Assembly: GCA_043799545.1 (NCBI GenBank)
Contig: JAZDNO010000006.1
Span: 64,001 to 128,000, forward strand
Direction of reading: 5' to 3'
Source: Methanobacteriota archaeon
GTDB taxonomy: Archaea; Thermoplasmatota; Thermoplasmata; SG8-5; DAIRED01
Length of the DNA stretch: 64,000 nucleotides
Part shown: piece by piece, positions 1 to 64,000 of the stretch
Numbering within the stretch: position 1 is the stretch's first letter
Layout: the number at the start of each line of letters is the position of its first letter
Translations under genes and position numbers: made by a program
Notes under the pieces: generated by a model
Databases searched by the model: none
What the model was told of the DNA's origin: nothing
Seen by the model: only the letters and a program-made list of their open reading frames with translations

Positions 1-83
1 TCAATATATCTTTCAGATAAACATTTACCGTCATGATTGGCAGCGTAAGTTCTCATATCCTCAATCGTTTTTTTCTTATTCAT
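1..83 (-). CDS. 5' fragment of a low-GC ORF with zinc-ribbon-repeat-type start (runs off left edge)
   Basis: Manual translation from ATG at 83: MNKKKTIEDMRTYAANHDGKCLSERYI..., resembling the 'TIEDM..A..GGKCLS..Y' start of treble-clef/zinc-ribbon repeat proteins; segment is markedly AT-richer than the rest of the window. Confidence 0.5.
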   Translation of the reverse strand, partial: MNKKKTIEDMRTYAANHDGKCLSERYI

Positions 84-137
84 AGGCAAAGAACCATATC
101 TGGGACCAATCACAAATAATTTACCCGACGTGGGGGA

Positions 138-986
138 CTAATCGTCGAACCCTTCCCCGTACACCTTTCTCGGCAGCCCGTCGTGTATCCATCGCACACC
201 CTCCTCGTCCAGCAGCCCCTTCTCCAGAAGCATCTTCGTTCTGCGAGGAACCGTCGCCGGGCCAAGGACCGCCCCCGGCCTGCGCGGGTCGTCCATGTAG
301 TCCGTCTCCAGCAGGAAATCGCGCCCTTGCTTCGCCGCTTCCTGGGCGTTCCTATCGCTCGCAAGCACCGAGGGCGTTAAACCGAAGTTCTGTTCACGCG
401 TGATGTGGGGTGGCGCGAAGTGCTTGACGACCCGCTCCCTGGCAAGTCCCGCTTTATCGGCCATCAAGGCCAGCTCCTCCCAGACCTTCGCTGTCGCGCT
501 CTCGCAATGGATTACCACGGCGCAACCCTCTCCCTTTGCCACGCTCATTGCGTATGCCATGACGTCGTTCGACGCGTCCATCACGGGCTGTTCGACAGGA
601 AAGTGGGGGCGCCCGACCTCGCCGATGGCCAGCGCCTTTCCCTCCGCGATGTACTCTGCCGCGAGGTCCATCCCCTCCATCATCAGGGCCTTCGCCTCAG
701 CGAGGGGCACCTTCTCCATCATCTCCATCATCTCGACCGGGTAAGGCCCGAGGGTGCAATGGCAGCGCATGCCCGTTTCCGCCCGCACCTTGCGCGCCAT
801 CTCCACGGTTCTGTCGTACCCCTCTCTGAAATCGAAGTTGCGGACGATTGGAATGTCGTGGTAAGGCATGTGAGAGAGGATGATGCGCGTGCCGCCGGCG
901 CGCTTGAACTCCTCGACAGCCGCCACGTGGCGCCCGGATGGCTGGAGATGCATGTGGTTGTCGAGTATCGGAACCGCATCGCTCAT
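138..986 (-). CDS. TatD-related metal-dependent hydrolase/nuclease (archaeal type)
   Basis: DNHMH, AIGEVGRPHF, VIHCE, VKHF and ETDYMDD motifs of the TatD TIM barrel. Confidence 0.85.
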   Translation of the reverse strand: MSDAVPILDNHMHLQPSGRHVAAVEEFKRAGGTRIILSHMPYHDIPIVRNFDFREGYDRTVEMARKVRAETGMRCHCTLGPYPVEMMEMMEKVPLAEAKALMMEGMDLAAEYIAEGKALAIGEVGRPHFPVEQPVMDASNDVMAYAMSVAKGEGCAVVIHCESATAKVWEELALMADKAGLARERVVKHFAPPHITREQNFGLTPSVLASDRNAQEAAKQGRDFLLETDYMDDPRRPGAVLGPATVPRRTKMLLEKGLLDEEGVRWIHDGLPRKVYGEGFDD

Positions 987-1501
987 TCCAATTCCAGCCC
1001 CAGCGTGTCCAGGATCTGCACCAGGACCTTGTTAATAGCCTCCTCGTCGTTCGCGCCCGTGACCGCAATCCGTCCAGAGGGGAAGATTGCCGCCTTGGCG
1101 CCGTCAAAAGGTATTTCGAGGCGCGGCTCCTGCATGGACGGGTCTGGAGGGCCGATGCCGAACGACTCTGCCGCCGCCGCCAAATCGATAGATGACGCAA
1201 TCTTCGCTTCGCAGACGACGTTCTCGACCTGCGAGGATTCGACAATGACGTCGTCAGATATGAGGAACGCCGTCGCCTCCCCAACGCCGATGAGCGTGTG
1301 AGGGAGTTGCGGACCCGTAATGAGAAGCTCGCCGTGCGGAAATGCCAGCACCGTGCACTGCGGCTCCGCCCGCTTCTGAACTCCCGCGCCGAGCGCTTCG
1401 TCAGACACCATTCCGGGAATCCGGGCTGACGCATCGGCGAGGTTGAACGGCCTGGAAAGCTTGCAGACGACCACCGCGGAAACGACAATTACATCGGGCA
1501 T
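983..1501 (-). CDS. Degenerate TATA-binding-protein (TBP)-fold protein
   Basis: From ATG 1501 (GAGG upstream): two TBP-like repeats (VVCKL..FNL...TVLAFPHGELLITG; VENVVC..IDL...AAIFPSGRIAVTGA); stop overlaps the TatD start (ATGA). Confidence 0.7.
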   Translation of the reverse strand: MPDVIVVSAVVVCKLSRPFNLADASARIPGMVSDEALGAGVQKRAEPQCTVLAFPHGELLITGPQLPHTLIGVGEATAFLISDDVIVESSQVENVVCEAKIASSIDLAAAAESFGIGPPDPSMQEPRLEIPFDGAKAAIFPSGRIAVTGANDEEAINKVLVQILDTLGLELE

Positions 1502-1551
1502 GCAATCCTCTTCCGGTGAGTGCCGTGGTTCTCTAATAATACTTTCGCGGC

Positions 1552-2025
1552 TCACTCGATGTTGTTCGCAGAGACTGCGAGCGCAGCCCCTATGGCACCG
1601 AGCGGAAGGATGGCCAGGGCGGCGACAAATCCGGCGGTCCATGCCAGACCGGTGTGCCTGCCAGTGCTCTCCACGGCATCGATTGTGTACGGGATGGCGA
1701 ACAGGACGGCTGTTGAGATGGAGGCAGACAATCCGACGGCCCACGAAGTGACGATGGCCCTCTTCATATTCTCGAATGCCAGGCCGATGCCGGCTCCTGC
1801 GACGACCGGGGCTCCCATGATGATGACCAGCCCCCACCAGGAATCGAAGGTGCTCCAGTCCAGCTCCAGCGCCGAATAGAGGAAGAATGCCGTCGTTTCG
1901 AGGGCGAAAGCCAGAGGGACCGCCAAGCCGAGCCACAGCTTAGGGAGGACGAGCGTTTGCTCAGTCGTGCCCTTTCCCTGCGAACTCCAATGGGCAAGGG
2001 TTCCAGCCTCTTCATCCTCCGCCAT
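1552..2025 (-). CDS. Hypothetical integral membrane protein (about 4 TM)
   Basis: MAEDEE... start overlapping the upstream stop (TGATG); four hydrophobic segments. Confidence 0.7.
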   Translation of the reverse strand: MAEDEEAGTLAHWSSQGKGTTEQTLVLPKLWLGLAVPLAFALETTAFFLYSALELDWSTFDSWWGLVIIMGAPVVAGAGIGLAFENMKRAIVTSWAVGLSASISTAVLFAIPYTIDAVESTGRHTGLAWTAGFVAALAILPLGAIGAALAVSANNIE

Positions 2026-2510
2026 CACGATGCCTCCAGCGGAACGCTCTGGGATCCCGCGAGCGCCGAGCCGCTGCCCCTGTCTGGTACGTTGACCCAA
2101 ATCCAGTAATCGACGACGATTCCCTCGTCGTTTGCCAGCGCGGCAAATTGCTCGGCGGTTACGGGGACGGACGAAGTGTCGATGTCCGAAACACCCCGCA
2201 TGAATGTTTTATCGACCGAGCCCGTGAGGCTCAAAGCCACTCCATTCGCGCTCAAGTTGAACCAATACTCCCCCGGTTTGGTCGAGAGCCGGTCTGGTGA
2301 TGTATACCTGAACGTCAAGACCAGGATGTGCACTCCGTTTGTCGTATGCAAGCTGGCGTTTTCAATCTCCAGCCCGGCGCCGAACCCTTTTTTGCACACG
2401 TCGATGTACTGGATTACGCTGTACGGGAGGACGGCGCACGCGGTGACGGAAGCGGCGACGAACATGACGACGAAGACGGAGTGGCGCGATTTCACAATCT
2501 CGGATGGCAA
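2025..2510 (-). CDS. Hypothetical membrane-anchored protein
   Basis: N-terminal hydrophobic anchor followed by a beta-rich soluble domain; coupled to the downstream gene. Confidence 0.6.
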   Translation of the reverse strand: MPSEIVKSRHSVFVVMFVAASVTACAVLPYSVIQYIDVCKKGFGAGLEIENASLHTTNGVHILVLTFRYTSPDRLSTKPGEYWFNLSANGVALSLTGSVDKTFMRGVSDIDTSSVPVTAEQFAALANDEGIVVDYWIWVNVPDRGSGSALAGSQSVPLEAS

Positions 2511-2546
2511 AGGGGGGAATTAAGCTTGCCGGAAAAGGCGCAATTC

Positions 2547-2553
2547 ATTTATA
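2547..2553 (+). promoter_or_regulatory. Putative TATA box for small ORF at 2583
   Basis: TTTATAT about 30 nt upstream of ATG 2583, with a purine-rich BRE-like stretch upstream. Confidence 0.45.
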
Positions 2554-2582
2554 TGCAGTGAAGGATGATTTGCTTGAACCCC

Positions 2583-2723
2583 ATGAGCACCAGGAGAAAA
2601 ATTGGAGACGGCGCCCTCAAGGGAGCTCCGCCCAAGGCCAGCAAACACAGTCTCCCCGCCATCATGGCGGTGGCTGTGGCTATGGGCGTTTACCTCATTC
2701 TATACAAATTAAAAATCGTGTGA
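2583..2723 (+). CDS. 46-aa small protein with C-terminal transmembrane helix (not in ORF track)
   Basis: Manual translation MSTRRKIGDGALKGAPPKASKHSLPAIMAVAVAMGVYLILYKLKIV*; TATA box at leaderless spacing. Confidence 0.6.
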   Translation: MSTRRKIGDGALKGAPPKASKHSLPAIMAVAVAMGVYLILYKLKIV

Positions 2724-2797
2724 GAAGGAAATTTAGTGAAAGGTTTTGCGAGCGGTTATCGGTCGAGAAAGATGGCTCAGTCCGATTTTCTATGCAT

Positions 2798-2926
2798 CAA
2801 GAGCTTTCTTTGGGAGGACTATAACAATCCGTGTATCGGTTGAGCCGAGCTGGGAGAGCCCGAATTTCTTTGCTCCAAATGCTTTCTTTGGGAGGGCTCT
2901 TCCAGAGAGGCGAAACTAAAGAAAGC
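2798..2926. repeat. Direct repeat plus hairpin in intergenic region between convergent genes
   Basis: GCTTTCTTTGGGAGG exact at 2803-2817 and 2881-2895 (23 nt with 3 mismatches from 2798/2876); 2881-2891 can pair with 2916-2926. Confidence 0.6.
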
Positions 2927-2958
2927 GTTTCAGCGCAGCGAGACTCAAAGAAAGGGCT

Positions 2959-3702
2959 TTATTTCATCGTCTTGACCCATTCGTATATCGGCGCCACGAG
3001 CTTCTTTATGCGCTCCTTCTCCGGGGTCATCGGACCGGGTTTCCAGCCCTTCGCAGGCTCGAAGTGGAAGTCCGTGACAGCGCCCACGCGCTCCCTCTCC
3101 GGCACGAAGACCACCTGAAGCGGCATGCCGAATTCGACCTCCCATGGTTTGATGCCGGTGAGGTAGTTGGCGATGGCCACAGTGCTGCCCTCTATCTTCG
3201 CGTAGACGAGCACGAAAGGCAGCTTCTTCAGCGACGAGCGCCCGCTCCACCCCGCGACCGTCCATGTGTGAACCTTCGCCTTCAGGGGGAACTCGACCCA
3301 TTTCGTCTCCTGGAGGTTGCAATCGAGGTTCCAGCAGTTCGTCCTCGGGGGCACCCAGGCCGCGCCGCACTTCGGGCACTTCGTGCCGACGAGCTTTCCC
3401 TTCAATAAATTCCTGAAGAACCGACTGTTCTGGCCGTGGCGGATGGTGTAGAGCTGGTCGTAGTGCAGGAACTGGTTGAAATCCACGTCGTTATCGGCAA
3501 TCTCGTATCCGACGAAGTTCAGCCCCGGTTCCGTGACGCCCTCTGGTCTGAACCATGTCTGCTTGTGGAACCCCGGCCCCTTCTTGTACGCCTTGTCCCG
3601 CGGGTCCTTCACAACAACGGTCTTCTTCGCGACAACAGAGCCAACATTCTTGGATGGTTTCACCGTCTTCTTCTGAACCTTCTTCACGCTCTTTTTAGCC
3701 AT
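2959..3702 (-). CDS. DUF35-family Zn-ribbon/OB-fold protein (thiolase partner) with Lys-rich N-terminal extension
   Basis: GTKCPKCGAAWVPPRTNC, VHTWT, PFVLVYAKIEG and GMPLQVVF motifs; GGAGG before ATG 3702; directly downstream of the thiolase-like gene. Confidence 0.85.
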   Translation of the reverse strand: MAKKSVKKVQKKTVKPSKNVGSVVAKKTVVVKDPRDKAYKKGPGFHKQTWFRPEGVTEPGLNFVGYEIADNDVDFNQFLHYDQLYTIRHGQNSRFFRNLLKGKLVGTKCPKCGAAWVPPRTNCWNLDCNLQETKWVEFPLKAKVHTWTVAGWSGRSSLKKLPFVLVYAKIEGSTVAIANYLTGIKPWEVEFGMPLQVVFVPERERVGAVTDFHFEPAKGWKPGPMTPEKERIKKLVAPIYEWVKTMK

Positions 3703-3703
3703 T

Positions 3704-4954
3704 TCAAGGCCTCCTGATGATAAAGTTGGAGATGCTCGTTCCCGTGCCCGCATGACTGTTGACGATGCCGCATTCCGCGTTGTCGACTGTCGTCTTCTTG
3801 CTCACGTGCTTCTTGGTCGCCAGGCCGCCGAGCTGGTAATGAGCCTCGATTGCGCTCATAATGCCCGTCGCCCCAACTGGGTGCCCATAACCTATCAGCC
3901 CGCCGCCTGGGTTCATCGGGATGCTGCCGTCCATCGTAGTCTCTCCGTCGCGGAGGAACTTTGCGATATTGTCCTTGGTCGCCAAACCGAGCGCCTTGTA
4001 AATCTGCGCCTCCGACGTGGTGAACGCGTCGTGAATCTCCCCGAAGTCCAGCTCCTTCTTCGGGTTCGTGATGCCGGCCATTTTGTAAGCGTCTTCGGCC
4101 GACTTGCGGCAGGCTCCGAACTCGGTCATGTCCGGGTAACCCTTTCCGTAGAGCTTCTCCCAGGATGGATAGCCGCAGCGGTCCCCCGCGCGTATGGTGC
4201 AACTGGAGAGGCCCATGCCATCGATGACCGTGTAGTTGTCCGGAGCGTGCTGCTTCGCATACTCCTCGGTTGTCACCAGCATGAACGCAGTCCCGCGGGT
4301 CATCATGCAACAGTCGTATTTCTTAATGGGATAGGCGATAAGGCCAGAGTTCATCACGTCGTCGACGGTGATGTATCGGTGGTCGTTGCGGTACCACTGG
4401 GCTTTGGGGTTGTCCATGGCGTTGTTCTTGTTCTTCACTGCGATTGTCGCCACGTCCTCTTCCTTGAGCTTGTTCTCCTTCATCCACTTGTTCGCCATCG
4501 CGGCATAGTATATCGGGTAGATGCCGCCGACCATCAGCTCGTATCTCACGTCCGATGCGAGGGCGATGAACTCGGAGCCCTGCGACTGGCGAACCGAGTC
4601 CATGGTCTCCCAACCGACGATACCGACGACGTCGTGGTGGCCGGACATGATCGCAAGCGCCGCCCCATAAAGGGCGGATCCGCCTGTGTTCCCGCCGTTC
4701 TCAATCCTGATGTGCGGGAGGCCGCAGAGGCCCAGGTGGTCATGGATGATCCATTCCGAGCAAAGCTGGTGGCCGAAGTGCACCGAGAAGTGCGAGTATA
4801 TCATGAAGTCCAGGTCTTTCAGGTGGAAATCGGGGACGTCCTTCTGCGTCTCCCTAATGCAATCGGCCGCACCCTTCTCAACGTTCTCGAAGCCAGTTGG
4901 ACCGTAGTCGAACGGCGTCGTCGCTCCCCCAACTATGCAGACTTTCCTTGCCAT
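3704..4954 (-). CDS. SCP-x-type thiolase-superfamily protein lacking the nucleophilic Cys
   Basis: EIHDAFT and NPGGGLIGYGHPVGATG motifs; N-domain reads RIENGGNTGG where thiolases have E-x-x-C-x-S/T-G. Confidence 0.85.
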   Translation of the reverse strand: MARKVCIVGGATTPFDYGPTGFENVEKGAADCIRETQKDVPDFHLKDLDFMIYSHFSVHFGHQLCSEWIIHDHLGLCGLPHIRIENGGNTGGSALYGAALAIMSGHHDVVGIVGWETMDSVRQSQGSEFIALASDVRYELMVGGIYPIYYAAMANKWMKENKLKEEDVATIAVKNKNNAMDNPKAQWYRNDHRYITVDDVMNSGLIAYPIKKYDCCMMTRGTAFMLVTTEEYAKQHAPDNYTVIDGMGLSSCTIRAGDRCGYPSWEKLYGKGYPDMTEFGACRKSAEDAYKMAGITNPKKELDFGEIHDAFTTSEAQIYKALGLATKDNIAKFLRDGETTMDGSIPMNPGGGLIGYGHPVGATGIMSAIEAHYQLGGLATKKHVSKKTTVDNAECGIVNSHAGTGTSISNFIIRRP

Positions 4955-5123
4955 GCGAAATCCTCCGAAAAGGCGCGGCACGCTGGCCGCGACCCCCCTA
5001 ATGAATCCAGAAAGAGGGCGTTCGATAAAATAGTTTCGGTATGGGGATGCGAGACTAGCCCGAATGGAAGTGCCAGTTGCCCAAAATAATATAAACGCTT
5101 CAAACGTTTGCGGTTCCGATACC

Positions 5124-5330
5124 ATGGAATGCAAATCCCAGTCGAACAAGAAGGATTGCAACTGCACTTACGAGCCATGCCATCGGAAAGGTGTGTGCTG
5201 TGATTGCCTAGCGTTTCACCTAAGGTCTCGCGAATTGCCAGCATGCTGCTTCCCCGCCGAGGTCGAGCGCACCTACGACCGGAGCTTCGGGCGCTTCGCG
5301 GAGTGCGTTAAAAACGGTCAATTGCCGTAA
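5124..5330 (+). CDS. Small Cys-rich protein (DUF6485-like)
   Basis: CNCTYEPCHRKGVCCDCLAFH..RELPACCF..E.TYDRSF pattern; AATATAAA about 30 nt upstream. Confidence 0.7.
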   Translation: MECKSQSNKKDCNCTYEPCHRKGVCCDCLAFHLRSRELPACCFPAEVERTYDRSFGRFAECVKNGQLP

Positions 5331-5860
5331 TTGATTACGTATTCGCAATAAACATCGCCCTTGAGCTGGCAACGTTGCTTGGTGACCGTGCCCTTCGTGT
5401 GCGTCATCTCCAATGCCCCCTCGCACACCCCAACCCAGGAATCGCAGGAAACATCGACTCGGTTCACGTCGTAGAGCTTGAGCGAGATTCTGTTTTTTAT
5501 GCTGGTGTCCACCCGCACCTGACCGAACGTATACACTTCGCTGTAATTCTTCGGAAAGCTCTCGGCGAGTATCTTGGGACTCGCATATCTGACCAGCCAT
5601 CCAAGCAGACCGAGGTTCTTAACGACGAACTTACCCGCCTCGATTATGCTCTCGCGCCCGTATGTGCGCTCCAGCCATCGCAGTACGTTCTCCCTGTACG
5701 CATCTGGATAGTAAAGCCCGTCTTTGACGGCCTCCGCCAATCCCAAGTCGGCGATGCAGCTCTCCAGCCCCTGCTGGCCCCACTTCTTCTCGACGAACTT
5801 GAGATATGCGTTAACGACCGAGCCCCTGACGCTTCTTTCCACCATGGTAACGATATCCAT
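5318..5860 (-). CDS. HNOB/V4R-like ligand-binding protein (TIGR02265-like)
   Basis: VRGSVV..YLKFV..KWG start, YYPD, and C-terminal CQLKGDVYCEYVI V4R-type motif. Confidence 0.65.
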   Translation of the reverse strand: MDIVTMVERSVRGSVVNAYLKFVEKKWGQQGLESCIADLGLAEAVKDGLYYPDAYRENVLRWLERTYGRESIIEAGKFVVKNLGLLGWLVRYASPKILAESFPKNYSEVYTFGQVRVDTSIKNRISLKLYDVNRVDVSCDSWVGVCEGALEMTHTKGTVTKQRCQLKGDVYCEYVINYGN

Positions 5861-5961
5861 ATTCCTGTGGGGTGTAAAAAAGTTTGTCTTTTAGAGGGAA
5901 AATCGTCCAGCGCACTCGACACCTTAAAATATCGTCATCATCTATTCCCGCGCGTGGAAGC

Positions 5962-7254
5962 ATGCTAGACCCCAAGCTCGTCCGCGAGAACCCCGATGTC
6001 ATCAGACGCGACCTGGAGAAGCGCAACGACGGCGCAAAGCTTGAATTGCTGGGACAGGTCGTCGCGCAGGATGCCGAGTGGCGCAAGCTGACCGAAGAGG
6101 TCAACAATCTCAGGCACGAGAGGAACGACATCGCCAGGAAGATAGCCGAGACGAAGAAGGCAAAGGGCGACGCGACCGCACTGATGGAGAGAGCCGCAGA
6201 AATACCCAGGAAAATCGACGAGGCAGGCGCGCGCCTGGACGAGCTGAGGCACGCCGTTGACGCCGGGTTGATGAGGCTGCCGAACATCCTGCACGAGAGC
6301 GTGCCCGTGGGGAAGGACGATGTGGCAAACGTCGTCGTGATGTCGTGGGGGGAGCCCAGGGCGTTCGACTTCGAGCTGAAGAACCACGGTGAGCTGGCTG
6401 AGGCGCTGGGGCTGGCCGACTTCGACCGCGCGGCGAGGATATCCGGGGCCGGATTCAACTATCTGAAAGGCGACCTCGCGCTCCTCGACCTGGCACTGGT
6501 GAACTATGCCGTCCATTTCATGACCTCAAAGGGATACACGCTCGTGGAGCCCCCGTACATGATGCGGCGCGAGGCATACGAAGGAGTCACAGATCTTTCT
6601 GATTTCGAGAACGTGATGTACAAAATAGAGGGCGAGGATCTCTACATGATAGCAACATCCGAGCATCCGATGGCGGCTATGTACATGGGTGAAATAATCG
6701 ACGAGGACTTGCTACCCATCAAGCTCGTCGGGATGTCCCCGTGCTTCAGAAGGGAGATTGGCGCCCGCGGCGTGGACACCAAGGGCCTTTTCCGCATGCA
6801 CCAGTTCAACAAGGTGGAGCAGTTCATCTTCTGCCGTCCGGAGGACTCCTGGAAGTTCCACGAGGAGCTCCAGTCCAACAGCGAGGAGATGATAAAAGGG
6901 CTGGGCCTGCCCTTCCGCGTCGTGAACGTCTGCACCGGGGACATTGGCACGCTGGCCGCAAAGAAGTACGACATCGAGGTGTGGTTCCCCAGGCAGGGGA
7001 AGTATGGCGAGGTGACGTCGTGCTCCAACGACACCGATTACCAGGCCAGGCGCCTCGGTATAAGGTACGGAAAACACGGCGGCGAGAAGAAGGGAGTGCC
7101 GCACACCCTCAACAACACCGCAATAGCGACGTCGCGCATCATGGTCGCCATCCTTGAGAATTGCCAGAACGCGGACGGAAGCGTCACAATCCCGGAGGCT
7201 CTGCGCAAGTACATGGGCGGAAAAGATAGGATGCCGGAAGGGGGGTCGGGATGA
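5962..7254 (+). CDS. serS: Seryl-tRNA synthetase (bacterial/canonical type)
   Basis: MLDPKLVREN start, coiled-coil arm, ATSEHP, CFRREIG, HQFNKVEQF, EVTSCSN and HTLNNT class II motifs. Confidence 0.97.
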   Translation: MLDPKLVRENPDVIRRDLEKRNDGAKLELLGQVVAQDAEWRKLTEEVNNLRHERNDIARKIAETKKAKGDATALMERAAEIPRKIDEAGARLDELRHAVDAGLMRLPNILHESVPVGKDDVANVVVMSWGEPRAFDFELKNHGELAEALGLADFDRAARISGAGFNYLKGDLALLDLALVNYAVHFMTSKGYTLVEPPYMMRREAYEGVTDLSDFENVMYKIEGEDLYMIATSEHPMAAMYMGEIIDEDLLPIKLVGMSPCFRREIGARGVDTKGLFRMHQFNKVEQFIFCRPEDSWKFHEELQSNSEEMIKGLGLPFRVVNVCTGDIGTLAAKKYDIEVWFPRQGKYGEVTSCSNDTDYQARRLGIRYGKHGGEKKGVPHTLNNTAIATSRIMVAILENCQNADGSVTIPEALRKYMGGKDRMPEGGSG

Positions 7255-7814
7255 AACCTGGAACGGCAAAAGAGGCCACAGTTCAATTCCGATCCATCGA
7301 AGAGCCAGAGATAGTGAAGATCCATGGATACCAGAATGGGGATTGCAGGGAGGAACTGTCCGGCATATTCAGGTTCGAGGAACCGTGGGCTCCGATGAGC
7401 AGGGCTCAGATAAAGGAGAAGCTGGACGAGCAACGAAAGGAGCGCAGAAGCGCTTTCTTCGGCCTTTTTTTGCCCGAAGGCGAATTTGTAGGTCTGGCAT
7501 CTTTCACATCAAGGTGGGACCCTTGGTGCCCGCGCTTTGAAATCATCGTTTGGCCCGAATGCAGAAGGAAAGGCTTCGGGAGGTCGGCAGCGCAGAACAT
7601 GCTCTCAAAAATTTTCGGCGACCATTTGTCCAACGCGACATCGACCAGCGTGCCTGAGTGGTCCAAGCCGGCGCGTGCATTCGTCGAATCCCTGGGATTC
7701 AGTGCCTGCGGCCGGATGCGGCGAGCCGGCATCAGGGGCGGCAAGTTCTACGACATGGTGTGCTACGATTTACTCAAGCGGGAATATCTGGCCGGCAAGA
7801 AGGGGGTGGGGTGA
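7251..7814 (+). CDS. RimJ/RimL-type GNAT acetyltransferase (type A)
   Basis: IIVWPECRRKGFG acetyl-CoA motif, C-terminal YDMVCYDLLKREY; ATGA overlap with serS. Confidence 0.85.
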   Translation: MKPGTAKEATVQFRSIEEPEIVKIHGYQNGDCREELSGIFRFEEPWAPMSRAQIKEKLDEQRKERRSAFFGLFLPEGEFVGLASFTSRWDPWCPRFEIIVWPECRRKGFGRSAAQNMLSKIFGDHLSNATSTSVPEWSKPARAFVESLGFSACGRMRRAGIRGGKFYDMVCYDLLKREYLAGKKGVG

Positions 7815-8374
7815 TGGACGTCCTTGTCGGCAAAACGGTGCGGCTCAGGCCGATGAAGGATTCGGATTACGAATATTTCGCGTCTTTGAAGAACGACCTT
7901 CGGACGCAGGCCTGGAACCAGCGCACGCCGATGTGCAGGACCGCCCAGCAGATGAAGGAGCATTACGAGACCGAGAGGAAGAAGCCACACACCGGGGACT
8001 TTTCCATCGAGACGCTGGACGGGGCGCTCGTGGGTACGATTGGATATGGCGAGGACCCTCCTAGGCTGGCTGCCCACGTCGGCGTCATCACCGGCATGGA
8101 ACATTGGGGAAAGGGGTATGCGCTGGAGGCGCACGAACTGCTGCTGCGATTCCTATTCGAGGAAAGGGGAATCCAGGTCGTTCGCCTATGGACGCAATCT
8201 GGCAACGAGCGCGGGATAGCCGCGGCGGAGAAAATCGGGTTCAAAGTTCAGAGCCGATTCAGGGAGAACGGAATAATCGGGGGAAAGCCCGCCGACAACG
8301 TGTACATGGACATGCTGCGCGAGGAATATTTCAAAGCCAGAGGCCTCAAGGACAACCTGCCACCACGCCGCTGA
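7814..8374 (+). CDS. RimJ/RimL-type GNAT acetyltransferase (type B)
   Basis: GKTVRLRP, HWGKGYA, N.RGI..AEKIGF and MDMLREEY motifs; TGATG overlap. Confidence 0.9.
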   Translation: MDVLVGKTVRLRPMKDSDYEYFASLKNDLRTQAWNQRTPMCRTAQQMKEHYETERKKPHTGDFSIETLDGALVGTIGYGEDPPRLAAHVGVITGMEHWGKGYALEAHELLLRFLFEERGIQVVRLWTQSGNERGIAAAEKIGFKVQSRFRENGIIGGKPADNVYMDMLREEYFKARGLKDNLPPRR

Positions 8375-8420
8375 CCGGACAACCGAAGATATTTCTACCA
8401 ATTCAGGCATCGCTCGGGCG

Positions 8421-8981
8421 ATGAACGAGAATGCGAAGATGGGTCCCCGCATAGAAATCCGCTCCCTGGGGGAGCAGGAGATGGTCGAGGTCCACCGCCA
8501 GCAGAACTCGCGCTGCCTCGCAGAGCTGGCCGACTTCCTCGACGTCGAGCCGCCTTACCTCCCGCTCACGCTGGAAAAAGTCAAAAGCACGGTTGCCGAG
8601 TACAACCGCAAGGATAGGACTTACCTCTCCGGGGTTTTCACCCATGACGGACATCTCGTGGGCCTGGCATTCTACGGTGCCGAGTTCGACGCCACCTGGC
8701 CGTGGCTATCGGTCCTGATATTTCCCGAGCACAGGCGCAAAGGGTTCGGGCGCGCAGCGGCGGACGCGCTGATGGCGAAGGCGTTCGGCCAGACTCACGC
8801 CCGCTCGGCATGCTGCCATGTCCCCGGCTGGTCCGAAGCGGGGCTTGCGTTCGCCCCGAAGATGGGCTTAAGGGCGGCCGGTCGAAGCCGCCGGTCATAC
8901 TTCATCGACGGCGGGTTCGTCGACGGTTTCTTCTTCGACATCCTTCGCTCGGAGTACGCCGGAACTGGGGGGGATATATGA
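8421..8981 (+). CDS. RimJ/RimL-type GNAT acetyltransferase (type A')
   Basis: VLIFPEHRRKGFG and FFDILRSEY; parallels 7251-7814 (PW, VP.WS, GR.RR). Confidence 0.85.
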   Translation: MNENAKMGPRIEIRSLGEQEMVEVHRQQNSRCLAELADFLDVEPPYLPLTLEKVKSTVAEYNRKDRTYLSGVFTHDGHLVGLAFYGAEFDATWPWLSVLIFPEHRRKGFGRAAADALMAKAFGQTHARSACCHVPGWSEAGLAFAPKMGLRAAGRSRRSYFIDGGFVDGFFFDILRSEYAGTGGDI

Positions 8982-9538
8982 TGGAACTGTTCGAGGGGAA
9001 GCTGGTCCGCCTGAGGCCATACCGGGACGGGGACTTGGGGTACTTTTCCGGGCTCAGGAACGACATGCGCACCCAGGGCTGGAACCAGAGGATGCCGCCC
9101 CGGGCGACGCCGGAGAGCACCCGCGAGAGGCTGGAGGACCGCCAGAAGAACCAGCACTCGGCAGTCCTCGCAATAGAGACGCTTGACGGAAAGCTCGTGG
9201 GCTACGTCACATACGAAGAGGGCCCCATGCGCCTGAAGGCTATGCTCGGCGCCATAACGGGGCCGGAGCACTGGGGCAAAGGATATGCCCGCGAGGCTCA
9301 GGAGCTGATGATGAAGTTCCTCTTCGAGGACCGCGGAATCCAGGTCATCTACCTATGGACGACGTCGTGGAACGAGAAGGCCGTGCACGGCGCGGCGAAG
9401 CTTGGCTTCAAACCCGCCGTTCGGTTGAGGGAGGCCACGGTGATGGACGGCAAGCGCCACGATGCGATAATAATGGACATGGTGCGCGAGGAGTACTACG
9501 CCGTCAGAGGGCTGAAGGACCCGCTCAGCGGCATCTGA
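8978..9538 (+). CDS. RimJ/RimL-type GNAT acetyltransferase (type B')
   Basis: GKLVRLRP, NDMRTQGWNQRMP, HWGKGYA and MDMVREEY; clear paralog of 7814-8374. Confidence 0.9.
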   Translation: MMELFEGKLVRLRPYRDGDLGYFSGLRNDMRTQGWNQRMPPRATPESTRERLEDRQKNQHSAVLAIETLDGKLVGYVTYEEGPMRLKAMLGAITGPEHWGKGYAREAQELMMKFLFEDRGIQVIYLWTTSWNEKAVHGAAKLGFKPAVRLREATVMDGKRHDAIIMDMVREEYYAVRGLKDPLSGI

Positions 9539-9541
9539 ACG

Positions 9542-10144
9542 TCAATTGCCGCTCTTCAGGGTCGGCAAGACCTTCACGAGCCCGGTGTCCAAATCGTATA
9601 TCGCGCCAGCCACCCGCGTCCCCTTCTCCCGCACGAGCTTTCCCAGCGGGGTCTTCGGAGACGAAATCCTCGCCACGAGCATCTCGGTGCTCACTTTGAC
9701 CGCGTTGGAGACAAGGTCTCCTTGCATCGCCCTCGCCTTTTCCACCGCCGGCGCAATGGCGGCCATCACATGGCTGAGGTGCCCTGAGGCTTTGTCTCCC
9801 CTGGCGGCAGCTTCCAAAGCTCCGCATTTGGTATGTCCCAGGACCAGGACGAGGGGGACGCGCAGGTGTCCCACAGCGTATTCCAGGGATCCGAAGGACA
9901 TCGCGTCCATCGCGCTCCCGGCCGTCCGGACGACAAAGATGTTGCCGAGCGTCTGGTCGAAAATCAGCTCCGGCGGGACTCGGGAGTCCGAGCAGGCGAC
10001 GATTGCGGCAAAGGGATTCTGGCCGCCGGACACCTGCTCCCGTCTTATCTGCATGGAAACCGAGAATGTGGACTCGCCTGCAACGAAGCGTTTGTTGCCG
10101 TCAAGCAGCTCCTTGATTGCCTGCGTCGCGGTGCGCGAACTCAT
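9542..10144 (-). CDS. Beta-class carbonic anhydrase
   Basis: CSDSRVP, FVVRTAG and LGHTKCGA zinc-ligand motifs. Confidence 0.93.
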   Translation of the reverse strand: MSSRTATQAIKELLDGNKRFVAGESTFSVSMQIRREQVSGGQNPFAAIVACSDSRVPPELIFDQTLGNIFVVRTAGSAMDAMSFGSLEYAVGHLRVPLVLVLGHTKCGALEAAARGDKASGHLSHVMAAIAPAVEKARAMQGDLVSNAVKVSTEMLVARISSPKTPLGKLVREKGTRVAGAIYDLDTGLVKVLPTLKSGN

Positions 10145-10908
10145 CGGTACATCCCCGGGGGCGCGTCCGGCATCTCGGGCTGCGCCAGGGGCTTGATCTG
10201 GGCAATCGCCTTCCTGACCTGCGCCTCGATTGCAATAGCTTGCCCCAGCAGGGGCTTCGGGTCAATCTCGATCTGCGGTATCATCTTGTTGAGAACAGTG
10301 AGCACCTGCGCCGCGGATCGGCTGTCGGGATATTCTGCGTGTGCCTCCACCAGAAGACACACGACATCGAAGTCTGCGAAGTTGCCTTTGTATAACAAGA
10401 GCCCTGACAGGCCGCTCACCATGCCCGTCAACAGCGGCTCGGTACCGAGGTCTTTCAGGTGCCCGTTGGAACCCGGAGTGCTTCCCACATGGAATATCTT
10501 AACTGGGTCCTTGGGGAGATCTGTGCTGTTGACCCCCTCGACAGCCACGACGATATGGCATTTCCTCTCCATGCACCAATCTATTATCTTGTCGGCCAGC
10601 GGAGCGATCAGGCCCGCCTTGATGGGCAGCTCGGACGTGATGACCACAAGCTGATTGCACGCCCCCTTCGGGCCGCAAACGTGGTCGCCGGCGTAGATGC
10701 GCACGGGCGGCATGGGAACGCCGTCCTGGACTATTGCCGCCGGGTAGAAATCATCTGAGGCGAAAGAGCCGACGAGCTCGAGTTTCAGGTTGGTGACCAT
10801 GAAGTTCGCGGCTATCGTGCTGACCAGGCCTATCGTCGGAAAGCTGACGACGACCATCGAGTTCGTCAAATCCTTCGTCATGTAATCGTGAACAGATATG
10901 GAGTTCAT
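10141..10908 (-). CDS. PAC2-family proteasome assembly chaperone/activator-like protein
   Basis: FPTIGLVSTIAANF, PPVRIY, GLSGLLL and PDSRSAA motifs; C-terminus ...MYR fits HbYX. Confidence 0.85.
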   Translation of the reverse strand: MNSISVHDYMTKDLTNSMVVVSFPTIGLVSTIAANFMVTNLKLELVGSFASDDFYPAAIVQDGVPMPPVRIYAGDHVCGPKGACNQLVVITSELPIKAGLIAPLADKIIDWCMERKCHIVVAVEGVNSTDLPKDPVKIFHVGSTPGSNGHLKDLGTEPLLTGMVSGLSGLLLYKGNFADFDVVCLLVEAHAEYPDSRSAAQVLTVLNKMIPQIEIDPKPLLGQAIAIEAQVRKAIAQIKPLAQPEMPDAPPGMYR

Positions 10909-10970
10909 GCGGCACCAGGGGGATGAGACAGTCGCCGATTAAGAGCTTTGCGGAGGAAGCCTGCCAAATC

Positions 10971-11016
10971 AATTTGTTATATATTGTAATAATACTTTGT
11001 AATATTGTTTTTTATA
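10971..11016 (+). promoter_or_regulatory. AT-rich promoter/operator region of the hybrid hydrogenase operon
   Basis: TTGTWATA at 10974, 10984 and 10997 followed by TTTTTTATA, in an otherwise GC-rich genome. Confidence 0.5.
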
Positions 11017-11060
11017 CTCACTCTCGGATTTGCCGTTGGCTCGACCCAGGAGTTAAGTCC

Positions 11061-12782
11061 ATGAAGCCCAAGGTAGCGGTGTTCGACTTCGCAAGCTGCG
11101 AAGGCTGCGAACTGCAGATCGCGAATCTCGAGGAGCAGGTAATCGACCTAGTCGGCGCGGTCGACATAGTCTCCTTCAGGGAGGTCATGAAGGAGCACTC
11201 GGACGATTACGACATCGCGTTCATTGAGGGCTCGATAAACCGACCTCTGGACGAGGAGCGGTTGAAGAAGATTCGGTCTCGCGCGAAGGTCCTCATCGCC
11301 ATGGGCGACTGCGCCTGCACGGGCTGTGTCAACAAGCTGAGGAACCAGTGGACGGTCGAGGAGGTCAAGAAAGAGGTGTATCCAGACGCGGCGGCGCAGA
11401 TGAAGGGCAACGAGCTCTTCGACATCTTTCCGACGAAGGCCATCGACGAAGTCGTGAAGGTGGATTTCTACATCCGCGGCTGCCCGATTCGGAAGGAGCA
11501 GTTCATCTATTACGTCAACAGGTTCGCGACCATGCCCCCGAGGAAGAACATGAACCTGCGCTTCAAGATCACCGAAAGGGAGATGGAGTCCGACCCCCGC
11601 TCGGTAATCCACTACGACCCGCAGAAGTGCATTCTTTGTAGGCACTGCCAGATAATATGCAACGACGTTCTTGACGTGCACGCCATCGGCATATCGGAGA
11701 AGGGGAACGAATCCATCATCTCCACGCCTTTTGAGAAAGGGCTGGAGGCCAACAACTGCATCAAGTGCGGCCAATGCCTCGTCAATTGCCCGGTCGGAGC
11801 GTTTTCGGAGAGCGCGGGAGTCGAAAAGGCCAAGGCGCTCATCGAGGACCCGAAGAATTACGTCATCCTGGTCATAGACCCGATTGCGATGGCCTCGGCA
11901 ATGGAGGGGATGATGACGTCGGAGACGCAGCTGGGGCCGGTGATTAGGAGGACGATATCGGCGTTCAGGAAGCTCGGCGTCAAGAGGGTGCTCGATTTCA
12001 CAAACTTCACGTACCTCTCAATCGCGGCGCAGGGCGAGCACATCAGGAACCACCACGAGATGAGCTTCGCATCATGGTGTCCGAGCGCCAGTATTTTCGT
12101 GAAGAAGTTCTATCCGCAGTTCAAGAAGTACCTGCACCCAGAATTCGAACCAGTTAACATCATGGCAGACCAGCTGAGGGCCAAGTACGGCAAGAAGAAT
12201 CTGAAGATAGTGCTTGTGAGCCCATGCATCGTGCACAAGGGCAACGAAAGCATCGACGCAGTGCTGACCGCCAGGGAGCTGCCGAGGCTCCTGAAATCAT
12301 GCGAGCTCGACATCGATTTCTTCCCTGCCGAAGGGGTGGACTTCGACACCGAGTGCTCCATGACGACGACGTTCCTCAGCGGGGCCAGGAACGACCACAC
12401 TTACTCCGTGCAGATGCTTGAAGCTGCGTACTATGGCAAATTCAAGAACCTCGATTCGGCGCTCGACATCAAGACCATCGGCGACTACGCCCACGAACTG
12501 ACCTTCGACAGCGAGGAGGGCTTCTTCAACGCCCTCGTCATCGAAGACATAGCAAAGACCAGCAAGTACCTCGAGAAGGACATAAGGAAGTACAACATCG
12601 TCGAGCTTTACCCGTGCTACTGGGGGTGCGTCACCGGCGGCGGGCAGACGCTGACGACTTCGTTGGCTGTGCTGGAGCACAGGATGGCTTTGCTGAAGGA
12701 GTACAAGGGAACGATAAAAGACCATGGCAAATTCATAGCCCAGATGATTGCCGGGTACGAACAGTGCAAGAGGGGTGAGTAA
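11061..12782 (+). CDS. Hybrid hydrogenase subunit: [NiFe] small-subunit N-domain + 2x[4Fe-4S] + [FeFe] H-cluster-like domain
   Basis: SCEGC/EGS/GDCAC/RGCP (group 3 small subunit), CILCRHC..C and CIKCGQC..NCP ferredoxin, then ASWCP, SPCIVHK and ELYPCYWGCVTGGGQ (H-cluster P1-P3-like). Confidence 0.88.
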   Translation: MKPKVAVFDFASCEGCELQIANLEEQVIDLVGAVDIVSFREVMKEHSDDYDIAFIEGSINRPLDEERLKKIRSRAKVLIAMGDCACTGCVNKLRNQWTVEEVKKEVYPDAAAQMKGNELFDIFPTKAIDEVVKVDFYIRGCPIRKEQFIYYVNRFATMPPRKNMNLRFKITEREMESDPRSVIHYDPQKCILCRHCQIICNDVLDVHAIGISEKGNESIISTPFEKGLEANNCIKCGQCLVNCPVGAFSESAGVEKAKALIEDPKNYVILVIDPIAMASAMEGMMTSETQLGPVIRRTISAFRKLGVKRVLDFTNFTYLSIAAQGEHIRNHHEMSFASWCPSASIFVKKFYPQFKKYLHPEFEPVNIMADQLRAKYGKKNLKIVLVSPCIVHKGNESIDAVLTARELPRLLKSCELDIDFFPAEGVDFDTECSMTTTFLSGARNDHTYSVQMLEAAYYGKFKNLDSALDIKTIGDYAHELTFDSEEGFFNALVIEDIAKTSKYLEKDIRKYNIVELYPCYWGCVTGGGQTLTTSLAVLEHRMALLKEYKGTIKDHGKFIAQMIAGYEQCKRGE

Positions 12783-13256
12783 ATGGACGTCAAGGACAGG
12801 TTCGTAATCGACACGGTTCTGGAGAAGTACAAAGGGGTCCGGGACCCCGCCCTCATAATACTCCAGAATATCCAGGCCGTCCTCGGATACGTCGGGAAGG
12901 ATTACCTGGAGTACGTCGCCGAGAAGACCGATTACTCCCTCACGGAATTGTACGGCATAGTCACATTCTATCCGTCGTTCAGGCTGGAGCCACCGGGGAA
13001 GCACACAATCAAAGTCTGCCAGGGGACGGCCTGCCACGTCCGGGGCGGGGAGAAGGTGCTGAAGGCGGTGGAGGAGCTGCTGGAAATCAAGCCCGGCGGG
13101 ACGACCAAAGACCGGCTTTTCTCGCTGGAATCGGTCCGGTGCCTCGGCTGCTGCGGCCTCTCGCCAGTCATAATGATAGACAACGAAACTTACGGGCGGG
13201 TAAAACCCGCCAAGCTCAATGAAATCCTGACCAAATACGGGGAGGCGGGCGAATGA
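12783..13256 (+). CDS. NuoE/HydC-like [2Fe-2S] subunit
   Basis: TFYPSF, VCQGTACHVRG and VRCLGCCGLSP. Confidence 0.93.
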   Translation: MDVKDRFVIDTVLEKYKGVRDPALIILQNIQAVLGYVGKDYLEYVAEKTDYSLTELYGIVTFYPSFRLEPPGKHTIKVCQGTACHVRGGEKVLKAVEELLEIKPGGTTKDRLFSLESVRCLGCCGLSPVIMIDNETYGRVKPAKLNEILTKYGEAGE

Positions 13257-16200
13257 AGATAAAGAGGAAGTTCGACCTGGAGGACCTGGCCAAGGCGGGT
13301 TTGGCCGACATGAACAGCGAGAACCCGCAGCTGATTTTCGGTCTGGCGACTTGCGGAATCGCGGCCGGCGGGATGCCGCTCAAGGAATACGCCGAGGAAT
13401 ACCTGTCGGTTAAAAACCCCAACGCCGAGATAGTCTCAGTGGGCTGCATCGGCATGTGCCACGCGGAACCGCTGGTGGACGTCAAGCTGCCGGGGAGGCC
13501 GAGGGTCACGTACCACAATATGACGGTTGAGAAGTTGAAGCGGGTCATGGACGAGCATCTTCTCGGGGGAAAGCCGGCCAAGGACCTGGCGCTGGCCCAG
13601 CTATCGGAGGAGATGTCCGAGTGCGTCGACGGCGTCCTGAAGTTCGACTCGAAATACGAGGGGATTCCGACCTATCGGGAGCTGCCCTTCTTCACCAAAC
13701 AGAAGAGGATTGTCCTGAGAAACTGCGGGATAGTCAATCCCGAAAGCCTGAAGGAGTACATTGCCAGGGGCGGCTACAAGAGCGCGTTCGCGATGCTTCA
13801 GGAGATGAAGCCCGAAGAGGTCATCGGCATCGTGAAGAAATCCGGCATAAGGGGCAGGGGCGGGGCGGGTTTCCCGACGGGGCTGAAGTGGGAGCTGTGC
13901 GCCAAAGCGCCTGGGGACGTGAAGTACATCATATGCAACGCGGACGAGGGCGACCCTGGCGCGTACATGGACCGGGCCGTGCTCGAAGGGGACCCGCACA
14001 GCGTCATCGAGGGGATGATAATCGGCGCCTACGCCATGGGCGCGTCAGAGGGCTTCGTCTACGTTAGGACGGAGTATCCGCTCGCCATCAAGCATTTGAA
14101 GCTGGCATTGGCCCAGGCTGAGAGCCACGGGCTCCTCGGCGAGAGAATTCTGGGAACGGACTTCAACTTCCAGATACACATCCGGGAAGGGGCGGGCGTG
14201 TTCGTCTGCGGCGAGGAGACGGCGCTCATGCATTCGATAGAAGGCAAGCGCGGGGAGCCGAGGCCCAGGCCGCCGTTCCCGGCGTCCAGCGGCCTGTGGG
14301 GCAAGCCCACCAACATCAACAATGTCGAGACGTGGGCCAACATCCCGCTCATCATGCAGAGGGGCGGGGCCTGGTTCGCGAAAATCGGGACCGAGAAGAG
14401 CACAGGGACGAAAGTATTCTCCCTTGTCGGCAAGATAAACCGGGCTGGCCTGGTGGAGGTGCCCGCGGGCATACCCCTGAAGGACATAGTGCACGAGATG
14501 GGGGGCGGTTGCCCCGACGGGAGGAAGGTCAAGGCCGTGCAGACGGGCGGGCCGTCCGGCGGTTGCATACCCGTCGAGCATCTGGACGTCACGGTGGATT
14601 ACGAGAACCTGAAGGCGCTGGGCTCCATCGTTGGGTCCGGTGGAATGGTCGTAATGGACGAGGACACGTGCATGGTCGACGTGGCTAGGTACTTCCTCTC
14701 TTTCACATCCGAAGAATCTTGCGGGAAATGCACTCCCTGCCGCGTCGGAACCAAGAGGATGCTGGAGCTGCTCCAGAAGATATGCCACGGCCAAGGCACT
14801 CCAGAGGATGTGCAGGTATTGGAGAACCTGTCCATCCAGGTGAGGGATGCGTCGCTTTGCGCGCTCGGCGGCACCGCGCCGAACCCGGTCCTCACCACTC
14901 TGAAATACTTCAGGCACGAGTACATGTCCCACGTCGAGGACGGCAAGTGCAAGGCGAGCGTGTGCGCGGCCATGTTCAAGTCGCCGTGCCAGAACACCTG
15001 CCCGGCCGGCACGAACGTCCCGGGATACATCCAGCTGATAAACGAGGGCAAGCTCGTTGAGGCCTACCAGGTGAACCTCGAGAACAACCCGTTCCCCTCG
15101 GTTTGCGGGCGCGTTTGCGAGCACCCATGCGAGGCAAGGTGCCAGCGCGGCCAGCTGGACGAGTCGATTGCCATCAGGGACCTTAAGAGGGTATGCTCCG
15201 ACGGCTTCGCCAAGTCCAAGAAGGCGCCGAAGGTTTCGAAGCTCAAACCCGTGGGGAAGAAGGTCGCCATAGTCGGCGGCGGGCCGTCGGGCATGTCGGC
15301 GGCGTACTTCCTCGCCCGCCTGGGCTACTTGCCGACCGTGTTCGAATCGGCCGAGAGGGCGGGGGGCTGGATGCGCTACGGGATACCGCGCTACAGGCTG
15401 CCGCACGAGGTGATCGACCGGGAGATAAAGAACATCGTCGACCTGGGCGTGGAATTGAAGACCGGCGTCGCCGTAGGCAGGGACGTGACTTTGCCCGAAC
15501 TCAAGAAGAAGTATGACGCGGTGTACCTAGCCATCGGGGCACAGCTCGATAAAAAGCTCGGGCTGGAGGGCGAGGACCTGCCCGGCGTGTTGCCAGGGCT
15601 CCAGGTGTTGAGGGATGTCAACGGCGGCAAGAAGGTCGACATCGGAAGGCACACGCTCATCATCGGTGGGGGCAACGTCGCTGTGGACGTGGCAAGAACC
15701 GCCGTGCGTGTGGGCGCCAAGGTGACGATTTGCTACAGGCGCGAGGAGCAGGACATGCCCGCCTACCGTGAAGAGGTAGAGCAGTGCAAGCAGGAGGGCG
15801 TCACTTACCACTTCCTCGTGGCGCCGGAGAAGCTAATCGTCCAGAAGGGAAGGGTCGTCGGAGCAGTGTTCAGGAAGAACTCGATTGGGGAGTTCAACAA
15901 GCACGGCCGCAGGGCGCCGGTGCCGACGGAAGAGACGCTGGAGGTCAAGGCCGACAGCATCATCGTGGCCATCGGGCAGGACGTCGACGAAGGCTTCGCA
16001 AAGGGATTCGACGGCGCGATTCTGGGCAAGGGCAAGCTCGTCGAGACCAAGAAAGGCCTGGCGACTAGCGACCCTAAGGTATTCGCCGGAGGGGACGCGG
16101 TCCTGGGGCCGGCGAGCGTCATCGAGGCCATAGGCCACGGAAAGCAGGCCGCGAGGAGCATCGACGCGATGCTCAGCGGGAAAGACAGGTTCCCCGAGCT

Positions 16201-16402
16201 GGAAGAGCACAACTTCGCGGGCTATTCCATGGCGGAGCCCAAGAACGAGCAGGAGATGCCGCGCCAGCATTCGGCGGAGGCCGAGGCTGCCAAGCGGATG
16301 TGCGGCTTCGACGAGGTGGTGATGTGCCTGGACGCGAAATGCGCCAAGAAAGAATCATCGAGATGTCTGAGGTGTGACCTCAGCGCAGTGGGGGATGATT
16401 AG
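13253..16402 (+). CDS. NuoF/HydB-like diaphorase fused to a GltD-like FAD/NAD(P)H domain
   Basis: GRGGAGFPTG, CNADEGDPG, CGEETAL and ESCGKCTPC, then CQNTCPAG, CGRVCEHPCE, GGGPSG, GGGNVAVD and AGGDAV. Confidence 0.93.
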   Translation: MKIKRKFDLEDLAKAGLADMNSENPQLIFGLATCGIAAGGMPLKEYAEEYLSVKNPNAEIVSVGCIGMCHAEPLVDVKLPGRPRVTYHNMTVEKLKRVMDEHLLGGKPAKDLALAQLSEEMSECVDGVLKFDSKYEGIPTYRELPFFTKQKRIVLRNCGIVNPESLKEYIARGGYKSAFAMLQEMKPEEVIGIVKKSGIRGRGGAGFPTGLKWELCAKAPGDVKYIICNADEGDPGAYMDRAVLEGDPHSVIEGMIIGAYAMGASEGFVYVRTEYPLAIKHLKLALAQAESHGLLGERILGTDFNFQIHIREGAGVFVCGEETALMHSIEGKRGEPRPRPPFPASSGLWGKPTNINNVETWANIPLIMQRGGAWFAKIGTEKSTGTKVFSLVGKINRAGLVEVPAGIPLKDIVHEMGGGCPDGRKVKAVQTGGPSGGCIPVEHLDVTVDYENLKALGSIVGSGGMVVMDEDTCMVDVARYFLSFTSEESCGKCTPCRVGTKRMLELLQKICHGQGTPEDVQVLENLSIQVRDASLCALGGTAPNPVLTTLKYFRHEYMSHVEDGKCKASVCAAMFKSPCQNTCPAGTNVPGYIQLINEGKLVEAYQVNLENNPFPSVCGRVCEHPCEARCQRGQLDESIAIRDLKRVCSDGFAKSKKAPKVSKLKPVGKKVAIVGGGPSGMSAAYFLARLGYLPTVFESAERAGGWMRYGIPRYRLPHEVIDREIKNIVDLGVELKTGVAVGRDVTLPELKKKYDAVYLAIGAQLDKKLGLEGEDLPGVLPGLQVLRDVNGGKKVDIGRHTLIIGGGNVAVDVARTAVRVGAKVTICYRREEQDMPAYREEVEQCKQEGVTYHFLVAPEKLIVQKGRVVGAVFRKNSIGEFNKHGRRAPVPTEETLEVKADSIIVAIGQDVDEGFAKGFDGAILGKGKLVETKKGLATSDPKVFAGGDAVLGPASVIEAIGHGKQAARSIDAMLSGKDRFPELEEHNFAGYSMAEPKNEQEMPRQHSAEAEAAKRMCGFDEVVMCLDAKCAKKESSRCLRCDLSAVGDD

Positions 16403-17083
16403 ATGCCTTCAGGCGTGATGATTGAGATTGTAGTTGACGGCAAGAAGATACATTGCCAGCCTAACCAGACGGTGCTGGAAGTCGCCAAGGCGAACAACAT
16501 CAGCATCCCGACGATGTGCCTGAACCCTCTGTTTCCGGGGCACAAGGTGGGTGCGTGCAGGATGTGCCTCGTGGAGATAACGGGGGGCGGGAGGCCTGGG
16601 CTGCAACCGAGCTGCACGCTGCCTGTCTCGTCGGGTCTGGCCATGTCCACATGCAGCGATGCAGTGTACAACGCCAGGCGGACTGTGGTGGAGCTGATGC
16701 TGACGGAGCACGTGCAGAAATGCCGCGACTGCCCCATCAGCGGTGACTGCAACTTCGCCAGGCTGTGCAGGGACTACGACGTCAACGGCGTCCCGGTCTG
16801 CGCGGAATGCCCCAACCAGAGGGAGGGCTGCCTGCTCAAGCGCGGAGTCCTCTGCGTCGGGCCGATAACGTACGCCAACTGCAACGCCTACTGCACCCGG
16901 CAGGGGTACAGATGCGAGGGTTGCCACTCCGTGATGGTGCACGACGACATACTGAAGTTCGGCATCAGGGCATTCAAGGACGCTGGCTTCAAGGCCAAGG
17001 ACATAGTGGAGGCAGCGAAAGTCTTCTCGTACGACAGCGTCAAAAGGGTCGAGAAGGCGCTGAAAGAGGAGGGGATGAAATGA
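16403..17083 (+). CDS. [2Fe-2S] + His-ligated [4Fe-4S] (NuoG/HydA N-type) domain fused to [NiFe] small-subunit C-terminal domain
   Basis: IPTMC, GACRMCLVE, QPSC and HVQKCRDC..GDC, then PVCAEC..GCL..GVLCVGPIT.ANCNAYC..G..CEGC. Confidence 0.85.
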   Translation: MPSGVMIEIVVDGKKIHCQPNQTVLEVAKANNISIPTMCLNPLFPGHKVGACRMCLVEITGGGRPGLQPSCTLPVSSGLAMSTCSDAVYNARRTVVELMLTEHVQKCRDCPISGDCNFARLCRDYDVNGVPVCAECPNQREGCLLKRGVLCVGPITYANCNAYCTRQGYRCEGCHSVMVHDDILKFGIRAFKDAGFKAKDIVEAAKVFSYDSVKRVEKALKEEGMK

Positions 17084-18375
17084 GCGAAAAGAACGTCCGC
17101 GTTGAGCATCTGACAAGGGTGGAGGGGCATGGCAACATCATCCTCAACTCCAAGAACGGCAAGTTGGAGAAGGTGGTCTGGGAGGTCTCGGAGGCTCCGA
17201 GGCTTTTCGAGGCCTTCGTGAGGGGGAAGCCCTATAGCCAGCTCGCGCAAATCACATCGAGGATATGCGGGATATGCTCCATCGGTCACACGATGGCATC
17301 TCTGAAGGCGACGGAGGCGGCGATGGGGATTGAAATATCCGAGCAGAGCGAGAAGCTCAGGCGGCTCGCGATGCACGGGGAGAACCTCCAGAGCCACGTT
17401 CTTCACGTGGGATACCTCGTCGCTCCAGACCTGTTCGGCGTGGGCAGCGTCGTTCCGCTAGTCGGAACCCACACCGACACCGTCCTGGCGATAATCAAAC
17501 TGCACAAGACGGCGAACGAGTTCTCGGACATGATATGCGGCCGGACGACGCACCCGACCAACCTGGTTCCAGGCGGGCTGTGGAAAACGCCCTCGCCACT
17601 GAAGCTTAGGAGCATGAGGCAGAAGCTCCTGGAGATGGTGCCTACGGCGAATGCTGTCGCCGAGGTGGTGCTGGCAAATGCGGGAGCCCTGCCGAATTTC
17701 ACGAGGGAGACGGAATTCATCGGCTTGGTGTCCAAGGACGAGTACGCGCTCTACGACGGCGACGTCGGCTCGACGGACGGCGGAACCTTCCCCGTGTCGT
17801 CGTACAGGACGATAGTCAACGAGTTCGTAGTACCCCAGTCCACCGCGAAGTACACGAAGCACAAGCGCGACTCTTTCATGGTCGGAGCCCTGGCCAGGTA
17901 CAACCTCAACTCCAAGAAGTTGTCTCCGATGGCGAAGGATTGGGCGGACAGGTTCGGCCTCAAACCGGTATGCCACAACCCGTTCATGAACAACGTGGCC
18001 CAGCTGGTCGAGGTGTTCAATTCCGTCGAGGATTCGATCGCGATAATCGACAGCCTGCTCGGCAAGTACGCCGACGAGCCCAGGCCAAAGATTAAACCGA
18101 AGGCCGGGAGCGGCGTTGGGGCGGTGGAGGTTCCGCGCGGTATACTCTTCCACGACTACACGTACGATGCCAACGGCCTGTGCACCAAGGCGAACTGCGT
18201 CATACCGACGAACCAGAACCACAACAACATCCAAAAGGACATGGAGGCGTTCGCGCCCACGCTCCTCGACAGGCCGGAAAAGGAGATCGAGCTAAACCTC
18301 GAGATGCTCGTGCGCGCCTACGACCCGTGCATCTCCTGCTCGACGCATTATTTAAAGGTCAAATTCGTGCGTTGA
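17080..18375 (+). CDS. [NiFe]-hydrogenase large subunit, group 3b-like (copy 1, hybrid operon)
   Basis: RVEGHG, L1 RICGICSIGH, EVPRG and L2 DPCISCSTH plus C-terminal extension. Confidence 0.95.
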   Translation: MSEKNVRVEHLTRVEGHGNIILNSKNGKLEKVVWEVSEAPRLFEAFVRGKPYSQLAQITSRICGICSIGHTMASLKATEAAMGIEISEQSEKLRRLAMHGENLQSHVLHVGYLVAPDLFGVGSVVPLVGTHTDTVLAIIKLHKTANEFSDMICGRTTHPTNLVPGGLWKTPSPLKLRSMRQKLLEMVPTANAVAEVVLANAGALPNFTRETEFIGLVSKDEYALYDGDVGSTDGGTFPVSSYRTIVNEFVVPQSTAKYTKHKRDSFMVGALARYNLNSKKLSPMAKDWADRFGLKPVCHNPFMNNVAQLVEVFNSVEDSIAIIDSLLGKYADEPRPKIKPKAGSGVGAVEVPRGILFHDYTYDANGLCTKANCVIPTNQNHNNIQKDMEAFAPTLLDRPEKEIELNLEMLVRAYDPCISCSTHYLKVKFVR

Positions 18376-18478
18376 GCCGGCAAGCAACGGCCACGGAATC
18401 CTTGGACCGCCTTGCGTTATGGTGCATATTCAATGGTCGGTGTGGCAGGGGAAGCTATCGGAGGCGCCACAGTCGAAA

Positions 18479-18530
18479 TGTAGCAATTCTTTTATAAGAT
18501 GAAGCGTTTGGTCTTTTTCAATTTGCTACA
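18479..18530 (+). promoter_or_regulatory. TATA box bracketed by an 8-bp inverted repeat, upstream of the second hydrogenase operon
   Basis: TGTAGCAA (18479-18486) ... TTTTATAA (18490-18497) ... TTGCTACA (18523-18530). Confidence 0.55.
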
Positions 18531-18592
18531 CCCGCCTGTGACGAATATGCGCGCGGGTCGGGCATCCCGCAGATCGTTTGGAGGTGTAGTGT

Positions 18593-20521
18593 TTGAAGAT
18601 AATACAAAAGGATGATTTCAAAGGGTTTGTGAACGCGCTGATAAAGGACAGCGGCATGGACGTTGAAGGCGTGAAGGCGAAGGGCCCGAAGTTCGCCTTC
18701 GGGCCGCTGGACAGCGCCGACGAGCTCAGGCTCGATTACGACGTCACGCTCCTGCCCCCGAAAAAGTATTTCCTGCCTCAGTACGAACAGTTGATGACCT
18801 TCGATTTGTCGAGCCCGTTCTCTGTCACCAGAGCCGAATACCCGCGCCGCAAGCTCATCATCGGCGTTCATCCCTACGATATTGTCGCGATTAGGCAGAT
18901 GGATAGCTATTTCCTCGACACGGATGTATCGGCCAGCTACCTCAGGAGGAAGAAGAACATACTCATCATCGGCTGCGATGTCATGCGCGTGCAGGACAAG
19001 GCCTTCTTCGGCTCGATGGGCACGGGGATGGTGCATTCTGGATACGACCTCTTCCTGACCGACCTGGGCGAGAAGGTGGCCATCGAGGTCGGAACTGAAG
19101 CGGGAAGCGACCTGCTCAGGTTCGCGACGAATGTGAGGGAGGCCACCCCGGTCGAGGTCCAGAAGGTCAAGGCGATGAGGGAGGCCACCGCGCTGAAGGC
19201 GACGCGCGGCCTGATGGTGAAGCCGAATGGCTGGCACGACCTGCTGGAGAAGGACTACGAGAGCGAGGTCTGGAAGAAGCAATCCGACAAATGCCTGGCT
19301 TGCGGCACGTGCACGCTGGTCTGCCCGACGTGCTTCTGCTACGACGTCAAGGACGACATACACCTGACTTTAAAGACAGGCGAACGGTCTAGGACGTGGG
19401 ACGGTTGCTTGCTCCGCCGGTTCACCGAGATAGGGTCCGGGGAGATATTCAGGGACGACATCCTCGACAGGTACAGGCACAGGATTCACAGGAAGGGTCG
19501 GTACCTCCCCGACCGATTGGGGTTCGTAGCCTGCGTGGGATGCGGTCGCTGCTCGAGCCAGTGCGTCCCGGACATTGCAGACCCGGTCAACCTAATTAAC
19601 ATGCTGTTCGAGGCGTCGCCGCACCTGGTAACCGATTCGCTTTCCGACCCGCACACCGTGAAGACAGACTTCACGAATCTCCCCGAGGGCGACACGGCCA
19701 AGATGCTCCACATGCCTGTGCCGGCAACCATCAATAGGGTTGAGAAGCTCACGGCGAAGGAGACTCTGTTCGAGATATCTCTCGACGACGGGAAGGCGCT
19801 CGGTCACGTGCCCGGCCAGTTCGTCGAGGTCTCAATCGCCGGCATGGGAGAATCCCCGATATCCGTTTCGTCAGCGCCGGGAACCAAGACCTTCGAGCTG
19901 GTAGTCAGGAAGGTCGGAGACGTCACGAGCAAGCTCCACACCATGAAGGCGGGAGATAAAATAGGAATCCGCGGGCCGTTCGGAAAGGGCTTCGACACCG
20001 AGGGTTTGAAGGGGAAGAACCTGCTCTTCATCGGGGCTGGCCTGGGCATGGTCCCGATGCGCTCCTTCATCAACCACGTGCTCAACAACCGCAAGGACTA
20101 CGGCGAGGTGACGATACTCTATGGATGCAAGGAACCGTGCGAGATGCTCTTCGCCAAGGAAATAGGGTCATGGGGGAAGCGCGATGACATACAGCACAAG
20201 AGGGCTGTCGACAAGTGCCCCGAAGGAGCGTGCTGGGACGGCGAGATAGGCGTCATAACGACGTTGCTGCCGAAGGTCAAATTCGATCCCAAGACGACGG
20301 TCGCCATCGTCGTCGGACCTCCGATCGTCTACAAATTCGTGAACAGGGACCTGCTCAAGCTCGGTGTGCCTGAGGAGAACATCGTCGTCTCCCTCGAAAG
20401 GCGCATGAAGTGCGGCGTCGGCAAGTGCGGGCACTGCCAGATGAACGGCATCTACGTATGCAAGGAAGGGCCAGTGTTCAATCTAAAGGACCTTAAGGGC
20501 GTGCAGGAGGCGTTCGAATGA
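18593..20521 (+). CDS. Group 3b (sulfhydrogenase-type) beta+gamma fusion: [4Fe-4S] subunit fused to FAD/NAD(P) subunit
   Basis: TTG start after GGAGGTG; CLACGTCTLVCPTCFC and CVGCGRC, then PGQF, GPFGKGF, GAGLG and ERRMKCGVGKCGHC. Confidence 0.92.
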   Translation: MKIIQKDDFKGFVNALIKDSGMDVEGVKAKGPKFAFGPLDSADELRLDYDVTLLPPKKYFLPQYEQLMTFDLSSPFSVTRAEYPRRKLIIGVHPYDIVAIRQMDSYFLDTDVSASYLRRKKNILIIGCDVMRVQDKAFFGSMGTGMVHSGYDLFLTDLGEKVAIEVGTEAGSDLLRFATNVREATPVEVQKVKAMREATALKATRGLMVKPNGWHDLLEKDYESEVWKKQSDKCLACGTCTLVCPTCFCYDVKDDIHLTLKTGERSRTWDGCLLRRFTEIGSGEIFRDDILDRYRHRIHRKGRYLPDRLGFVACVGCGRCSSQCVPDIADPVNLINMLFEASPHLVTDSLSDPHTVKTDFTNLPEGDTAKMLHMPVPATINRVEKLTAKETLFEISLDDGKALGHVPGQFVEVSIAGMGESPISVSSAPGTKTFELVVRKVGDVTSKLHTMKAGDKIGIRGPFGKGFDTEGLKGKNLLFIGAGLGMVPMRSFINHVLNNRKDYGEVTILYGCKEPCEMLFAKEIGSWGKRDDIQHKRAVDKCPEGACWDGEIGVITTLLPKVKFDPKTTVAIVVGPPIVYKFVNRDLLKLGVPEENIVVSLERRMKCGVGKCGHCQMNGIYVCKEGPVFNLKDLKGVQEAFE

Positions 20522-21294
20522 CCAAACCGCGAGTTGCGTTCTTCGACTTCTCGAGCTGCGAGGGCTGCCAGCTCCAGGTCGTCAACCTGGAGGAGGCCAT
20601 ACTGGATGTCGTCGGGCTCGTCGACATAGTCGAATTCAGGGAGGCCATGAAAGAATCCTCGACAGAATACGACATTGCAATTATCGAGGGGTCCATCGCA
20701 CGGCCGATGGACGTCGAGAGGATAAAGAAGATTAGGGAGAGGGCAAAGGTGCTAATCGCACTCGGGGCATGCGCCCACCTCGGCGGAGTACAGAGGATGG
20801 GCAACAAATGGACCGCTGAGGAGAACAAGGCAGAAGTCTATGCGAGACACCCCGGCTCCGAGGTGACAAAGGGCGATGCCAACCCCTATTTCGACCAGCC
20901 CAGGCACAGGGCCGTGGACGAGATTGTCAAAGTGGACTACACGATTCCGGGATGCCCCATAGACTCGAACGAGTTTGCGAAGGTTCTGATTGCTCTCCTG
21001 ACGGGCAAGAAGCCGCCTATTCCAGACTACCCAGTTTGCGTGGAGTGCAAGAAGAACGAGAACATCTGCCTCTTCACCATCGGGCAGTTCTGCATGGGGC
21101 CGATAGCTAGGGCCGGATGCGGCGCGATATGCCCGACCCACGGCGGCGAGTGCGAGGCGTGCCGAGGGTACGTGGACCACCCGCACACGCAAGCCCAGAC
21201 GGAAGTGCTAAAGAAGCACGGGCTGACGGTGGACGAAATCATGAACAGGAAGACAATGTACACTCACCGCTACGTCGAGGAGGGGAAACAATGA
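20518..21294 (+). CDS. Group 3b [NiFe]-hydrogenase small (delta) subunit, intact
   Basis: SSCEGC, EGS, GACA, PGCP, PVCVEC and CMGPIARAGCGAICP..CEAC. Confidence 0.94.
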   Translation: MTKPRVAFFDFSSCEGCQLQVVNLEEAILDVVGLVDIVEFREAMKESSTEYDIAIIEGSIARPMDVERIKKIRERAKVLIALGACAHLGGVQRMGNKWTAEENKAEVYARHPGSEVTKGDANPYFDQPRHRAVDEIVKVDYTIPGCPIDSNEFAKVLIALLTGKKPPIPDYPVCVECKKNENICLFTIGQFCMGPIARAGCGAICPTHGGECEACRGYVDHPHTQAQTEVLKKHGLTVDEIMNRKTMYTHRYVEEGKQ

Positions 21295-22589
21295 GCAACG
21301 TCAACATCAACGTCGAGCACCTGACAAGGGTCGAGGGCCACGGCAACATTGTGCTGAACGCGAAGGACGGCAAAATCGAGAAGGTGCAGTGGCAGGTTTC
21401 CGAGGCCCCGCGCTTCTTCGAATCGTTCGTCAGGGGGAGGCCATACAACGAGCTCAGCCACATCACCTCTAGGATTTGCGGCATCTGCTCCATCGGGCAT
21501 TCGCTCGCCTCCCTAAAGGCCACAGAAGCCGCAATGGGCATCCATACTTCGGAGCAGACCGAGATTCTCAGGCGGCTCGCGATACACGCGGAGAACATTC
21601 AGAGCCACGTTCTTCATGTGGGCTACCTGGTCGCTCCCGACTTGCTGGGGGCGCCGAGTGTGATTCCTCTTGCGGGCACGCACACTGGCGCAGTTCTGAA
21701 AATCGTCGGGTTGCACCGCTTGGCTAACGAGTACTCCAACATGATTTGCGGAAGGACAGTCCACCCGATCAGCCTCATCCCGGGCGGCTTCAGTCACATC
21801 CCTTCCGAGAAGCAGCTTAAGGGACTGAGGAAGAAGATTGCAGATGCGGTTCCTGATGTCGTCGCAGTCGCGGAGATAGTTCTGGCAAACGCGCACAAGC
21901 TACCGAACTTCTCTCGCGAAACGGAGTTCATAGCCCTCACGGCAGACGACGAATATGCCATCTACGACGGGGACATGGGCTCGACGGACGGCGGTCGCTG
22001 GCCGGTCGACAAATACCTTGAAATTACCAACGAATTCGTGGTCCCGCATTCGACGGCAAAGTTCACTAGGCACAAGCGCGAATCGTACATGGTCGGGGCG
22101 CTCGCACGCTTCAACCTCAACTACGACAAGCTGACCCCGGGGGCAAAGGAATGGGCCGGGAAATTCGGCCTGAAGCCAGTCAACCACAACCCGTTCATGA
22201 ACAGCGTCGCGCAGCTCGTGGAAACCGTGCACAGCTTCGAGGACTCGATAGCGCAAATCGACAAACTCATCGGGATGGGAATCGACGTCAACGAGAGGCC
22301 GAAGTTCGCAGTCAAGGCCGGTCATGGCGTGGGTGCGGTGGACGTGCCGAGGGGAATCCTCTTCCATGATTACACATACAACGACAAGGGCATTTGCACT
22401 AAAGCCAACTGCATCATCCCCACCAACCAGAACCACAACAACATAAACCAGGACTTCAAAGCGTTCGCGCCGACGATAATCGACAAGCCAGAGAAGGAAA
22501 TCGAGCTTCTGATGGAAATGCTGGTTCGCGCGTACGACCCGTGCATCTCCTGCTCGACGCACTACCTTGACGTGAAATTCGTGCGTTGA
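21291..22589 (+). CDS. [NiFe]-hydrogenase large (alpha) subunit, group 3b (copy 2)
   Basis: RVEGHG, RICGICSIGH, DVPRG and DPCISCSTHYLDVKFVR. Confidence 0.95.
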   Translation: MSNVNINVEHLTRVEGHGNIVLNAKDGKIEKVQWQVSEAPRFFESFVRGRPYNELSHITSRICGICSIGHSLASLKATEAAMGIHTSEQTEILRRLAIHAENIQSHVLHVGYLVAPDLLGAPSVIPLAGTHTGAVLKIVGLHRLANEYSNMICGRTVHPISLIPGGFSHIPSEKQLKGLRKKIADAVPDVVAVAEIVLANAHKLPNFSRETEFIALTADDEYAIYDGDMGSTDGGRWPVDKYLEITNEFVVPHSTAKFTRHKRESYMVGALARFNLNYDKLTPGAKEWAGKFGLKPVNHNPFMNSVAQLVETVHSFEDSIAQIDKLIGMGIDVNERPKFAVKAGHGVGAVDVPRGILFHDYTYNDKGICTKANCIIPTNQNHNNINQDFKAFAPTIIDKPEKEIELLMEMLVRAYDPCISCSTHYLDVKFVR

Positions 22590-22710
22590 TTGGATGTATC
22601 GCATTTCGAGAAAGCCGAAGCAGGAACCCAGGAGCGTCGGCCAGGGCACTAATAAACGTCGACAGGTTAAGGAAAGCCCGGGATTGCGACAATCGGTCAT
22701 CCGTGGCAAG

Positions 22711-23181
22711 ATGCCAAAAGCCGCCGTCATAGGAATAGGCAACCCCCTGATGTGCGACGACGGTGCGGGAATCGAGGTTCTGGACGCCCTTCGGAAGATG
22801 ACCTTGCCCGCAGGCGTGGACATACTGGACTGCGGGACCGGAGGGATGGCTCTCTTGCATGCGCTGGCGGATTATCGCGCCGTCGCAATCGTGGACGCGG
22901 TCGATTTCGGGGGCAGGCCTGGAGAAGTGAAATCTTTCTCCCCGGACGATGCCGTCTCCATAAAGGAGCTCAAGCGCCTGTCGCTCCACGAAGGGGACGC
23001 CTTCGAGACAATCGTTCTGGCAAGAAGGCTGGGCCAGTGCCCAGAGAATATAGTCATCTGCGCAATCCAGCCCAAGCGGATCGAGCCCAGGCACGGGATG
23101 ACCCGCGACGTGCGCTCGAAGCTGCCAGAACTCGCCTCTCAGGCGCGCCTGGCTCTCGAGCGGCTTTTAGCCAGCCGTTGA
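22711..23181 (+). CDS. Hydrogenase maturation endopeptidase
   Basis: GIGNPLMCDDGAG, DCGTGG, IVDAV and SLHE motifs. Confidence 0.92.
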   Translation: MPKAAVIGIGNPLMCDDGAGIEVLDALRKMTLPAGVDILDCGTGGMALLHALADYRAVAIVDAVDFGGRPGEVKSFSPDDAVSIKELKRLSLHEGDAFETIVLARRLGQCPENIVICAIQPKRIEPRHGMTRDVRSKLPELASQARLALERLLASR

Positions 23182-23864
23182 GCCTTCTTCTCAAGCATCG
23201 CCCGCACTTTCTCCCCTTCGAGCTCCCGTAGCGCGTCGCGGGCTATCCACCGGCTCGATTTGGCGTCGATGGCTAGGATCCTTTTCGCCGCCGCTATCGC
23301 CGCCTTGTTCAGGGCCAGGTTTCTTTTCCCTATCCCCCTCAGCGCCCAGTTGACGGCCTTTTTCACGTAATTTCTCTCGTCCGAGGACGCCCTTTCGATG
23401 AGCGGAAGCAAGGAGGCAAACTTCGAGTCCGGCGCATTTTTATCTAGAATCGCAAGGGACGCGATGAGACTGAATGCGGCCCTTCTCTCGAACTCCATCT
23501 CGCTCTCGCTCCACTCTGTCGCCTTCCGGTATGCGAACGGAGTGTACCTCATCAACCACATGCAGAAGGCATCGCACACGTCCCAAGAATCGATTCCCCC
23601 GACCATAATCTCCGCCTGCTCCTCGGTCATCTTCTCAGGTTCGCCGACCAGCGTTGCCAGCAGCCTCGCGTCGTGGATTCCCGAATCCCACAGGAGCATG
23701 GCCAGCTCGTGGTCCTTACCGATTTCCGAGGACATTTTCCGCAGCGAGGAGATTGAGTTGCCGTAATTGTTTTTCGGATTGATTCCATATCTGGCCATCC
23801 CCTCTACGTTGCGGGGGTTGGCGCTCGCGCGCAGCTCGTTCAATATTGCCTTCAATTCAACCAC
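23139..23864 (-). CDS. AlkD-like DNA alkylation repair protein (HEAT repeats)
   Basis: LWDSG..DARLLA, SWDVCD, DERNYVKKAVNWALR.IGKRN and WIARDALREL. Confidence 0.88.
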   Translation of the reverse strand: MVELKAILNELRASANPRNVEGMARYGINPKNNYGNSISSLRKMSSEIGKDHELAMLLWDSGIHDARLLATLVGEPEKMTEEQAEIMVGGIDSWDVCDAFCMWLMRYTPFAYRKATEWSESEMEFERRAAFSLIASLAILDKNAPDSKFASLLPLIERASSDERNYVKKAVNWALRGIGKRNLALNKAAIAAAKRILAIDAKSSRWIARDALRELEGEKVRAMLEKKAQRLAKSRSRARRA

Positions 23865-23868
23865 GTCG

Positions 23869-24756
23869 TCACCCCTTCGCCGGCTTTGCTTGTCCGAGTC
23901 CGGAGGCTAGCAGTATGCCAACAAAGACCAGCGGGGCGCCGAACATCGTCCACTCCGTTGGAGCCTCGCTGAGTATCAGCCAGGCCATAATGCTTGAAAG
24001 GATGGGCTCGCCCAGCAGGCTCGTCGACACGATGAAAGCCGAAACGCGTCCGAGGGCGTAGTTGTACATCGTGTGCCCCAGCACGCCGGCGACCGCAGCC
24101 ATCGCAAGGAGTATGTACCAGTCGTTCCCCGATGTTGGGGCGAACCCCGATTCTAGAAACGCCAGCGGAGCCAGAAACGCCGTGGCGAAACCGTAGACGA
24201 TAAGGCAGTAGGCGCCCGTGTTGAGCCGCTTTCTCTGAAGCCGCCCCCCGACGATGTAGGTTCCTGCGGCCAGAGCCCCGCCGATGGCGAGCAGGTCTCC
24301 GGCGAGCCCATCGCCCGACAGGTCACCCGCGAACATTATCGCCACGCCTACGAAGGCCACGAATGCGCCGATTAGCGCGCTCTTCTTCGGGCTCTCACCG
24401 AGGAATGCGAACGAAATCGCCGCCACGAAAATCGGGTGCGTGGTGACGAGCACGGTGCTGTTGGCCACCGAGGTCATTCCCAGCGATGTGACCCACAGCG
24501 AGAAATGCACGGCAAGGACAAGGCCTATGCCCGCAAGCTTCGCCCACTCCCCCTTGCTCAGCCCCGCGAAGCAACCCCCGTCCTTCGCCAGGGCCCAAGG
24601 CGCGACCATCAGCGTCGTGAAAAGCAGCCTGTAAAATGCCACGGTCAATGGACCGGACTCGCACATTCTTATCATCACCGCGGCTGTCGAAACAGATATG
24701 ATGGCAGCGACGACGGCGACCTTCGACCGCCCGTCCTCGTCCGCTGGAATTATCAT
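23869..24756 (-). CDS. EamA/DMT-family transporter
   Basis: About 10 TM segments, AFYRL, HFSLW..SL..TSVA and LGEP motifs; GAGGTG before ATG 24756. Confidence 0.9.
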   Translation of the reverse strand: MIIPADEDGRSKVAVVAAIISVSTAAVMIRMCESGPLTVAFYRLLFTTLMVAPWALAKDGGCFAGLSKGEWAKLAGIGLVLAVHFSLWVTSLGMTSVANSTVLVTTHPIFVAAISFAFLGESPKKSALIGAFVAFVGVAIMFAGDLSGDGLAGDLLAIGGALAAGTYIVGGRLQRKRLNTGAYCLIVYGFATAFLAPLAFLESGFAPTSGNDWYILLAMAAVAGVLGHTMYNYALGRVSAFIVSTSLLGEPILSSIMAWLILSEAPTEWTMFGAPLVFVGILLASGLGQAKPAKG

Positions 24757-24767
24757 CAAGTGCCACC

Positions 24768-25145
24768 TCAGCCGTATCCGTCCATGCCCCAGGCGAGCGG
24801 AGTTGCCTTGGCCGCGCATTCTCCGCCGTGGCGGGCGAAATCCCTCACCTGGTTTCTGAGAATCGTCTCATGGACGGCGCCCACGATGTCCCCTACCCTG
24901 TTCCCTTTGCATAGGAAGACGAAGCTCGGAACGCCCATGACGCCGAAACGCCGCGCGAGAGCCTGATTCGCCTGCGCGTTGACGCGGACAAAGTTGGCGT
25001 ACCCGGAAAGCTCGCGCGAAAGCCCCTCGTAGACGGTAGCGTTGGCGGCGCAGTTGACACACGTGTGGGTGTAGAACTCGACCACGACCATCTTCGGGCC
25101 GCTCATGGTAGCATCGAAGTTCGATTCGTCGAGCTCTTCAATCAT
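24768..25145 (-). CDS. Thioredoxin-family protein (CVNC)
   Basis: VVEFYTHTCVNC and FGVMGVPSF. Confidence 0.85.
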   Translation of the reverse strand: MIEELDESNFDATMSGPKMVVVEFYTHTCVNCAANATVYEGLSRELSGYANFVRVNAQANQALARRFGVMGVPSFVFLCKGNRVGDIVGAVHETILRNQVRDFARHGGECAAKATPLAWGMDGYG

Positions 25146-25158
25146 CGCGCACCGTAGC

Positions 25159-26400
25159 CTAGCGCTGCTGTGGAAGGTATGGCAGGAGCTGCTCGGCGAA
25201 AGCGGGCAGGTGCCTGGTCTGCATCAATATCCTGCCTGGCCCCACGAAGTCCGTCACGAGCCCCTCGCCGCTGAGAATAGTCGACTTCCAGTTGCCTATC
25301 CTACGGACGCTGAACTGCATCGTGTCCGGGAAGGCGACTATGTGCCCCGTGTCCACGGCCAGGACCTCGCCCGGCTTCAAGTCCTTCTCTATTATGGCCC
25401 CGAAGGATGAAACCCAGAGCGTCCCGGGTCCCAAAGCGTGGAGCATTATGAAGTCCCTGTCCGTCAGGAACCCTTTCAGCCCCTGCCATTTCGTGTCCAG
25501 GTTGACCTGGGGGTCGGACGCGAGGTATGCGCCGCTCTGGAGTATCATCCCCTGGTGCAGCTCTATCGGCTTTATGTCGCCCATGACCGGTCCGACGAAC
25601 GCGATGTCTCCAAGCCCGCGAGCGGCGGTGAAAGTGTTCACGAAGAATGACTCCCCGCCGAAAGCGGAAGTGGCCAGGCCCTTGAGGATGCCGCCCTTCC
25701 GGCCGTGTGTGTCTATGTCGATTGTGTTGTGCATGTACATCATCGCCCCGGCCTCGGCAGTCACCTGCTGGCCGGGCTTGAGATGGAAGACAATCATCGA
25801 GAACGACGGGGCCTGGGAAATCTCGTTTTCGAGTCTCTGCTGCGGTTGGAATGCCGGCTGGTACGGTTGATGGCCGCCTTGAGGTGCCGCATACTGGCTT
25901 TGGGGCTGTTGCGGAGCGTAAGGCGGTTGGACCGCATGCTGGGGCTGGGGGTGGACCGGTGGCAGGGGCTGCGGCGAGGCGGGCTGACGGTGGACCGGTT
26001 GCTGCTGCGGAGCCGACGGCGATGCCTGGTATGCCCCTTGCTGCTGGTATGTCGGTTGCTGGCCGTAGGGCTGCTGAGGTGTGTTTGTAGGAGGAGGCGC
26101 CATTTGCGGATGCTGAGCTGGCTGAGGCGGATATTGATGGGCGGCGTGTGGGTTTTGCAGCGGTTGCTGCGCGACCGGTTGCCGGTACTGCTGGGCCGCC
26201 GGTTGCTGCTGCGCTTGATACACTTGCTGAGGTTGATATGGGGGCTGTGGCGGCGCTGTTAGTGGCTTGTACTGCTGGGCGGGGGGTTGCTGCTGCGCCT
26301 GGGCAGTCGGTTGCTGGTATTGGTTGCATCTGTTGCAGTACCATTGCGAGTACTGCTGGACGAAATTCATCTGGCCACCGCACTTCGGACAGGAGCTCAA
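25159..26400 (-). CDS. TIGR00266/AIM24-family protein with N-terminal Zn ribbon and Pro/Gln-rich linker
   Basis: TTG start at 26400 follows GGAGGTG (alternative GTG 26418); CPKC..CNRC; PQ-rich region; AEAGAM, GGESFF, VDTGHIVAF and SGEGL. Confidence 0.85.
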   Translation of the reverse strand: MSSCPKCGGQMNFVQQYSQWYCNRCNQYQQPTAQAQQQPPAQQYKPLTAPPQPPYQPQQVYQAQQQPAAQQYRQPVAQQPLQNPHAAHQYPPQPAQHPQMAPPPTNTPQQPYGQQPTYQQQGAYQASPSAPQQQPVHRQPASPQPLPPVHPQPQHAVQPPYAPQQPQSQYAAPQGGHQPYQPAFQPQQRLENEISQAPSFSMIVFHLKPGQQVTAEAGAMMYMHNTIDIDTHGRKGGILKGLATSAFGGESFFVNTFTAARGLGDIAFVGPVMGDIKPIELHQGMILQSGAYLASDPQVNLDTKWQGLKGFLTDRDFIMLHALGPGTLWVSSFGAIIEKDLKPGEVLAVDTGHIVAFPDTMQFSVRRIGNWKSTILSGEGLVTDFVGPGRILMQTRHLPAFAEQLLPYLPQQR

Positions 26401-26474
26401 GGGAACACCTCCCGTCACAATCGCCCATTACGGATAAGTATCTTTCTGATGAGCCCGCCCGCGTGAACCGTTGG

Positions 26475-27059
26475 TCAATTTTTGCGAGCGCGCTGGCGGA
26501 CCGCCTCGTAAATCATGATCGCGGCGCTGACCGAAGCGTTCAACGACGGCGTTTCGCCGTGCATCGGTATCCTGGCGACGTCGTCGCAAAGCTCCTTCGT
26601 GAGCCTGCCCAGCCCCCTGTCCTCGCCCCCTATGACTATGGCGGTGGGGCCAGTAAAATCGTAGCTATAGTATGGCTTGCGACCGCCCATGTCGGCGGCG
26701 ACTGTCCAGATTCCATCGCGCTTGAGCTGGTCCAGCGCGCCGGGGATGCTGCTCACCCTCGCGACCGGGAGGTAATCGACAGCGCCTGCAGACGCGCGCA
26801 AAGCCCCGATTCCAAGGGGGGCCGCCCTCCTGTCGGGTATCACCACGCCGTGGGCTCCGGCGCATTCGGCCGTCCTGACGACCGCGCCGAGATTGTGCGG
26901 GTCCTCGACGCAATCCAGAAGTATGATTAAGGGAGCTTCGCCGCGCTCTTTGGCGATATCAAGGATGTCGCCGAGCGTGACGTATGCCGAGGGTGCGCGG
27001 CCTTCGGCCCCCCCCCTCTGGCGGCTACGCCGACCCTTCGAGTTTCGCAAGGTAGTCAA
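26475..27059 (-). CDS. TrmH/SpoU-family RNA 2'-O-methyltransferase (RlmB-like, short N-terminus)
   Basis: LDCVEDPHNLGAVVRTA, IVIGGEDRG and SLNASV SPOUT motifs; start uncertain. Confidence 0.88.
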   Translation of the reverse strand: MTTLRNSKGRRSRQRGGAEGRAPSAYVTLGDILDIAKERGEAPLIILLDCVEDPHNLGAVVRTAECAGAHGVVIPDRRAAPLGIGALRASAGAVDYLPVARVSSIPGALDQLKRDGIWTVAADMGGRKPYYSYDFTGPTAIVIGGEDRGLGRLTKELCDDVARIPMHGETPSLNASVSAAIMIYEAVRQRARKN

Positions 27060-27861
27060 GCCCCTCCGTTGTTATTTCCAGCAAGAGCCTGGATCCGTGT
27101 CCGCGTATGCCCAAGGAGCGGCATCCCACGTATTTGCGCTTAAGTAGGTCCTTCTCCTCCATGCCGACGATGAGCTTCTTGAAGTAAACGCCGGAACCGG
27201 CCTTCAGCCCGCCCTCTTCGACCTTCTGGCCGTACATCCGCTCGACATCCTGGGCCAGCGCGTGCCTGCTGTTCCCCGCAAGCTCCCTCAGTGAATCCAG
27301 CACGGTCCTTGCATGGATGTCGGAATCGGATTTTCTGGCCCTCTTCGGACCCGGGCGCTGGGGGGCGCCGGCCCCCTGCATGCCATCTATCTTCACATGG
27401 AGCGAGTCAAGGGCCTTCATAATCGCCGCGACGTCGCTTTCCAGCTTCTTGATAATTATCGCAACTTCTCCATCCGAAGGCATCCGGTCATTTTTTCTTT
27501 GAGGATGGGCGGGGGCGCGCTCCTCGATTTTTAGACTACCCGATTCCAGCTTCGACAGCGCCTCTGCGCCAGCATCCGTGAGCTTGTAAAGCGATATTTC
27601 GACCGGTCGGTCGTCCTTCCGGCTCGCGTGGCTGCTGCGTTCCAGCAGGCCAAACCTCGTGAGCGCGGCGAGGGTGGCGTTGATGGCATTGTAACCCTTG
27701 CCCGTTTCCTTGCGGACGTAGCCCGGGGTGAAGGTGCCTCCGTGCAACCCGTCCGTGAGCTGGGACTTGGCCAGTTTGAGTATCTCGAATTCGAACGGTG
27801 CGCAGGAAGTCAGCCTCTCGCTTTCGAAGGATTGGTCTGGTGATTCTTTGCTGGGGGTCAT
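27025..27861 (-). CDS. Hypothetical protein with two winged-helix-like domains around a short coiled coil
   Basis: LAALTRFGLLER..YKLTDAG and MEEKDLLKRK..LEITTEG wing motifs. Confidence 0.6.
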   Translation of the reverse strand: MTPSKESPDQSFESERLTSCAPFEFEILKLAKSQLTDGLHGGTFTPGYVRKETGKGYNAINATLAALTRFGLLERSSHASRKDDRPVEISLYKLTDAGAEALSKLESGSLKIEERAPAHPQRKNDRMPSDGEVAIIIKKLESDVAAIMKALDSLHVKIDGMQGAGAPQRPGPKRARKSDSDIHARTVLDSLRELAGNSRHALAQDVERMYGQKVEEGGLKAGSGVYFKKLIVGMEEKDLLKRKYVGCRSLGIRGHGSRLLLEITTEGLDYLAKLEGSA

Positions 27862-27979
27862 CGCTGTTACCAATAATCTAAAGGAGCCTCGATATTTATA
27901 ATTTGCCGCGATATTGGCGAGCCTGATACTCACACTGCAAACGTTTTATATCGCCGGGCGGTTTACGGAACGATTCGAA

Positions 27980-30202
27980 ATGGCCGACCGAAGCGTTGTC
28001 CTGAAGGTGGCAGAAGCGGCGCAGTCAGACGTCAGCCTGGGCCGGGCGCGAATCGATACGACCACCAGGATGGCAATAGGGGTGGAGGTCGGCGACATAG
28101 TCGAAATTCTGGGAAAGAAGAGCACGGTCGCCAAGATTTTCCGGACGCTTTCGGAGGACGAGGGCAAGGGGCTCATCCGCATCGATGGCCTGGTCCGCAG
28201 GAACGCTGGCGTTTCCATCGGGGACAAGGTTGAGGTGCGCAAGGCGGAGGTGGTCAATGCCACGAAGGTTACGATGGCTCCGATGCTGGCGGCCAACAAG
28301 CGCGTTACCTTCGGAGAGGGCATAGAGGCGTTCGTGCGGCGCGGTCTGAGCAAGCGCCCCCTGACGAAGGGCGACACGGTCGTTGTCCCTGGGATTGCGC
28401 TGATGGGCGGCGCGCTGCCGTTCATTGTGGTCAGCACCGCGCCCAAGGGTATTGTTCAGATTACAGACTCGACCGAAGTGCAGGTGAGGGAGGAGACCGC
28501 GGAGGCCGGGGAGACGGTGACCCAGAGCATCACGTACGAGGACATCGGCGGCCTGAAAGACGAGCTTCAGCGCGTGAGGGAGATGATAGAGCTCCCGTTG
28601 AAGCACCCAGAGCTGTTCCAGCGCCTCGGAATCGACCCCCCCAAAGGGGTTCTGCTCTACGGCCCGCCCGGGACTGGCAAGACGCTTATCGCGAAGGCGG
28701 TCGCTGGCGAGGCGGGGGCGAACTTCTACTCCATCCAGGGTCCTGAGATAATCTCCAAATACTACGGCCAGTCGGAGGAGAAGCTGCGCGAGAAGTTCGA
28801 GGAGGCCGAGCACAACGCGCCGTCGGTCATTTTCATCGACGAGCTGGACTCAATCGCGCCCAAGAGGGACGAGGTTCAGGGCGAGGTCGAGCGCCGCGTC
28901 GTGGCCCAGCTGCTGACGCTGATGGACGGCCTTAGCAACCGTGGGAATGTCATAGTCATCGCCGCCACCAACAGGGAGGACGCGATTGATCCGGCGCTGA
29001 GGCGCCCGGGCCGCTTCGACCGCGAAATCGAAATCGGCGTGCCCGACCGCTTCGGACGCAAGGAAGTCATGCTGATTCACACTCGTGGCATGCCCATAGA
29101 GGGAACCGAGGACGAGCGCGCCAAGCTTCTCGAAGAGCTTGCGGCGATAACATTCGGGTTCGTAGGCGCCGACCTGGCCGCGCTGGCCCGCGAGGCCGCG
29201 ATGCGGGCCTTGCGCAGGTACCTGCCAGGGATAGACCTGGACAAGCCGATTCCCGCGGACGTGTTGGGCAAGATGATTGTGAAGCGCGAAGACTTCAAGG
29301 AGGCGCTGAAGGACGTGGAGCCGAGCGCGATGCGGGAGGTCCTGGTCGAGATACCGAAGGTCACTTGGGACGAGGTCGGAGGGCTGGAGGACGCCAAGAC
29401 GACTCTGAGGGAATCTGTAGAGATGCCCCTGAACAACCCGGCGGCTTTCGAGCGGATGGGAATCAGGCCGCCTCGCGGAATCCTTCTGTACGGTCCGCCG
29501 GGGACAGGTAAGACTCTACTGGCCAAGGCAGTTGCCAACGAATCGCAGGCCAATTTCATATCCATCAAGGGTCCGGAGGTAATGTCGAAATGGGTGGGGG
29601 AGAGCGAGAAGGCGGTGCGCCTGATTTTCAAGAAAGCCAAGCAGGTCGCGCCATCGATAGTGTTCCTGGACGAGATAGACGCAATCGCGCCGATGAGGGG
29701 CTCAAGCTCCGGAGATGCTGGAGCGACCGAGCGGGTGGTGAACCAGATATTGACATCAGTGGACGGGCTGGAATCGATGGAGGGCGTGGTCGTCCTGGCG
29801 GCGACGAACCGACCCGACATCCTGGATTCCGCGCTGCTCAGGCCCGGGCGTTTCGACAGGATGGTTCTCATCAGCGTGCCAGATAAGGAGACGAGGCTCC
29901 AGATATTCAAGGTGCACACCAAGAAGATGCCCCTCAAGGGCGTGGACCTGAACCGCCTTGCTGACGTGACCAAAAACTACGTCGGTGCGGACATCGAGGG
30001 CCTGTGCCGCGAGGCCGCCATGCAGGCGCTGCGCCAAGACCCGGCGGCCAAGGAAGTCACGACGGCGCACTTCGAGGCCGCGCTGAAGGTCATCAGGCCA
30101 TCTGTCACCGAGGAAATAATCAAATACTACGAGGGGATTAAGGAGAAGATTGAAAGCGGGATAACCAAGAGCAAGCGAGACTCTTTTGGTTATTACGCCT
30201 AG
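27980..30202 (+). CDS. cdc48: CDC48/VAT-family AAA+ ATPase
   Basis: N-domain, two GPPGTGKT Walker A, two Walker B and RPGRFDR; C-terminal YYA (HbYX); TTTTATA about 30 nt upstream. Confidence 0.97.
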
Positions 30203-30213
30203 AGGTGAATGCG

Positions 30214-30465
30214 ATGAAGAAGTTTGCAGCGGAACTCCGCGGAAAGACCGTGATGACCAACGACGGCCAGATTCTAGGCATGATAGACAACTTCGTCGTG
30301 GACACCATCACCGGCGAACTGCACCACGTTCTGGTGATTCCGGCCGAGGACGTCGAGACCCGGTTATTCAGGACGGACGCGGGCGGGCGCCTAGTGCTTC
30401 CGTTCCTGGAAATGAAGGCTGTACGGGATGTCGTGGTCATGAACGTGAAGCCGGGAAGGGCGTAG
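30214..30465 (+). CDS. Stand-alone PRC-barrel protein (CdpB-like)
   Basis: LRGKTVMTNDGQILG.I.N.VVD..TGEL...LP...KAVRDVVV; GAGGTG RBS. Confidence 0.85.
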   Translation: MKKFAAELRGKTVMTNDGQILGMIDNFVVDTITGELHHVLVIPAEDVETRLFRTDAGGRLVLPFLEMKAVRDVVVMNVKPGRA

Positions 30466-30548
30466 AGCATCAATCAATCGTTTCAGCGTTCCATATGAAT
30501 TTCATTTTTTAGAGTCAGCTCCGCAAGCATGTTTTCTATGGGCTGGTG

Positions 30549-33500
30549 TTAAATCCCCTTCTTCAGCTTTCTCGCCAGCCCCGGCGATATGCCCTGTATG
30601 CGCGTAAGCTCTGCCATCTCCGCGCGGTGGATGTCGTCCTCCGAGCAGAATCCGGCTTCCCATAGGTCGTTGGCCTTCGAGTAGCCGATGCCCGGCACGG
30701 ACATGAGTTTCTGGACGAACGATTCCCGGTCTCGCTTAGCGACCTTTTTCGTCCCCTTCTTCTTTGCTGCTCCCCCATCGCCAGATATCGCGGACTCCAT
30801 CTCCCTTGCCAGGGCGTCTTCCTTGTCCTTGTATCTCAACCGCTCGCCGCAAGCGTGGCATTTCTTCGCACCGATGTCGTTCGTCTCGCCGCATTCCTGG
30901 CATGCCACGCCGGAACGTTTCCTCTCTTTCCTGGCCGCCGCCGGTGCGGGCGTCTTTCTCTCCGGAGGCTGCTCCTGGGCCTGCTTGCGAGCGGGTTTCG
31001 AAGCATCCTTCTCCGGGACGACCTCTCTCTCAACGCCTTCAATGTTCTTCATTGCGTCTGAGAAATCCGGAGCGAGCGAGAGCGCCTCCTCGAACGAGGC
31101 GATTGCGTCAGCTGTCTTGCCGGCGCGTTTCAATGCGATACCTCTGATGTTCCACAGTTCGGCGCTGCGCTCGTCGAGCTTCAACCCGTCGTCCGCTGCC
31201 CGAACCGCGCCTTTCAGGTCGTCCGATTCGAGCATAACGAACGATTTTATTGCGTAAAGCTCGGGAGATTTCACCGCTGCCAGCCCATCCCCGATGAGTT
31301 CCAGCGATTCTCCAGCCCTTCCCTGCCTCGCCAAAACGGAGGCCTTTCCCGCCAGTGCCGCGAGTGCGTCCGGACGCGCGTCCAGCGCCCGGTCGTAACT
31401 TTTAATCGCCTGGTCAAGCTCCCCGCGCGATGCGAACACGGCGCCGCGGTCGCACCAGGCTTCCCAGTGCCCCGGGTCGCTCTGCAAGGCCTTGTCCAGG
31501 CACATCAGGGCGTCGTCCAATTTTCCCGAAAGGTATAGGGTATTTCCGACCTTGTTCCAGAGGTCCGCGCTGGATTTGGCAAGCTCGGCCGCTTCTTCCA
31601 GCGCCTCCGAAGCCTTGCCCTTGCGCCCCCAAAAATCGAGCAGGTCCGCTTTCAGCAGGAGCAGCGGGACGGAGATGTCCGTCTTGGCGGTAATGGCGCT
31701 GAGCGCCTCCGATGCGGCGGCATAACGGCTTGAACCGAGCAGAGCTTCGGTCCTCCCCAGCGCAGCTGCGGTGTCGTCCGGGTCAAGGTCCAGGGCATCC
31801 TCGAAAAACGACGCGGCTTCCTCGTAATGCCCGAGCGCGTAGGCTGCCTCGCCTTGCATCCGCGGCAGACGGGACTCGCTCCTCAGAAGCATGGCCTCGC
31901 CGAACCGCCCTATCGCGTCCTCGAACATCCCGAGGCGCATGCAGAGCTCGCCGAGGCCCACCAACTCGTCGAATTCCAGCACCTCGCGCTCCTCCGCCCT
32001 GGCATCCTCGATGCGCTCTATTTCCTCAGGCTCGCCAGCCGGCAAATCCGGCTCAAGCTCGGGCTCTTCCGTCTCCCTGAGGTCGGAGCCGCATCCCATG
32101 CAGAAGTTATCGCGCTCCCCGACATCGCCCCCGCACTCCGAGCATGTGAACAGGACAGTATCTTCACTCTCGGACTCGCCTGAACCCGGGGCGATGCCCG
32201 CGGGCGGCACCTCCGAAACTGACGGGACTGGCTCGGTCATTGAGACCGCTTCGAAAGGTGCAGGCTCGGGAACTGGTAACGGTGCCTGTACTGGAACCTC
32301 GACGGGTTTAACGGGGACAGAGCGCTCGGCCTGCTGCTGGCGCTCCTTCGCTTCTCGCTGCTGCCGCAGCCTCTCCTCCTGCTCTTGGCGCAGGGCTCTC
32401 TCGGTCTTTTCCCGGAGCTCGATGGCGACATCCCAGCCGGGCTTCATGTCAAGAGCCAGCTCAAGCGAGTCGAGCGCAGCCTTGTACACGCCTGCGGCAA
32501 CCAGGGCGCTCGCCTTCTGAGCATGCATCTCAGGCGTTTTGAACTTCTCGAGCACGCGGTCGTACGACTTCACGGCCTCCAGATGTCTGCCAAGGTCCTG
32601 GAGGAGCAGCCCGCGGTTCAGCCACGTGTCCAGGTTGTCGCCGCGCAGCTCGAGGGCCTTGTTGAAACTCGCCAGCGCCTCGTCGCTCCTGCCGAGGTGC
32701 TTGAGGGCGACGCCCCGGTTCGAGAGCGCGCGCTCGTTCTTCGGGTTTGACCGCAAAGCCTGGTCGAAGCAAAGCACGGCCTCCTCGTCCTTCCCCAGCT
32801 CGAGGAGAGTGGCCCCCTTGTTGTTCAACGCTTTTTCGTACGTCTTGTTCAGCTCCAGCGCCTTATCGTAGCAGGCGAGCTCGTCGTCGTGCTTGCCCTT
32901 CGAGTACAAAACGGCCCCGAGGTTGAACCAGCCCTCGTCCGAACCCGGGTTCCTGCGCAGCGCCTCCTCGTACGCTTCGACGGCCTTGTCGTTCTGCCCG
33001 AGCGCCGCCTGGCAGTTGCCGAGCATCGCGTGCGGGACGTCGTAGTCCGGCTTCAGCGCCGCCGCCTTGTCGAAGTACTCGATGGCCTTGCGGTAGTTGC
33101 CAGCCTCGTAGAAATCGTAGCCCCATTTCATTATCGAGTCCAGCTGCCCCATGCTCGGCAGCTGCCTGTTCCCGTCCTTCTCGAGGAACGATTCCGTGGA
33201 GCGCCTGTCGAGCTCTTCTGTGAGCCCGAACTTGTCCAGCAGCTGGCCGAACCTCTCGGTGTCTGCGACCGCGACGTCGAACTGGGCGGCGTAGTTTTCC
33301 GCGTCCTTTGAAACGTCCCCGGCAGTGATGTAGATGCCCCTCGGCACGCCGGCCTTGCGCATCCTCTCCACGGACTTCTGTATGTCGTGCGGCCTGGCCG
33401 AATCGAGCCCGCGGGTCGCGAAGACGAGGTACTTGTCGCCGTTTGCGATTAGGTGCGCCTCCATCTCCATCGAGTCCCCCGAGGTTCGGAAACCTTTTGT

Positions 33501-33602
33501 CTCCAGCCCCATCCCCTTGAGAACCCTCTCCACGAACGAGCGGAACTCCGGCTCGCTGAGCTCGCGCAGCTCCTTTGCCAGCCTGGCCGGGTCGTGCGTC
33601 AT
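30549..33602 (-). CDS. Multidomain protein: Mrr-like restriction-endonuclease fold + TPR arrays + two Zn ribbons + HhH
   Basis: N-terminal EFRSFVERVLKGMG..RGIYIT..AENYA..VAD pattern; many TPRs; CSECG..CMGCG and CQECG..CHACG; VPGIG..IQGISPGLA. Confidence 0.8.
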   Translation of the reverse strand: MTHDPARLAKELRELSEPEFRSFVERVLKGMGLETKGFRTSGDSMEMEAHLIANGDKYLVFATRGLDSARPHDIQKSVERMRKAGVPRGIYITAGDVSKDAENYAAQFDVAVADTERFGQLLDKFGLTEELDRRSTESFLEKDGNRQLPSMGQLDSIMKWGYDFYEAGNYRKAIEYFDKAAALKPDYDVPHAMLGNCQAALGQNDKAVEAYEEALRRNPGSDEGWFNLGAVLYSKGKHDDELACYDKALELNKTYEKALNNKGATLLELGKDEEAVLCFDQALRSNPKNERALSNRGVALKHLGRSDEALASFNKALELRGDNLDTWLNRGLLLQDLGRHLEAVKSYDRVLEKFKTPEMHAQKASALVAAGVYKAALDSLELALDMKPGWDVAIELREKTERALRQEQEERLRQQREAKERQQQAERSVPVKPVEVPVQAPLPVPEPAPFEAVSMTEPVPSVSEVPPAGIAPGSGESESEDTVLFTCSECGGDVGERDNFCMGCGSDLRETEEPELEPDLPAGEPEEIERIEDARAEEREVLEFDELVGLGELCMRLGMFEDAIGRFGEAMLLRSESRLPRMQGEAAYALGHYEEAASFFEDALDLDPDDTAAALGRTEALLGSSRYAAASEALSAITAKTDISVPLLLLKADLLDFWGRKGKASEALEEAAELAKSSADLWNKVGNTLYLSGKLDDALMCLDKALQSDPGHWEAWCDRGAVFASRGELDQAIKSYDRALDARPDALAALAGKASVLARQGRAGESLELIGDGLAAVKSPELYAIKSFVMLESDDLKGAVRAADDGLKLDERSAELWNIRGIALKRAGKTADAIASFEEALSLAPDFSDAMKNIEGVEREVVPEKDASKPARKQAQEQPPERKTPAPAAARKERKRSGVACQECGETNDIGAKKCHACGERLRYKDKEDALAREMESAISGDGGAAKKKGTKKVAKRDRESFVQKLMSVPGIGYSKANDLWEAGFCSEDDIHRAEMAELTRIQGISPGLARKLKKGI

Positions 33603-36343
33603 GCTCCGGCCTCCTCGTCCAAACGCTTGCGGGACCTCTCGCGCCATCGCTTTGCCTCTTCGAGGTTGGGGTTTATTCCGAGCGCCTTGTCATAGGAATC
33701 CAGGGCATCCCGATACCTCTCGAACTCGTGCATCGCGATGCCCCGTTTGAGCCAGATGGCACCGTCTCCGGGGGCAATCTCAATGGCCTTGTCGTACGCA
33801 GCCATCGATTTCTCCTGGTCGCCCATCTCCCGGAACGACTCGGCGACGCCCAGCCAGGCGTTGGAATTGCGGGGCTCCACCTGGGTTGCTATCTTGAATA
33901 TCCTGAGCGACTCGTTGAATCCCCCGTTCTCGAACAGAAGCCAAGACTTCTCCACTAAAGCAGAAGGGTTTTCCGGCTCGATGGAGAGGGCTTTGTCGAA
34001 GTCCGCCATTGACTTGTCGGACTGGCGCTGGTCCTTCAAAATCTGGCCCCTGAGTATCCAGCCCGGCGCGAAGTCCCCGTGCTCCTTCGTCAGGTTGTCC
34101 AATAGCTGCAATGCGGCTCCCCAACGCCCCATCGCCCTGTATGTCGAAGCCTTCCCGGCCATGGCTCTAGGGTCCGTTGGCTTTCTGGACAGCACCTCGT
34201 CGTAGGCCTTCAGCGCGTCGTTGTACTTCTGCCTCTCGGACAAGGCGGCGGCTACACGGAGCCTCGGCTCGAAATAGTCCGGGTCGAGGGCTATCGCCCT
34301 CTCGTAAAGCTGGAGCGCGCCTCCCCAGCGGCCCTTGGCTTCGAGAACGGTTCCCTTCTTGTACCACGCCTCCGAGAGGTCCTCGTCAAGCTCCAGTGCC
34401 TTGTCGAAGCACTTGTACGCCTCGTCGAACTTGCCCAGCCCTTGGAAGGAGTCCCCTATCCCTAGCCAAGCGTCGGCGTAGCGCTCGTCAAGTTCCACCG
34501 CTTCGTTGAACGCGGAAAGCGAATCCTCGTATTTTTTCAATGCCAGCAACACTTCGCCCTTCTTGTTCCACAGTACTTGGTCCTCGTGGTCCTGGGCCAG
34601 CGCGGCCTCGTAGGCCTCGAGGGCGCTGTATGACTTGCCGATGCCGGTTAAGACGTCCCCCTTCGCTTCCAGGAGGATGAGGGATGTCGGCGTAGCGGCC
34701 AGCCACTCGTCCAGCAGCGCGAGCGAATCGTCGCTCCGCCCTGTGCCGGAGAGGGCGTTGGCCTTGCCCGCGATGGCCTCCTCGTTCCCGGGGCTGATGG
34801 CCAGCACTTCCTCGAATGTGGCGAGCGCGGACTCGAACTCGTTTTCTTCCAGAAGCTTGTCTGCCTGGTCCAGAAGGCTCTCGATTCTCGGGTCCGGCGC
34901 TGCCGAGAGAACCTCGTCTATCTCGCTCTCTATTTTATCCGAGTCTGCGCCCGCAGGCGTGGCTACAGGGGATTCGGGCGAGGTTTTGTCAAGCGTAAGG
35001 GGCTCCGGCTCTTTGACTTTTGCAGCGACGGTCTCATGTACGGATGGCTCCGGTTCTTTGGATTTCGGAACAATCTCGGGGGCTGGAGCGAGCGGCTGAG
35101 GTCTTTTTCCTAGATCCAGCTCCGGCAACGGCTCCGAATCATCATCTTCTTTTTCCGGCTCTGAAAGCCCGGAGAGGATGTCTGCAAGGCTGCGCTGCCT
35201 GGCTTGCTCTGCGACCGGGGGCTTCGGTGGTTCTTCATCTTTTGGCTCGGGTTGCGGGGCCAGTTCCGCCGGGATTGGCTGCGGCGGAGAGGCCATCTTT
35301 TCGGGAGGTGCGGGCGCTGTGGATTTGTCTCGTTTGACTTCGGGAGATAACTCCTTCTTTTCCGGTTGAATTACGGTCGCCCTCTCGATGTCTCCCAGCT
35401 TGGCAAGCGTATCCGCTCGTTTCTTAGCAATCGACTGGTCCGCAGGCCTCTTCTCGAGAGCCGCTTCGTAGCAGCGGCCGGCCTCCCTGTAACGCCCAAT
35501 GGCGAAGAGCGAATCGCCCTTGAAAACCCATCCGTCCGGAGAATCTGGCTGCACGGCCAGGGCTCTCTCGAAGCACCGCAAGGCGTCCGGGTGGTTGTTC
35601 GCCTTCGCGAGCGCGGCCCCTCGTTCGAGCCACGTTTCAGGCGTGGGCTCCTCCGTCTCGGCAAGCGCCTCCGAATACTTTGCGGCCTCGCCAGCTCTTC
35701 CCGTCTCCTGGAGCAGGTACACCTTGGCCCGCAGCGCGTCAGGCTCCCTCGGGTCTATGGCCAGGGCGGCGTCGACAAGGGCCATGGAGCCGGATATGTT
35801 CATTGCGTTCGAAGATGCGCACCACTCCTTGTCGAGCACGGAAGAGAGTGCTTCGCCCGGCCGCCTCGCCCGCCACCTCAGCCAAGCGAACTGAAGGCAA
35901 ACGCGGGCAGAGGGAGGGGAATAGCTGAGCTCGAATCCGTGCTCGAGGCGGTCAAGGGCGGCGGACATCCATGCAAGATCCGCCTGCGACATGGGTGGCA
36001 TGGGCTCTTTGGGGTCCAGCGGCACCCCGGCGAGGAGCATCGCGCCCGAAGCCGCGGAAAGGAACTCTGCGAACCTGGCCTGGCCCATCCCCGGCATGTC
36101 GTCCCTGTCCGGAGGGTCGAATCGCCCGGAATCAGATGCGATGGCTTGGCCCGAAGGCGATGGGTGCGCGAGAAAAACCATGGCGTTGCCCTCGCCCAGC
36201 CTACGGGACGCCCCCTTTCCAGAGGTCCCCCAGTCCATCGTCCAGAGTGGCGATTCTCGCGAGAGCTCGTCGCAGCAGCCGCCGCAGATGCGCACGCCCG
36301 AGGGAGCGCCCTCCCCGCATCTGAGGCACGTAGACGGGGCCAT
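33599..36343 (-). CDS. Large TPR protein with N-terminal Zn finger and acidic Pro-rich linker
   Basis: CLRCG..ICGGC; TPR arrays; stop overlaps the next start (ATGA). Confidence 0.85.
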   Translation of the reverse strand: MAPSTCLRCGEGAPSGVRICGGCCDELSRESPLWTMDWGTSGKGASRRLGEGNAMVFLAHPSPSGQAIASDSGRFDPPDRDDMPGMGQARFAEFLSAASGAMLLAGVPLDPKEPMPPMSQADLAWMSAALDRLEHGFELSYSPPSARVCLQFAWLRWRARRPGEALSSVLDKEWCASSNAMNISGSMALVDAALAIDPREPDALRAKVYLLQETGRAGEAAKYSEALAETEEPTPETWLERGAALAKANNHPDALRCFERALAVQPDSPDGWVFKGDSLFAIGRYREAGRCYEAALEKRPADQSIAKKRADTLAKLGDIERATVIQPEKKELSPEVKRDKSTAPAPPEKMASPPQPIPAELAPQPEPKDEEPPKPPVAEQARQRSLADILSGLSEPEKEDDDSEPLPELDLGKRPQPLAPAPEIVPKSKEPEPSVHETVAAKVKEPEPLTLDKTSPESPVATPAGADSDKIESEIDEVLSAAPDPRIESLLDQADKLLEENEFESALATFEEVLAISPGNEEAIAGKANALSGTGRSDDSLALLDEWLAATPTSLILLEAKGDVLTGIGKSYSALEAYEAALAQDHEDQVLWNKKGEVLLALKKYEDSLSAFNEAVELDERYADAWLGIGDSFQGLGKFDEAYKCFDKALELDEDLSEAWYKKGTVLEAKGRWGGALQLYERAIALDPDYFEPRLRVAAALSERQKYNDALKAYDEVLSRKPTDPRAMAGKASTYRAMGRWGAALQLLDNLTKEHGDFAPGWILRGQILKDQRQSDKSMADFDKALSIEPENPSALVEKSWLLFENGGFNESLRIFKIATQVEPRNSNAWLGVAESFREMGDQEKSMAAYDKAIEIAPGDGAIWLKRGIAMHEFERYRDALDSYDKALGINPNLEEAKRWRERSRKRLDEEAGA

Positions 36344-36376
36344 TGTCGCTCACTATAAATTGGTAGAATAAAAACG

Positions 36377-37312
36377 TTAGTGAAGCTCCCCTTCAACGCC
36401 GATTAGCGCGCACGCGCGGCTTTTTCGCTCGCCTGGCCGAACCGGCCCGGAGCGTCCGAACGCCAGCACCTCCAGATTCGGCGCGGAATTCCTTAGCTCC
36501 GCAGCGACGGCCTCCTCCACGTCCCCGTCGCCCGGGCCTCCCACCAGCAGATACCCGCTTTTTATGCTCTCCGGTTCAAGCTCCATCCATTCAGAGCCAA
36601 CCAGCGCCCGTGCGAGCTCGAATCCGCGGTCTCCGCCGATGGCCGTCGCCACGTCGGCCTTGAGGAAGGAGGCGCGCGAGAAGACGCTTTTCAGCGCTGG
36701 CCGGTCCCCGTCGGTTCCCGCCGCAGCCACTTCGTGAGGGACCAGGAGTGCGAGTTCGGACACGATTTCCATGGCCCTGAGGAAAGGGAGTTTTGGGGCA
36801 ATCTGGGAAATCCTGTCGTTGCGCAGGACCAGCAGCCCGTCGCACAGCCTCCTGAGCGTTTTGGCCTGCTCCAGCGCCGCCGCCCGCCTGGCGGGGGCTT
36901 CCACAGAGAACGGAAGGATGGCGATACACACAGAGATTGCGCCAGCTTCCTTAGCCACGCGGGACGCCAGGGCTGCGCAGCGCCACCCAGAATTTCCTCC
37001 CAGCCCGCACAAGGAAAAGAATACGTCGGTACCGGAAATTTCGCTAGCCAGCACCGATGCCGACCGCAGGTGAGGCACGACGGGAATCCTCGGGTCCGTG
37101 TCCGAGGCTCCGAGAAGCTCGTGCCCCGGCACCAGCATCGAATGCCCCGCAAGCTTGCCCAGACCTTTTCGGGGATTGCCATTGAGCGCGAAAGTGCCAA
37201 TGCTCAAACGCCCAGACACGAATTTTAGGGAGTTGCATCCCGCTCCCCCGCAACCCGCGATCCCGATTTTCAGCGGTTTCGCGCCATCGCCAACCCTGAA
37301 TATTTCAGTCAT
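36377..37312 (-). CDS. Divergent FtsZ/tubulin-superfamily protein
   Basis: KIGIAGCGGAGCN, GLGGNSG (variant of GGGTGTG), ILPFSVE..R and LLVLRNDRI. Confidence 0.8.
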   Translation of the reverse strand: MTEIFRVGDGAKPLKIGIAGCGGAGCNSLKFVSGRLSIGTFALNGNPRKGLGKLAGHSMLVPGHELLGASDTDPRIPVVPHLRSASVLASEISGTDVFFSLCGLGGNSGWRCAALASRVAKEAGAISVCIAILPFSVEAPARRAAALEQAKTLRRLCDGLLVLRNDRISQIAPKLPFLRAMEIVSELALLVPHEVAAAGTDGDRPALKSVFSRASFLKADVATAIGGDRGFELARALVGSEWMELEPESIKSGYLLVGGPGDGDVEEAVAAELRNSAPNLEVLAFGRSGPVRPGERKSRACALIGVEGELH

Positions 37313-38742
37313 GGAAGCCCTCCCGCTGCCCCCTTATTTGCTTTTTCCTCTTCAGGGTTGCGCTTCTCCGTTGGATGATCCTCCGTGGCAAGTCTCCCTC
37401 CTTGCTCGTGCAATGACACGGCATTCGCCGCGTCAAAGTCGGGGACGAGGGTCTCAACGTTGCGAACCGAGGGCATCAGGTAAAATATCGGGACGGCGAG
37501 CGTCGCCGCGAGCCCGCAGAAGAATATCATGAGGGCCATGCCAGCGCCGGGCCCGGAGCCGACAAGCCCTCCGAAAGTGGAAACGAGGGAGCCGCCCTCG
37601 GCCATCGACGGCTCGAAGTAGCCGTCTGCCAGCGGACCCGCCAATATCATCGCAATGGCCATCGACGCCTGCGCTATCAGTCGCCTTGCGGCGAAGACGC
37701 GCCCCTGCTTGTTCGGCGGGACCTTGGATTGCCAAATCGCCTGGCTGGAGCCGTTGCCTATCGGGAGGAACAGCATCGTCAGGAACCCGCCCGCAGTCCA
37801 GACGACGATCCCCCTTCCCAGGCCCAGAGTCAGGGTGATGCCCAGGCCCAGGAAGAAATCGGAAACCAGCAGACCGTAGATCCTCTTTTTCGGCCCGCCC
37901 CAGACCGCCAGCACTATCCCCCCGATGACCCCGCCCGCGCTCATGGCCGCCTGGACCGTCGCGAGGACGACGCCGTCGCTGGCGGTTCGTGCCAGAACCA
38001 TCGGCGTCATCAGAATCATCACCGGCGCTGCAATCATGTTGATGACGAAGAACGACATCTGGAGAGACAGCAACGGCTTCCGTTCGCGGATGAATTTGAA
38101 ACCGTAGAGCGAGTCCTTTAAAACGCCCCTAACTCCCTTGCCGAGGTCAGCGGACTTCTCCGGCTGGGGGACCGTGACGGCAAGCAGCGTGCCGATTGCG
38201 AAGCAGAACGTCAGGATGTCGAAGACGAAGACTCCCGAGTAGCTGAACATCAATATGAACAGGACCGCGATTGGCGGGCCGAATATCCCCGAGGCGGACT
38301 CGGCGGCGGCCATCATCCCGCTCGTCCTGGCATAATGCTTCTTGTCCACGAGGGTCGACACGGCTGCCCCCCAAGCAGGCCACTGGAAAGCGGCAAAGGT
38401 CCCGATGAACGCGGCGAGGATGTAGAGATGCCATATCTGCAGGTTGCCGGTCCAATACAGCGCCAGGGTCGCCACGGTCCCCATCCCTGCAGTCAGGTCG
38501 CTCAGTATCATCGAGGTCTTGAGGTTCCAGCGGTCAACGAGCGCCCCCGCGACAGGGGTCATAATCATCATAGGGGCAAAGCTGCAGAACATCACCAGCG
38601 CGAGCGCCGTGGCCTGTCCGGTCATCTCCCACGCCCACAGGCTGAGGGCGAAGCCGGTCATGGTGCTTCCGAGCATGGAGACGAGCTGGCCGGACCAGAT
38701 GATTGTGAACGCGGCCATGCCCTTCGGGCGCCTGGGAGCCAT
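37309..38742 (-). CDS. MFS transporter (MefA/DHA3-like)
   Basis: GQLVSMLGS.MT.FAL, GALVDRW and QGRVFA; about 12 TM. Confidence 0.9.
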   Translation of the reverse strand: MAPRRPKGMAAFTIIWSGQLVSMLGSTMTGFALSLWAWEMTGQATALALVMFCSFAPMMIMTPVAGALVDRWNLKTSMILSDLTAGMGTVATLALYWTGNLQIWHLYILAAFIGTFAAFQWPAWGAAVSTLVDKKHYARTSGMMAAAESASGIFGPPIAVLFILMFSYSGVFVFDILTFCFAIGTLLAVTVPQPEKSADLGKGVRGVLKDSLYGFKFIRERKPLLSLQMSFFVINMIAAPVMILMTPMVLARTASDGVVLATVQAAMSAGGVIGGIVLAVWGGPKKRIYGLLVSDFFLGLGITLTLGLGRGIVVWTAGGFLTMLFLPIGNGSSQAIWQSKVPPNKQGRVFAARRLIAQASMAIAMILAGPLADGYFEPSMAEGGSLVSTFGGLVGSGPGAGMALMIFFCGLAATLAVPIFYLMPSVRNVETLVPDFDAANAVSLHEQGGRLATEDHPTEKRNPEEEKANKGAAGGLP

Positions 38743-38838
38743 GCTCCAGTCATCGGGCTATGCGCATAATAACCTTGCCTTTCCAGTTTCGGACACCTGC
38801 AATGAACTGCTATAAAACCGGTGGCGGATGACGGTCCG

Positions 38839-39783
38839 ATGCCCATTGAGTTTATCGAAGCAAAGTCGCTTGTGCGCGTGAACAAGCGCAGCGGCGACGT
38901 CAACCTCAATCCCTACCAGGGCTGCTTTCACGACTGCGCCTACTGTGACGGCAAGGCCGAGAGGTACAACATGCACGAGGATTTCGCAACAAGACTCCGG
39001 GCGAAGGCGAACGCTCCAGAACTGCTTGAGAAGTTCCTGCGCGGCAAGGGATTCTCGCCGGTGAACAGGGAGAGGACTGGGACGCTGGCCGATTTCAGCG
39101 ACGAAGCCAAAAAGGCACTGAGGGGCGCCTCCCCAAGAAAGTTCACAATCAACATCTCGGGCGGCGTGTGCGACATCTACCAGCCAGCCGAAGCCGAGAT
39201 AGGCCTGTCGCGGAGGCTCATGCAGCTCGTGTACGATTACGACTTCCCGATATTCCTGCTCACGAAGAACAAGCTGGTCCTGAAGGATTTGGACCTGCTG
39301 CGCAAGATAAACGTGAGCCAGGGCGCGACAGTGGCCATGTCTGTGACGCTCGCCGACGAGAGTTTGCGGGAGAAGTTCGAGCCTGGCGCCAGCACCACCC
39401 AGGAACGGTTCGAGACGCTGCGCACGCTCCATGAATCAGGTATCAAAACCGGTATCTGGGCGCTCCCACTTCTTCCGTGGATTGGGGACACGGACGTAAA
39501 CGTAGATGCAATCATCTCGTGCGCGAAAGAATCGGGCGTCGACTGGATGATATTCAGCGGCCTCACTCTCAAGCCAGGAAGGCAAAAGGAGGCCTTCATG
39601 CGGCTCATCGCGAAGGATTTTCCGGGACTCGAGGAGAAGTACCGTCGACTCTACGCCAACGAGAGCAAGTACGGAACGCCTGACCTCGAAGCGGCGAGGG
39701 CGATGGGCCTGCCCGACCCTTGGCTCAAAGGAAAGCGGATGGCAAAGAAATACGGCATCGCCTACAAAAGCTGGCGCGATTGA
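38839..39783 (+). CDS. Radical SAM protein, SplB/Rv2578c-like DNA-repair type
   Basis: NPYQGCFHDCAYC, D.YQPAE and LLTK; start may be GTG 38821. Confidence 0.85.
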   Translation: MPIEFIEAKSLVRVNKRSGDVNLNPYQGCFHDCAYCDGKAERYNMHEDFATRLRAKANAPELLEKFLRGKGFSPVNRERTGTLADFSDEAKKALRGASPRKFTINISGGVCDIYQPAEAEIGLSRRLMQLVYDYDFPIFLLTKNKLVLKDLDLLRKINVSQGATVAMSVTLADESLREKFEPGASTTQERFETLRTLHESGIKTGIWALPLLPWIGDTDVNVDAIISCAKESGVDWMIFSGLTLKPGRQKEAFMRLIAKDFPGLEEKYRRLYANESKYGTPDLEAARAMGLPDPWLKGKRMAKKYGIAYKSWRD

Positions 39784-39900
39784 AATACTTTCACTGGAGA
39801 ATCAAGAGATTCTCAAAGCGAAACGAATGGTAACGGTATGTGCCACAGTTTCGCCCGACTCCCCTAAACCCTTAAGTATCGCGCGTCCGATTAGTCCGCA

Positions 39901-40926
39901 ATGCGTTCTGTGAGCGGGGACGAGCTCGAGGCGGTCGCCAGGTACGTGGCCAAGGCATCCACCGAGAATTTCGAAGGGGCCGGAGGCTCGGACGCCGAGG
40001 GGGGCATCCTCCAGGTGAAAGGGCCGATACTCCCGGAGCGATTCATTCCGATAAATGGCCCCCGCCCGTGCGAGCGCTCGGCGGCTATAGACGGCGGTTC
40101 GGCGACGGTGCTGGATTGCGGCTCGTTCGTCGTCGGGGCAATCTCGGCCGGGCATGCGATTTCCGACGCTCACGGAGCCTGCCGGACCGATTCGCATATC
40201 CGGCTCATTGGCGCTTCGCATGCGGACAAGAAATCGATATACCGTGAAATTTTCTCGAAAGCCATGGGAGCCGAGCCGACGGACTACCCCAAGAGCCTGG
40301 ACTCGCTCGTCGGCCGCTTGCGCAACATCGCAGAGCTGGAGGAGGCCGCCAAGGTCGTTTCAGGGGCGCCGGAGGGCTCGCTCGTGATGATTGACGGTGC
40401 GCTCTGGGCCGGCCTCGGGGACTTCGCCCCGCTGATAGAGAAGCTGGTAAAATCCGCGAGCCAGCGGAGCGTATGCCTCGCCGGCGTGAGCAAGCGAAGC
40501 ATGCTCTACTTCGGATACCGCCCGCTCGTTCCATATCTCGCGCGGCTGGGGAAAAAAACGCTCGGCGACTCGCTCTGGGCGTATCCAGTCGCCTTGGCCG
40601 AGTACGAGGGCAGGACCTTCGGCGCGACGTACGTGGCGCATCTGCACCCGATGGCCCAGTTCGCCTTCAGGGTCGATGTGAACCCGATGCCTGGGTTTGC
40701 TGCGGACGAGACAATAGCAATGCTCGCAGGGCTTTCTGACGACCCGGGATATGTCGGTTACCCGTACCCCCTGGCTCGGGTGCACAACGAGGTCGCGATA
40801 GGCGAAGAGACGAGACGGGAACTGCAGATGGGACTGAAAAGGACATTGACGTCCTCGGGCGGCGACGCAGCGCTGATTGAGGAGTTCTCGCGCAACTTTC
40901 ATGATATTCTTGACGGAGGGATTTGA
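39901..40926 (+). CDS. nurA: NurA 5'-3' nuclease
   Basis: AIDGGS, MIDGAL, GVSKRS and GYPYPLARVH; first gene of the nurA-herA-mre11-rad50 operon. Confidence 0.88.
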   Translation: MRSVSGDELEAVARYVAKASTENFEGAGGSDAEGGILQVKGPILPERFIPINGPRPCERSAAIDGGSATVLDCGSFVVGAISAGHAISDAHGACRTDSHIRLIGASHADKKSIYREIFSKAMGAEPTDYPKSLDSLVGRLRNIAELEEAAKVVSGAPEGSLVMIDGALWAGLGDFAPLIEKLVKSASQRSVCLAGVSKRSMLYFGYRPLVPYLARLGKKTLGDSLWAYPVALAEYEGRTFGATYVAHLHPMAQFAFRVDVNPMPGFAADETIAMLAGLSDDPGYVGYPYPLARVHNEVAIGEETRRELQMGLKRTLTSSGGDAALIEEFSRNFHDILDGGI

Positions 40927-42468
40927 TTGGAGTATATCGGTCGTGTTGTGGGGCGGTGCGTTCGGGAAATAAGGTTCAGGGCCGTATACGGGGAGGACTT
41001 CCAGCTCGGCGAAATTCTCGTTGTCGGGGACGAGGAGAGGAAGCGGAGCCTTCTCGCCCGCGTCATCGACATAGAGTACGGCGCCGACGCCTCTGGCGAC
41101 GGCTGGTCCGAGCAGGTCGCGGGGAACATGATGCAGGGCGACTCGAAGGGCGGGTACGAGCTGCGAGAGAAGGAGCGCAGGCTCTTCTCGACCGGAGTTT
41201 GCACCCCGCTGGGCTTCGTGGCGGACGGCAAGTTCAGAAAGCCCAAGTCGCTCGTCCCGCACTTCTCCAAGGTCAGGCGCGCGTCGCAAAGCGACTTCCA
41301 GTTCCTCAGTCAGGAAATGGGCGACGTCGAGGTCGGCGTCCTGAGGAGCGGGGAGCGCAAGCTAGACATCCGCGTGGGCGTCGACGGCTCGAAATTCCCC
41401 AGCCACGTTGGAGTCTTCGCAACGACTGGCATGGGCAAGAGCAACCTCATGAAGACCCTCGTGGCGAGCGTCATGCGCGGGCGGCGCTACGGGATGCTCG
41501 TCCTGGACCCTCATGGGGAATACTTCGCGGGCCAGCCGGAGTACAGGGGGCTGAGCCACCTGGCGGACGCGGCCGAGCGGCTCGTGGTTTTCTCAGGAAG
41601 GAAGCTGCCCGGGGCGCACAACACAATCGCCGTTTCCTCCAGAGAAATCAACATCCAGGACCTCCTGAACCTCCAGGAGTACAGCGACGCCCAGCGGGAA
41701 GCCCTGCACGCCCTGCGGGGCGAGCTCGGGGAGAACTGGCTCATGGATGCGCACGAGGCAGACGCATCTGACCTGGAAACGCGCCTGAGGCGCCGCTTCC
41801 ACATAGATACGATTAACGTCATCAAGCGCAGGATCGAACGGGTGATGTCGAGCGGCAAAATCACAACCGACAGGGGCATCTCCATGACCCGCACGGTAAT
41901 AGGGGCCCTGAAAGATGCGAAGGTCGTCCTGGTCGATACCAGCAGCATGCCGGAAATGGAGGAGCTGCTCGTGAGCACAGTCATTGCGCGGGCAGTGCTC
42001 GAGCATTACCAGCACCTCTACGAAACGCCCGAGGAATTCGCCGCGCTGCCCCCGGTCCTCATAACGTTGGAGGAGGCTCAGCGTGTGCTGGACAAGTCTC
42101 GCGGCACAGTCTTCTCGCGCATAGCCCGCGAGGGGCGAAAATTCAAGGTCGGATTATGCGCCGTTTCGCAGCAGCCCAAGCTGATAGACAACCAGGTCAT
42201 CTCGCAGTTCAACACGCTGTTCGTCATGGGTCTGGCGGACAAGCGCGACCGGGAGATTCTGCGCGACGCGTCGAAGCAGGACATCGCCGACCTGGACAAC
42301 GAGATACAGACGTTGATGGTCGGCGAGGCGCTCGTCACCTCGCCTTTCGTTCCTTTCGCCTTGCCCGCGGCCGTTCACTGTTTTGAAGAATACCTGACAG
42401 CTCTGAACGGACAGAAGGAGAAAGACGGAAAGAGGGCGCGGGCGAAGCCCGACAAGGGGTTCTACTGA
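40927..42468 (+). CDS. herA: HerA helicase/translocase
   Basis: HAS domain, HVGVFATTGMGKSN, DPHGEY, EEAQR, REGRKFKVG and SQQP. Confidence 0.92.
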   Translation: MEYIGRVVGRCVREIRFRAVYGEDFQLGEILVVGDEERKRSLLARVIDIEYGADASGDGWSEQVAGNMMQGDSKGGYELREKERRLFSTGVCTPLGFVADGKFRKPKSLVPHFSKVRRASQSDFQFLSQEMGDVEVGVLRSGERKLDIRVGVDGSKFPSHVGVFATTGMGKSNLMKTLVASVMRGRRYGMLVLDPHGEYFAGQPEYRGLSHLADAAERLVVFSGRKLPGAHNTIAVSSREINIQDLLNLQEYSDAQREALHALRGELGENWLMDAHEADASDLETRLRRRFHIDTINVIKRRIERVMSSGKITTDRGISMTRTVIGALKDAKVVLVDTSSMPEMEELLVSTVIARAVLEHYQHLYETPEEFAALPPVLITLEEAQRVLDKSRGTVFSRIAREGRKFKVGLCAVSQQPKLIDNQVISQFNTLFVMGLADKRDREILRDASKQDIADLDNEIQTLMVGEALVTSPFVPFALPAAVHCFEEYLTALNGQKEKDGKRARAKPDKGFY

Positions 42469-43589
42469 TGCGATTCGTTCACATCTCTGATACCCACCTG
42501 GGGCACACGGCATACACCAAGCTGGATGAGAACGGTTACAACCAGCGCGAGGCCGACGTTTTCGACGCGTTCAAGCAGGGGGTGGACAAAGCGCTGGCCC
42601 TGAAGGTCGACGCCGTGCTACACACGGGCGACCTGTTCGATTCCATCAGGCCGTCCAACAGGGCGATGCACTTCGCCCTGGAGCAGATTCTGCGCCTCTC
42701 GGAGGCGGAGGTGCCGTTCGTGGCAATCGCCGGCAACCACTCGTCGCCGCGGCTGCGCGAAACGGGGAGCGTCTTCAGGCTCTTCGAGCACTTGAAAGGC
42801 GTCCGCGTAGTCTATGCCGGGGCGTACGAGCAAGTGGACGTCGGGGACGTCGCCGTCCACTGCGTGCCCCACTGCGCCACCCAGGACGCTTTCGCAGAGG
42901 AAGTCCGCAAGGTGTCGCCCTTGCCTGGAAAAACCAACGTGGCCATGCTGCACTGCGGCGTCAGCGGCGTCGAGCGCTTCGCGATGGGGGAGTTCAACGA
43001 GAACCTGCTGCCGAGCGGGCAGCTGTGGCCAGAGATGGAATACATCGCGCTGGGTCATTTCCACGACAGGACAATAGTCGCCGCGAACGCGGCTTACGCC
43101 GGCTCGACCGAGCGGATGAGCTTCAACGAGGCGGGGAAGGAAAAAGGGGTCGTTGAGGTGAGCGTTCCGAGGATGTCCATGGAGTTCCACGGACTGAAAA
43201 TCAGGGAGATGGTAGACTTTGGCAAACTGGATTGCGCCGGTCTGACGAACGCCGACATCATCCGGACAGTCGAAGGGCGGCTTCTTTCCTCAAAGGCGGA
43301 TGGCAAAATCATGCGCATCAGGCTGACGGGCATCCCGCGCAGCCAGGTCGACGGCCTCGACCAAAAACGCCTAAGGAGCGCGGTGAGCGGGGCGCTCCAC
43401 TTCGAGCTCAGAATCGAGACGCTGGAGGAGTGCGCCGGTGCGCAGGGCACGCAGGCTGCAATCGGTGATTTGCGCAACGAGTTCGAGGCGTTCGTATCGG
43501 GGACGCCGGTAGAGCGCTTGGACAAGGCCGAGCTCCTGAAGCTCGGGCGGGGATACATCGACGGAGCCATGAACGAAGCGGGGGGCTAG
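42468..43589 (+). CDS. mre11: Mre11 nuclease
   Basis: HISDTHLG, GDLFD, AGNHS, MLH and ALGHFH phosphoesterase motifs. Confidence 0.93.
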   Translation: MRFVHISDTHLGHTAYTKLDENGYNQREADVFDAFKQGVDKALALKVDAVLHTGDLFDSIRPSNRAMHFALEQILRLSEAEVPFVAIAGNHSSPRLRETGSVFRLFEHLKGVRVVYAGAYEQVDVGDVAVHCVPHCATQDAFAEEVRKVSPLPGKTNVAMLHCGVSGVERFAMGEFNENLLPSGQLWPEMEYIALGHFHDRTIVAANAAYAGSTERMSFNEAGKEKGVVEVSVPRMSMEFHGLKIREMVDFGKLDCAGLTNADIIRTVEGRLLSSKADGKIMRIRLTGIPRSQVDGLDQKRLRSAVSGALHFELRIETLEECAGAQGTQAAIGDLRNEFEAFVSGTPVERLDKAELLKLGRGYIDGAMNEAGG

Positions 43590-43590
43590 A

Positions 43591-46011
43591 TTGATAGTCC
43601 GGGCAATCTCGCTGCGCAACTACCGCCGCTTCAGGCGCTTGGATTTGGAGCTGCCGGAAGGGGTCATAGCCATCGTCGGCCCGAACGGTTCGGGAAAGAC
43701 GACTCTCGTGGAGGCCGTGGCGTGGGCGCTCTTCGGAAACGAGAGCGAGATAACCCGGGGGGACAAGAAGAGCATCATCCACCAGGGCTCCGGCAAGGGA
43801 GAAAAATGCGAGGCGACGGTCGAGTTCGAGATAGACTCGCGGCTTTATCTTGTGCGGAGGCAGATGAGCGCTTCCGGTGCCGCCACGGCCTCCCTGGAAA
43901 CCGCCGGAAAATCGCTCGCCGAGGGGGCGCTGCCAGTCACCGCCCACGTTGCGAAGCTCCTGGGCATGGACTATCAGGCATTCTTCGCATCGATTTTTGC
44001 CAGGCAGAAGGAGCTGAACGCCCTCTCGAAGCAGACGCAGGGGGAGCGCAGGGCGACCGTGATGCGCCTGCTGGGAGTTGTAGCCTTGGACCAGGCCACG
44101 GCAAGCGCGAGGAAGGACCTGAGCCTCGCGAAGGAGAACGTCACATTCCAGCAGAGGCAGCTCGCCGATTCGGGCACGGGCAAACCTGCAATTGATATTT
44201 GGAGAGGCGAGGCAGAGAGATGCTCCTCGGAACTCACATCCTGGAAGGCGGAGATTGAAAAGGGAGCGGAGGGCCTTGTGGCGGCCCGCGAGTCTGTCCT
44301 CAGGGCCGAGGCGCGTTTGACAAAGTCCAAGGAGAGGAAGGCGAAGCACGATAAACTCCGCGAGATACACATCGCAATCCAGAAAGACGCGGACGAGGCG
44401 TCGCGCAACGTGAAGCGCATCGAAGCGGAACTTGCGGATATTGCGCGAGAAGAGGAGATGCTGGCAAGCCTTGGGCCTCGGGAGCTGCGGTTTTCGGAAG
44501 CCAGGGAGGAGTTCGAGGAGCTGGCCAAGCTTGAGATAGCGCACGCCGAGCGCGCTGGTCTGTCGGAGCGCTTGGAGGCGCTCAAAGCGGACCTCGAAGG
44601 GAAGTCCGCCTCCTTGAAAGGTCTGGCCAAGGAGCTGAAGAAACTGGAGGCGCTGGAAAAGGAAGCCGGCGAGCTCGACAATAAGCTGGCCAAGCTCTCA
44701 GAAGAGCGAGCGGCGCTCATTGGCAAGACCGCGTCCGAGGGGGAAAAACTGCGCGCGCTTGAGAAATCCCTTTCGGAGCTCGAGAAGAGAAAATGCGACA
44801 TCTCATCCCTCGGAGCCGAAGGCAAGTGCCCGACCTGCGAGCGCCCGCTGGGGACGCACCACAAGGCCCTCATGGGCAAGACCGGGGCCGAGCTCGAGGC
44901 AAAGGAGAGGGAAGCCAAAGGCGCAATCCAAATGCTCGAATCCCTCGGCGAAGAGTCCGCCTCCCTGGAAGCGCAAATGCTCGCCCTGGAACGACGCAAA
45001 GCGACTTTGGGGAAATCGTTGGATTCGCTCAAGAGAAAAACCGGGGAAGCGAAAGCCCTGGAATCGGAAGTCGCCGCCTTGGCGCGCTCCGCCGATGCGG
45101 CGGGCAAGAAGCTGGCAAAGCTGGATAAAATACCATTCGACGAGAAGGGATTCGCCACCCTGAAGGCGGAGCTGAGGAAGCTCGAGAAGGCGCACGAGAA
45201 ATACGTCTCTCTCTCCAAGGCCGCGGAGGCCAGGCCGAAGAAGGAGAGCGCGCTAGAGGCGGCGAAGGCGTCGATGGAGAAGGCGAGTGCCGGACTTTCA
45301 TCCCTGGCGAAAGAGCAGCTCTCGCTGGATTTCGATCCGGCGGTGCATTCCTCGATCGAGGCGGAGGAGCGCAAATCCCGGGATGAGGCGCACCGCCTGG
45401 CCATCGGCCTGGAGAAGGCGCGGGGCGACATGGCCGTGGCGATGGAAAAGCTGGGAAGGGCAAAGGCCGAGATATCCCGCCTGGAGGGGGTCGAGCGCGA
45501 AATAGCGGAGCTGGACAGGCGGAGGGAGTACCTCTCGCGGACTGTCGAACTGCTGGACTCGTTCAAGAGGCATGTCGTGGCGCGCATCCGGCCCGTGCTA
45601 ACGGCAACGACGTCGGAGCTGCTGGACAAGCTCAGCTCCGGCAGGTACTCGCAGGTGGAGATAGACGAGGATTACGGAATCAGGGTTCTCGACGACGGCC
45701 AGGCGTTCGGGCTCGAGCGGTTCTCGGGAGGAGAGGAGGACATGGTGAACCTCTGCCTGCGCCTGGCCATCTCGCAGCTCATAGCCGAGCGCGGCGGCGC
45801 CGGGGGCCTCAACATGGTAGTGCTCGACGAGATATTCGGGAGCCAGGACCCTGGGCGCAGAAGGAGCATATTGCTGGCGCTGAACGGGCTCTCGGGCATT
45901 TTCAGGCAAATCCTTCTGATAACTCATATAGAGGACATGCGAGAGAGCGTCAGCGCGGTAGTCCAGGTGGGCGTCGGCGAGGGCGGGGCGAGCAAGGCCG
46001 AATTGGCGTGA
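43591..46011 (+). CDS. rad50: Rad50 ATPase
   Basis: GPNGSGKT, coiled coils, CPTC zinc hook, FSGGE, LDEIFG and LITH. Confidence 0.93.
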   Translation: MIVRAISLRNYRRFRRLDLELPEGVIAIVGPNGSGKTTLVEAVAWALFGNESEITRGDKKSIIHQGSGKGEKCEATVEFEIDSRLYLVRRQMSASGAATASLETAGKSLAEGALPVTAHVAKLLGMDYQAFFASIFARQKELNALSKQTQGERRATVMRLLGVVALDQATASARKDLSLAKENVTFQQRQLADSGTGKPAIDIWRGEAERCSSELTSWKAEIEKGAEGLVAARESVLRAEARLTKSKERKAKHDKLREIHIAIQKDADEASRNVKRIEAELADIAREEEMLASLGPRELRFSEAREEFEELAKLEIAHAERAGLSERLEALKADLEGKSASLKGLAKELKKLEALEKEAGELDNKLAKLSEERAALIGKTASEGEKLRALEKSLSELEKRKCDISSLGAEGKCPTCERPLGTHHKALMGKTGAELEAKEREAKGAIQMLESLGEESASLEAQMLALERRKATLGKSLDSLKRKTGEAKALESEVAALARSADAAGKKLAKLDKIPFDEKGFATLKAELRKLEKAHEKYVSLSKAAEARPKKESALEAAKASMEKASAGLSSLAKEQLSLDFDPAVHSSIEAEERKSRDEAHRLAIGLEKARGDMAVAMEKLGRAKAEISRLEGVEREIAELDRRREYLSRTVELLDSFKRHVVARIRPVLTATTSELLDKLSSGRYSQVEIDEDYGIRVLDDGQAFGLERFSGGEEDMVNLCLRLAISQLIAERGGAGGLNMVVLDEIFGSQDPGRRRSILLALNGLSGIFRQILLITHIEDMRESVSAVVQVGVGEGGASKAELA

Positions 46012-46208
46012 TGGCCTACAATCGAAATGGATGTCTCAACCTGCTGTGACAACCAAGTTCAAAAGACTGCCGCGCGATGACACACCCTTATACCCAAGTG
46101 TGCCGATTCAATCCCGAGCCACATGAGCCGCACAACCGCGCTATGCCGGGGCCTCCGCCCTTTCGCAACGAATATAACAGAGAAGGGCAATCGCGAGGGC
46201 GTGATACG

Positions 46209-47483
46209 ATGACCGAGACGTCCGCCCTTGAGGGGTTTTACAAGAAAAGCGTCGAGGAGCGCCTGAGACTCATTGCGGAATCGGGCGGCCTTACCGAGGA
46301 AGAGGCGAAGCTGCTGGGGCAGTTCGGGGCGCTCGGCCCGGCTCTGGCCAATCGCATGATAGAGAACGTCGTCGGCGTGATGCCGGTGACCCTGGGCTAC
46401 GCGACCAATTTCCTCGTCAACGGCAGGGAGGTGCTCATCCCCATGGCGACGGAGGAGCCTTCCGTCGTCGCCGCGGCGTCGAACGCCGCCAAGATGGCAA
46501 GACCGAGCGGGGGGTTCGAAGCCAGCGCGACCGCTCCCGTCATGATAGGCCAGATACAGCTAACGGGCGTAGTCGACCCCCAATCGGCGCGGTTCGCCGT
46601 GCTGGCCAACAAAGATAAAATCATAGAGATGTCAAACGCGATGGACCCGATGCTGGTCAAGTTCGGGGGCGGAGCGAGGGACGTGGAGGCGAGGGTCCTG
46701 GACAGCCCCGTTGGCAAGCTGCTGGTCGTGCACCTCCTGGTCGATGCGCGCGACGCCATGGGCGCGAACGCGGTGAACACGATGGCCGAAGCTGTCGCCC
46801 CTTACATTGAGGAGATAACCGGCGGGAAGGTCTACCTGCGCATCCTATCAAATCTGGCGATTCACCGCCTGGCGAGGGCTCGCGCGGTCTGGAAGAAGGA
46901 TTTGATTGGGGGGCCAGATGTCGTGGACGGCGTGATAAAGGCATGGGCATTCGCCGCGGCAGACCCGTTCAGGGCCGCGACGCATAACAAAGGGATAATG
47001 AACGGCATTGACGCGGTTGTGCTGGCCACAGGAAACGATTACAGGGCCATAGAGGCTGGAGCGCACGCCTACGCCGCCTGGTCCCACAACGGGCACTACG
47101 GCCCCCTGACGAAATACGAGAAGAACAGCGACGGCGACCTGGTCGGCACGATTGAGCTGCCGATGGCCGTTGGGCTGATAGGCGGCGCGACCGCAGTCCA
47201 CCCCATAGCGAAAATCAACGTCAAAGTGCTCGGCGTGAAAACGGCGTCGGAGCTGGCGCAGATAATCGCATCTGTCGGGCTTGCGCAGAATTTCGCCGCG
47301 CTCCGGGCGCTGTCCACGGAGGGGATACAGCGGGGCCACATGTCGTTGCACGCGCGAAACGTGGCGGCGATGGCTGGGGCGACCGGTGACGAGGTGGAAA
47401 AGGTCGTTGACATCCTCGTCAAGGAGAAGAAGGTAAGGATAGACCGAGCGAAGGAAGTCCTCGACCGGATGAGGAAGAAATGA
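46209..47483 (+). CDS. hmgA: HMG-CoA reductase, class II
   Basis: IENVVG, ATEEPSVVAA, DAMGAN, HNKGIMNG and GIQRGHM. Confidence 0.95.
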   Translation: MTETSALEGFYKKSVEERLRLIAESGGLTEEEAKLLGQFGALGPALANRMIENVVGVMPVTLGYATNFLVNGREVLIPMATEEPSVVAAASNAAKMARPSGGFEASATAPVMIGQIQLTGVVDPQSARFAVLANKDKIIEMSNAMDPMLVKFGGGARDVEARVLDSPVGKLLVVHLLVDARDAMGANAVNTMAEAVAPYIEEITGGKVYLRILSNLAIHRLARARAVWKKDLIGGPDVVDGVIKAWAFAAADPFRAATHNKGIMNGIDAVVLATGNDYRAIEAGAHAYAAWSHNGHYGPLTKYEKNSDGDLVGTIELPMAVGLIGGATAVHPIAKINVKVLGVKTASELAQIIASVGLAQNFAALRALSTEGIQRGHMSLHARNVAAMAGATGDEVEKVVDILVKEKKVRIDRAKEVLDRMRKK

Positions 47484-47491
47484 GGTGAACG

Positions 47492-49402
47492 GTGCTTCAG
47501 GACGCTACCACGGAATCGAGCCTGGAAAAGATGAAGCTGCGCTACGCGGACAAGTTCGCCAGCGACGAGGCCATATTCAAGAACATACACCGGGGCGACA
47601 GGATATTCATAAGCACCGGGTGCGGCGAGCCGGTCCATCTGGTCTCGCGGCTCATCGAGTACGTCAAAGACCACCCCAAGGCATTCTTCGACGCGGAGGT
47701 TCTGCACATCTGGACGCTCGGCGTGGCGCCGTACGCGGACGAGAAATTCAAGACCAACTTCAGGCACAACGCATTCTTCATAGGCGACAGCACCCGCGAG
47801 GCAGTGAACTCGGGGATGGCCGACTACACCCCGATATTCCTCTCCCAGGTGCCGGACCTGTTCCGCAGAAAGCTCGTCCACACGGACGTGGCGCTGATAC
47901 AGACTTCGATTCCCGACGCGCACGGTTACATGAGCCTCGGCGTGAGCGTCGACATCACCAAGGCAGCTTGCGAGGGGGCGAAGATGGTGGTCGCGCAGAT
48001 AAATCCCAATATGCCGCGAGTCCACGGTGACACCTTCGTCCACATAGAGGACATGGACTACCTCGTCTACCACGAGGAGCCGCTCCTTGTCTACGAGCCC
48101 ACGATTGTGGACGAGGTCGCCCAGAGGATAGGCAAGTACGTGGCGCGAATCGTCGAGGACGGTGACACCATCCAGGTGGGCTACGGCAGTCTCCCTAACG
48201 CGATAATGAGCAACCTTGGGGGAAAGAAGCACCTCGGGGTGCACACGGAGCTGCTCTCGGACGGGCTGGCCAGCCTCATGAGGGCGGGGGTCGTGGACAA
48301 CACCATGAAGACAATAGACAAAGGGAAAACCGTGGCGACTTTCTGCATGGGCTCCAGGCACACGTACGAGTACATCCACGACAACCCCTCCGTGGAGTTC
48401 AAGCCGATAGACTACACCAACAACCCCCTCGTCATCGCGCGGAACGAGAACATGGTGGCAATCAACAGCGCCCTCCAGATAGACCTGACGGGCCAGTCGA
48501 CGGCCGAATCTCTCGGCAAGACGCTCTACAGCGGCGTCGGTGGCCAGGCGGACTTCATGAGGGGGGCGGTCCTCTCCAAGGGAGGGAAGACTATTCTGGC
48601 GTTGCAGTCGACCGCCCAGGAAGGTGCGGCCTCCCGCATCGTTCCCACGATAATGGAGGGCTCCGGAATCACGCTGGTAAGGGGCGACATCCATTACGTG
48701 GTCACCGAGTACGGCATCGCATATCTCCACGGAAAGAACGTCCGGGAGAGGGCCATGGACCTCATCGCAATCGCGCATCCCAAGTTCCGCTCTTGGCTCA
48801 TCGAGGAAGCAAAGAAGAACGGCTTCATTTACAAGGACCAGGCGTTCATACCCGGCAAAAAGGGAGAGTATCCCGAGGAGATGGAAATCTACAAAACTAC
48901 CAGGGCGGGCGAGAACATATTCATGAGGCCGGTCAAGATAAGCGACGAGCCGTTGCTGAAGGAGTTCTTCTACTCGCTCTCAGACCAGAGCATCTACCGC
49001 AGGTTCATCTCCATGCGCAAGGACATGCCGCACGAGCGCCTCCAGGAGTTCTGCATCATCGACTACACGAAGGAGGTTCTCATCCTCGCTGTGAAGCAGT
49101 CGGAGCACCAGGACCATGAGGAAATCGTCGGGGTGGGCCAGTACGGCATAGACGAGGGAGCGCACTCGGCGGAGATAGCGTTCGTCGTGAGGGACGACTA
49201 CCAGAACAAGGGAGTCGGCTCCGAGCTTCTCGCGTACCTGACGCTCCTCGCGAGGAAGCAGGGGCTTCTCGGATTCACGGCAGAGGTTCTGATGGAGAAC
49301 AAGCCGATGCTGCACCTTTTCGAGAGCGCTGGATTCGACGTGGACAAGCGGTTCAGCGACCAGGTTTACGAGCTGAGGATGACGTTCAGAGAGGCGAAAT
49401 GA
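47492..49402 (+). CDS. Acetyl-CoA hydrolase/CoA-transferase fused to C-terminal GNAT domain
   Basis: GCGEP, QVGYG, HTE, GVGGQADF and VVTEYG, then EIAFVV.D.YQNKGVG..N.PM..LF; GTG start after GAGGTG. Confidence 0.9.
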   Translation: MLQDATTESSLEKMKLRYADKFASDEAIFKNIHRGDRIFISTGCGEPVHLVSRLIEYVKDHPKAFFDAEVLHIWTLGVAPYADEKFKTNFRHNAFFIGDSTREAVNSGMADYTPIFLSQVPDLFRRKLVHTDVALIQTSIPDAHGYMSLGVSVDITKAACEGAKMVVAQINPNMPRVHGDTFVHIEDMDYLVYHEEPLLVYEPTIVDEVAQRIGKYVARIVEDGDTIQVGYGSLPNAIMSNLGGKKHLGVHTELLSDGLASLMRAGVVDNTMKTIDKGKTVATFCMGSRHTYEYIHDNPSVEFKPIDYTNNPLVIARNENMVAINSALQIDLTGQSTAESLGKTLYSGVGGQADFMRGAVLSKGGKTILALQSTAQEGAASRIVPTIMEGSGITLVRGDIHYVVTEYGIAYLHGKNVRERAMDLIAIAHPKFRSWLIEEAKKNGFIYKDQAFIPGKKGEYPEEMEIYKTTRAGENIFMRPVKISDEPLLKEFFYSLSDQSIYRRFISMRKDMPHERLQEFCIIDYTKEVLILAVKQSEHQDHEEIVGVGQYGIDEGAHSAEIAFVVRDDYQNKGVGSELLAYLTLLARKQGLLGFTAEVLMENKPMLHLFESAGFDVDKRFSDQVYELRMTFREAK

Positions 49403-51525
49403 TGGGCCGCGGCGCCGACGTCAGGACGCTTTTCGAGCCGCGCTCCGTTGCCATTTTCGGAGCCACGCCCGACAGGGATAAAATCGGCTTCAAGATACTG
49501 GACAACTTAGTGTCGGGGGGATTCAAAGGCGAGGTGTACCCCATCAACCCCAAGGGGGGCGAGGTGCTCGGGCTGAAGATTTACAAATCTCTGGACGAGG
49601 TCGAGGGCGATGTGGACATGGGCATCATCGCCATTCCCGCCAAGTTCGTCTTCGACGCGTTGAGGGCGTGCGCCATGAAGGGAGTCAGGCACGTCCCTAT
49701 AATATCGTCCGGTTTCAGCGAGATCGGCAACGGGGAGGAGGAGCGGGCGATGGCCCGGTTCGCCAGGGAGAACGGAATGCGCATCCTCGGACCGAACATC
49801 TTCGGCATTTATTCCCGCTCCTCGTCTTTCAACGCGACGTTCGGTCCTAAGGACGTTACGCCCGGCGGCGTCGCAATAATCACCCAGAGCGGCGCGCTCG
49901 GCATCGCCATGATTGGAAAGTCGGCGGTGGAGAACGTCGGCCTTTCGTGCGTGGTTTCCATGGGTAACAAGGCGGACATCGACGAGGCGGACCTGCTGGA
50001 TTACATCGCCGAGGACGACAACACAAAGATTGTCCTGATGTACATCGAGGGCGTCCAAAACGGAGAGAAGCTCATAGCCTCTCTGCGGAAGTTCACGATG
50101 AGAAAACCCGTCGTCGTCATCAAGTCCGGGCGCTCGAAGCGCGGGGCGATGGCCGCGGCCTCGCACACCGGCTCCCTCGCAGGGAGCGACGCGATATTCG
50201 ACGCTGTGATGAGGCAGTGCGGCGTAATGCGCGCGGAAACTTTGAAGGACGCTTTCAACTGGTGCAAGTTCATCTCGTATTCAGCCACGCCGAAGGGAGA
50301 GAACGCAGTGATTGTCACAAACGGCGGGGGAATCGGGGTGCTCGCTACAGATGCTTGCGAAAAACACGGCGTCAGGCTCTACGACGACCAGCAAGTCCTG
50401 AAAAACGCCTTCGGAAAGGTCACGCCCGAGTTCGGCTCGACCAAAAACCCGATAGACCTCACTGGCCAGGCGACGCCGGAGTTCTACGACGACGCCCTGC
50501 AGGCCGGCATAGAAGGAAGAACGATAGATTCGGTCGTAGGGCTGTATTGCGAGACGGCGGTTTTCGACCCGGAGGGGCTAAAGCGTATGATTGCCGACGC
50601 GTATCGCAAATACGCGAAAGCCGGCAAGCCAGTCGTATTCTCGATTGTCGGCGGTCACAAGGTCGAGACATGCATCAGCTCGCTGAGCAAAGACGGGATT
50701 CCAATATTTCCCGAGGTCTACGAGGCAGTGTCGTGCCTCGGTGCGTCCTACGCCCACCGCAAGCGAGTCTCGGAGTCGGAGGAGCCGATGGCCGAGGTGG
50801 ACATCGACGTCGACGCGATAGGAGAAGTCGCCTCCAAAGCCCGCGCGGAAGGGCGTTACTTCCTGCTATCCAACGAGGCGCAGGAGGTCATGCGCGCCGC
50901 AGGAATCCAGCTCCCGAAGAGCCGCATCGCGAAGAGCATGGAAGAGGCAGTCCGATTCGCCAAGGGGATAGGTTATCCGGTCGTGATGAAGGTCGTTTCG
51001 AAGGACATCGTCCACAAGAGCGACGTGGGGGGTGTGGCGCTGGGCATAGACGACGAGCGCGAGGTCGTCGACGCATACCAGGCGATAATGCAGAGTTGCA
51101 AGTCCCACGATCCGACCGCGGTCATAGAGGGCATACAGGTCGACGAGATGGTGCGGGACGGGACGGAGATAATCGTAGGCGCACGCCGGGACGGGGGTTT
51201 CGGTCCAGTGGTCATGTGCGGCCTCGGGGGCATCTACGTCGAGGTGATGAAAGACGTTGCCTTCAGGGCATTCCCCCTGAGCAGGAAGGAGGCGATGTCG
51301 ATGATAAAGGAGATAAAAACCTACCAGCTCCTCCTGGGCGCAAGGGGCGAGGAGCGAAAGGACATCGAAGGGGTAATAGAAACCCTTATCAAACTCGGAA
51401 CGATAATCAAGAGATGCCGGGGCATCTCCGACATAGAGGTCAACCCCGTGATGGTATACGAGAGCGGGAAAGGAGTGAAAGCCGTCGACGTGAGGATTCT
51501 CCTTTCGAAGCAGGAGGCGGGTTAG
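49399..51525 (+). CDS. ADP-forming acyl-CoA synthetase (alpha+beta fusion)
   Basis: FEPRSVA, GPNIFG, TQSGA, SHTGSLAG phospho-His, GYPVVMK, HKSDVGGV and VNP. Confidence 0.93.
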   Translation: MMGRGADVRTLFEPRSVAIFGATPDRDKIGFKILDNLVSGGFKGEVYPINPKGGEVLGLKIYKSLDEVEGDVDMGIIAIPAKFVFDALRACAMKGVRHVPIISSGFSEIGNGEEERAMARFARENGMRILGPNIFGIYSRSSSFNATFGPKDVTPGGVAIITQSGALGIAMIGKSAVENVGLSCVVSMGNKADIDEADLLDYIAEDDNTKIVLMYIEGVQNGEKLIASLRKFTMRKPVVVIKSGRSKRGAMAAASHTGSLAGSDAIFDAVMRQCGVMRAETLKDAFNWCKFISYSATPKGENAVIVTNGGGIGVLATDACEKHGVRLYDDQQVLKNAFGKVTPEFGSTKNPIDLTGQATPEFYDDALQAGIEGRTIDSVVGLYCETAVFDPEGLKRMIADAYRKYAKAGKPVVFSIVGGHKVETCISSLSKDGIPIFPEVYEAVSCLGASYAHRKRVSESEEPMAEVDIDVDAIGEVASKARAEGRYFLLSNEAQEVMRAAGIQLPKSRIAKSMEEAVRFAKGIGYPVVMKVVSKDIVHKSDVGGVALGIDDEREVVDAYQAIMQSCKSHDPTAVIEGIQVDEMVRDGTEIIVGARRDGGFGPVVMCGLGGIYVEVMKDVAFRAFPLSRKEAMSMIKEIKTYQLLLGARGEERKDIEGVIETLIKLGTIIKRCRGISDIEVNPVMVYESGKGVKAVDVRILLSKQEAG

Positions 51526-52560
51526 ATGGAAAAGCTGGTCATAGCGTCTGTCAGGAAGAGCGCCGGGAAAACGTCCGTCATCATCGGAATGGCAAAGTCG
51601 TTGAAGGGGAAGCCGGGATACATGAAGCCCTTCGGGGACCGCCTTCTGTACAAGAAGAAGCGCCTGTGGGATTACGATGCCGCGCTGGCGACCAACATGC
51701 TGGGGCTGGATCAGGACCCGGAAAACATCACCATCGGCTTCGAGCACTCCAAGCTGAGGTACATGTACGACGAGAAGGCAACGAAGGATAAGCTGGTCGA
51801 GATATCCGCGTGCGCCAGCAAAGGGAAGGAAACGCTCTTTGTCGAGGCCGGAAGGGACCTGTCGTACGGCGTTTCTGTTGGACTGGATGCGATTTCAATC
51901 GCTAAGGCGATAGACGGCAAGGCCGTCGTAATAGTCAGCGGCGACCCAGAGTCGGTCGTGGACGACGTGACCTTCCTGGACAAGTACGTGAACGCCAAGG
52001 GCGCGCGCCTCGCGGGAGTGATAATCAACAAGGTACAGGACGTGCAGGATTTCGGGGACACCTACCTGCCTCGCATCGAGGGAGTGGGCATACCGGTCCT
52101 CGGGATGCTCCCCCACCACCCGGAGCTGTCCAAATTCTCCGTGAGCTACCTGGCCGACCGCCTTTTTGCGAAGGTCATCACAGGCGAGGGGAACATGGGC
52201 CGGACAGTGGACAACGTATTCATCGGCGCCATGTCGGCGACGGCCGCGATGCAGAACGCGCAGTTCAAGAAGGGCGGGAAGCTCATCATCACCAGCGGGG
52301 ACAGGAGCGACATGATTGTGGCGGCGCTGGAAACGGACACGGCAGCGGTGATAATCACCAACAACGTGCTCCCGTCTTCGAGCATCATATCAAAGGCCGC
52401 CGAGCGGAACGTGCCGCTGCTGGTCGTGCCCGGGGACACCTACGGCACCGCGAGGCAAATCGAGGGCATGGAACCCCTTCTCACCAAGGACGATACGGGA
52501 AAGGCGGAGCTGCTGGCAGAGAGCGTGAGGAAGAACATCAACATGAAGGCGCTGCTGTAA
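51526..52560 (+). CDS. Phosphotransacetylase-N-terminal-like protein (BioD-like P-loop + DRTGG)
   Basis: SAGKTSV, YMKPFG and ITSGDRSD; no Pta catalytic domain. Confidence 0.88.
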   Translation: MEKLVIASVRKSAGKTSVIIGMAKSLKGKPGYMKPFGDRLLYKKKRLWDYDAALATNMLGLDQDPENITIGFEHSKLRYMYDEKATKDKLVEISACASKGKETLFVEAGRDLSYGVSVGLDAISIAKAIDGKAVVIVSGDPESVVDDVTFLDKYVNAKGARLAGVIINKVQDVQDFGDTYLPRIEGVGIPVLGMLPHHPELSKFSVSYLADRLFAKVITGEGNMGRTVDNVFIGAMSATAAMQNAQFKKGGKLIITSGDRSDMIVAALETDTAAVIITNNVLPSSSIISKAAERNVPLLVVPGDTYGTARQIEGMEPLLTKDDTGKAELLAESVRKNINMKALL

Positions 52561-52612
52561 ATCTTTATCACATCTCGTTCAATGGCTCGGGACTCGAAGA
52601 TAACCAGTGCCC

Positions 52613-53242
52613 CTAGTCCATAAAAATGTATCCGGACACGATGTGGATGTCGAGCTCCACGGTACCCGAAGGAACGGCATCTGAGCTTCTCAGAGGGTTG
52701 TCCGTGTTGTCGAACACTACGATTAGGTTGTACGATCCCGCCGTCTGAAATTCGCAGGCCTGGGAGAGCGTGTCCTCGTCCTCCCACATCTCGGTTGCCG
52801 AGAACACGGCAGGCGTGTAATTGCCGTACGTCCCGTCGTACTGCGGCGCGTTCATCAGATACACGTCGACGTTCGAGCCAGATGTCACGTTCATGAATAT
52901 CCATACCTTAGAGGGGGACCAGCCGGCGTCTACTTTGAAGTGCGCCCCCTCCGAGAGTGTGACGCTGCCTTCAAAGACATCGCTGGTCCCGCCCTGGTCG
53001 AAGCTGGACAGAGCGACGAAGAAGACGGCCGCGGGGATGACGATCATGATTAGCAGTAAAACCACTGCGACTATCGTGGTTCCCTTGATGCGGTCGTCCC
53101 TCGGCGGTTGGAGCGGCGGGTACGGGGGGTAGGGCGCGTAATACGGCGGGTAGTAGTAGGAAGGCGCCTGGATTGGCTGCTGCAGCGGTTCCTGAACCGG
53201 CATTTGACTAACGTCCGGACCCACATTGTTTTCACCGGTCAT
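52613..53242 (-). CDS. Membrane-anchored protein with Pro/Tyr-rich N-terminus and GOLD-like beta domain
   Basis: PSYYYPPYYAPYPPYPP, single TM, VDVYLM..Y and IVVFDNT. Confidence 0.6.
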   Translation of the reverse strand: MTGENNVGPDVSQMPVQEPLQQPIQAPSYYYPPYYAPYPPYPPLQPPRDDRIKGTTIVAVVLLLIMIVIPAAVFFVALSSFDQGGTSDVFEGSVTLSEGAHFKVDAGWSPSKVWIFMNVTSGSNVDVYLMNAPQYDGTYGNYTPAVFSATEMWEDEDTLSQACEFQTAGSYNLIVVFDNTDNPLRSSDAVPSGTVELDIHIVSGYIFMD

Positions 53243-53287
53243 GCATCATCAATGCTCCGCTGCGTTATTAAATTTTATGGATTCAGC

Positions 53288-53752
53288 TCACTCTATCATG
53301 TTCTGGTCAGGCCTGTCGACGACCCTGTCGCAGTAGAGGCACCTGAGCTTCACTGGCTCCTTCGACTCGACTGTGAAAGAGGGCTCTATCGGCTCGTTGA
53401 GGTTGGAGATGCAGGACTGGTTGGGGCAGCGCACTATCCCTTTAACGAGCTCAGGGAGATCCGGCGTGTACTTCTTGATGACCTCGAAGTTGCGGATGAT
53501 GCTTATCGTGGCGTGCGGCGCCACGAGCGCAATCTGGTTCACCTCGCGTTGCTTCAGCTCCCTGCCCTCGACCTTGACGATGTCCTTCCACTTCTGCTTC
53601 TTGCTCGGGGCCTTGATGAGGACCGTCACGGTCCATTCCGGCGCACCCGAGACGAGCCCCATTATCTTCAGAACCTTGAGCGCGTTCCCGCATTCGATGT
53701 GGTCGATTACAGTCCCGTTCTCAATCGGCGGGACCTTCATGTCCTTGCCCAT
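53288..53752 (-). CDS. pyrI: Aspartate carbamoyltransferase regulatory chain
   Basis: IENGTVIDHI, KDIVKVEG, CPNQSCISN and CLYC. Confidence 0.96.
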   Translation of the reverse strand: MGKDMKVPPIENGTVIDHIECGNALKVLKIMGLVSGAPEWTVTVLIKAPSKKQKWKDIVKVEGRELKQREVNQIALVAPHATISIIRNFEVIKKYTPDLPELVKGIVRCPNQSCISNLNEPIEPSFTVESKEPVKLRCLYCDRVVDRPDQNMIE

Positions 53753-54682
53753 TCAGTCCACCTCCCCCAGGACCAGTGCCAGGAGCGCCATTCTCACAGG
53801 CACGCCGTAGAACGCCTGCTTGAAGTACATCGCATGCTTCGTCGAATCGACGTCCGGCGATATCTCCGTCACCCTCGGCAGGGGATGCATGACAATGAGC
53901 TTCTCACCGGCGCACTTGAGCAGTTCCGCGTTGACCTGGTACGTGCCTGCGACGCGCTGGTATTCGTTCGGGTCGGGGAACCGCTCCTTCTGTATCCTCG
54001 TCACGTAAAGGGCGTTCGCCTCCTTCACAGCCTCGTCCAGCCTCGTCGTGGTTTTCAGCTCGGCTCCCTGGGCGTTCAGCCTGTCCATTATCTCCTTCGG
54101 CATCTGCAGTTCCTTCGGGGCCACGAAGATTAGCTTTGCGCCGAACATCGCCAGCGCGTACGCAAGGGAGTGCACGGTCCTGCCGTACTTGAGGTCGCCG
54201 ACCATGGCTATGGTCTTGCCGTCTATGGCGCCGAGCTCCTCCCGGAGGGTGAACAAATCGAGCATCGTCTGCGTCGGATGCTGGCCAGCGCCGTCGCCGG
54301 CGTTGATGACCGGCTTGGAGCAGAACTCCGCGGCAAGCCTGGCCGCGCCCTCGTGCGGGTGCCTAAGCACCATCGCGTCCGAGTAAGCCTCGGCCATCTT
54401 CGCCGTGTCGGCGAGAGTCTCGCCCTTCTTCATCGATGTGACGTTCGGGTCTGCGAAACCTATGTATCGTCCGCCGAGCCTGCAAATCGCGCTCTGGAAA
54501 GAGAGCCTGGTGCGCGTGCTGGGTTCGTAGAAGAACGTCGACAGAACGTGGTTCCCCAGCATGTTGCTGCGCTTCTTTCCCTCGGCGATGGGCAGCATCT
54601 CCCTCGCGACGTCGAGGATGTGCTCTATATCCTGGCGCGAAAATTCCCGAATGGACACGATGTCCCGGCCCTTGAAGCTCAT
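53753..54682 (-). CDS. pyrB: Aspartate carbamoyltransferase catalytic chain
   Basis: FYEPSTRTRLSF, HPTQTMLD and MHPLPR. Confidence 0.97.
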   Translation of the reverse strand: MSFKGRDIVSIREFSRQDIEHILDVAREMLPIAEGKKRSNMLGNHVLSTFFYEPSTRTRLSFQSAICRLGGRYIGFADPNVTSMKKGETLADTAKMAEAYSDAMVLRHPHEGAARLAAEFCSKPVINAGDGAGQHPTQTMLDLFTLREELGAIDGKTIAMVGDLKYGRTVHSLAYALAMFGAKLIFVAPKELQMPKEIMDRLNAQGAELKTTTRLDEAVKEANALYVTRIQKERFPDPNEYQRVAGTYQVNAELLKCAGEKLIVMHPLPRVTEISPDVDSTKHAMYFKQAFYGVPVRMALLALVLGEVD

Positions 54683-54765
54683 GTCAACCGGGAAAGGTGT
54701 AAGGTCATTTACGATATTACCCTTTGTGAGGAAGCGTTAAATCAGGACTTGCCTTTACGAGCACG

Positions 54766-56139
54766 ATGCCTGAAGCGCAGAAGCCGAGCGGTTTTGAGAA
54801 AGCCTCGACGGTGCTGGCCCCGACGCTCAACACCCTCGTTTTTATAATAATCGCCCGTGAGCTGGGCGCCGAATCCCTGGGCTCCGTGGCGCTGTATCTG
54901 TCTTTGGCGGCTTGCATAACGCTCTCCTTCGACCTCGGTCACGCCTGGGGAGGTGCGGGCGGGAGATCTTTGCGCGCGCTGGTGCACCTCTCGTTCACGA
55001 TGGCGGGTTTCGTGCTGGCGGCCGTGGGATGGCTGGTCGTCGGATGCGACTGCATCATCGCGCTTGGGCTTTACGCCGCTTACCACGGCGCGACTTCCGC
55101 TGCAATCGCCATTTCGCAGGATGGCGGAACCTCGGCGAAGGCGGGGCTGGCAGACGGAATCTTGCGCGTCGCAATTCTCGCGCCGCTTATTTACGTATTT
55201 TGGGAAGGGGGATCAGGACCCTTGACCATTCCCATAGCTTTCATCTTCGCGGTTGGGGGGTTGGCGGCGCTGGCCGTTGCAACAGCTAGATACACTCCGC
55301 TCAGCATCTCGGCTGCGCGCTCCGAGCTGGGCGAGGCATCTGGCGGCGCGTTTGCTTTCTCGATTCTCGCCGGCCTGATGATGTGGGTCGACAAGCCCTT
55401 GCTTTACCTCCTGGATGGAGAAGTCTCGCTCGGTTTCTACTTTGCAGTCCAGCGAACAGTTGTCTTCATCGGTGCGGCTGGCGTGGTGATTGCTGGCATG
55501 GTGTCGGGCAGGTTTTCTTTGATTGACCGAGAAGCGGGCAAGCGTTTGGCGACGCTGATGGAAAGGTACGCCTCGTTGTGCGTCATCCCCATGGGAGCGT
55601 TCTACATCGCCTTTTCCAGGCAAATCGTGGCGACCTTCTTCGGGATGGGCTATGCCGCGCACCACGCGCTCATGTATCCGATGGCGTTTGCCGGAGTTTT
55701 TACCGCACTGGCATCTCCGTCTTTATCGTGGCTTGCGAGCGATTCCAAGTGGCGCGCACTTGCCGTTGCCGCTGGCTCAGCACTAACGGTATTAGTATGC
55801 CTCGCAGTGGCGTTGCTGGAGTCGGAGATCATCGAAGACCCGTCGACAGCGGCGGCGGTCGGCTGCGCCATTTCATCGCTCGCTCTCTACGTGTCGGTGC
55901 GCGCGATTCTCCTGCGCGATGGCGTGCGGATGCATGGAAACATGCCCAAGCACGTCGCATGCGCCGTTGGAATGGCCATCTCTTTGCATTGGGTCTCAAC
56001 CAGCTTCGCAGCATTGGGGCTCGCAGAGCTGGTGTTTTTAGCGCTCGCAGGCGTCCTTGTCTACGGTTTGCTGCTCTACCTCTTCGGAGAATTCATGCAG
56101 GGTGAATACGGCGAGTTCAAGGCATTGCGCGGGGTGTGA
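54766..56139 (+). CDS. Wzx/MOP-superfamily flippase-like membrane protein
   Basis: About 12-14 hydrophobic segments; LMMWVDK.LL..L...SLGFY pattern. Confidence 0.65.
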   Translation: MPEAQKPSGFEKASTVLAPTLNTLVFIIIARELGAESLGSVALYLSLAACITLSFDLGHAWGGAGGRSLRALVHLSFTMAGFVLAAVGWLVVGCDCIIALGLYAAYHGATSAAIAISQDGGTSAKAGLADGILRVAILAPLIYVFWEGGSGPLTIPIAFIFAVGGLAALAVATARYTPLSISAARSELGEASGGAFAFSILAGLMMWVDKPLLYLLDGEVSLGFYFAVQRTVVFIGAAGVVIAGMVSGRFSLIDREAGKRLATLMERYASLCVIPMGAFYIAFSRQIVATFFGMGYAAHHALMYPMAFAGVFTALASPSLSWLASDSKWRALAVAAGSALTVLVCLAVALLESEIIEDPSTAAAVGCAISSLALYVSVRAILLRDGVRMHGNMPKHVACAVGMAISLHWVSTSFAALGLAELVFLALAGVLVYGLLLYLFGEFMQGEYGEFKALRGV

Positions 56140-56145
56140 GGAATC

Positions 56146-56586
56146 TCATTTGCAGCCCTTGCAGCTGTCGTGCCCGTCTTGATGGCAATCGATGTCGCGC
56201 GGGGCTGGCCTGGGCTTCCCATCTTTCCTGGCTCTGTAATCCTCGATTGCAGCGTGTAGGGCATCCGCGGCGAGGTTCGAGCAGTGCATCTTGATTGGCG
56301 GCAGTCCGTCAAGCGCTCCCGCGACGTCTCCGCGCGTTATCCTGATGGCTTCGTCGAGCGTCTTGCCCTTTGCAAGCTCCGTGGTCATGCTGCTGGTGGC
56401 AATTGCGGCGGCGCATCCGAAAGTCTTGAACTTGATATCCTCAATGACTCCGTCCTTCACCTTGATGTACATTGTCATCAGGTCGCCACAGGTCGGGTTT
56501 CCCACCTCTCCGACCCCGTCCGCATCCGGGATCTCGACGACGTTCTTCGGGTTCTTGAAATGCTCCATGACCTTTTCGCTGTACAT
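56146..56586 (-). CDS. iscU: IscU/NifU Fe-S scaffold
   Basis: YSEKVMEHF.NP.N, GNPTCGD, GCAAAIA and PPIKMHCSNLA. Confidence 0.95.
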   Translation of the reverse strand: MYSEKVMEHFKNPKNVVEIPDADGVGEVGNPTCGDLMTMYIKVKDGVIEDIKFKTFGCAAAIATSSMTTELAKGKTLDEAIRITRGDVAGALDGLPPIKMHCSNLAADALHAAIEDYRARKDGKPRPAPRDIDCHQDGHDSCKGCK

Positions 56587-56697
56587 ACTCCTCCCAAAGG
56601 AGCCGTCTCATTAATAATTTCCCCCGCCGCGCAAAGGAATGGATTGGCAACCGTAAAATACTCAGACCTCGATGTGGGCTCAGCCTAGGTGATCGTC

Positions 56698-57585
56698 ATG
56701 GATGAGATGAGCATATACATAGACGGAAAGTACTACCCGAAAGCGCAGGCCAAGATATCGGTTTACGACCACGGCCTGCTTTACGGGGACGGGATTTTCG
56801 AGGGAATTCGAATATACGACGGTAATATATACCGATTGAATTCGCATCTTGAGCGGCTTTACGAGTCTGCCAAGACGATAATGCTGACAATCCCTATGAG
56901 CATCGATGAGCTGAGGGATGCGTGCGTCGCGACCGTGAAGAAGAACGGCCTCCGCGATGCGTACATACGCCTGATGGTCACAAGGGGAGTGGGGGATCTG
57001 GGCCTTGACCCGAGGAAGTGCCCCAGGGCGACCGTGATAATCATCGTGGACCGCATCAAGATGTTCCCTGCGGAGTATTACACCAAAGGTTTGGAGGTCG
57101 CCACCGTGCCGACGACCAGGAACATGTCCGACGCCCTCAACCCGAAGATCAAGTCGTTAAACTACCTCAACAACGTCATGGCGAAGATAGAGGCGAACAA
57201 CATGGGCGTGCCAGAGGGTCTATTGCTCAGCGCCCAGGGCTATGTGACCGAGGGGACGGGGGACAACATCTTCATAATCCGGGACAAGATACTCCAGACT
57301 CCGCCGACGTACGACGGCGCTCTGGCCGGCATAACCCGCAGCTCCATCGTCTACATGGCCAAAGACCTGGGCTACACATGCGAAAAGAAAACCCTGACCC
57401 GCCACGACCTCTATAACGCTGAGGAGTGCTTCTTGACCGGGACAGCCGCAGAGCTAATCCCGGTCGTCAAAATCGATGGCAGGGTCATAGGAACGGGAAA
57501 GCCCGGGCCGATATTCAAGAAGCTTCTCGCAGAGTTCAGGAAGCTGACGAAGGTGGATGGTTACAGGGTGTACAAGAAGAAATAA
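56698..57585 (+). CDS. ilvE: Branched-chain amino acid aminotransferase
   Basis: DHGLLYGDGIFEGIR, KSLNYLNN, EGTGDN, GITR and FLTGTAAE. Confidence 0.95.
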   Translation: MDEMSIYIDGKYYPKAQAKISVYDHGLLYGDGIFEGIRIYDGNIYRLNSHLERLYESAKTIMLTIPMSIDELRDACVATVKKNGLRDAYIRLMVTRGVGDLGLDPRKCPRATVIIIVDRIKMFPAEYYTKGLEVATVPTTRNMSDALNPKIKSLNYLNNVMAKIEANNMGVPEGLLLSAQGYVTEGTGDNIFIIRDKILQTPPTYDGALAGITRSSIVYMAKDLGYTCEKKTLTRHDLYNAEECFLTGTAAELIPVVKIDGRVIGTGKPGPIFKKLLAEFRKLTKVDGYRVYKKK

Positions 57586-57590
57586 TTAGG

Positions 57591-57672
57591 GCCACTGGAG
57601 GGATTTGAACCGACGACCAGTTGGATAGCAATGCTATATGTCCCCTATGGTGGTCTAAGTTCAAATCCCATC
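57591..57672 (-). repeat. Partial copy of tRNA-Thr 3' end folded back on an imperfect inverted copy
   Basis: 57591-57611 identical to 57700-57720; GGGATTTGAAC (57600-57610) is inverted at 57659-57669, and GACCA/TGGTC also pair. Confidence 0.85.
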
Positions 57673-57698
57673 AAGCTAGGAGCGATATAAATAAATTA

Positions 57699-57772
57699 AG
57701 CCACTGGAGGGATTTGAACCCCCGACCTGCTGATTACAAATCAGCCGCTCCACCGAGCTAAGCTACAGTGGC
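57699..57772 (-). tRNA. tRNA-Thr(UGU), intronless, CCA not encoded
   Basis: GCCACTG acceptor stem, GCTGA-TTTGTAA-TCAGC anticodon arm, GGTTCAAATCC T arm, U73. Confidence 0.96.
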
Positions 57773-57835
57773 GTTTTATTGCTTATGAATGGATTTGTAT
57801 TTCCGACGGACTCCCGAAGCTGAGCCGGAACAAAT

Positions 57836-57911
57836 GCATTGTGGCTCAGCGAGGCACAGACCTTCACCAACCGGAAGGCTGGTCTAGTGCACCGAGCTAA
57901 GCTACAGTGGC
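57836..57911 (-). repeat. Partial copy of tRNA-Thr 5' end folded back on an imperfect inverted copy
   Basis: 57890-57911 identical to 57751-57772; 57881-57911 imperfectly complementary to 57836-57862; TTTAAA TATA about 28 nt upstream on the minus strand. Confidence 0.85.
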
Positions 57912-57971
57912 ATTATACCAGAGCGAAATCATAGGAAACGTTTAAAGTTAATCATTGTTTCGCTGTTGCTG

Positions 57972-58955
57972 ATGAAAAAATTCGAAAGATGCATTAGGAA
58001 AGACGAATTCGCCGCAGCCTGGTCCGAGCAAGAAACGGAGACCGAGCGCGCTTTCGTAATCATCCTGAGGACGTCCGGCTGCGCTTGGGCCGCCAGGGGC
58101 GGGTGCCTTATGTGCGGCTACTCGTCCGAATCGCTCCAAGGCGTGTGCCAGGAAGACATCGAGGCGCAGGTGGCGAAGGCGCTGGCGAAGTACTCCGGCG
58201 AGGCCGTTGTCAAGCTCTACACATCCGGGAGCTTCCTCGACGAGAAGGAAATCCCCGACCCAGCGAGGATATGGCAGACGTTGCTCGATGCTGGCGCGCG
58301 CAGGCTTCTGGTGGAATCCCGCCCGGAATTCGTCGAGCCGTCCTTATCCGACATCGAGCCGTTCAAGGGGAAACTCGAAGTTGCCATGGGACTGGAAACG
58401 GCCAACGACAGTGTGCGCGAACGCTGCGTGAGGAAGGGATTTACCTTTGCGGATTTTTCCGCGGCATCCGAATCGCTGAGGGGCGCTGGCTCGACCGTGC
58501 GCACCTACCTCCTTCTCAAGCCACTTTTCCTGGGGGAGGCCGACGCGATGGCGGACGCTCTCTCCTCGGTCGGCACGGCGTCCGCGCATTCTGACGTCAT
58601 TTCACTCAACCCTGTCAACGTCCAGAGGCGGACTCTCGTGGAGCGAATGTGGCGCCGGGCTGAATATAGGCCTCCGTGGCTGTGGTCTATTGCGGAGGTG
58701 CTCTCGAAGGCGGAAAAGGGGAAGGCGCGTTTGGTCTCATCTCCGTCGGGAGGCGGCACGCAGCGCGGCGCTCACAATTGCGGGAAATGCGACGCCGTCT
58801 TCCTGGATGCCGTTTCAAAATATTCCCTGACCCAGGATGCGGATGTTTTCCGCGGGCTCGGATGCGAGTGCTCGGAGCTATGGCGGGACATTCTCGAACT
58901 GGAAAGCCGGGCGATGACGACCACAGATTTGGAGCGCACTTCCTGGCGCGGCTAG
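57972..58955 (+). CDS. Archaeosine-synthesis radical SAM protein RaSEA (TIGR01210-like)
   Basis: ILRTSGCAW..GGCLMCGY, TSGSFLD, ESRPEF, YRPPWLWS and RGAHNCGKCD. Confidence 0.85.
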   Translation: MKKFERCIRKDEFAAAWSEQETETERAFVIILRTSGCAWAARGGCLMCGYSSESLQGVCQEDIEAQVAKALAKYSGEAVVKLYTSGSFLDEKEIPDPARIWQTLLDAGARRLLVESRPEFVEPSLSDIEPFKGKLEVAMGLETANDSVRERCVRKGFTFADFSAASESLRGAGSTVRTYLLLKPLFLGEADAMADALSSVGTASAHSDVISLNPVNVQRRTLVERMWRRAEYRPPWLWSIAEVLSKAEKGKARLVSSPSGGGTQRGAHNCGKCDAVFLDAVSKYSLTQDADVFRGLGCECSELWRDILELESRAMTTTDLERTSWRG

Positions 58956-58992
58956 CGAACCGGTTATATCCGGGCAGGGCATCACCGGCGGC

Positions 58993-59481
58993 ATGACGCT
59001 CCTTTCAGACGCGGAAATCAAGCGGTGGATGACCGATGGCTCGCTCCGCATCGCGCCGTTCGCCGAGAAGAACCTCACTCCCAACGGCTACGACCTCACC
59101 ATCGAGGAAGTGCTGATACCAGGCCAGGCCAAAGCGTTCGACGTGACTGTCCCACCGATGTCACGCTTCGTTGTGAGCACCAGGGAGCGGGTGGAGCTGA
59201 ACGGGCCATTCACTGCGCAGCTGTGGATAAGGACGACATGGGCTCGGCGCGGCGTGCTGGCATCTTTTGGCAGAATAGACGCCGGTTTTAAAGGGACACT
59301 CACCCTGGCGGCATTCAACGCGTCGGCCGAGCCGCTGCCGGTCAGGGCTGGGGAGACTTTCGCGCAATTAGTCTTTGAGCCTCTGGCCGGCGGCGTTGAA
59401 AAGACTTACGCCGAGCGCTCGGGGAATTACCAGGACCAGAAAGGAGTGACCCTGGCAAAAGACAAATCTCGGGTGGTTTGA
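58993..59481 (+). CDS. dcd: dCTP deaminase family protein
   Basis: LTPNGYDL, RTTWARRG, IDAGFKGTLTL, FAQLVF and Y..RSGNYQ.Q.GV. Confidence 0.88.
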   Translation: MTLLSDAEIKRWMTDGSLRIAPFAEKNLTPNGYDLTIEEVLIPGQAKAFDVTVPPMSRFVVSTRERVELNGPFTAQLWIRTTWARRGVLASFGRIDAGFKGTLTLAAFNASAEPLPVRAGETFAQLVFEPLAGGVEKTYAERSGNYQDQKGVTLAKDKSRVV

Positions 59482-59495
59482 CAAGCCACGTTATC

Positions 59496-60488
59496 TCAAT
59501 CTCTTTTTAAATCGTATGCAACCACCGAAGAGCCAGGCGAATATGGGTGGACGATGTTCCACGACCAGCATGTGGCTCCCCGGGCGAGAGCCTCAAGCTC
59601 CCTGGCGCGCCCCCCCTCCGCACCCTTGTCGACAACCTGATAGACGTGAAGCCATGCGCCTGGCGCCGAGGCCTTTAACGCTTCTGGCAGGAACTCGTGA
59701 GCGCTGTGCGGCAGGTTCATGATTATCCGGTCCGCAGGACCGAGCTTCGGGGCCAGTTCCCGGGCGTCCCCGTGGTGCGCGCTAACGGAGCCCGCCTTGT
59801 TCCTGGCGATGTTCGCGCGCAGGAATTCAATGGCGTGGGCGTTCGCGTCCACGCAGGTGACCGACGAGGGCTTGGCTTTCTTCGCGATGAGTATTGAGAA
59901 CGGGCCGACCCCGCAGAACATGTCCAGCACGCGCTCCCCCTTTGCCACGAGCTGGGCGATTCGCCACCGCTCGTTCGCGAGCCTGGGAGAGAAATAGACC
60001 TGGGCCAGGTCGAGCTCCAGCTCGATGCCGTACTCCCTGTGGACGGTGCGCGTGCTCTGCCTTCCGGCGACGACCTTCAGGGATCGGACGCGAAGCTCTC
60101 CCTCTACGCCCTGGTCAAGCGCTGCGGAGGCCAGGTTCCTGTTCGCCGCAAGCATGGCCTTTCCGATCTCAGTCGCGTGCGGTGCAAGCTCGTCAGGGAG
60201 TTTGAAGATGGCAACGTCCCCGACGATGTCGAACGAAGACGGCAAGAGCGCCTTCAACCCATCGGGAACTTCAGCCACATCCTTGTAGCTTTTGATACGG
60301 CTGGGAGCTGGTTCGAAATCGTCCTCGCCAACAGGGTAACCCATTGCGGGCCCATCGAGGACGGGCATGTAGACATGGGTCCCATCGGACTTTATGCTGA
60401 GGTCTCCTCTCAGTAGCCTTGCCTCTGAAAGCTTTTTACGGGCGGACTCGCCTTCCCCTCTGGGCACGATAACGCATCGGGCTCTCAC
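59496..60488 (-). CDS. Trm5/Taw2 (Met-10+)-family tRNA methyltransferase
   Basis: SFDIVGDVA, VYFSPRL..ER, DMFCGVGPF and MNLP; start GTG 60488 or ATG 60500. Confidence 0.88.
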   Translation of the reverse strand: MRARCVIVPRGEGESARKKLSEARLLRGDLSIKSDGTHVYMPVLDGPAMGYPVGEDDFEPAPSRIKSYKDVAEVPDGLKALLPSSFDIVGDVAIFKLPDELAPHATEIGKAMLAANRNLASAALDQGVEGELRVRSLKVVAGRQSTRTVHREYGIELELDLAQVYFSPRLANERWRIAQLVAKGERVLDMFCGVGPFSILIAKKAKPSSVTCVDANAHAIEFLRANIARNKAGSVSAHHGDARELAPKLGPADRIIMNLPHSAHEFLPEALKASAPGAWLHVYQVVDKGAEGGRARELEALARGATCWSWNIVHPYSPGSSVVAYDLKRD

Positions 60489-60498
60489 GGTGCAACGC

Positions 60499-61287
60499 AT
60501 GGGCGAATTGGTATTTGTCGGTTTAGGTCTCGGTCCGGGAGGCGTCAGCCAAGCAGGGCTGGAGGAATTGAAGGGCTGCGGCAAGGTCTTCGCAGAGACC
60601 TACACCGCGCCAGTCGAAAAAGGCATGCTTCCGGAGCTGGCAAAGCTCATAGGGAAGGACATCGCGCTTCTGGGGAGGAAGGATGTCGAGGACGGGAAGC
60701 TCATTCTGATGGAGGCGAGCCGGGGCAGGTGCAGCATCCTGGTCCCGGGCGACCCGATGGTGGCGACGACCCACGTAGACCTGAGGCTCAGGGCTGTGGA
60801 AAGGGGCATCGTGACCAAAATAATCCACGCGGCGAGCATAGGCACGGCCGCCGCTGGCCTTCTGGGGCTCCAGAGCTACAAGTTCGGCCGGACCACCACG
60901 CTGCCTTTCTGGAAACCAGGCTACGAACCGACCAGCCCTTACGACGTCGTCGAGGCCAATCGCAATGAAGGACTGCACACTCTGGTGCTTCTCGACATCG
61001 ACGCAGAAGGCGGCGCGGCCATGACTGCGACCCAAGGCATGGCGCAACTGATTGCATTGGAGGCAAAGCTCGGCCGTGGAGTATTCAAAGCCGACACTCT
61101 CGCATGCGTGGTGGCCCGTGCCGGCCACGACGACGTTCTCGTGAAAGCGGGTGAAATAACCGTTCTCGCAAGAGAGGATTTCGGGCGGCCACCGCACTGC
61201 ATCGTCATCCCGGGCAAGCTGCATTTCATGGAATCGGGGGCGCTGGTCGCGCTCGCGGGAGCGCCGAAAACGATATTGAAGGATTAA
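60499..61287 (+). CDS. dph5: Diphthine synthase
   Basis: LVFVGLG, ETYT, PGDPMVATTH, GLQSYKFGRTTT, GLHTLVLLD and FG.PPHCIVIPG.LHFME. Confidence 0.93.
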   Translation: MGELVFVGLGLGPGGVSQAGLEELKGCGKVFAETYTAPVEKGMLPELAKLIGKDIALLGRKDVEDGKLILMEASRGRCSILVPGDPMVATTHVDLRLRAVERGIVTKIIHAASIGTAAAGLLGLQSYKFGRTTTLPFWKPGYEPTSPYDVVEANRNEGLHTLVLLDIDAEGGAAMTATQGMAQLIALEAKLGRGVFKADTLACVVARAGHDDVLVKAGEITVLAREDFGRPPHCIVIPGKLHFMESGALVALAGAPKTILKD

Positions 61288-61934
61288 ATCCCCAGCGCCT
61301 GTTTCAACTCATCCATTCCGACGCCGTGCTTCGCATCCGTGAGAATAACCGGAGCCCTCGAATTGAGGTTTTTAGCATCTGACACAAGGACCTGCGGGTC
61401 CACTTCGACCGCGCCAGCCAGGTCAATCTTGTTTATCACGATGAGGTCGGCGATTGTGAAAATCAACGGGTGCTTCCTCACCATGTCGTCTCCTTCAGTC
61501 ACGGAGATTACAACGACGCGCTTGTCGGTGCCGAGGGGGAAATCCCCCGGGCATACGAGGTTGCCCACGTTCTCGATGAAGAGGATGTCCAGCTCTTCCA
61601 ACTTTAGGTGCTCCAGGGCGTGGTCGACCATGTGCGCGTCTAGGTGGCATTCTTTCCCGGTATTGACGTTCTCGGCTGTCGCACCCCTATTGACAAAACG
61701 CCTGTAATCGTCATCCCCCGCCACATCGCCAGCGATGCACCCCACCCTTTTCCCGTTTGCTTTCAACGCCTCTATCATCTTCTCGATGATGAGCGTCTTG
61801 CCAGAGCCTATTGAGCCGACGAAATCAAACGACTTGATTCCTTTGGATTTCAGGCGGACGTGGTTGTCGTCTGCGATGCGCAAATTCGCACCTAGTACGT
61901 TGGCCCCGAGATCCACGTCCACGACCTTGTGCAG
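61284..61934 (-). CDS. hypB: Hydrogenase nickel-insertion GTPase HypB (probable CTG start)
   Basis: GSIGSGKT, TGKECHLD, ENVGNLVCP, SVTEGDD and NKIDL; CTG at 61934 follows GGGGTGA. Confidence 0.93.
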   Translation of the reverse strand: MHKVVDVDLGANVLGANLRIADDNHVRLKSKGIKSFDFVGSIGSGKTLIIEKMIEALKANGKRVGCIAGDVAGDDDYRRFVNRGATAENVNTGKECHLDAHMVDHALEHLKLEELDILFIENVGNLVCPGDFPLGTDKRVVVISVTEGDDMVRKHPLIFTIADLIVINKIDLAGAVEVDPQVLVSDAKNLNSRAPVILTDAKHGVGMDELKQALGI

Positions 61935-61938
61935 GCGC

Positions 61939-62103
61939 TCACCCCTTTCGCTTGGGGATGCTGCAGATGGCATACTCGTCCCCGTCCAAAAACACATCCA
62001 GATCGGGATGCTTCTCCTGGATCTGCCTGATGTTCTCCATGACCTCCGAGATGGTCTTCGTGCCGTCCCGGCTGAGCTTCACATGCACCCTCTTTTCGGT
62101 CAG
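61939..62103 (-). CDS. 54-aa hypothetical protein upstream of hypB (not in ORF track)
   Basis: Manual translation (M)TEKRVHVKLSRDGTKTISEVMENIRQIQEKHPDLDVFLDGDEYAICSIPKRKG*; CTG at 62103 after GGGGTG, or GTG at 62112. Confidence 0.65.
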   Translation of the reverse strand: MTEKRVHVKLSRDGTKTISEVMENIRQIQEKHPDLDVFLDGDEYAICSIPKRKG

Positions 62104-62299
62104 GCTTAACACCCCGCCAGACGCTTCGCGCGCCTAGATACCACCAATCCTTGCCGGGGTATATAAACCTAACCTCGGGCGGACATCGGTCACTCTAGCA
62201 TGAATTCGTCATTGCTTCAGGTCAATTTATTTATACCATCTCGCTCATCAGCATCGCGGCCAATCTTTTTATCCATTGGCCGGCGCGAGGTGCACCTAG

Positions 62300-64000
62300 G
62301 TGGTTCCCAAAGCTGGCAAAGACGAAGAAGCGACCTGTCCGGTCTGCGGTGGGCCCATAGACGAGGCTGGCGCGAAATGCGCCCGGTGCGGCGCGGCCTA
62401 TGTCGCCCCTGGAGACAGAAAGGCGAAAAAGAAGGTCCAGATTGCCCACGGCAGCAAGCCCGAGAAAAAGGAGGCTGCACCCGAGAAACCTCCCCAGGCA
62501 GCGAACGATTCTAAGAATGCGGCCGCCAAGGAAAGCAACGCCGACCTGGCCAAATGGCTGAGCGGCGAGGAGGAGGAAAAGGGCCTGACGGACTGGCTTG
62601 GTGGCGGCAAGACTGAGGCGAAACAGCCGTCCAGGCCCAGCGCAAAGCCAGCTCCGGCACAAGATGCCAAGGACTCCAACGTCGACGCTCTCAAAGCCTG
62701 GCTCAGCGGTGAGGAGGACACGCTTACTTCGTGGCTTGGTGAAGACCCCACGGCGAAACCCAAGGCCGCCTCGGTCCCGTCAGTGGTCTCGGACGAGGTC
62801 AGCAAGGAGCTGGGGGAGCGGGAGAGCGCCCTCGCTGAGAAGGAGACCGCCTTGAAAAAGCGCGAGGAAGACCTCGATGCCATGAGGGGGGCGCTTCAGG
62901 AGCAGCTTTCAAAGGTCCAGACGGGCGAGTTCGATCCGATGGTCCTAATAGAAGAGACGGCCAGGCTCAACAGGGATCTCCAGGCGGAGGTGAGGAAGCG
63001 CAAGGAGCTGGACGACGAAATTGTCCAGGTCAAGAAGGGAAGCATCGCGGTCATCAAGTACGTCAAAGCGCAGCAGATGCAGCGCGGCGGGGACGCGGCC
63101 CGCTCCATCCACAAGCGTCTGGACGAGGTCACCGCGGAGAAGGAGAGGCTCACAGTCGAACTCAAGAAGACCATGGAAATAAACGAAAAGATGAAGGCGG
63201 ACATGGCCGAGGGGCTGAAAGCCCTGCCCGACGGCGACCGGGCCATCAAGGAGAAGGAGATGGCCCTGATGGAGCAGGAAAAGCAGCTGGAAGCATCGAA
63301 AGCGGAGCTGCATGAGAAGGAAAAGCAGATGCGCGAAGCGGTGATTTCCTCCGGCGGGGGGGTAGGGGCGGCTTCGGCTGAGTTGCAGCAGCGCTTGATG
63401 GCCGAGCTCGGGGAGAAAGAGAAGGAATGGCTCAAGAACGAGGGCGAGCTGAAGAAGCGCATACTCGACCTTGAAGCCAACATACAGGAGCTTAAGATTA
63501 ACCAGAAGCAGGTCCAGGAGGCGGCGGAGCTCAAGGGCAAGGGTGCGGAGGTCAACGCAGAGCTCGAGCGCAAGATACGCGAGCTTCAGATAAAAGAGAA
63601 GGCGATGCTCCTCAGGGAGGAGGAGATAAGGAGGCTGTCCCAGCAGCTGAAGGACAAGGACGAGGAGCTCAAGAAGGTCAAGGAGCCCTTGAAGTACAAG
63701 GAGGAGGAGCTGCTGAGGCGCGAAGAGGACCTGCTCCACCGCGAGAAGATATTGATGGAGGAGCGCAGGAAGTACGAGGAGGCGGTGAAAGACACCGGCA
63801 GCCTCCAGACGCACGACATGAAGATGAAGATTGAGGAGCTGAACCAGGAGATAAACCGCAAGGAGGAGCAGATACGCACCAAGGAGCAGTACCTCAACGC
63901 CAAGATGGAGGACCTTAAGCTGAGGGAGCAGGGGCTCATAGGCCAGGAAATCGAGGCGCGCGAGGAAGACCGCAAGCTGGAGCTGAAAATCGAGAAGGTC
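62300..64000 (+). CDS. Long coiled-coil protein with N-terminal double Zn ribbon (3' end outside window)
   Basis: GTG after GAGGTG; open for 567 codons to the edge; CPVCG..CARCG, two WLSGEE motifs, then an E/K-rich heptad region; AAG/GAG-rich codon usage. Confidence 0.85.
   Translation, partial: MVPKAGKDEEATCPVCGGPIDEAGAKCARCGAAYVAPGDRKAKKKVQIAHGSKPEKKEAAPEKPPQAANDSKNAAAKESNADLAKWLSGEEEEKGLTDWLGGGKTEAKQPSRPSAKPAPAQDAKDSNVDALKAWLSGEEDTLTSWLGEDPTAKPKAASVPSVVSDEVSKELGERESALAEKETALKKREEDLDAMRGALQEQLSKVQTGEFDPMVLIEETARLNRDLQAEVRKRKELDDEIVQVKKGSIAVIKYVKAQQMQRGGDAARSIHKRLDEVTAEKERLTVELKKTMEINEKMKADMAEGLKALPDGDRAIKEKEMALMEQEKQLEASKAELHEKEKQMREAVISSGGGVGAASAELQQRLMAELGEKEKEWLKNEGELKKRILDLEANIQELKINQKQVQEAAELKGKGAEVNAELERKIRELQIKEKAMLLREEEIRRLSQQLKDKDEELKKVKEPLKYKEEELLRREEDLLHREKILMEERRKYEEAVKDTGSLQTHDMKMKIEELNQEINRKEEQIRTKEQYLNAKMEDLKLREQGLIGQEIEAREEDRKLELKIEKV

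Follow-up and report, generated by a model that had tools for sequence, protein, structure and literature searches.

A probable group F/3f [FeFe]-[NiFe] hybrid hydrogenase operon in a Thermoplasmata archaeon related to UBA147

Greening et al. (2024, Cell; PMC11216029) described the closest known system, the group F [FeFe]/group 3f [NiFe] hybrid hydrogenase, in which a HydA-HyhS fusion is combined with HydC, HydB, HydD and HyhL, and modelled the example from the Methanomassiliicoccales archaeon UBA147 (Thermoplasmatota). In the same study a group F fusion of another Thermoplasmata lineage formed H2 once synthetic [2Fe]adt had been loaded and gave appreciable evolution in lysate, and HydEFG was missing in most archaea with active [FeFe] hydrogenases. 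Parts of the arrangement are also found in the electron-bifurcating NiFe-HydABCSL of Acetomicrobium mobile (7t2r), where HydA-type clusters are paired with large and small [NiFe] subunits of group 3, HydA has lost the H-cluster and the small subunit is separate and intact. Other relatives are the electron-bifurcating [FeFe] HydABC enzymes (group A3) of T. kivui (8a6t), T. maritima (7p5h) and A. woodii (7q4v), the group 3b sulfhydrogenases SHI and SHII of P. furiosus, and NfnABC, a Bfu-type NADPH:Fd/NAD transhydrogenase (9n5u) with a GltD-like module on its A subunit.

We analysed a 64,000-nt window, that is the whole stretch of DNA at hand, and all coordinates given here are positions in it. 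The five genes of the operon are closely packed on the + strand, with intergenic junctions of 0, -4, 0 and -4 nt, and lie where the first-pass annotation had placed them (Table 1). The NuoE, NuoF-GltD and [NiFe] large subunits that it listed were recovered as ORFs, the 573-aa fusion that it described, with a [NiFe] small-subunit N-domain followed by a 2x[4Fe-4S] and an [FeFe] H-domain, is borne out by the Pfam domains, and its assignment to the known group F hybrid hydrogenases agrees with PMC11216029, where the same arrangement is reported. Identity between the fusion and the UBA147 protein (locus L009) is 78% over 572 residues, and the two systems share the five genes, their order, the N-terminal small-subunit/C-terminal HydA fusion, the GltA/GltD-like module on HydB and a HydD that is NuoG-like and small-subunit-like. 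The species differs, and here the genes directly downstream are those of a group-3b-like paralogue of the hydrogenase and of a maturation protease; we found no further difference in kind. The operon is very probably the group F/3f hybrid of a non-methanogenic, UBA147-related Thermoplasmata archaeon, and would most likely encode one soluble electron-bifurcating complex of the Bfu (HydABC) type. As the class was already published in 2024, the operon adds a member to it and is no discovery. Such an enzyme would be a rare one, uniting in one complex hydrogen-converting metal centres of two unrelated kinds.

Table 1. Features of the hybrid hydrogenase operon and its downstream neighbours in the window
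Feature	Position	Strand	Basis
Putative promoter and 5' leader	10967..11060	+	Direct sequence reading
Five-gene operon	11061..18375	+	
HydA-HyhS fusion, 573 aa	11061..12782	+	
[NiFe] small-subunit N-domain, residues 1-156	11061..11528	+	Pfam Oxidored_q6, residues 13-152, E 2.7e-25
Linker and 2x[4Fe-4S] ferredoxin-like domain (HydA F-clusters), residues 157-262	11529..11846	+	Pfam Fer4_7, Fer4_9
[FeFe] H-cluster domain, residues 263-573	11847..12782	+	Pfam Fe_hyd_lg_C, residues 278-527
HydC (NuoE/BfuC-like thioredoxin-like [2Fe-2S] subunit), 157 aa	12783..13256	+	Pfam 2Fe-2S_thioredx, E 6.4e-47
HydB (NuoF+GltD subunit), 1049 aa	13253..16402	+	
HydB residues 1-560: N-terminal [2Fe-2S] and NuoF/BfuB core, FMN and NAD(H) site	13253..14932	+	Pfam Complex1_51K, NADH_4Fe-4S
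HydB residues 561-1049: GltD/NfnA-like, 2x[4Fe-4S], FAD, NAD(P)H Rossmann fold	14933..16402	+	Pfam Fer4_20, Pyr_redox_2
HydD (Fe-S subunit), 226 aa	16403..17083	+	
HydD residues 1-130: HydA/NuoG N-terminus, [2Fe-2S] and His-ligated [4Fe-4S]	16403..16792	+	Pfam Fer2_4, NADH-G_4Fe-4S_3
HydD residues 131-226: [NiFe] small-subunit C-terminal half, 8 Cys, medial and distal [4Fe-4S]	16793..17083	+	NCBIfam HydD, ShyD delta models
HyhL, [NiFe] large subunit, 431 aa	17080..18375	+	Pfam NiFeSe_Hases
Second, group-3b-like [NiFe] hydrogenase operon	18593..22589	+	Pfam, NCBIfam
Fused beta-gamma gene	18593..20521	+	
Delta gene	20518..21294	+	
Alpha gene	21291..22589	+	
[NiFe] hydrogenase maturation endopeptidase	22594..23181	+	PF01750; TIGR00072 129 bits, above cut-off

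Three lines of sequence evidence support 11061, and not the upstream ATG at 10923, as the start of the fusion gene. Most homologues measure 569-593 aa and begin to align at the same N-terminal residues, an AGGAG ribosome-binding site (11048-11052) stands 8 nt upstream of the ATG, and the TATA-like AT-rich stretch at 10967-11016 would lie within an extension from 10923. On the minus strand, a PAC2 gene begins at 10908 and runs divergently.

The N-domain of the fusion (residues 3-156) matches residues 3-150 of the delta subunit of P. furiosus sulfhydrogenase I (E 7.5e-21) and is 58% identical to the adjoining group-3b-like delta subunit. Its proximal [4Fe-4S] ligands are C13, C16, C84 and C141, of which C13, C84 and C141 do not vary in the family. 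The 4Fe-4S dicluster that follows (residues 189-247 by Pfam) contains eight invariant cysteines (C190, C193, C196, C200, C233, C236, C239 and C243), and T. kivui HydA1 is colinear with this domain from HydA1 residue 120 on.

Both HydC, which scored about 139 bits against the NCBIfam NuoE, HoxE and FdhC-gamma models, and HydB are homologous to their group A3 counterparts; A. mobile likewise has a NuoE-like HydC. The best PDB match of HydB is A. mobile NiFe-HydB (7t2r_B, E 2e-214), of which all five B2-site ligands (C438, C476, H525, C531 and C536) are kept, and by this alignment HydB has the ligand signature of the bifurcating Bfu enzymes. The second-best match of its NuoF part is NfnB (E 2e-211). 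While the A. mobile protein ends in a ferredoxin domain, this usual BfuB C-terminus is replaced in our HydB by a GltD/NfnA-like module, which scored 525 bits against NCBIfam PRK12771, exceeding the cut-off, and is best matched by the FAD/NADPH-binding GltD-like region of NfnA (9n5u_A residues 105-503, E 1.4e-108; PMC11829005). In NfnABC the module belongs to the A subunit, but here it is fused to the B subunit at its C-terminal end; the operon also differs from NfnABC in having a hydrogenase as third substrate arm.

The Fe-S subunit of the first-pass annotation, HydD, is present, with the refinement that it is a chimera and also contains the [NiFe] small-subunit C-terminal half. Its N-half matches A. 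woodii HydA1 residues 7-128 (E 8.9e-21) and A. mobile HydA residues 4-123, and among solved structures its match to the HydA1 N-terminus spans HydD residues 7-135. Group A3 HydA is colinear with the ferredoxin-like and H-domains of the fusion plus this N-half, with the break at about HydA residues 120-130; compared to group A3, HydA is here split, the pocket residues are altered and a [NiFe] module is added, and the NCBIfam group A models score far under their cut-offs (154 vs 765 bits; 128 vs 406). The C-half of HydD covers profile positions ~160-250 of the delta models; residues 130-220 match SHI delta residues 160-252 (E ~4e-13), and the cysteine pattern aligns with that of the adjoining group-3b-like delta subunit (E 4e-11). 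As judged by these alignments the [NiFe] small subunit is split over two proteins, the fusion and HydD, whereas it is intact in A. mobile.

HyhL carries RICGICSIGH near its N-terminus and DPCISCSTH with an 8-residue tail at its C-terminus, and both [NiFe] CxxC pairs are present. In NCBIfam and the PDB it is closest to group 3b alpha subunits (ShyA, 257 bits; 9nez_D, E 2.9e-65), and together with both small-subunit halves it matches SHI alpha/delta best. Unlike group 3b enzymes the hybrid operon is without beta or gamma, its small subunit is split and fused, and its group 3b scores fall under the equivalog cut-offs.

Homology and the published AlphaFold model of the orthologue lead us to infer that the five subunits form one complex, as the first-pass annotation had proposed. 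The wiring, the electron-flow direction and the nature of the third substrate are read from domain homology. From the [NiFe] site in HyhL, electrons would move to the proximal [4Fe-4S] of the fusion N-domain and on to the medial and distal clusters, which belong to the HydD C-half. The H-cluster domain would feed its own two F-clusters, and both arms would converge on the HydA/NuoG-type clusters of the HydD N-half, leading to the HydB/HydC flavin core (FMN, NAD(H)). The GltD/NfnA-like module on HydB may be a third site, where NADP(H) and/or ferredoxin would react.

The role of the H-domain is where this reading meets its main rival. Fe_hyd_lg_C was detected with E 1.6e-23 (84 bits vs a Pfam cut-off of 22), and the motifs SWCP (C340), SPCIVHK (C389) and PCYWGCVTGGGQ (C519, C523) provide four of four H-cluster cysteines; W339, C340, C389, C519, C523 and GGG were invariant in an alignment of 53 relatives. 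The AF2 model (pLDDT 84.9 overall, >90 over most of the H-domain) and Foldseek, with TmHydA, TkHydA and CpI as top matches (E 2e-25 to 1e-21), agree with the H-cluster fold expected earlier. The di-iron pocket is non-canonical, with Trp for the proton-relay Cys, Ser for Met353, Tyr for Met497, Val for Gln325 and the Lys displaced one position, and across relatives the H-domain diverges fastest within the operon (24% identity vs 77% for HyhL in the same loci). HydE and HydG were not found in a search of the genome (94% complete), and for HydF the search gave just sub-threshold GTPase-domain matches. The pocket, the fast divergence and the missing HydE and HydG count against our preferred reading.

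They would fit the same operon and complex with H2 turnover in vivo at the [NiFe] site alone, the H-domain being a [4Fe-4S] cubane relay or scaffold as in A. mobile NiFe-HydABCSL. There is precedent in NiFe-Bfu, which has a cubane in place of the H-cluster (PMC9304861); the substituted second-sphere residues include a bulky Trp at the proton-relay position, and [NiFe] maturation genes, HypD among them, are present in the genome. A Balneolales locus (L023) has hypF, hypD and hypE adjoining the operon, with the [FeFe] maturases absent at the locus. On the other hand the four cluster cysteines, bridging Cys included, and the GGG loop are invariant over ~85 clusters, and our operon keeps the H-cluster ligands that A. 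mobile lacks. Fusion residues 164-542 match the bifurcating HydA1 in 8a6t with E 1.7e-42; this strong likeness to a true HydA (of the order of 1e-42) extends into the H-domain, while the likeness to A. mobile HydA is confined to the ferredoxin domain. H2 production by the group F fusion after [2Fe]adt loading, and the common occurrence of active archaea without HydEFG, also speak against turnover at the [NiFe] site alone, which we regard as possible but rather unlikely. Under the bifurcating two-site reading the H-domain would acquire its di-iron subcluster even though the search did not recover the known maturases.

It is much less likely that the H-domain is a sensor of H2 or redox state, comparable to the sensory [FeFe] hydrogenases of groups C and D, which would regulate a [NiFe]-Bfu enzyme and provide no second catalytic site. 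The proton-relay Cys is absent in the sensory groups too, and distant relatives of the fusion in Planctomycetota (P0065, P0081) bear histidine-kinase and response-regulator domains. Against this, Pfam and NCBIfam detected no PAS, kinase or other signalling domain in the fusion, the F-clusters would hard-wire the H-domain into the electron-transfer chain, and a sensor fits poorly with the H2 evolution in lysate (PMC11216029). That the fusion arose as an artefact of assembly or gene calling, in a metagenome-type assembly of 31 contigs, or that two separate enzymes are merely adjacent, is effectively refuted, chance or misassembly being rejected by the identical junction in ~85 protein clusters from independent assemblies and the identical order of the five genes on >20 independent contigs, and neither hydrogenase being complete without polypeptides of the other since the small subunit and HydA are each divided between the fusion and HydD.

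The tandem of hybrid and group-3b-like operons is kept among relatives from the same taxonomic order, and HyhL is 71% identical to the downstream alpha subunit. The maturation endopeptidase, just 3' of both large-subunit genes, outscores the other of the two HycI-family matches of the genome. Among the relatives, the history of the [NiFe] parts conflicts with that of the internal [FeFe]-diaphorase parts.

The first-pass annotation had placed five genes in a single operon, and five open reading frames on the plus strand were indeed read across 11061-18375; the spacing between successive frames is 0, -4, 0 and -4 nt, as is usual where genes of one operon are translationally coupled. Between the operon and the divergent PAC2-family gene, positions 10967-11016 were read as AT-rich and TATA-like, and the ATG at 11061 is preceded at 8 nt by an AGGAG. 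An upstream start at 10923, giving a protein of 619 aa, was ruled out since the homologues of the fusion protein are mostly 569-593 aa long and have the same N-terminal residues where the alignments begin; the extension also overlaps the AT-rich promoter-like stretch. Hence we regard the 573-aa reading as the right one.

Position and strand of the hybrid hydrogenase genes and neighbouring features in the window.
Feature	Position	Strand	Remark
Seryl-tRNA synthetase, then GNAT acetyltransferase genes (Acetyltransf_3)	5884-9538
Beta-class carbonic anhydrase and PAC2-family (proteasome assembly chaperone-like) gene	9542-10908	-	divergent from the hydrogenase operon
ORF 1, fusion	11061-12782	+	open reading frame
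ORF 2, HydC	12783-13256	+	open reading frame
ORF 3, HydB	13253-16402	+	open reading frame
ORF 4, HydD	16403-17083	+	open reading frame
ORF 5, HyhL	17080-18375	+	open reading frame
Group-3b-like [NiFe] hydrogenase: fused beta-gamma, delta, alpha	18593-22589		below equivalog cut-offs
Maturation endopeptidase	22594-23181		directly follows the group-3b-like operon

That a single protein joins the N-domain of a group 3 [NiFe] small subunit to a HydA H-cluster domain was confirmed by Pfam and PDB matches for both halves. Oxidored_q6 was found at residues 13-152, a 4Fe-4S dicluster domain at 189-247 and Fe_hyd_lg_C at 278-527, with scores well over the cut-offs for all but the dicluster domain. Residues 3-156 match residues 3-150 of the delta subunit of P. 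furiosus sulfhydrogenase I (SHI), and residues 164-542 match residues 120-519 of the T. kivui bifurcating HydA1 (E 1.7e-42). The AlphaFold2 model, built with 53 relatives in the alignment, has a mean pLDDT of 84.9. The earlier reading of the C-terminal domain as an H-cluster fold held up in this model, where pLDDT exceeds 90 over most of the predicted H-domain and Foldseek against the PDB gives T. maritima HydA as the first match (E 2e-25), followed by T. kivui HydA and C. pasteurianum CpI. Two distant relatives of the fusion, P0065 (869 aa) and P0081 (859 aa), with 37-44% identity, also carry HATPase_c histidine-kinase and response-regulator domains, which suggests that the same module may have a sensory use; one of them is labelled Planctomycetota.

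HydC is a NuoE-type [2Fe-2S] protein, and in HydB a NuoF-type FMN/NAD(H) module is followed within the same chain by one of GltD type (Fer4_20 and Pyr_redox_2). In HyhL, which is closest in type to group 3b alpha subunits, both CxxC ligand pairs are present when aligned to P. furiosus SHI alpha (RICGICSIGH and DPCISCSTH). The protein called simply an Fe-S subunit in the first-pass annotation, HydD (226 aa), is an Fe-S protein of the operon as claimed, but it is not a simple one; residues 7-135 resemble the N-terminus of HydA/NuoG with its [2Fe-2S] and His-ligated [4Fe-4S] clusters, while residues 130-220 resemble the C-terminal two-cluster half of sulfhydrogenase delta, making it a chimera with the C-half of the small subunit. 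The split is thus reciprocal: HydA is cut at about residue 120-130 and the small subunit at about residue 150-160, and the parts are rejoined crosswise. As each hydrogenase would be incomplete without the polypeptide of the other, we take the split as a strong internal argument for a single enzyme encoded by the five genes.

The arrangement has been described from 21 archaeal genomes, where the two parts were named group F [FeFe] and group 3f [NiFe] (Greening et al. 2024, PMC11216029). The same paper modelled the complex of UBA147 (Thermoplasmatota) with AlphaFold; for part of HydD its template was a small subunit, so that the model already implies the split of that subunit. In the genome collection the fusion has as its nearest relatives a Thermoplasmatota MAG (89%), a Thermoplasmata MAG (78%) and UBA147 itself (locus L009; 78% over 572 residues), the example of that paper, which supports the identity as a group F hybrid given in the first-pass annotation. 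The fusion also falls within the same well-supported clade of 'long' H-domains as UBA147 in a quick-search tree, and it is by proxy, through this clade and the identity to UBA147, that we would place it with the published group F. HydC, HydB (with its GltA/GltD domain), HydD and HyhL are contiguous and in the same order as in the hybrid-operon loci of relatives (L007-L028), and the UBA147 contig, which ends within HydB after 433 residues, carries HydC and HydB downstream of its fusion as in the window. With the same arrangement and this identity to UBA147, the operon is, judged from its sequence, a further member of the published class and no new kind of system. Few recent finds in hydrogen metabolism have been as unexpected as the hybrid [NiFe]-[FeFe] hydrogenases, and a literature search on HyhS, group 3f and hybrid hydrogenases found no papers beyond that of 2024.

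Comparison with three other hydrogenase classes places the operon outside each of them. For group A [FeFe] hydrogenases, A3 included, the NCBIfam models score far below their cut-offs (FeFe_hydrog_A6 154 against 765 bits, TIGR02512 128 against 406). The NiFe-HydABCSL of A. mobile has a HydA without the H-cluster ligands and an intact, separate HydS, whereas in the window the ligands are kept and the small subunit is split over the fusion and HydD. As to group 3b sulfhydrogenases, which are alpha-beta-gamma-delta heterotetramers, no beta or gamma subunit lies within 11061-18375, and HyhL scores 257 against a cut-off of 700 bits with ShyA, the model for group 3b alpha; the full set of subunits is found in the neighbouring operon at 18593-22589.

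In the HydABC-type bifurcating (Bfu) family a conserved Cys3-His-Cys site and an FMN/NAD(H) site mark the bifurcating BfuB, and BfuC is NuoE-like (PMC9304861). The best match of the NuoF part of HydB is the A. mobile bifurcating HydB (E 2e-214), and in the alignment to 7t2r_B all five site residues of the latter (C438, C476, H525, C531 and C536) are conserved; with these marker residues kept, the complex would have a BfuB/BfuC core. The homology ends at residue 542 of A. mobile HydB, and a GltD-type Fer4_20 two-cluster domain follows at the position where BfuB has its C-terminal 2x[4Fe-4S] ferredoxin-like domain (B3, B4), which leads to ferredoxin. The C-terminal half of HydB has its best match in the GltD-like region of NfnA, which holds the single FAD of NfnABC, a complex that oxidises NADPH. 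From this likeness we read the GltD module as an NADP(H) site, possibly serving ferredoxin as well through its two [4Fe-4S] clusters; ferredoxin was proposed for this module in PMC11216029. Most likely the complex would act as a reversible H2:NAD(P)+/ferredoxin oxidoreductase in which two H2-activating arms converge on HydD, and the 'redox valve' of the same paper, where the [FeFe] site evolves and the [NiFe] site consumes H2, would fit such a complex.

The four Cys ligands of the H-cluster are kept in the fusion (C340, C389, C519 and C523, as aligned to T. kivui and T. maritima HydA). The second sphere is changed at several positions: the canonical group A motifs TSCCP, MPCxxK and ExMxCxxGC read SWCP, SPCIVHK and ELYPCYWGC in the fusion, so that the proton-relay Cys is a Trp and ExMxC becomes ELYPC, and the Gln of SPQQ is a Val. 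At what we take to be the position of Ala230 in CpI the fusion has an Asp. The host genome (2.06 Mb in 31 contigs, 94% complete with 0.85% contamination) was searched for the [FeFe] maturases, and HydE and HydG were not found in it; four matches to HydF scored 23-35 bits against a cut-off of 326 bits and covered the GTPase domain only, hence they were not counted as HydF. The missing maturases, the changed residues around the di-iron site and the fast rate at which the H-domain diverges keep alive the explanation that the domain holds only the cubane, as in A. mobile HydA, and that the [NiFe] site alone turns over H2. We consider this less likely than not, as about 85 clusters all keep the four Cys and the GGG loop, and as one of two Thermoplasmata SG8-5 fusions produced H2 after loading with the synthetic cofactor, the lysate activity being that of Th1 (PMC11216029). 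It should be noted that the CxxxC Cys pair of the H-cluster was a filter used in that paper, and that the missing maturases of the host genome agree with its finding that most archaea with active [FeFe] hydrogenases lack HydEFG.

On the [NiFe] side the genome encodes HypD together with two maturation proteases, of which one lies just behind the hydrogenases. The hybrid and its neighbour are the only [NiFe] hydrogenases found in the genome, and McrA was not found in it. An apparent third one on contig C2 matched NiFeSe_Hases but is the NuoD/FpoD of a nuoB-C-D-H (Nuo/Fpo-like) cluster at about 126700-129900 (L089), and not a hydrogenase; a second, weaker match to HycI-family proteases lies about 2.4 kb off.

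By length the fusions fall into two classes, one 'long' at about 570 aa, to which those of the window and UBA147 belong, and one 'short' at about 495-510 aa, and the parts of the operon differ in how they follow this division. Between the classes the H-domains are only 20-26% identical, while the small-subunit N-domains are 58-82% identical.

Amino acid identity of operon parts to those of the window in short-class and long-class loci.
Part	Side	Short (L013-L024, Balneolales and related)	Long (L011/L012)
N-half of fusion	[NiFe]	72-81%	72%
HydD C-half	[NiFe]	63-77%	69-70%
HyhL	[NiFe]	76-78%	75-76%
Fd domain	internal	54-58%	72%
H-domain	internal	21-29%	51-52%
HydC	internal	44-48%	70%
HydB NuoF part	internal	64-67%	73%
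HydB GltD part	internal	50-53%	64-65%
HydD N-half	internal	52-58%	72-73%

By these identities short-class and long-class loci are about equally close to the window in their [NiFe] parts, and the internal parts of the short-class loci are all clearly further away, the switch occurring inside HydD at the domain boundary. In the H-domain tree a very long, fully supported branch sets the two classes apart, and in the N-domain tree they are interleaved; for the N-domain, a single clade of 'long' members is rejected by the AU test (delta lnL 225, p 3.3e-5). These trees are quick searches on short alignments, and rate differences could contribute to the pattern. The identities and the trees together fit separate histories of a [NiFe] frame (both halves of the small subunit and HyhL) and of an [FeFe]-diaphorase cassette inside it, which takes in the Fd and H-domains, HydC, HydB and the N-half of HydA. 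We tentatively suggest, as a possibility somewhat short of even, that the hybrid operon is a mosaic of the two, and that two deeply divergent classes of cassette have been exchanged on closely related frames, including frames on contigs labelled bacterial. The gene order of the cassette looks like a circularly permuted hydCBA operon, which would have been inserted into the small-subunit gene.

Complete five-gene operons of the short class were found at L013, L014, L016 and L018-L024, on contigs that come from several studies and bear bacterial MAG labels, with record titles of Balneolales, Balneolaceae, Cyclonatronaceae and Gammaproteobacteria; their HyhL is 76-78% identical to that of the window. 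According to PMC11216029 the hybrids are encoded by archaea, and it was mainly the [FeFe] part with which the small-subunit domain co-evolved. The mosaic, if true, would revise the view both of this co-evolution and of the confinement to archaea, and the conflict between modules, if confirmed, is relevant to how the two superfamilies of hydrogenases were brought together.

Two further observations concern the relatives. Across the alignment A1 and the loci L007-L028, the N-domain, HydD C-half and HyhL appear to evolve together, and the Fd and H-domains, HydC, HydB and HydD N-half appear to do so as well but separately from these. At the Balneolales-labelled locus L023, positions 1205-7449 just upstream of the hybrid operon hold hypF, hypD, hypE and a gene like plant-type ferredoxin-NADP reductase, and no [FeFe] maturase genes were seen there.

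The group-3b-like hydrogenase that follows the hybrid operon is a paralogue of its [NiFe] part, with 71% identity between its alpha subunit and HyhL and 58% between its delta N-domain and that of the fusion. Five or more relatives, drawn from four families of the host's taxonomic order, have the same tandem. A full-length fusion was found in 8 of the 21 sampled genomes of the same order and in none of the 19 sampled from the other orders of the class. The genome is a clean one, in which the hybrid, the paralogous 3b-like enzyme and a protease stand in tandem and no other hydrogenase was found; it is suited to phylogenetic profiling for an alternative route of H-cluster maturation and to the choice of expression constructs. 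Recent gene conversion between HyhL and the downstream alpha gene was not supported: the two genes share 71% of their nucleotides over the full length and 85% over the final 47 nt (18329-18375), they are identical for at most 29 nt in a row, and HyhL orthologues in other genomes (75-92%) are nearer than the paralogue in the same genome (71%).

Follow-up and report, generated by a model that had tools for sequence, protein, structure and literature searches.

A hybrid [NiFe]/[FeFe] hydrogenase operon of a Thermoplasmatota archaeon encodes reciprocal chimeras of a small subunit and HydA

The recent discovery of hybrid [NiFe]/[FeFe] hydrogenases was a striking one, and the way in which their two unrelated catalysts are joined and wired is known only from models. 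Among uncultured archaea, the hybrid hydrogenase that combines group F [FeFe] and group 3f [NiFe] enzymes has Thermoplasmatota UBA147 sp002496385 as its published archetype, and coupling of both enzyme types in one complex has already been proposed for the family (Greening et al., Cell 2024, PMC11216029). In the same study two artificially matured SG8-5 fusions evolved H2, three [NiFe]-type [4Fe-4S] clusters were placed on the HyhS-HydA fusion protein, and HydD was described as a "NuoG-like conduit" (PMC11216029). Two other described enzymes resemble parts of this system. The electron-bifurcating NiFe-HydABCSL complex of Acetomicrobium mobile (NiFe-Bfu; PDB 7T2R, 7T30) shares with it a HydBC flavin core, a HydA-type Fe-S scaffold and a group 3 large subunit. 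Group 3b sulfhydrogenases such as P. furiosus SHI have an unsplit small subunit, contain beta/gamma partners instead of HydBC, and lack an [FeFe] module.

The locus analysed here lies in a 64,000-nucleotide stretch of DNA (the window) from a Thermoplasmatota archaeon whose genome is 94% complete. Its genes, all on the + strand, are arranged in the order hyhS(N-half)-hydA (11061-12782), hydC (12783-13256), hydB (13253-16402), hydD (16403-17083) and hyhL (17080-18375), with adjacent genes abutting or overlapping by 4 bases. The open reading frames of the first and fourth of these, to which an earlier note had drawn attention, were confirmed, and the fusion starts at 11061 and not at 10923, as the family alignment opens at MKPKVA. 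HydC is a NuoE-like protein with a thioredoxin-like [2Fe-2S] domain (Pfam 2Fe-2S_thioredx, E = 6e-47). HydB (1049 aa) is made up of NuoF-type FMN/NADH and GltD/NfnA-like FAD modules according to Pfam and PDB matches; A. mobile NiFe-HydB (7t2r_B) matches residues 35-577 (E = 2e-214), and residues 105-503 of NfnA (9n5u_A) match residues 577-977. HyhL (431 aa; Pfam NiFeSe_Hases) is a group 3 [NiFe] large subunit, with sulfhydrogenase alpha as its best solved match (E = 3e-65) and 71% identity to a neighbouring alpha subunit. A group 3b sulfhydrogenase cluster is found in the same window at 18593-22589.

It can be seen that the five genes, their order and the HyhS-HydA fusion are those of the group F/3f hybrid hydrogenase, as are the GltD-like module on HydB and a HydD subunit with four Fe-S clusters. 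The fusion protein is 78% identical over residues 2-573 to that of the UBA147 archetype (Methanomassiliicoccales archaeon, L009) and 89% identical to that of Thermoplasmatota CTOTU11644. Together with the domains of the fusion, the contiguous HydC, HydB, HydD and HyhL genes and the H-cluster cysteines, this places the operon in a system that is already known, so that for this window the observation holds but mainly has an explanation in earlier work. We consider it very probable that the locus is a group F/3f hybrid hydrogenase operon whose small subunit and HydA have been rejoined crosswise to give a domain-swapped assembly. What appears new, judging from the sequences, is a modest refinement of the domain map of the hybrid hydrogenase.

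Pfam and PDB alignments agree that the fusion protein (573 aa) begins with a group 3 small-subunit domain and ends, on the same polypeptide, with the H-cluster domain of HydA, with Pfam matches to Oxidored_q6 at 13-152, to a 2x[4Fe-4S] ferredoxin domain (Fer4) at 189-247 and to Fe_hyd_lg_C at 278-527. The first 156 residues (11061-11528) form a delta-like domain for the proximal [4Fe-4S] cluster. The neighbouring hydrogenase of group 3b type supplied a comparator, its delta small subunit (20518-21294, + strand). As the earlier note had proposed, this is an unsplit form; it has the proximal-cluster domain and then an eight-Cys medial/distal domain on one chain. Residues 3-153 of this delta subunit are 58% identical to residues 2-149 of the fusion (E = 2e-55), and residues 3-150 of P. 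furiosus SHI delta also match this half; alignment to the 20518 delta found no counterpart of its C-half anywhere in the fusion. Recent gene conversion between the two neighbours was considered and rejected, since 58% falls within the usual range for split and unsplit N-halves (mean 61%).

The remainder of the fusion consists of a HydA-type 2x[4Fe-4S] F-cluster domain (aa 180-250; 11598-11810), supported by alignment to HydA1, and an H-cluster domain (aa 270-535; 11868-12665), supported by Pfam, HydA alignment and Cys conservation. T. kivui HydA1 (8a6t_A) residues 120-519 align with fusion residues 164-542 (E = 1.7e-42), running unbroken from the F-cluster domain into the H-domain, and C. pasteurianum CpI residues 139-510 align with 182-530. 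Because these alignments begin only at HydA residues 120 and 139, the fusion lacks the HydA front end. Across 85 rows, comprising the fusion protein of the window and 84 relatives, the proximal cluster ligands C13, C16, C84 and C141 are kept in 74-85 rows, all eight F-cluster cysteines are invariant, and the H-cluster cysteines C340, C389, C519 and C523 are kept in 81-82. Cys86 and Cys89 (in GDCACTGC) were also considered as extra cluster ligands, but Cys86 is common in unsplit delta subunits too and Cys89 is variable, and we make no claim for them.

The two pieces missing from the fusion are exactly those present on HydD (226 aa), and the Cys/His motifs quoted for it in the earlier note are all found there. 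Its N-half (aa 1-128; 16403-16786) is a HydA/NuoG-type [2Fe-2S] and His-ligated [4Fe-4S] front end (Pfam Fer2_4 at 6-83 and NADH-G_4Fe-4S_3 at 92-129), with the motifs C39-x12-C52-x2-C55-x15-C71 and H103-x3-C107-x2-C110-x5-C116. HydD residues 6-139 align with T. kivui HydA1 (8a6t_A) 3-131 and residues 8-127 with CpI 3-118. Among solved structures, this half is matched best by the N-terminal part of HydA from A. woodii and A. mobile. The C-half (aa 129-226; 16787-17083) is a small-subunit C-domain with eight cysteines for two [4Fe-4S] clusters, arranged as C133-x2-C-x6-C-x7-C-x8-C-x3-C-x6-C-x2-C174. The 20518 delta subunit has this same spacing, and none of the eight cysteines varies when it is compared with 21 HydD sequences. 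Residues 130-219 of HydD align with residues 160-250 of the delta subunit of P. furiosus sulfhydrogenase (9e1j_A; E = 3.9e-13) and residues 110-215 with 146-255 of the window's own delta subunit (E = 4e-11). The E-values of the HydA and small-subunit alignments rule out chance resemblance.

Alignment to the 20518 delta subunit, P. furiosus SHI delta, T. kivui HydA1 and CpI placed the breakpoints of both parent proteins in inter-domain linkers, with the four resulting pieces rejoined crosswise, and the breakpoints are identical in 28 related loci, both archaeal and bacterial. Two readings would make the pattern an artefact: an error of assembly or a frameshift, or a HydD tail that is only a generic ferredoxin-like segment unrelated to small subunits. 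Nothing was found in their favour, and they were rejected and have next to no probability, since reading frames and junctions are alike in 28 independent assemblies and the HydD tail aligns to small-subunit C-domains, with the E-value and Cys spacing given above in place of a CxxCxxCxxxCP motif. The domain alignments thus bear out the view of the earlier note that the two genes are reciprocal chimeras, in which a [NiFe] small subunit and an [FeFe] HydA have each been shared out between the fusion and HydD. In a search of 1.84 billion representatives, the architecture of full-length HydD was confined to five clusters at 50% identity. Longer or odd matches from the HydD search (P0098, P0112, P0224 and P0110) proved to be formate-dehydrogenase/NuoG-type proteins to which the front end alone matches.

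This mapping differs from the published scheme in where the [NiFe]-type clusters lie. The only small-subunit cluster on the fusion is the proximal one, the other two being F-clusters of HydA type, whereas HydD carries the medial cluster and the distal one. The methods of PMC11216029 placed the HydD cofactors with MvhG (5ODC chain E), so that the split is implicit there although not discussed, and our literature search found no later paper discussing the split small subunit. If correct, the split would reassign two of the Fe-S clusters of the published scheme and give a testable picture of how the operon arose.

A BfuB/BfuC core as in Bfu-type electron-bifurcating hydrogenases (HydABC, NiFe-HydABCSL) is present, consisting of a NuoF-like FMN subunit and a NuoE-like [2Fe-2S] subunit (Pfam, 7t2r_B), but the single BfuA/HydA chain with clusters A1-A5 is replaced by an equivalent of which the fusion and HydD each carry a part. 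The HydA of A. mobile is a single uncut chain that lacks the H-cluster, whereas here HydA is cut in two and retains the H-cluster ligands. A. mobile HydS (179 aa) is the proximal-cluster domain alone and the small-subunit C-half is simply absent, whereas here that half is kept on the fragment bearing the HydA front end. P. furiosus SHI provides the best solved match of both small-subunit halves as well as of the large subunit; in group 3b enzymes, however, both small-subunit domains lie on one chain, and here they are on separate polypeptides.

If the small subunit is split across both chimeras, this would offer a concrete structural reason for obligatory co-assembly. The fusion and HydD would form a domain-swapped heterodimer in which both parent interfaces are rebuilt, HyhL would dock onto the small-subunit N-half of the fusion, and the covalent linkage across both enzymes would make co-assembly obligatory. 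When the fusion and HydD were co-folded, an ipSAE of 0.82 was obtained, compared with 0.01 for the best of three controls; 58 of the 80 solved complexes and 2 of the 110 mismatched pairs attained that mark, counts that apply here only roughly since the co-fold used our own alignments. The runs share at least 93% of contacts, with partner pLDDT of at least 87. Residue 139 of the fusion contacts HydD residue 175 at the junction of the small-subunit halves, so that the Cys-rich C-terminus docks on the N-domain, and fusion residues 188-191 contact HydD residues 103-104 at that of the HydA F-domain and the His-cluster domain. In the model, then, both parent interfaces appear to be rebuilt. With both parents cut and rejoined crosswise, a whole small subunit or a long-form HydA can form only as a fusion-HydD heterodimer, as the earlier note had suggested. 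The binding is a model prediction and not a measurement, and the high score may come from likeness to intact HydA and small subunits of solved structure, or from the model having memorised these. For HydD alone, the AlphaFold2 monomer reached a mean pLDDT of 68, falling below 50 over the C-half Cys loops, and was too poor for a fold search.

In such an assembly electrons from the NiFe site and the H-cluster are predicted to share one Fe-S network that runs by way of the HydA front end and reaches the flavin module of HydBC, where NAD(H) and a low-potential partner would be handled. The rebuilt 'HydA' is nevertheless atypical, as Trp replaces the proton-transfer Cys (W339, invariant in a 25-sequence alignment) and the genome lacks HydEFG. 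No HydE, HydF or HydG was found above the cut-off in the 94% complete genome. Given these two features, the [FeFe] side may or may not be active in vivo. One reading would keep the architecture but deny the H-domain hydrogenase activity in the cell: it would hold just its [4Fe-4S] cubane, or serve as a sensor or structural relay, and the complex would function as an electron-bifurcating [NiFe] hydrogenase of the NiFe-Bfu type, as A. mobile HydABCSL does, its HydA being vestigial or regulatory. Besides the missing maturases, it draws on the occurrence of Trp at this position in all 85 rows and thus across the family, on an A. mobile HydA homologue without an H-cluster (PMC9304861), on the closeness of HydB to A. 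mobile HydB, and on bacterial relatives in which the same module is fused to a histidine kinase and receiver. However, the four H-cluster cysteines, the GGG motif and a Lys that follows the second of these cysteines are conserved family-wide, one of the two group F fusions that were matured artificially evolved H2 at 5% of the rate of the C. reinhardtii enzyme (PMC11216029), and the absence of HydEFG is shared with most archaea of that study, including most with active [FeFe] hydrogenases (PMC11216029). On balance we regard an inactive H-domain as rather unlikely.

The distribution of split and whole forms bears on the origin of the operon. In the tree of N-halves a single branch parts 40 split from 43 whole forms (SH-aLRT 98.5), and in that of C-halves a single branch parts 29 split from 43 whole forms (SH-aLRT 97.9). 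The gene order is shared, and the HydD halves are contiguous in one frame, in 26 loci that reach HydD, which include Methanomassiliicoccales UBA147-type relatives, Hadarchaeota, Bathyarchaeota and Balneolales. A single origin is a tentative proposal, rather less than even in probability, in which a circularly permuted block, running from the 3' part of hydA to its 5' part (here hydA-3', hydC, hydB, hydA-5'), entered hyhS at the linker between its domains. Such an insertion would leave hyhS-5' and hyhS-3'-hyhL as outer flanks, and the small-subunit N-half and the C-half-hyhL pair do flank every locus. In the resulting heterodimer the [NiFe] wire, with its proximal cluster on one chain and its medial and distal clusters on the other, would cross the [FeFe] wire. 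The same tentative proposal takes in the corrected cluster assignment and a family that extends beyond archaea and includes kinase-fused sensory forms.

It is also conceivable, if somewhat doubtful, that the chimeras were built by separate, stepwise fission and fusion, for example from a HoxU/HoxY-like or A. mobile-like ancestor, and that their reciprocal look is a by-product. Small subunits consisting of the N-half only do occur in related enzymes (A. mobile HydS, of 179 aa; HoxY, 189 aa), and one locus (L041) has the different order hydC, hydB, fusion, hydD, hyhL, with HydD intact. Against this, one change between the split and whole states suffices in each half-tree, no intermediate form was found among 565 relatives or the HydD search matches, and the outer flanks are those expected if a permuted block of hydA had been inserted into hyhS a single time. 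As to the reach of the family, hybrid enzymes were described as exclusive to archaea (PMC11216029), whereas relatives were found here in bacterial MAGs, including Balneolales.

The five genes from the fusion to HyhL are closely packed, all lie on the + strand and, by Pfam assignment, encode the fusion (573 aa; 11061-12782), the NuoE-like HydC (12783-13256), HydB (1049 aa, NuoF-like plus GltD-like; 13253-16402), HydD (226 aa; 16403-17083) and the [NiFe] large subunit HyhL (17080-18375). Together they are the hybrid hydrogenase of Greening et al. (Cell 2024, PMC11216029), a system that is already known. There, group F [FeFe] hydrogenases are defined by a HyhS domain at the N-terminus joined to a HydA domain at the C-terminus, with hydC, hydB (including a domain of glutamate-synthase type), hydD (four Fe-S clusters, called a "NuoG-like conduit") and hyhL as contiguous genes, and a bifurcating complex with five subunits is modelled. 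Two artificially matured fusions evolved H2, one of them at 5% of the rate of the C. reinhardtii enzyme (PMC11216029). The archetype UBA147 (locus L009 of our genome scan) has 78% identity to the fusion of the window. At 2.06 Mb and 94% completeness, the genome is an archaeal MAG that includes a full-length archaeal 16S gene. The locus has its closest named relatives in Thermoplasmatota and Methanomassiliicoccales MAGs.

The earlier note had claimed a reciprocal domain swap between an [FeFe] HydA and a [NiFe] small subunit, and alignment of both proteins to their putative parents confirms that they are reciprocal chimeras, with every element claimed for the two genes present. Fusion residues 2-149 match the intact delta subunit at 20518-21294 over its residues 3-153 (58% identity, E 2e-55), and the C-half of delta has no matching part when compared with the whole fusion. 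Against solved structures, fusion residues 3-156 correspond to 3-150 of the P. furiosus sulfhydrogenase delta, residues 164-542 match T. kivui HydA1 120-519 without a break (E 1.7e-42) and residues 182-530 align with CpI (C. pasteurianum) 139-510. HydD holds the remaining pieces: residues 6-139 correspond to HydA1 3-131 and residues 8-127 to CpI 3-118, and its Cys-rich C-terminus aligns with small-subunit C-domains (residues 130-219 with sulfhydrogenase delta 160-250, E 3.9e-13; residues 110-215 with 146-255 of the window's delta, E 4e-11), its eight cysteines (Cx2Cx6Cx7Cx8Cx3Cx6Cx2C) being spaced identically to those of delta. These alignments place the cuts at approximately 150-160 in delta and 120-135 in HydA; both fall within inter-domain linkers, and the pieces are joined crosswise.

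This is a modest refinement of the domain map of the hybrid hydrogenase. The published text attributes all three [4Fe-4S] clusters on the fusion to the [NiFe] component (PMC11216029); here only the proximal cluster derives from the small subunit, and the two that follow are HydA F-clusters, which run on into the H-domain when aligned with HydA1. HydD is NuoG-like in that text but here carries the small subunit's medial and distal clusters; the methods place its cofactors with MvhG together with A. mobile HydA (PMC11216029).

The swap had been taken to mean that neither parental protein is complete unless both chimeras assemble, an interpretation that co-folding of the fusion with HydD, using family alignments, supports. 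The pair gave an ipSAE of 0.82, against 0.01 in the best of three controls; the ipSAE mark was reached by 58/80 solved complexes and 2/110 mismatched pairs, counts that are only rough because the alignments were our own. Runs shared at least 93% of contacts, with partner pLDDT of at least 87. In the model the interface comprises both parental interfaces: the HydD C-half (157-183) docks on the small-subunit N-half of the fusion (83-95, 136-147), for example 175 with fusion 139, and the F-domain (186-203, 240-255) packs against the His-cluster domain (97-118), with 188-191 touching 103-104, for instance. The H-domain (405-415) is predicted to make a further, new contact, with residues 140-142 of the small-subunit C-half. 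The model thus supports fusion-HydD binding, although since both parents have solved intact structures the pass may reflect likeness to known folds.

The fusion family comprises 84 relatives after 90% clustering (85 rows with the window protein), and the proximal-cluster Cys, eight F-cluster Cys and four H-cluster Cys are kept in the relatives. A genome scan limited to species representatives yielded 565 relatives. The breakpoints are shared across homologous loci: 26 loci extending as far as HydD have the order fusion, HydC, HydB (NuoF plus GltD), HydD, HyhL, and the HydD halves adjoin in one frame. The sole exception in order, L041:3880-9285 (Thermoplasmata AUK050), runs hydC, hydB, fusion, hydD, hyhL and retains both chimeric genes intact. 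Its HydB, of just 413 aa, lacks the GltD module, and identity between its large subunit and the window's HyhL is only 33%. The eight C-half cysteines are invariant in 21 HydD sequences. In an exhaustive HMMER search the architecture of full-length HydD was confined to five 50%-identity clusters, and the front end alone turned up in thousands of proteins.

In maximum-likelihood trees of each half, a single branch divides split from 43 unsplit deltas with one state change (SH-aLRT 98.5 for the N-half, 97.9 for the C-half), a limited test since the unsplit set was chosen by query similarity and is mostly of Thermoplasmatota 3b-type. Split and whole forms share 40% identity in the C-half and 61% in the N-half, and conservation is equal for the two halves when unsplit subunits are compared with one another (77% and 73%); by this measure the C-half changed more than the N-half once split. 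In all loci, hyhS-5' and hyhS-3'-hyhL form the outer flanks, and the inner block opens with a 3' portion of hydA and closes with the 5' portion. This arrangement fits a possible single insertion into hyhS of a circularly permuted hydA-containing block; stepwise routes, too, may have led to the split. Separately, Cys89 (in GDCACTGC, fusion residues 84-89; 11310-11327) occurs in 56/85 rows and 1/43 unsplit deltas; it sits five residues past the third proximal-cluster ligand, inside the predicted HydD interface.

On the co-fold model, the fusion and HydD would form a heterodimer in which both parents are rebuilt. By analogy with known families, HyhL would sit on the domain of the proximal cluster, and the NiFe site could pass electrons to the medial and distal clusters of HydD and/or to the F-clusters, the latter as from S1 to A3 in A. 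mobile, and the His-cluster and [2Fe-2S] front end would link to the HydBC flavin module. HydB is closest to A. mobile NiFe-HydABCSL HydB and NfnB, and its GltD part to NfnA, so the flavin core belongs to the Bfu family (PMC9304861); the best solved relative of HyhL and of both small-subunit halves is group 3b sulfhydrogenase. The C-terminal, GltD-like FAD module of HydB (residues 577-977) most resembles one that is internal to NfnA of the Nfn-Bfu transhydrogenase (residues 105-503) and to some formate dehydrogenase alpha subunits; it would therefore have shifted between subunits of the BfuA and BfuB types.

The fusion holds the only Fe_hyd_lg_C domain of the genome, in which, at 94% completeness, none of HydE, HydF and HydG was found above curated cut-offs. 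Standard [FeFe] enzymes have Cys at the proton-transfer position; here it is Trp (SWC instead of SCC) in 85/85 rows (W339 in the window, 12075-12077). Given the invariant Trp and the lack of these maturases, the [FeFe] side may in vivo be weakly active, sensory or a mere electron relay. Maturases are likewise absent in most archaea that have such enzymes (PMC11216029). The family has two types, of roughly 570 aa (SWCPSA ... GGGQ) and roughly 500 aa (SWCK/L ... GGGN), with H-domains only about 25% identical between the types.

A second, conventional group 3b-type hydrogenase cluster begins 218 bases past the operon, with a beta/gamma fusion ahead of delta (20518-21294), alpha (21291-22589) and a HycI protease (22594-23181). 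HyhL and this alpha are 71% identical, both ending in DPCISCSTHYL.VKFVR, and the single HycI-type maturation protease gene lies downstream of both large-subunit genes.

Hybrid hydrogenases are said to be exclusive to archaea (PMC11216029). Many independent MAGs, largely from soda-lake sediments and assigned to bacteria by binning alone, carry the complete hybrid operon in unchanged gene order and with HydD split in the same way: Balneolales/Cyclonatronaceae (loci L015, L016, L018, L020-L025, L029), Gemmatimonadales (L038), Deferribacterales UBA4806 (L037) and Gammaproteobacteria (L023). Two protein-search relatives, P0071 (869 aa, Planctomycetota) and P0087 (859 aa), carry a response-regulator receiver and a histidine-kinase ATPase domain fused upstream of the same module of small-subunit N-half, 2x[4Fe-4S] and H-like domain with the H-cluster Cys intact, which hints that the module has been put to sensory use in bacteria.

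Follow-up and report, generated by a model that had tools for sequence, protein, structure and literature searches.

We have asked whether an [FeFe]-hydrogenase domain (H-domain) that keeps its four cluster cysteines, and departs from the canonical motifs around the di-iron site, carries a complete H-cluster or the [4Fe-4S] cubane only. The domain is encoded in a window of 64 kb, the whole stretch of DNA that was analysed. We are highly confident that it belongs to the HydA-HyhS subunit of a group F [FeFe]/group 3f [NiFe] hybrid hydrogenase of a Thermoplasmatota archaeon, and the hybrid is predicted to be a five-subunit, electron-bifurcating complex of the HydABC type. The gene is an ordinary member of an already known family. 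Our additions to the text of the paper that described that family are modest, namely tabulated residue invariance, a maturase census extended to bacterial carriers, and how fast the domains evolve relative to one another. The invariant pocket, the absence of HydEFG (in bacterial carriers too) and the fast evolution of the H-domain sharpen the choice between a di-iron and a cubane-only site into a testable question.

No complexes other than the group F hybrids are known that appear to unite both hydrogenase types, and the need for two H2 sites in one complex is unexplained. They were published, with the subunits HydA-HyhS, HydB, HydC, HydD and HyhL, by Greening et al. (2024, Cell 187:3357, PMC11216029), the archetype being that of Thermoplasmatota UBA147 sp002496385 (PMC11216029). 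The text of that paper is silent on the tryptophan and on the Trp/Asp/Tyr pocket described below, and its Figure S4B gives residue logos for groups A-F (PMC11216029); a literature search turned up no later paper that deals with this pocket. Either these enzymes obtain a di-iron cofactor by an unknown route, or they hold a cubane-only relic and are really [NiFe] bifurcating hydrogenases, and either answer would alter how archaeal [FeFe] hydrogenases are counted in surveys of H2 cycling.

Methods

Relatives of HydA-HyhS were collected by a word-indexed protein search, which gave about 80 full-length sequences at 36-89% identity, and residue counts were made on 79 clusters. Pocket columns were assigned by HMMER alignment to C. 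pasteurianum CpI, with the HydA of a Nealsonbacteria MAG and group-B-like proteins serving as alignment controls. The column mapping is validated by the canonical controls, which in the same alignment retain APS/APA, SCCP, (M/G)PC..KK and E.MxC, with Ala at the A230 position. Solved structures were searched with phmmer, and the AlphaFold2 model of the subunit was compared using Foldseek.

Results

The fusion gene and its operon

The HydA-HyhS gene (573 aa; 11061-12782, + strand) lies within an ORF that spans 10923-12782 (+). Its start is most likely the ATG at 11061 (MKPKVAVFDF), because 573-aa homologues, with identities of up to 89%, align over their full length from that residue. The single ORF joins Pfam Oxidored_q6, Fer4 and Fe_hyd_lg_C domains, which is the fusion that characterizes group F. 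The N-terminal half is the proximal-cluster domain of a group 3 [NiFe] small subunit (11097-11516, +; PF01058, E 4e-25; residues 13-152 of the trimmed protein); it corresponds to positions 5-153 of the NCBIfam sulfhydrogenase delta model and matches PDB 9e1j and 7t2r_E among the solved structures. A 2x[4Fe-4S] ferredoxin-like domain of the HydA F-cluster type (11625-11801, +; Fer4_7) aligns to the HydA F-domains of 8a6t, 7p5h and CpI. The H-domain itself (11892-12641, +; PF02906, Fe_hyd_lg_C, E 1.9e-23; residues 278-527) is the sole Fe_hyd_lg_C domain in the source genome. Its matches to solved structures include T. kivui HydA1 (8a6t, E 5e-40), CpI (E ~1e-26) and T. maritima 7p5h. The AlphaFold2 model, built with 78 homologues, has a pLDDT of ~95 across the H-domain, and its best Foldseek matches are the HydA of HydABC and CpI. 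By sequence and by fold, the best matches of the H-domain are all bacterial HydA enzymes, with bifurcating HydA the closest.

Four further structural genes follow on the + strand. HydC is a NuoE-like [2Fe-2S] thioredoxin-like subunit (12783-13256; PF01257, E 6e-47), and HydB is a diaphorase in which a NuoF module is fused to a GltD-like module (13253-16402; Complex1_51K, NADH_4Fe-4S, Fer4_20, Pyr_redox_2). HydD, the conduit, has a front end with a HydA/NuoG-type [2Fe-2S] and a His-[4Fe-4S] cluster (16403-17083; Fer2_4, NADH-G_4Fe-4S_3), and its C-terminal part is the C-terminal half of the [NiFe] small subunit (positions 164-250 of the sulfhydrogenase delta model). HyhL is a group 3 [NiFe] large subunit (17080-18375; PF00374) with intact metal-binding motifs, RICGICSIGH and DPCISCSTH, the latter followed by an 8-residue tail. 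This five-gene order, which is that of the group F operon, is conserved at ~30 related loci.

The window also holds a second operon, of group 3b (18593-22589), followed by a [NiFe] maturation protease of the HycI/HybD family (22594-23181, +; PF01750, TIGR00072). The gene for the nickel-insertion GTPase, hypB, is located at 61284-61997 (- strand); it has a cobW/HypB domain and matches TIGR00073 at 252.8 bits, above the cut-off (G000:C10:125293-125931). The earlier note on this DNA had recorded both maturation genes and had suggested that H2 chemistry may take place at the [NiFe] centre, which the intact HyhL motifs and the maturation genes make a credible main H2 site. Across the related loci, two non-structural genes recur next to the operon, the [NiFe] protease HycI (13 loci) and HypF (8 loci). 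A search of the neighbouring genes for a conserved alternative maturase outside the Hyp set gave no further candidate.

Pocket residues of the H-domain

The three motifs read as the earlier note had given them, fall within 12060-12650 and occupy homologous positions in alignments with CpI and 8a6t. Motif P1 is ASWCP (12069-12083, +; in FASWCPSA), with codons for A at 12069, S at 12072, W at 12075, C at 12078 and P at 12081, so that Trp stands at the C299 position and the cysteine of C300 is kept. Motif P2 is SPCIVHK (12219-12239, +; in VSPCIVHKGNE), running from S at 12219 through K at 12237-12239, with Ser at M353, His at K358 and Lys next. Motif P3, ELYPCYWGCVTGGG (12603-12644, +), has Tyr at M497 and Pro at A498 and keeps C499, C503 and the GGG; the translation over this interval contains ELYPCYWGCVTGGGQ. 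In place of the canonical TSCCPxW, MPCxxKxxE and ExMxCxxGCxxGGGQP, the gene has ASWCPSA, SPCIVHKGNE and ELYPCYWGCVTGGGQT. All four cluster cysteines are there, as claimed earlier, with the equivalents of C300, C355, C499 and C503 encoded at 12078, 12225, 12615 and 12627.

Relative to CpI, the HMMER alignment gives C299W, M353S, K358H and M497Y. Further changes are A230D (the Asp codon lies at 11877-11879, +), S232I, I268F, A272T, E279Q, S319H, Q325V and A498P; a four-residue gap covers E282, and R286 is not paired with an Arg. The proton path C299-E279-S319-E282-R286 is not retained, its first three positions being occupied by W, Q and H. As aligned, no part of the canonical proton path is left unchanged in this H-domain, and the second shell is altered for the most part.

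One exchange needs a different reading. The earlier note had the pocket lysine replaced by His, and a His does align with K358, but the K359 position, one residue further on, is Lys in 75 of the 79 family clusters, and the apparent replacement may be a one-residue shift. Loss of the lysine as such is rejected in view of this near-invariant Lys directly after the K358 position.

Conservation across the hybrid family

The relatives split into a clade of ~570-aa proteins that includes this gene (long clade) and a clade of ~500-aa proteins (short clade). Trp at the C299 position and Asp at the A230 position are each found in 79 of 79 clusters, and so is Ser or Thr at M353. The A498 position is Pro in all but one of the clusters (78/79), and M497 is Tyr or Phe in 73 of the 79. 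The K358 position differs by clade, with His, Tyr or Gln in the long clade and Leu or Met in the short clade. A second invariant Trp, at Q325, is present in the short clade. The equivalents of the cluster cysteines C300, C355, C499 and C503 are invariant in the family, and the invariant columns of the H-domain nearly all fall in the pocket motifs. Remoter fused proteins, from a library clustered at 50%, read SWCP, TWCP or SFCP and have the Asp, while still more remote fused forms seem to be without the P1 Cys. No fused member with a canonical SCCP pocket was found among the Trp-bearing family. One protein considered as a missing link, P0121 (IIPCCYSA), was set aside, as it belongs to another operon type and aligns weakly in that region.

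Compared with its closest relative, the H-domain has a dN/dS of 0.075, which indicates purifying selection and no decay. The earlier note had treated the residue changes as a local loss. This does not hold: judging from the conserved columns, the Trp/Asp/Ser/Tyr/His-Lys pocket is a conserved signature of the published group F hybrids, maintained by selection, and not local decay.

The remodelled pocket is also bulkier. Summed over ten pocket positions, residue volume comes to 1157-1219 A3 for controls of the canonical and sensory types; long-clade proteins reach 1476-1526 A3 and those of the short clade 1625-1656 A3. The sum is a crude measure that uses pocket positions of CpI and ignores backbone shifts.

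Identity between the two clades is 24% for the H-domain versus 69% for the HyhS (small-subunit) domain, and ~76% for the large subunit at several of the same loci; the H-domain of the short clade is, in addition, ~75 residues shorter. On these identities, no part of the complex evolves faster than the H-domain.

Census of the HydEFG maturases

There is no hydE, hydF or hydG within the 64-kb window, in agreement with the earlier note. The whole-genome check that the note had proposed bears this out, as neither HydE nor HydG has a match in the source genome (2.06 Mb, 94% complete) and HydF has sub-threshold GTPase matches only. HydE and HydG are likewise without a match above the cut-off in 29 of 30 other genomes that carry the operon, for which completeness was not reported; these include MAGs labelled Balneolales, Cyclonatronaceae, Gammaproteobacteria and Gemmatimonadales. 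The sole carrier with HydG and HydE also has a canonical HydA (302 bits). Going by these profile matches, none of the genomes examined combines the hybrid H-domain with HydE/G unless a canonical HydA is present as well.

Relation to known systems

In pairwise comparison, HydA-HyhS is 78% identical to the UBA147 subunit (572 residues, contig DAJR01000051.1); the nearest public sequence, at 89%, comes from a Thermoplasmatota MAG. The archetype and this locus share the fusion, the five-gene order, the four Cys ligands and the absence of HydEFG, with no essential difference. Greening et al. describe the hybrids as exclusively archaeal (PMC11216029), whereas we find the operon also in MAGs labelled bacterial.

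Bifurcating HydA (T. kivui 8a6t, T. maritima 7p5h, A. woodii 7q4v) and CpI (4xdc) have the cubane ligands and the GGG loop in common with this H-domain. They differ from it in TSCCP, MPCxxK, ExMxC, the Glu/Ser/Glu/Arg proton path and maturation by HydEFG. Unlike in canonical HydA, the N-terminal [2Fe-2S]/His-cluster part here belongs to a different subunit, and half of a [NiFe] small subunit is joined to the protein.

The A. mobile NiFe-HydABCSL (7t2r/7t30; Feng et al. 2022, PMC8880783) likewise combines a HydABC-type module with a group 3 large subunit. Its one-cluster small subunit, 7t2r_E, matches residues 2-154 of HydA-HyhS at E 1e-18, and the two complexes have in common the HydB/HydC flavin module, the group 3 large subunit and a one-cluster small subunit. 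In the HydA of A. mobile, the H-cluster motif is missing altogether and the C-terminal domain is NuoG-like, and a terminal [4Fe-4S] cluster, A5, fills the H-cluster position (PMC8880783; PMC9304861). In contrast, the protein studied here is not a HydA without an H-cluster-binding motif: the H-domain is fused to a small-subunit half and retains its fold and all four Cys.

Putative sensors of groups C and D (TmHydS, TamHydS) resemble the hybrid in having lost the relay Cys and both pocket Met. In TamHydS, a putative sensor, the changes are C299A, M353S and M497L, and an alternative proton route has been proposed (PMC11803613). These sensors differ in having a HydEFG-made H-cluster and PAS or C-terminal cluster domains, and they substitute small or similar residues (Ala, Ser, Leu; P0099 is an example), not Trp, Tyr or Phe.

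An H-domain fold with a cubane and no di-iron subsite is that of the Nar1/NARFL-like proteins, which are eukaryotic cytosolic Fe-S assembly factors. No Nar1 sequence or structure was among the matches to solved structures in the phmmer and Foldseek searches, and the present protein differs in having an archaeal host and in being part of a hydrogenase operon.

Discussion

A possible non-canonical H-cluster site

We infer, tentatively and at a little short of an even chance, that the domain houses a genuine H-cluster site of a non-canonical kind, which probably turns over H2 more slowly and in an auxiliary role, with the [NiFe] centre as the main H2 site. The four Cys would hold the cubane, and the remodelled pocket could still take the di-iron subsite, as a relative does in vitro; inside the cell, that subsite would have to be made without HydEFG. 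Since the Cys relay and the Glu/Ser/Arg chain are missing, protons would have to come by another route. The invariant Asp at the A230 position is a candidate for it, as are the His residues that this clade has at the S319 and K358 positions. The distal cyanide could be a ligand of the near-invariant Lys at the K359 position. Such a site may act as a slower auxiliary H2 site, or 'redox valve', while the Hyp/HycI-matured [NiFe] centre would carry out the main H2 chemistry. Under all readings the [NiFe] centre is the secure H2 site, with maturation genes at hand. Fast canonical catalysis by the H-domain is unlikely.

The in vitro evidence comes from relatives. Th1, a group F fusion from Thermoplasmata SG8-5, evolved H2 at 5% of the level of CrHydA1, and did so only after [2Fe]adt was supplied (PMC11216029). 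In this assay [2Fe]adt was added to lysate, and the empty-vector blank was inactive (PMC11216029). Th2, a second fusion, likewise from Thermoplasmata SG8-5, gave little H2; neither protein could be purified for spectroscopy, and group F H-clusters are without an FTIR or EPR record (PMC11216029). The earlier note would have taken normal H-cluster FTIR signals and high H2 activity after [2Fe]ADT loading as refuting its own reading, a result seen in part, and in relatives only. The activity of Th1 is hard to reconcile with a pocket permanently plugged by bulky residues. Th1 almost certainly carries the Trp too, as Trp (Phe in one) occurs in all family members found. With respect to H2-evolving capacity of the H-domain, a strict cubane-only reading therefore appears disfavoured. 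The reading of the earlier note, that of a cubane-only, slow, sensory or non-H2 site, stands insofar as the canonical second shell, the Cys relay and HydEFG are gone, and is weakened by the activity of Th1 with [2Fe]adt. Against an atypical H-cluster site stand the absence of HydE/HydG, the want of any maturase candidate, the replacement, mostly by bulkier ones, of all residues that are known to tune the di-iron site or to feed it, the fast-evolving H-domain and the near-inactivity of Th2.

Alternative readings

In a second reading, the domain is a relic that holds only a [4Fe-4S] cluster, at which an electron branch comes to a dead end, and is kept for folding or assembly, all H2 chemistry taking place at the [NiFe] centre. 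We regard this as a serious possibility, if well below an even chance; were it true, group F would be an evolutionary intermediate on the way from FeFe-HydABC to NiFe-HydABCSL. It fits with HydE/HydG being missing in 29 of 30 carriers and with linked maturation genes that are only of the [NiFe] type. The second-shell residues are all replaced, with a gain in volume at the ten pocket positions of ~280-340 A3 in the long clade; the gain is ~430-500 A3 in the short clade, which adds its second invariant Trp at Q325. The rapid evolution of the H-domain, its shortening by ~75 residues in the short clade and the remoter fused forms that seem to have no P1 Cys point the same way, and the A5 cluster of A. 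mobile is a precedent (PMC8880783; PMC9304861). However, the [2Fe]adt-dependent H2 evolution of Th1 implies an open, competent pocket in at least one member (PMC11216029), and the invariance of the polar residues Asp230 and Lys359 is not obviously needed for a plug.

A sensory or regulatory role, in which a cofactor-binding domain reports H2 or redox state and tunes the bifurcating complex, is improbable. Such a role has been proposed for the HydS proteins of groups C and D, and the loss of the Cys relay and both Met runs parallel to TamHydS (PMC11803613). In a Planctomycetota version of the hybrid, this subunit is extended at its N terminus by receiver and HATPase domains, but these are added to an otherwise complete catalytic operon, and HydA-HyhS here is without a signalling domain. 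Moreover, sensors retain small pocket residues whereas the hybrid family enlarges them, and for a sensor the activity of Th1 (5% of that of CrHydA1) seems high.

It is conceivable, and in our view very improbable, that the remodelled pocket receives an iron-carbonyl/cyanide fragment from the Hyp machinery in place of a di-iron unit made by HydEFG, which would give a new kind of cubane-linked catalytic cluster. Of the organometallic-cofactor systems, Hyp alone is found together with the operons in every case, at times in synteny (HypF, HycI).

A degenerating pseudo-domain, or a sequencing or assembly artefact peculiar to the source genome, is scarcely credible, for it has nothing in its favour beyond the departure from textbook motifs and is ruled out by the same residues in 79 independent clusters together with the dN/dS of 0.075, the reading frame being open and the predicted fold confident.

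Architecture and variants of the hybrid hydrogenase

The [NiFe] small subunit is divided between two genes of the window. The proximal-cluster half (11061-11516) is fused to the H-domain protein, and the medial/distal-cluster half (16403-17083) lies behind a HydA-type [2Fe-2S]/His-cluster module in a second fusion. The split is a reciprocal domain exchange.

In family alignment A1, a clade of ~500-aa hybrid subunits (proteins P0028-P0084) lacks residues 373-378, 430-440, 459-465, 474-498 and 554-573 of the window's HydA-HyhS protein. These proteins carry a second invariant Trp at the position of Q325 in CpI (the C. pasteurianum [FeFe] hydrogenase) and Leu/Met at that of K358, and their H-domains are mostly missed by the Pfam model Fe_hyd_lg_C. 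Hybrid hydrogenases have been described as exclusively archaeal (Greening et al. 2024; PMC11216029). The full five-gene operon with a short-clade subunit was found at loci L011, L012, L014, L016, L017, L019, L021, L024 and L031 (the last on a 667 kb contig). The MAGs concerned bear the labels Balneolales/Balneolaceae, Cyclonatronaceae, Gammaproteobacteria and Gemmatimonadales.

In a Planctomycetota MAG, hybrid subunit P0064 (L085:8001-10610) bears N-terminal response-regulator and HATPase domains, as does P0080. Its gene opens an operon continuing HydC-HydB-HydD-HyhL-HycI, with several two-component genes upstream, and this type of subunit may be a self-regulating variant.

A distinct hybrid operon type (L088:2951-8464; P0121, with relatives P0120-P0131) runs HydC, HydB, HydD, HyhL and then a 487-aa small-subunit/H-like fusion, and is preceded by genes for a GAF protein and HycI. 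Its HydB lacks the GltD module. The P1 motif reads IIPCCYSA in P0121; in relatives it appears to contain no Cys whatever.

Other genes in the window

Two giant TPR-repeat proteins are encoded side by side on the minus strand, of 1032 aa (30549-33647) and 914 aa (33599-36343), the former having a restriction endonuclease domain of the Mrr type at its N-terminus and a helix-hairpin-helix at its C-terminus. For a 311-aa ORF (36377-37312, minus strand), the tubulin/FtsZ GTPase domain gave the sole match, which was weak and partial (E 7e-10).
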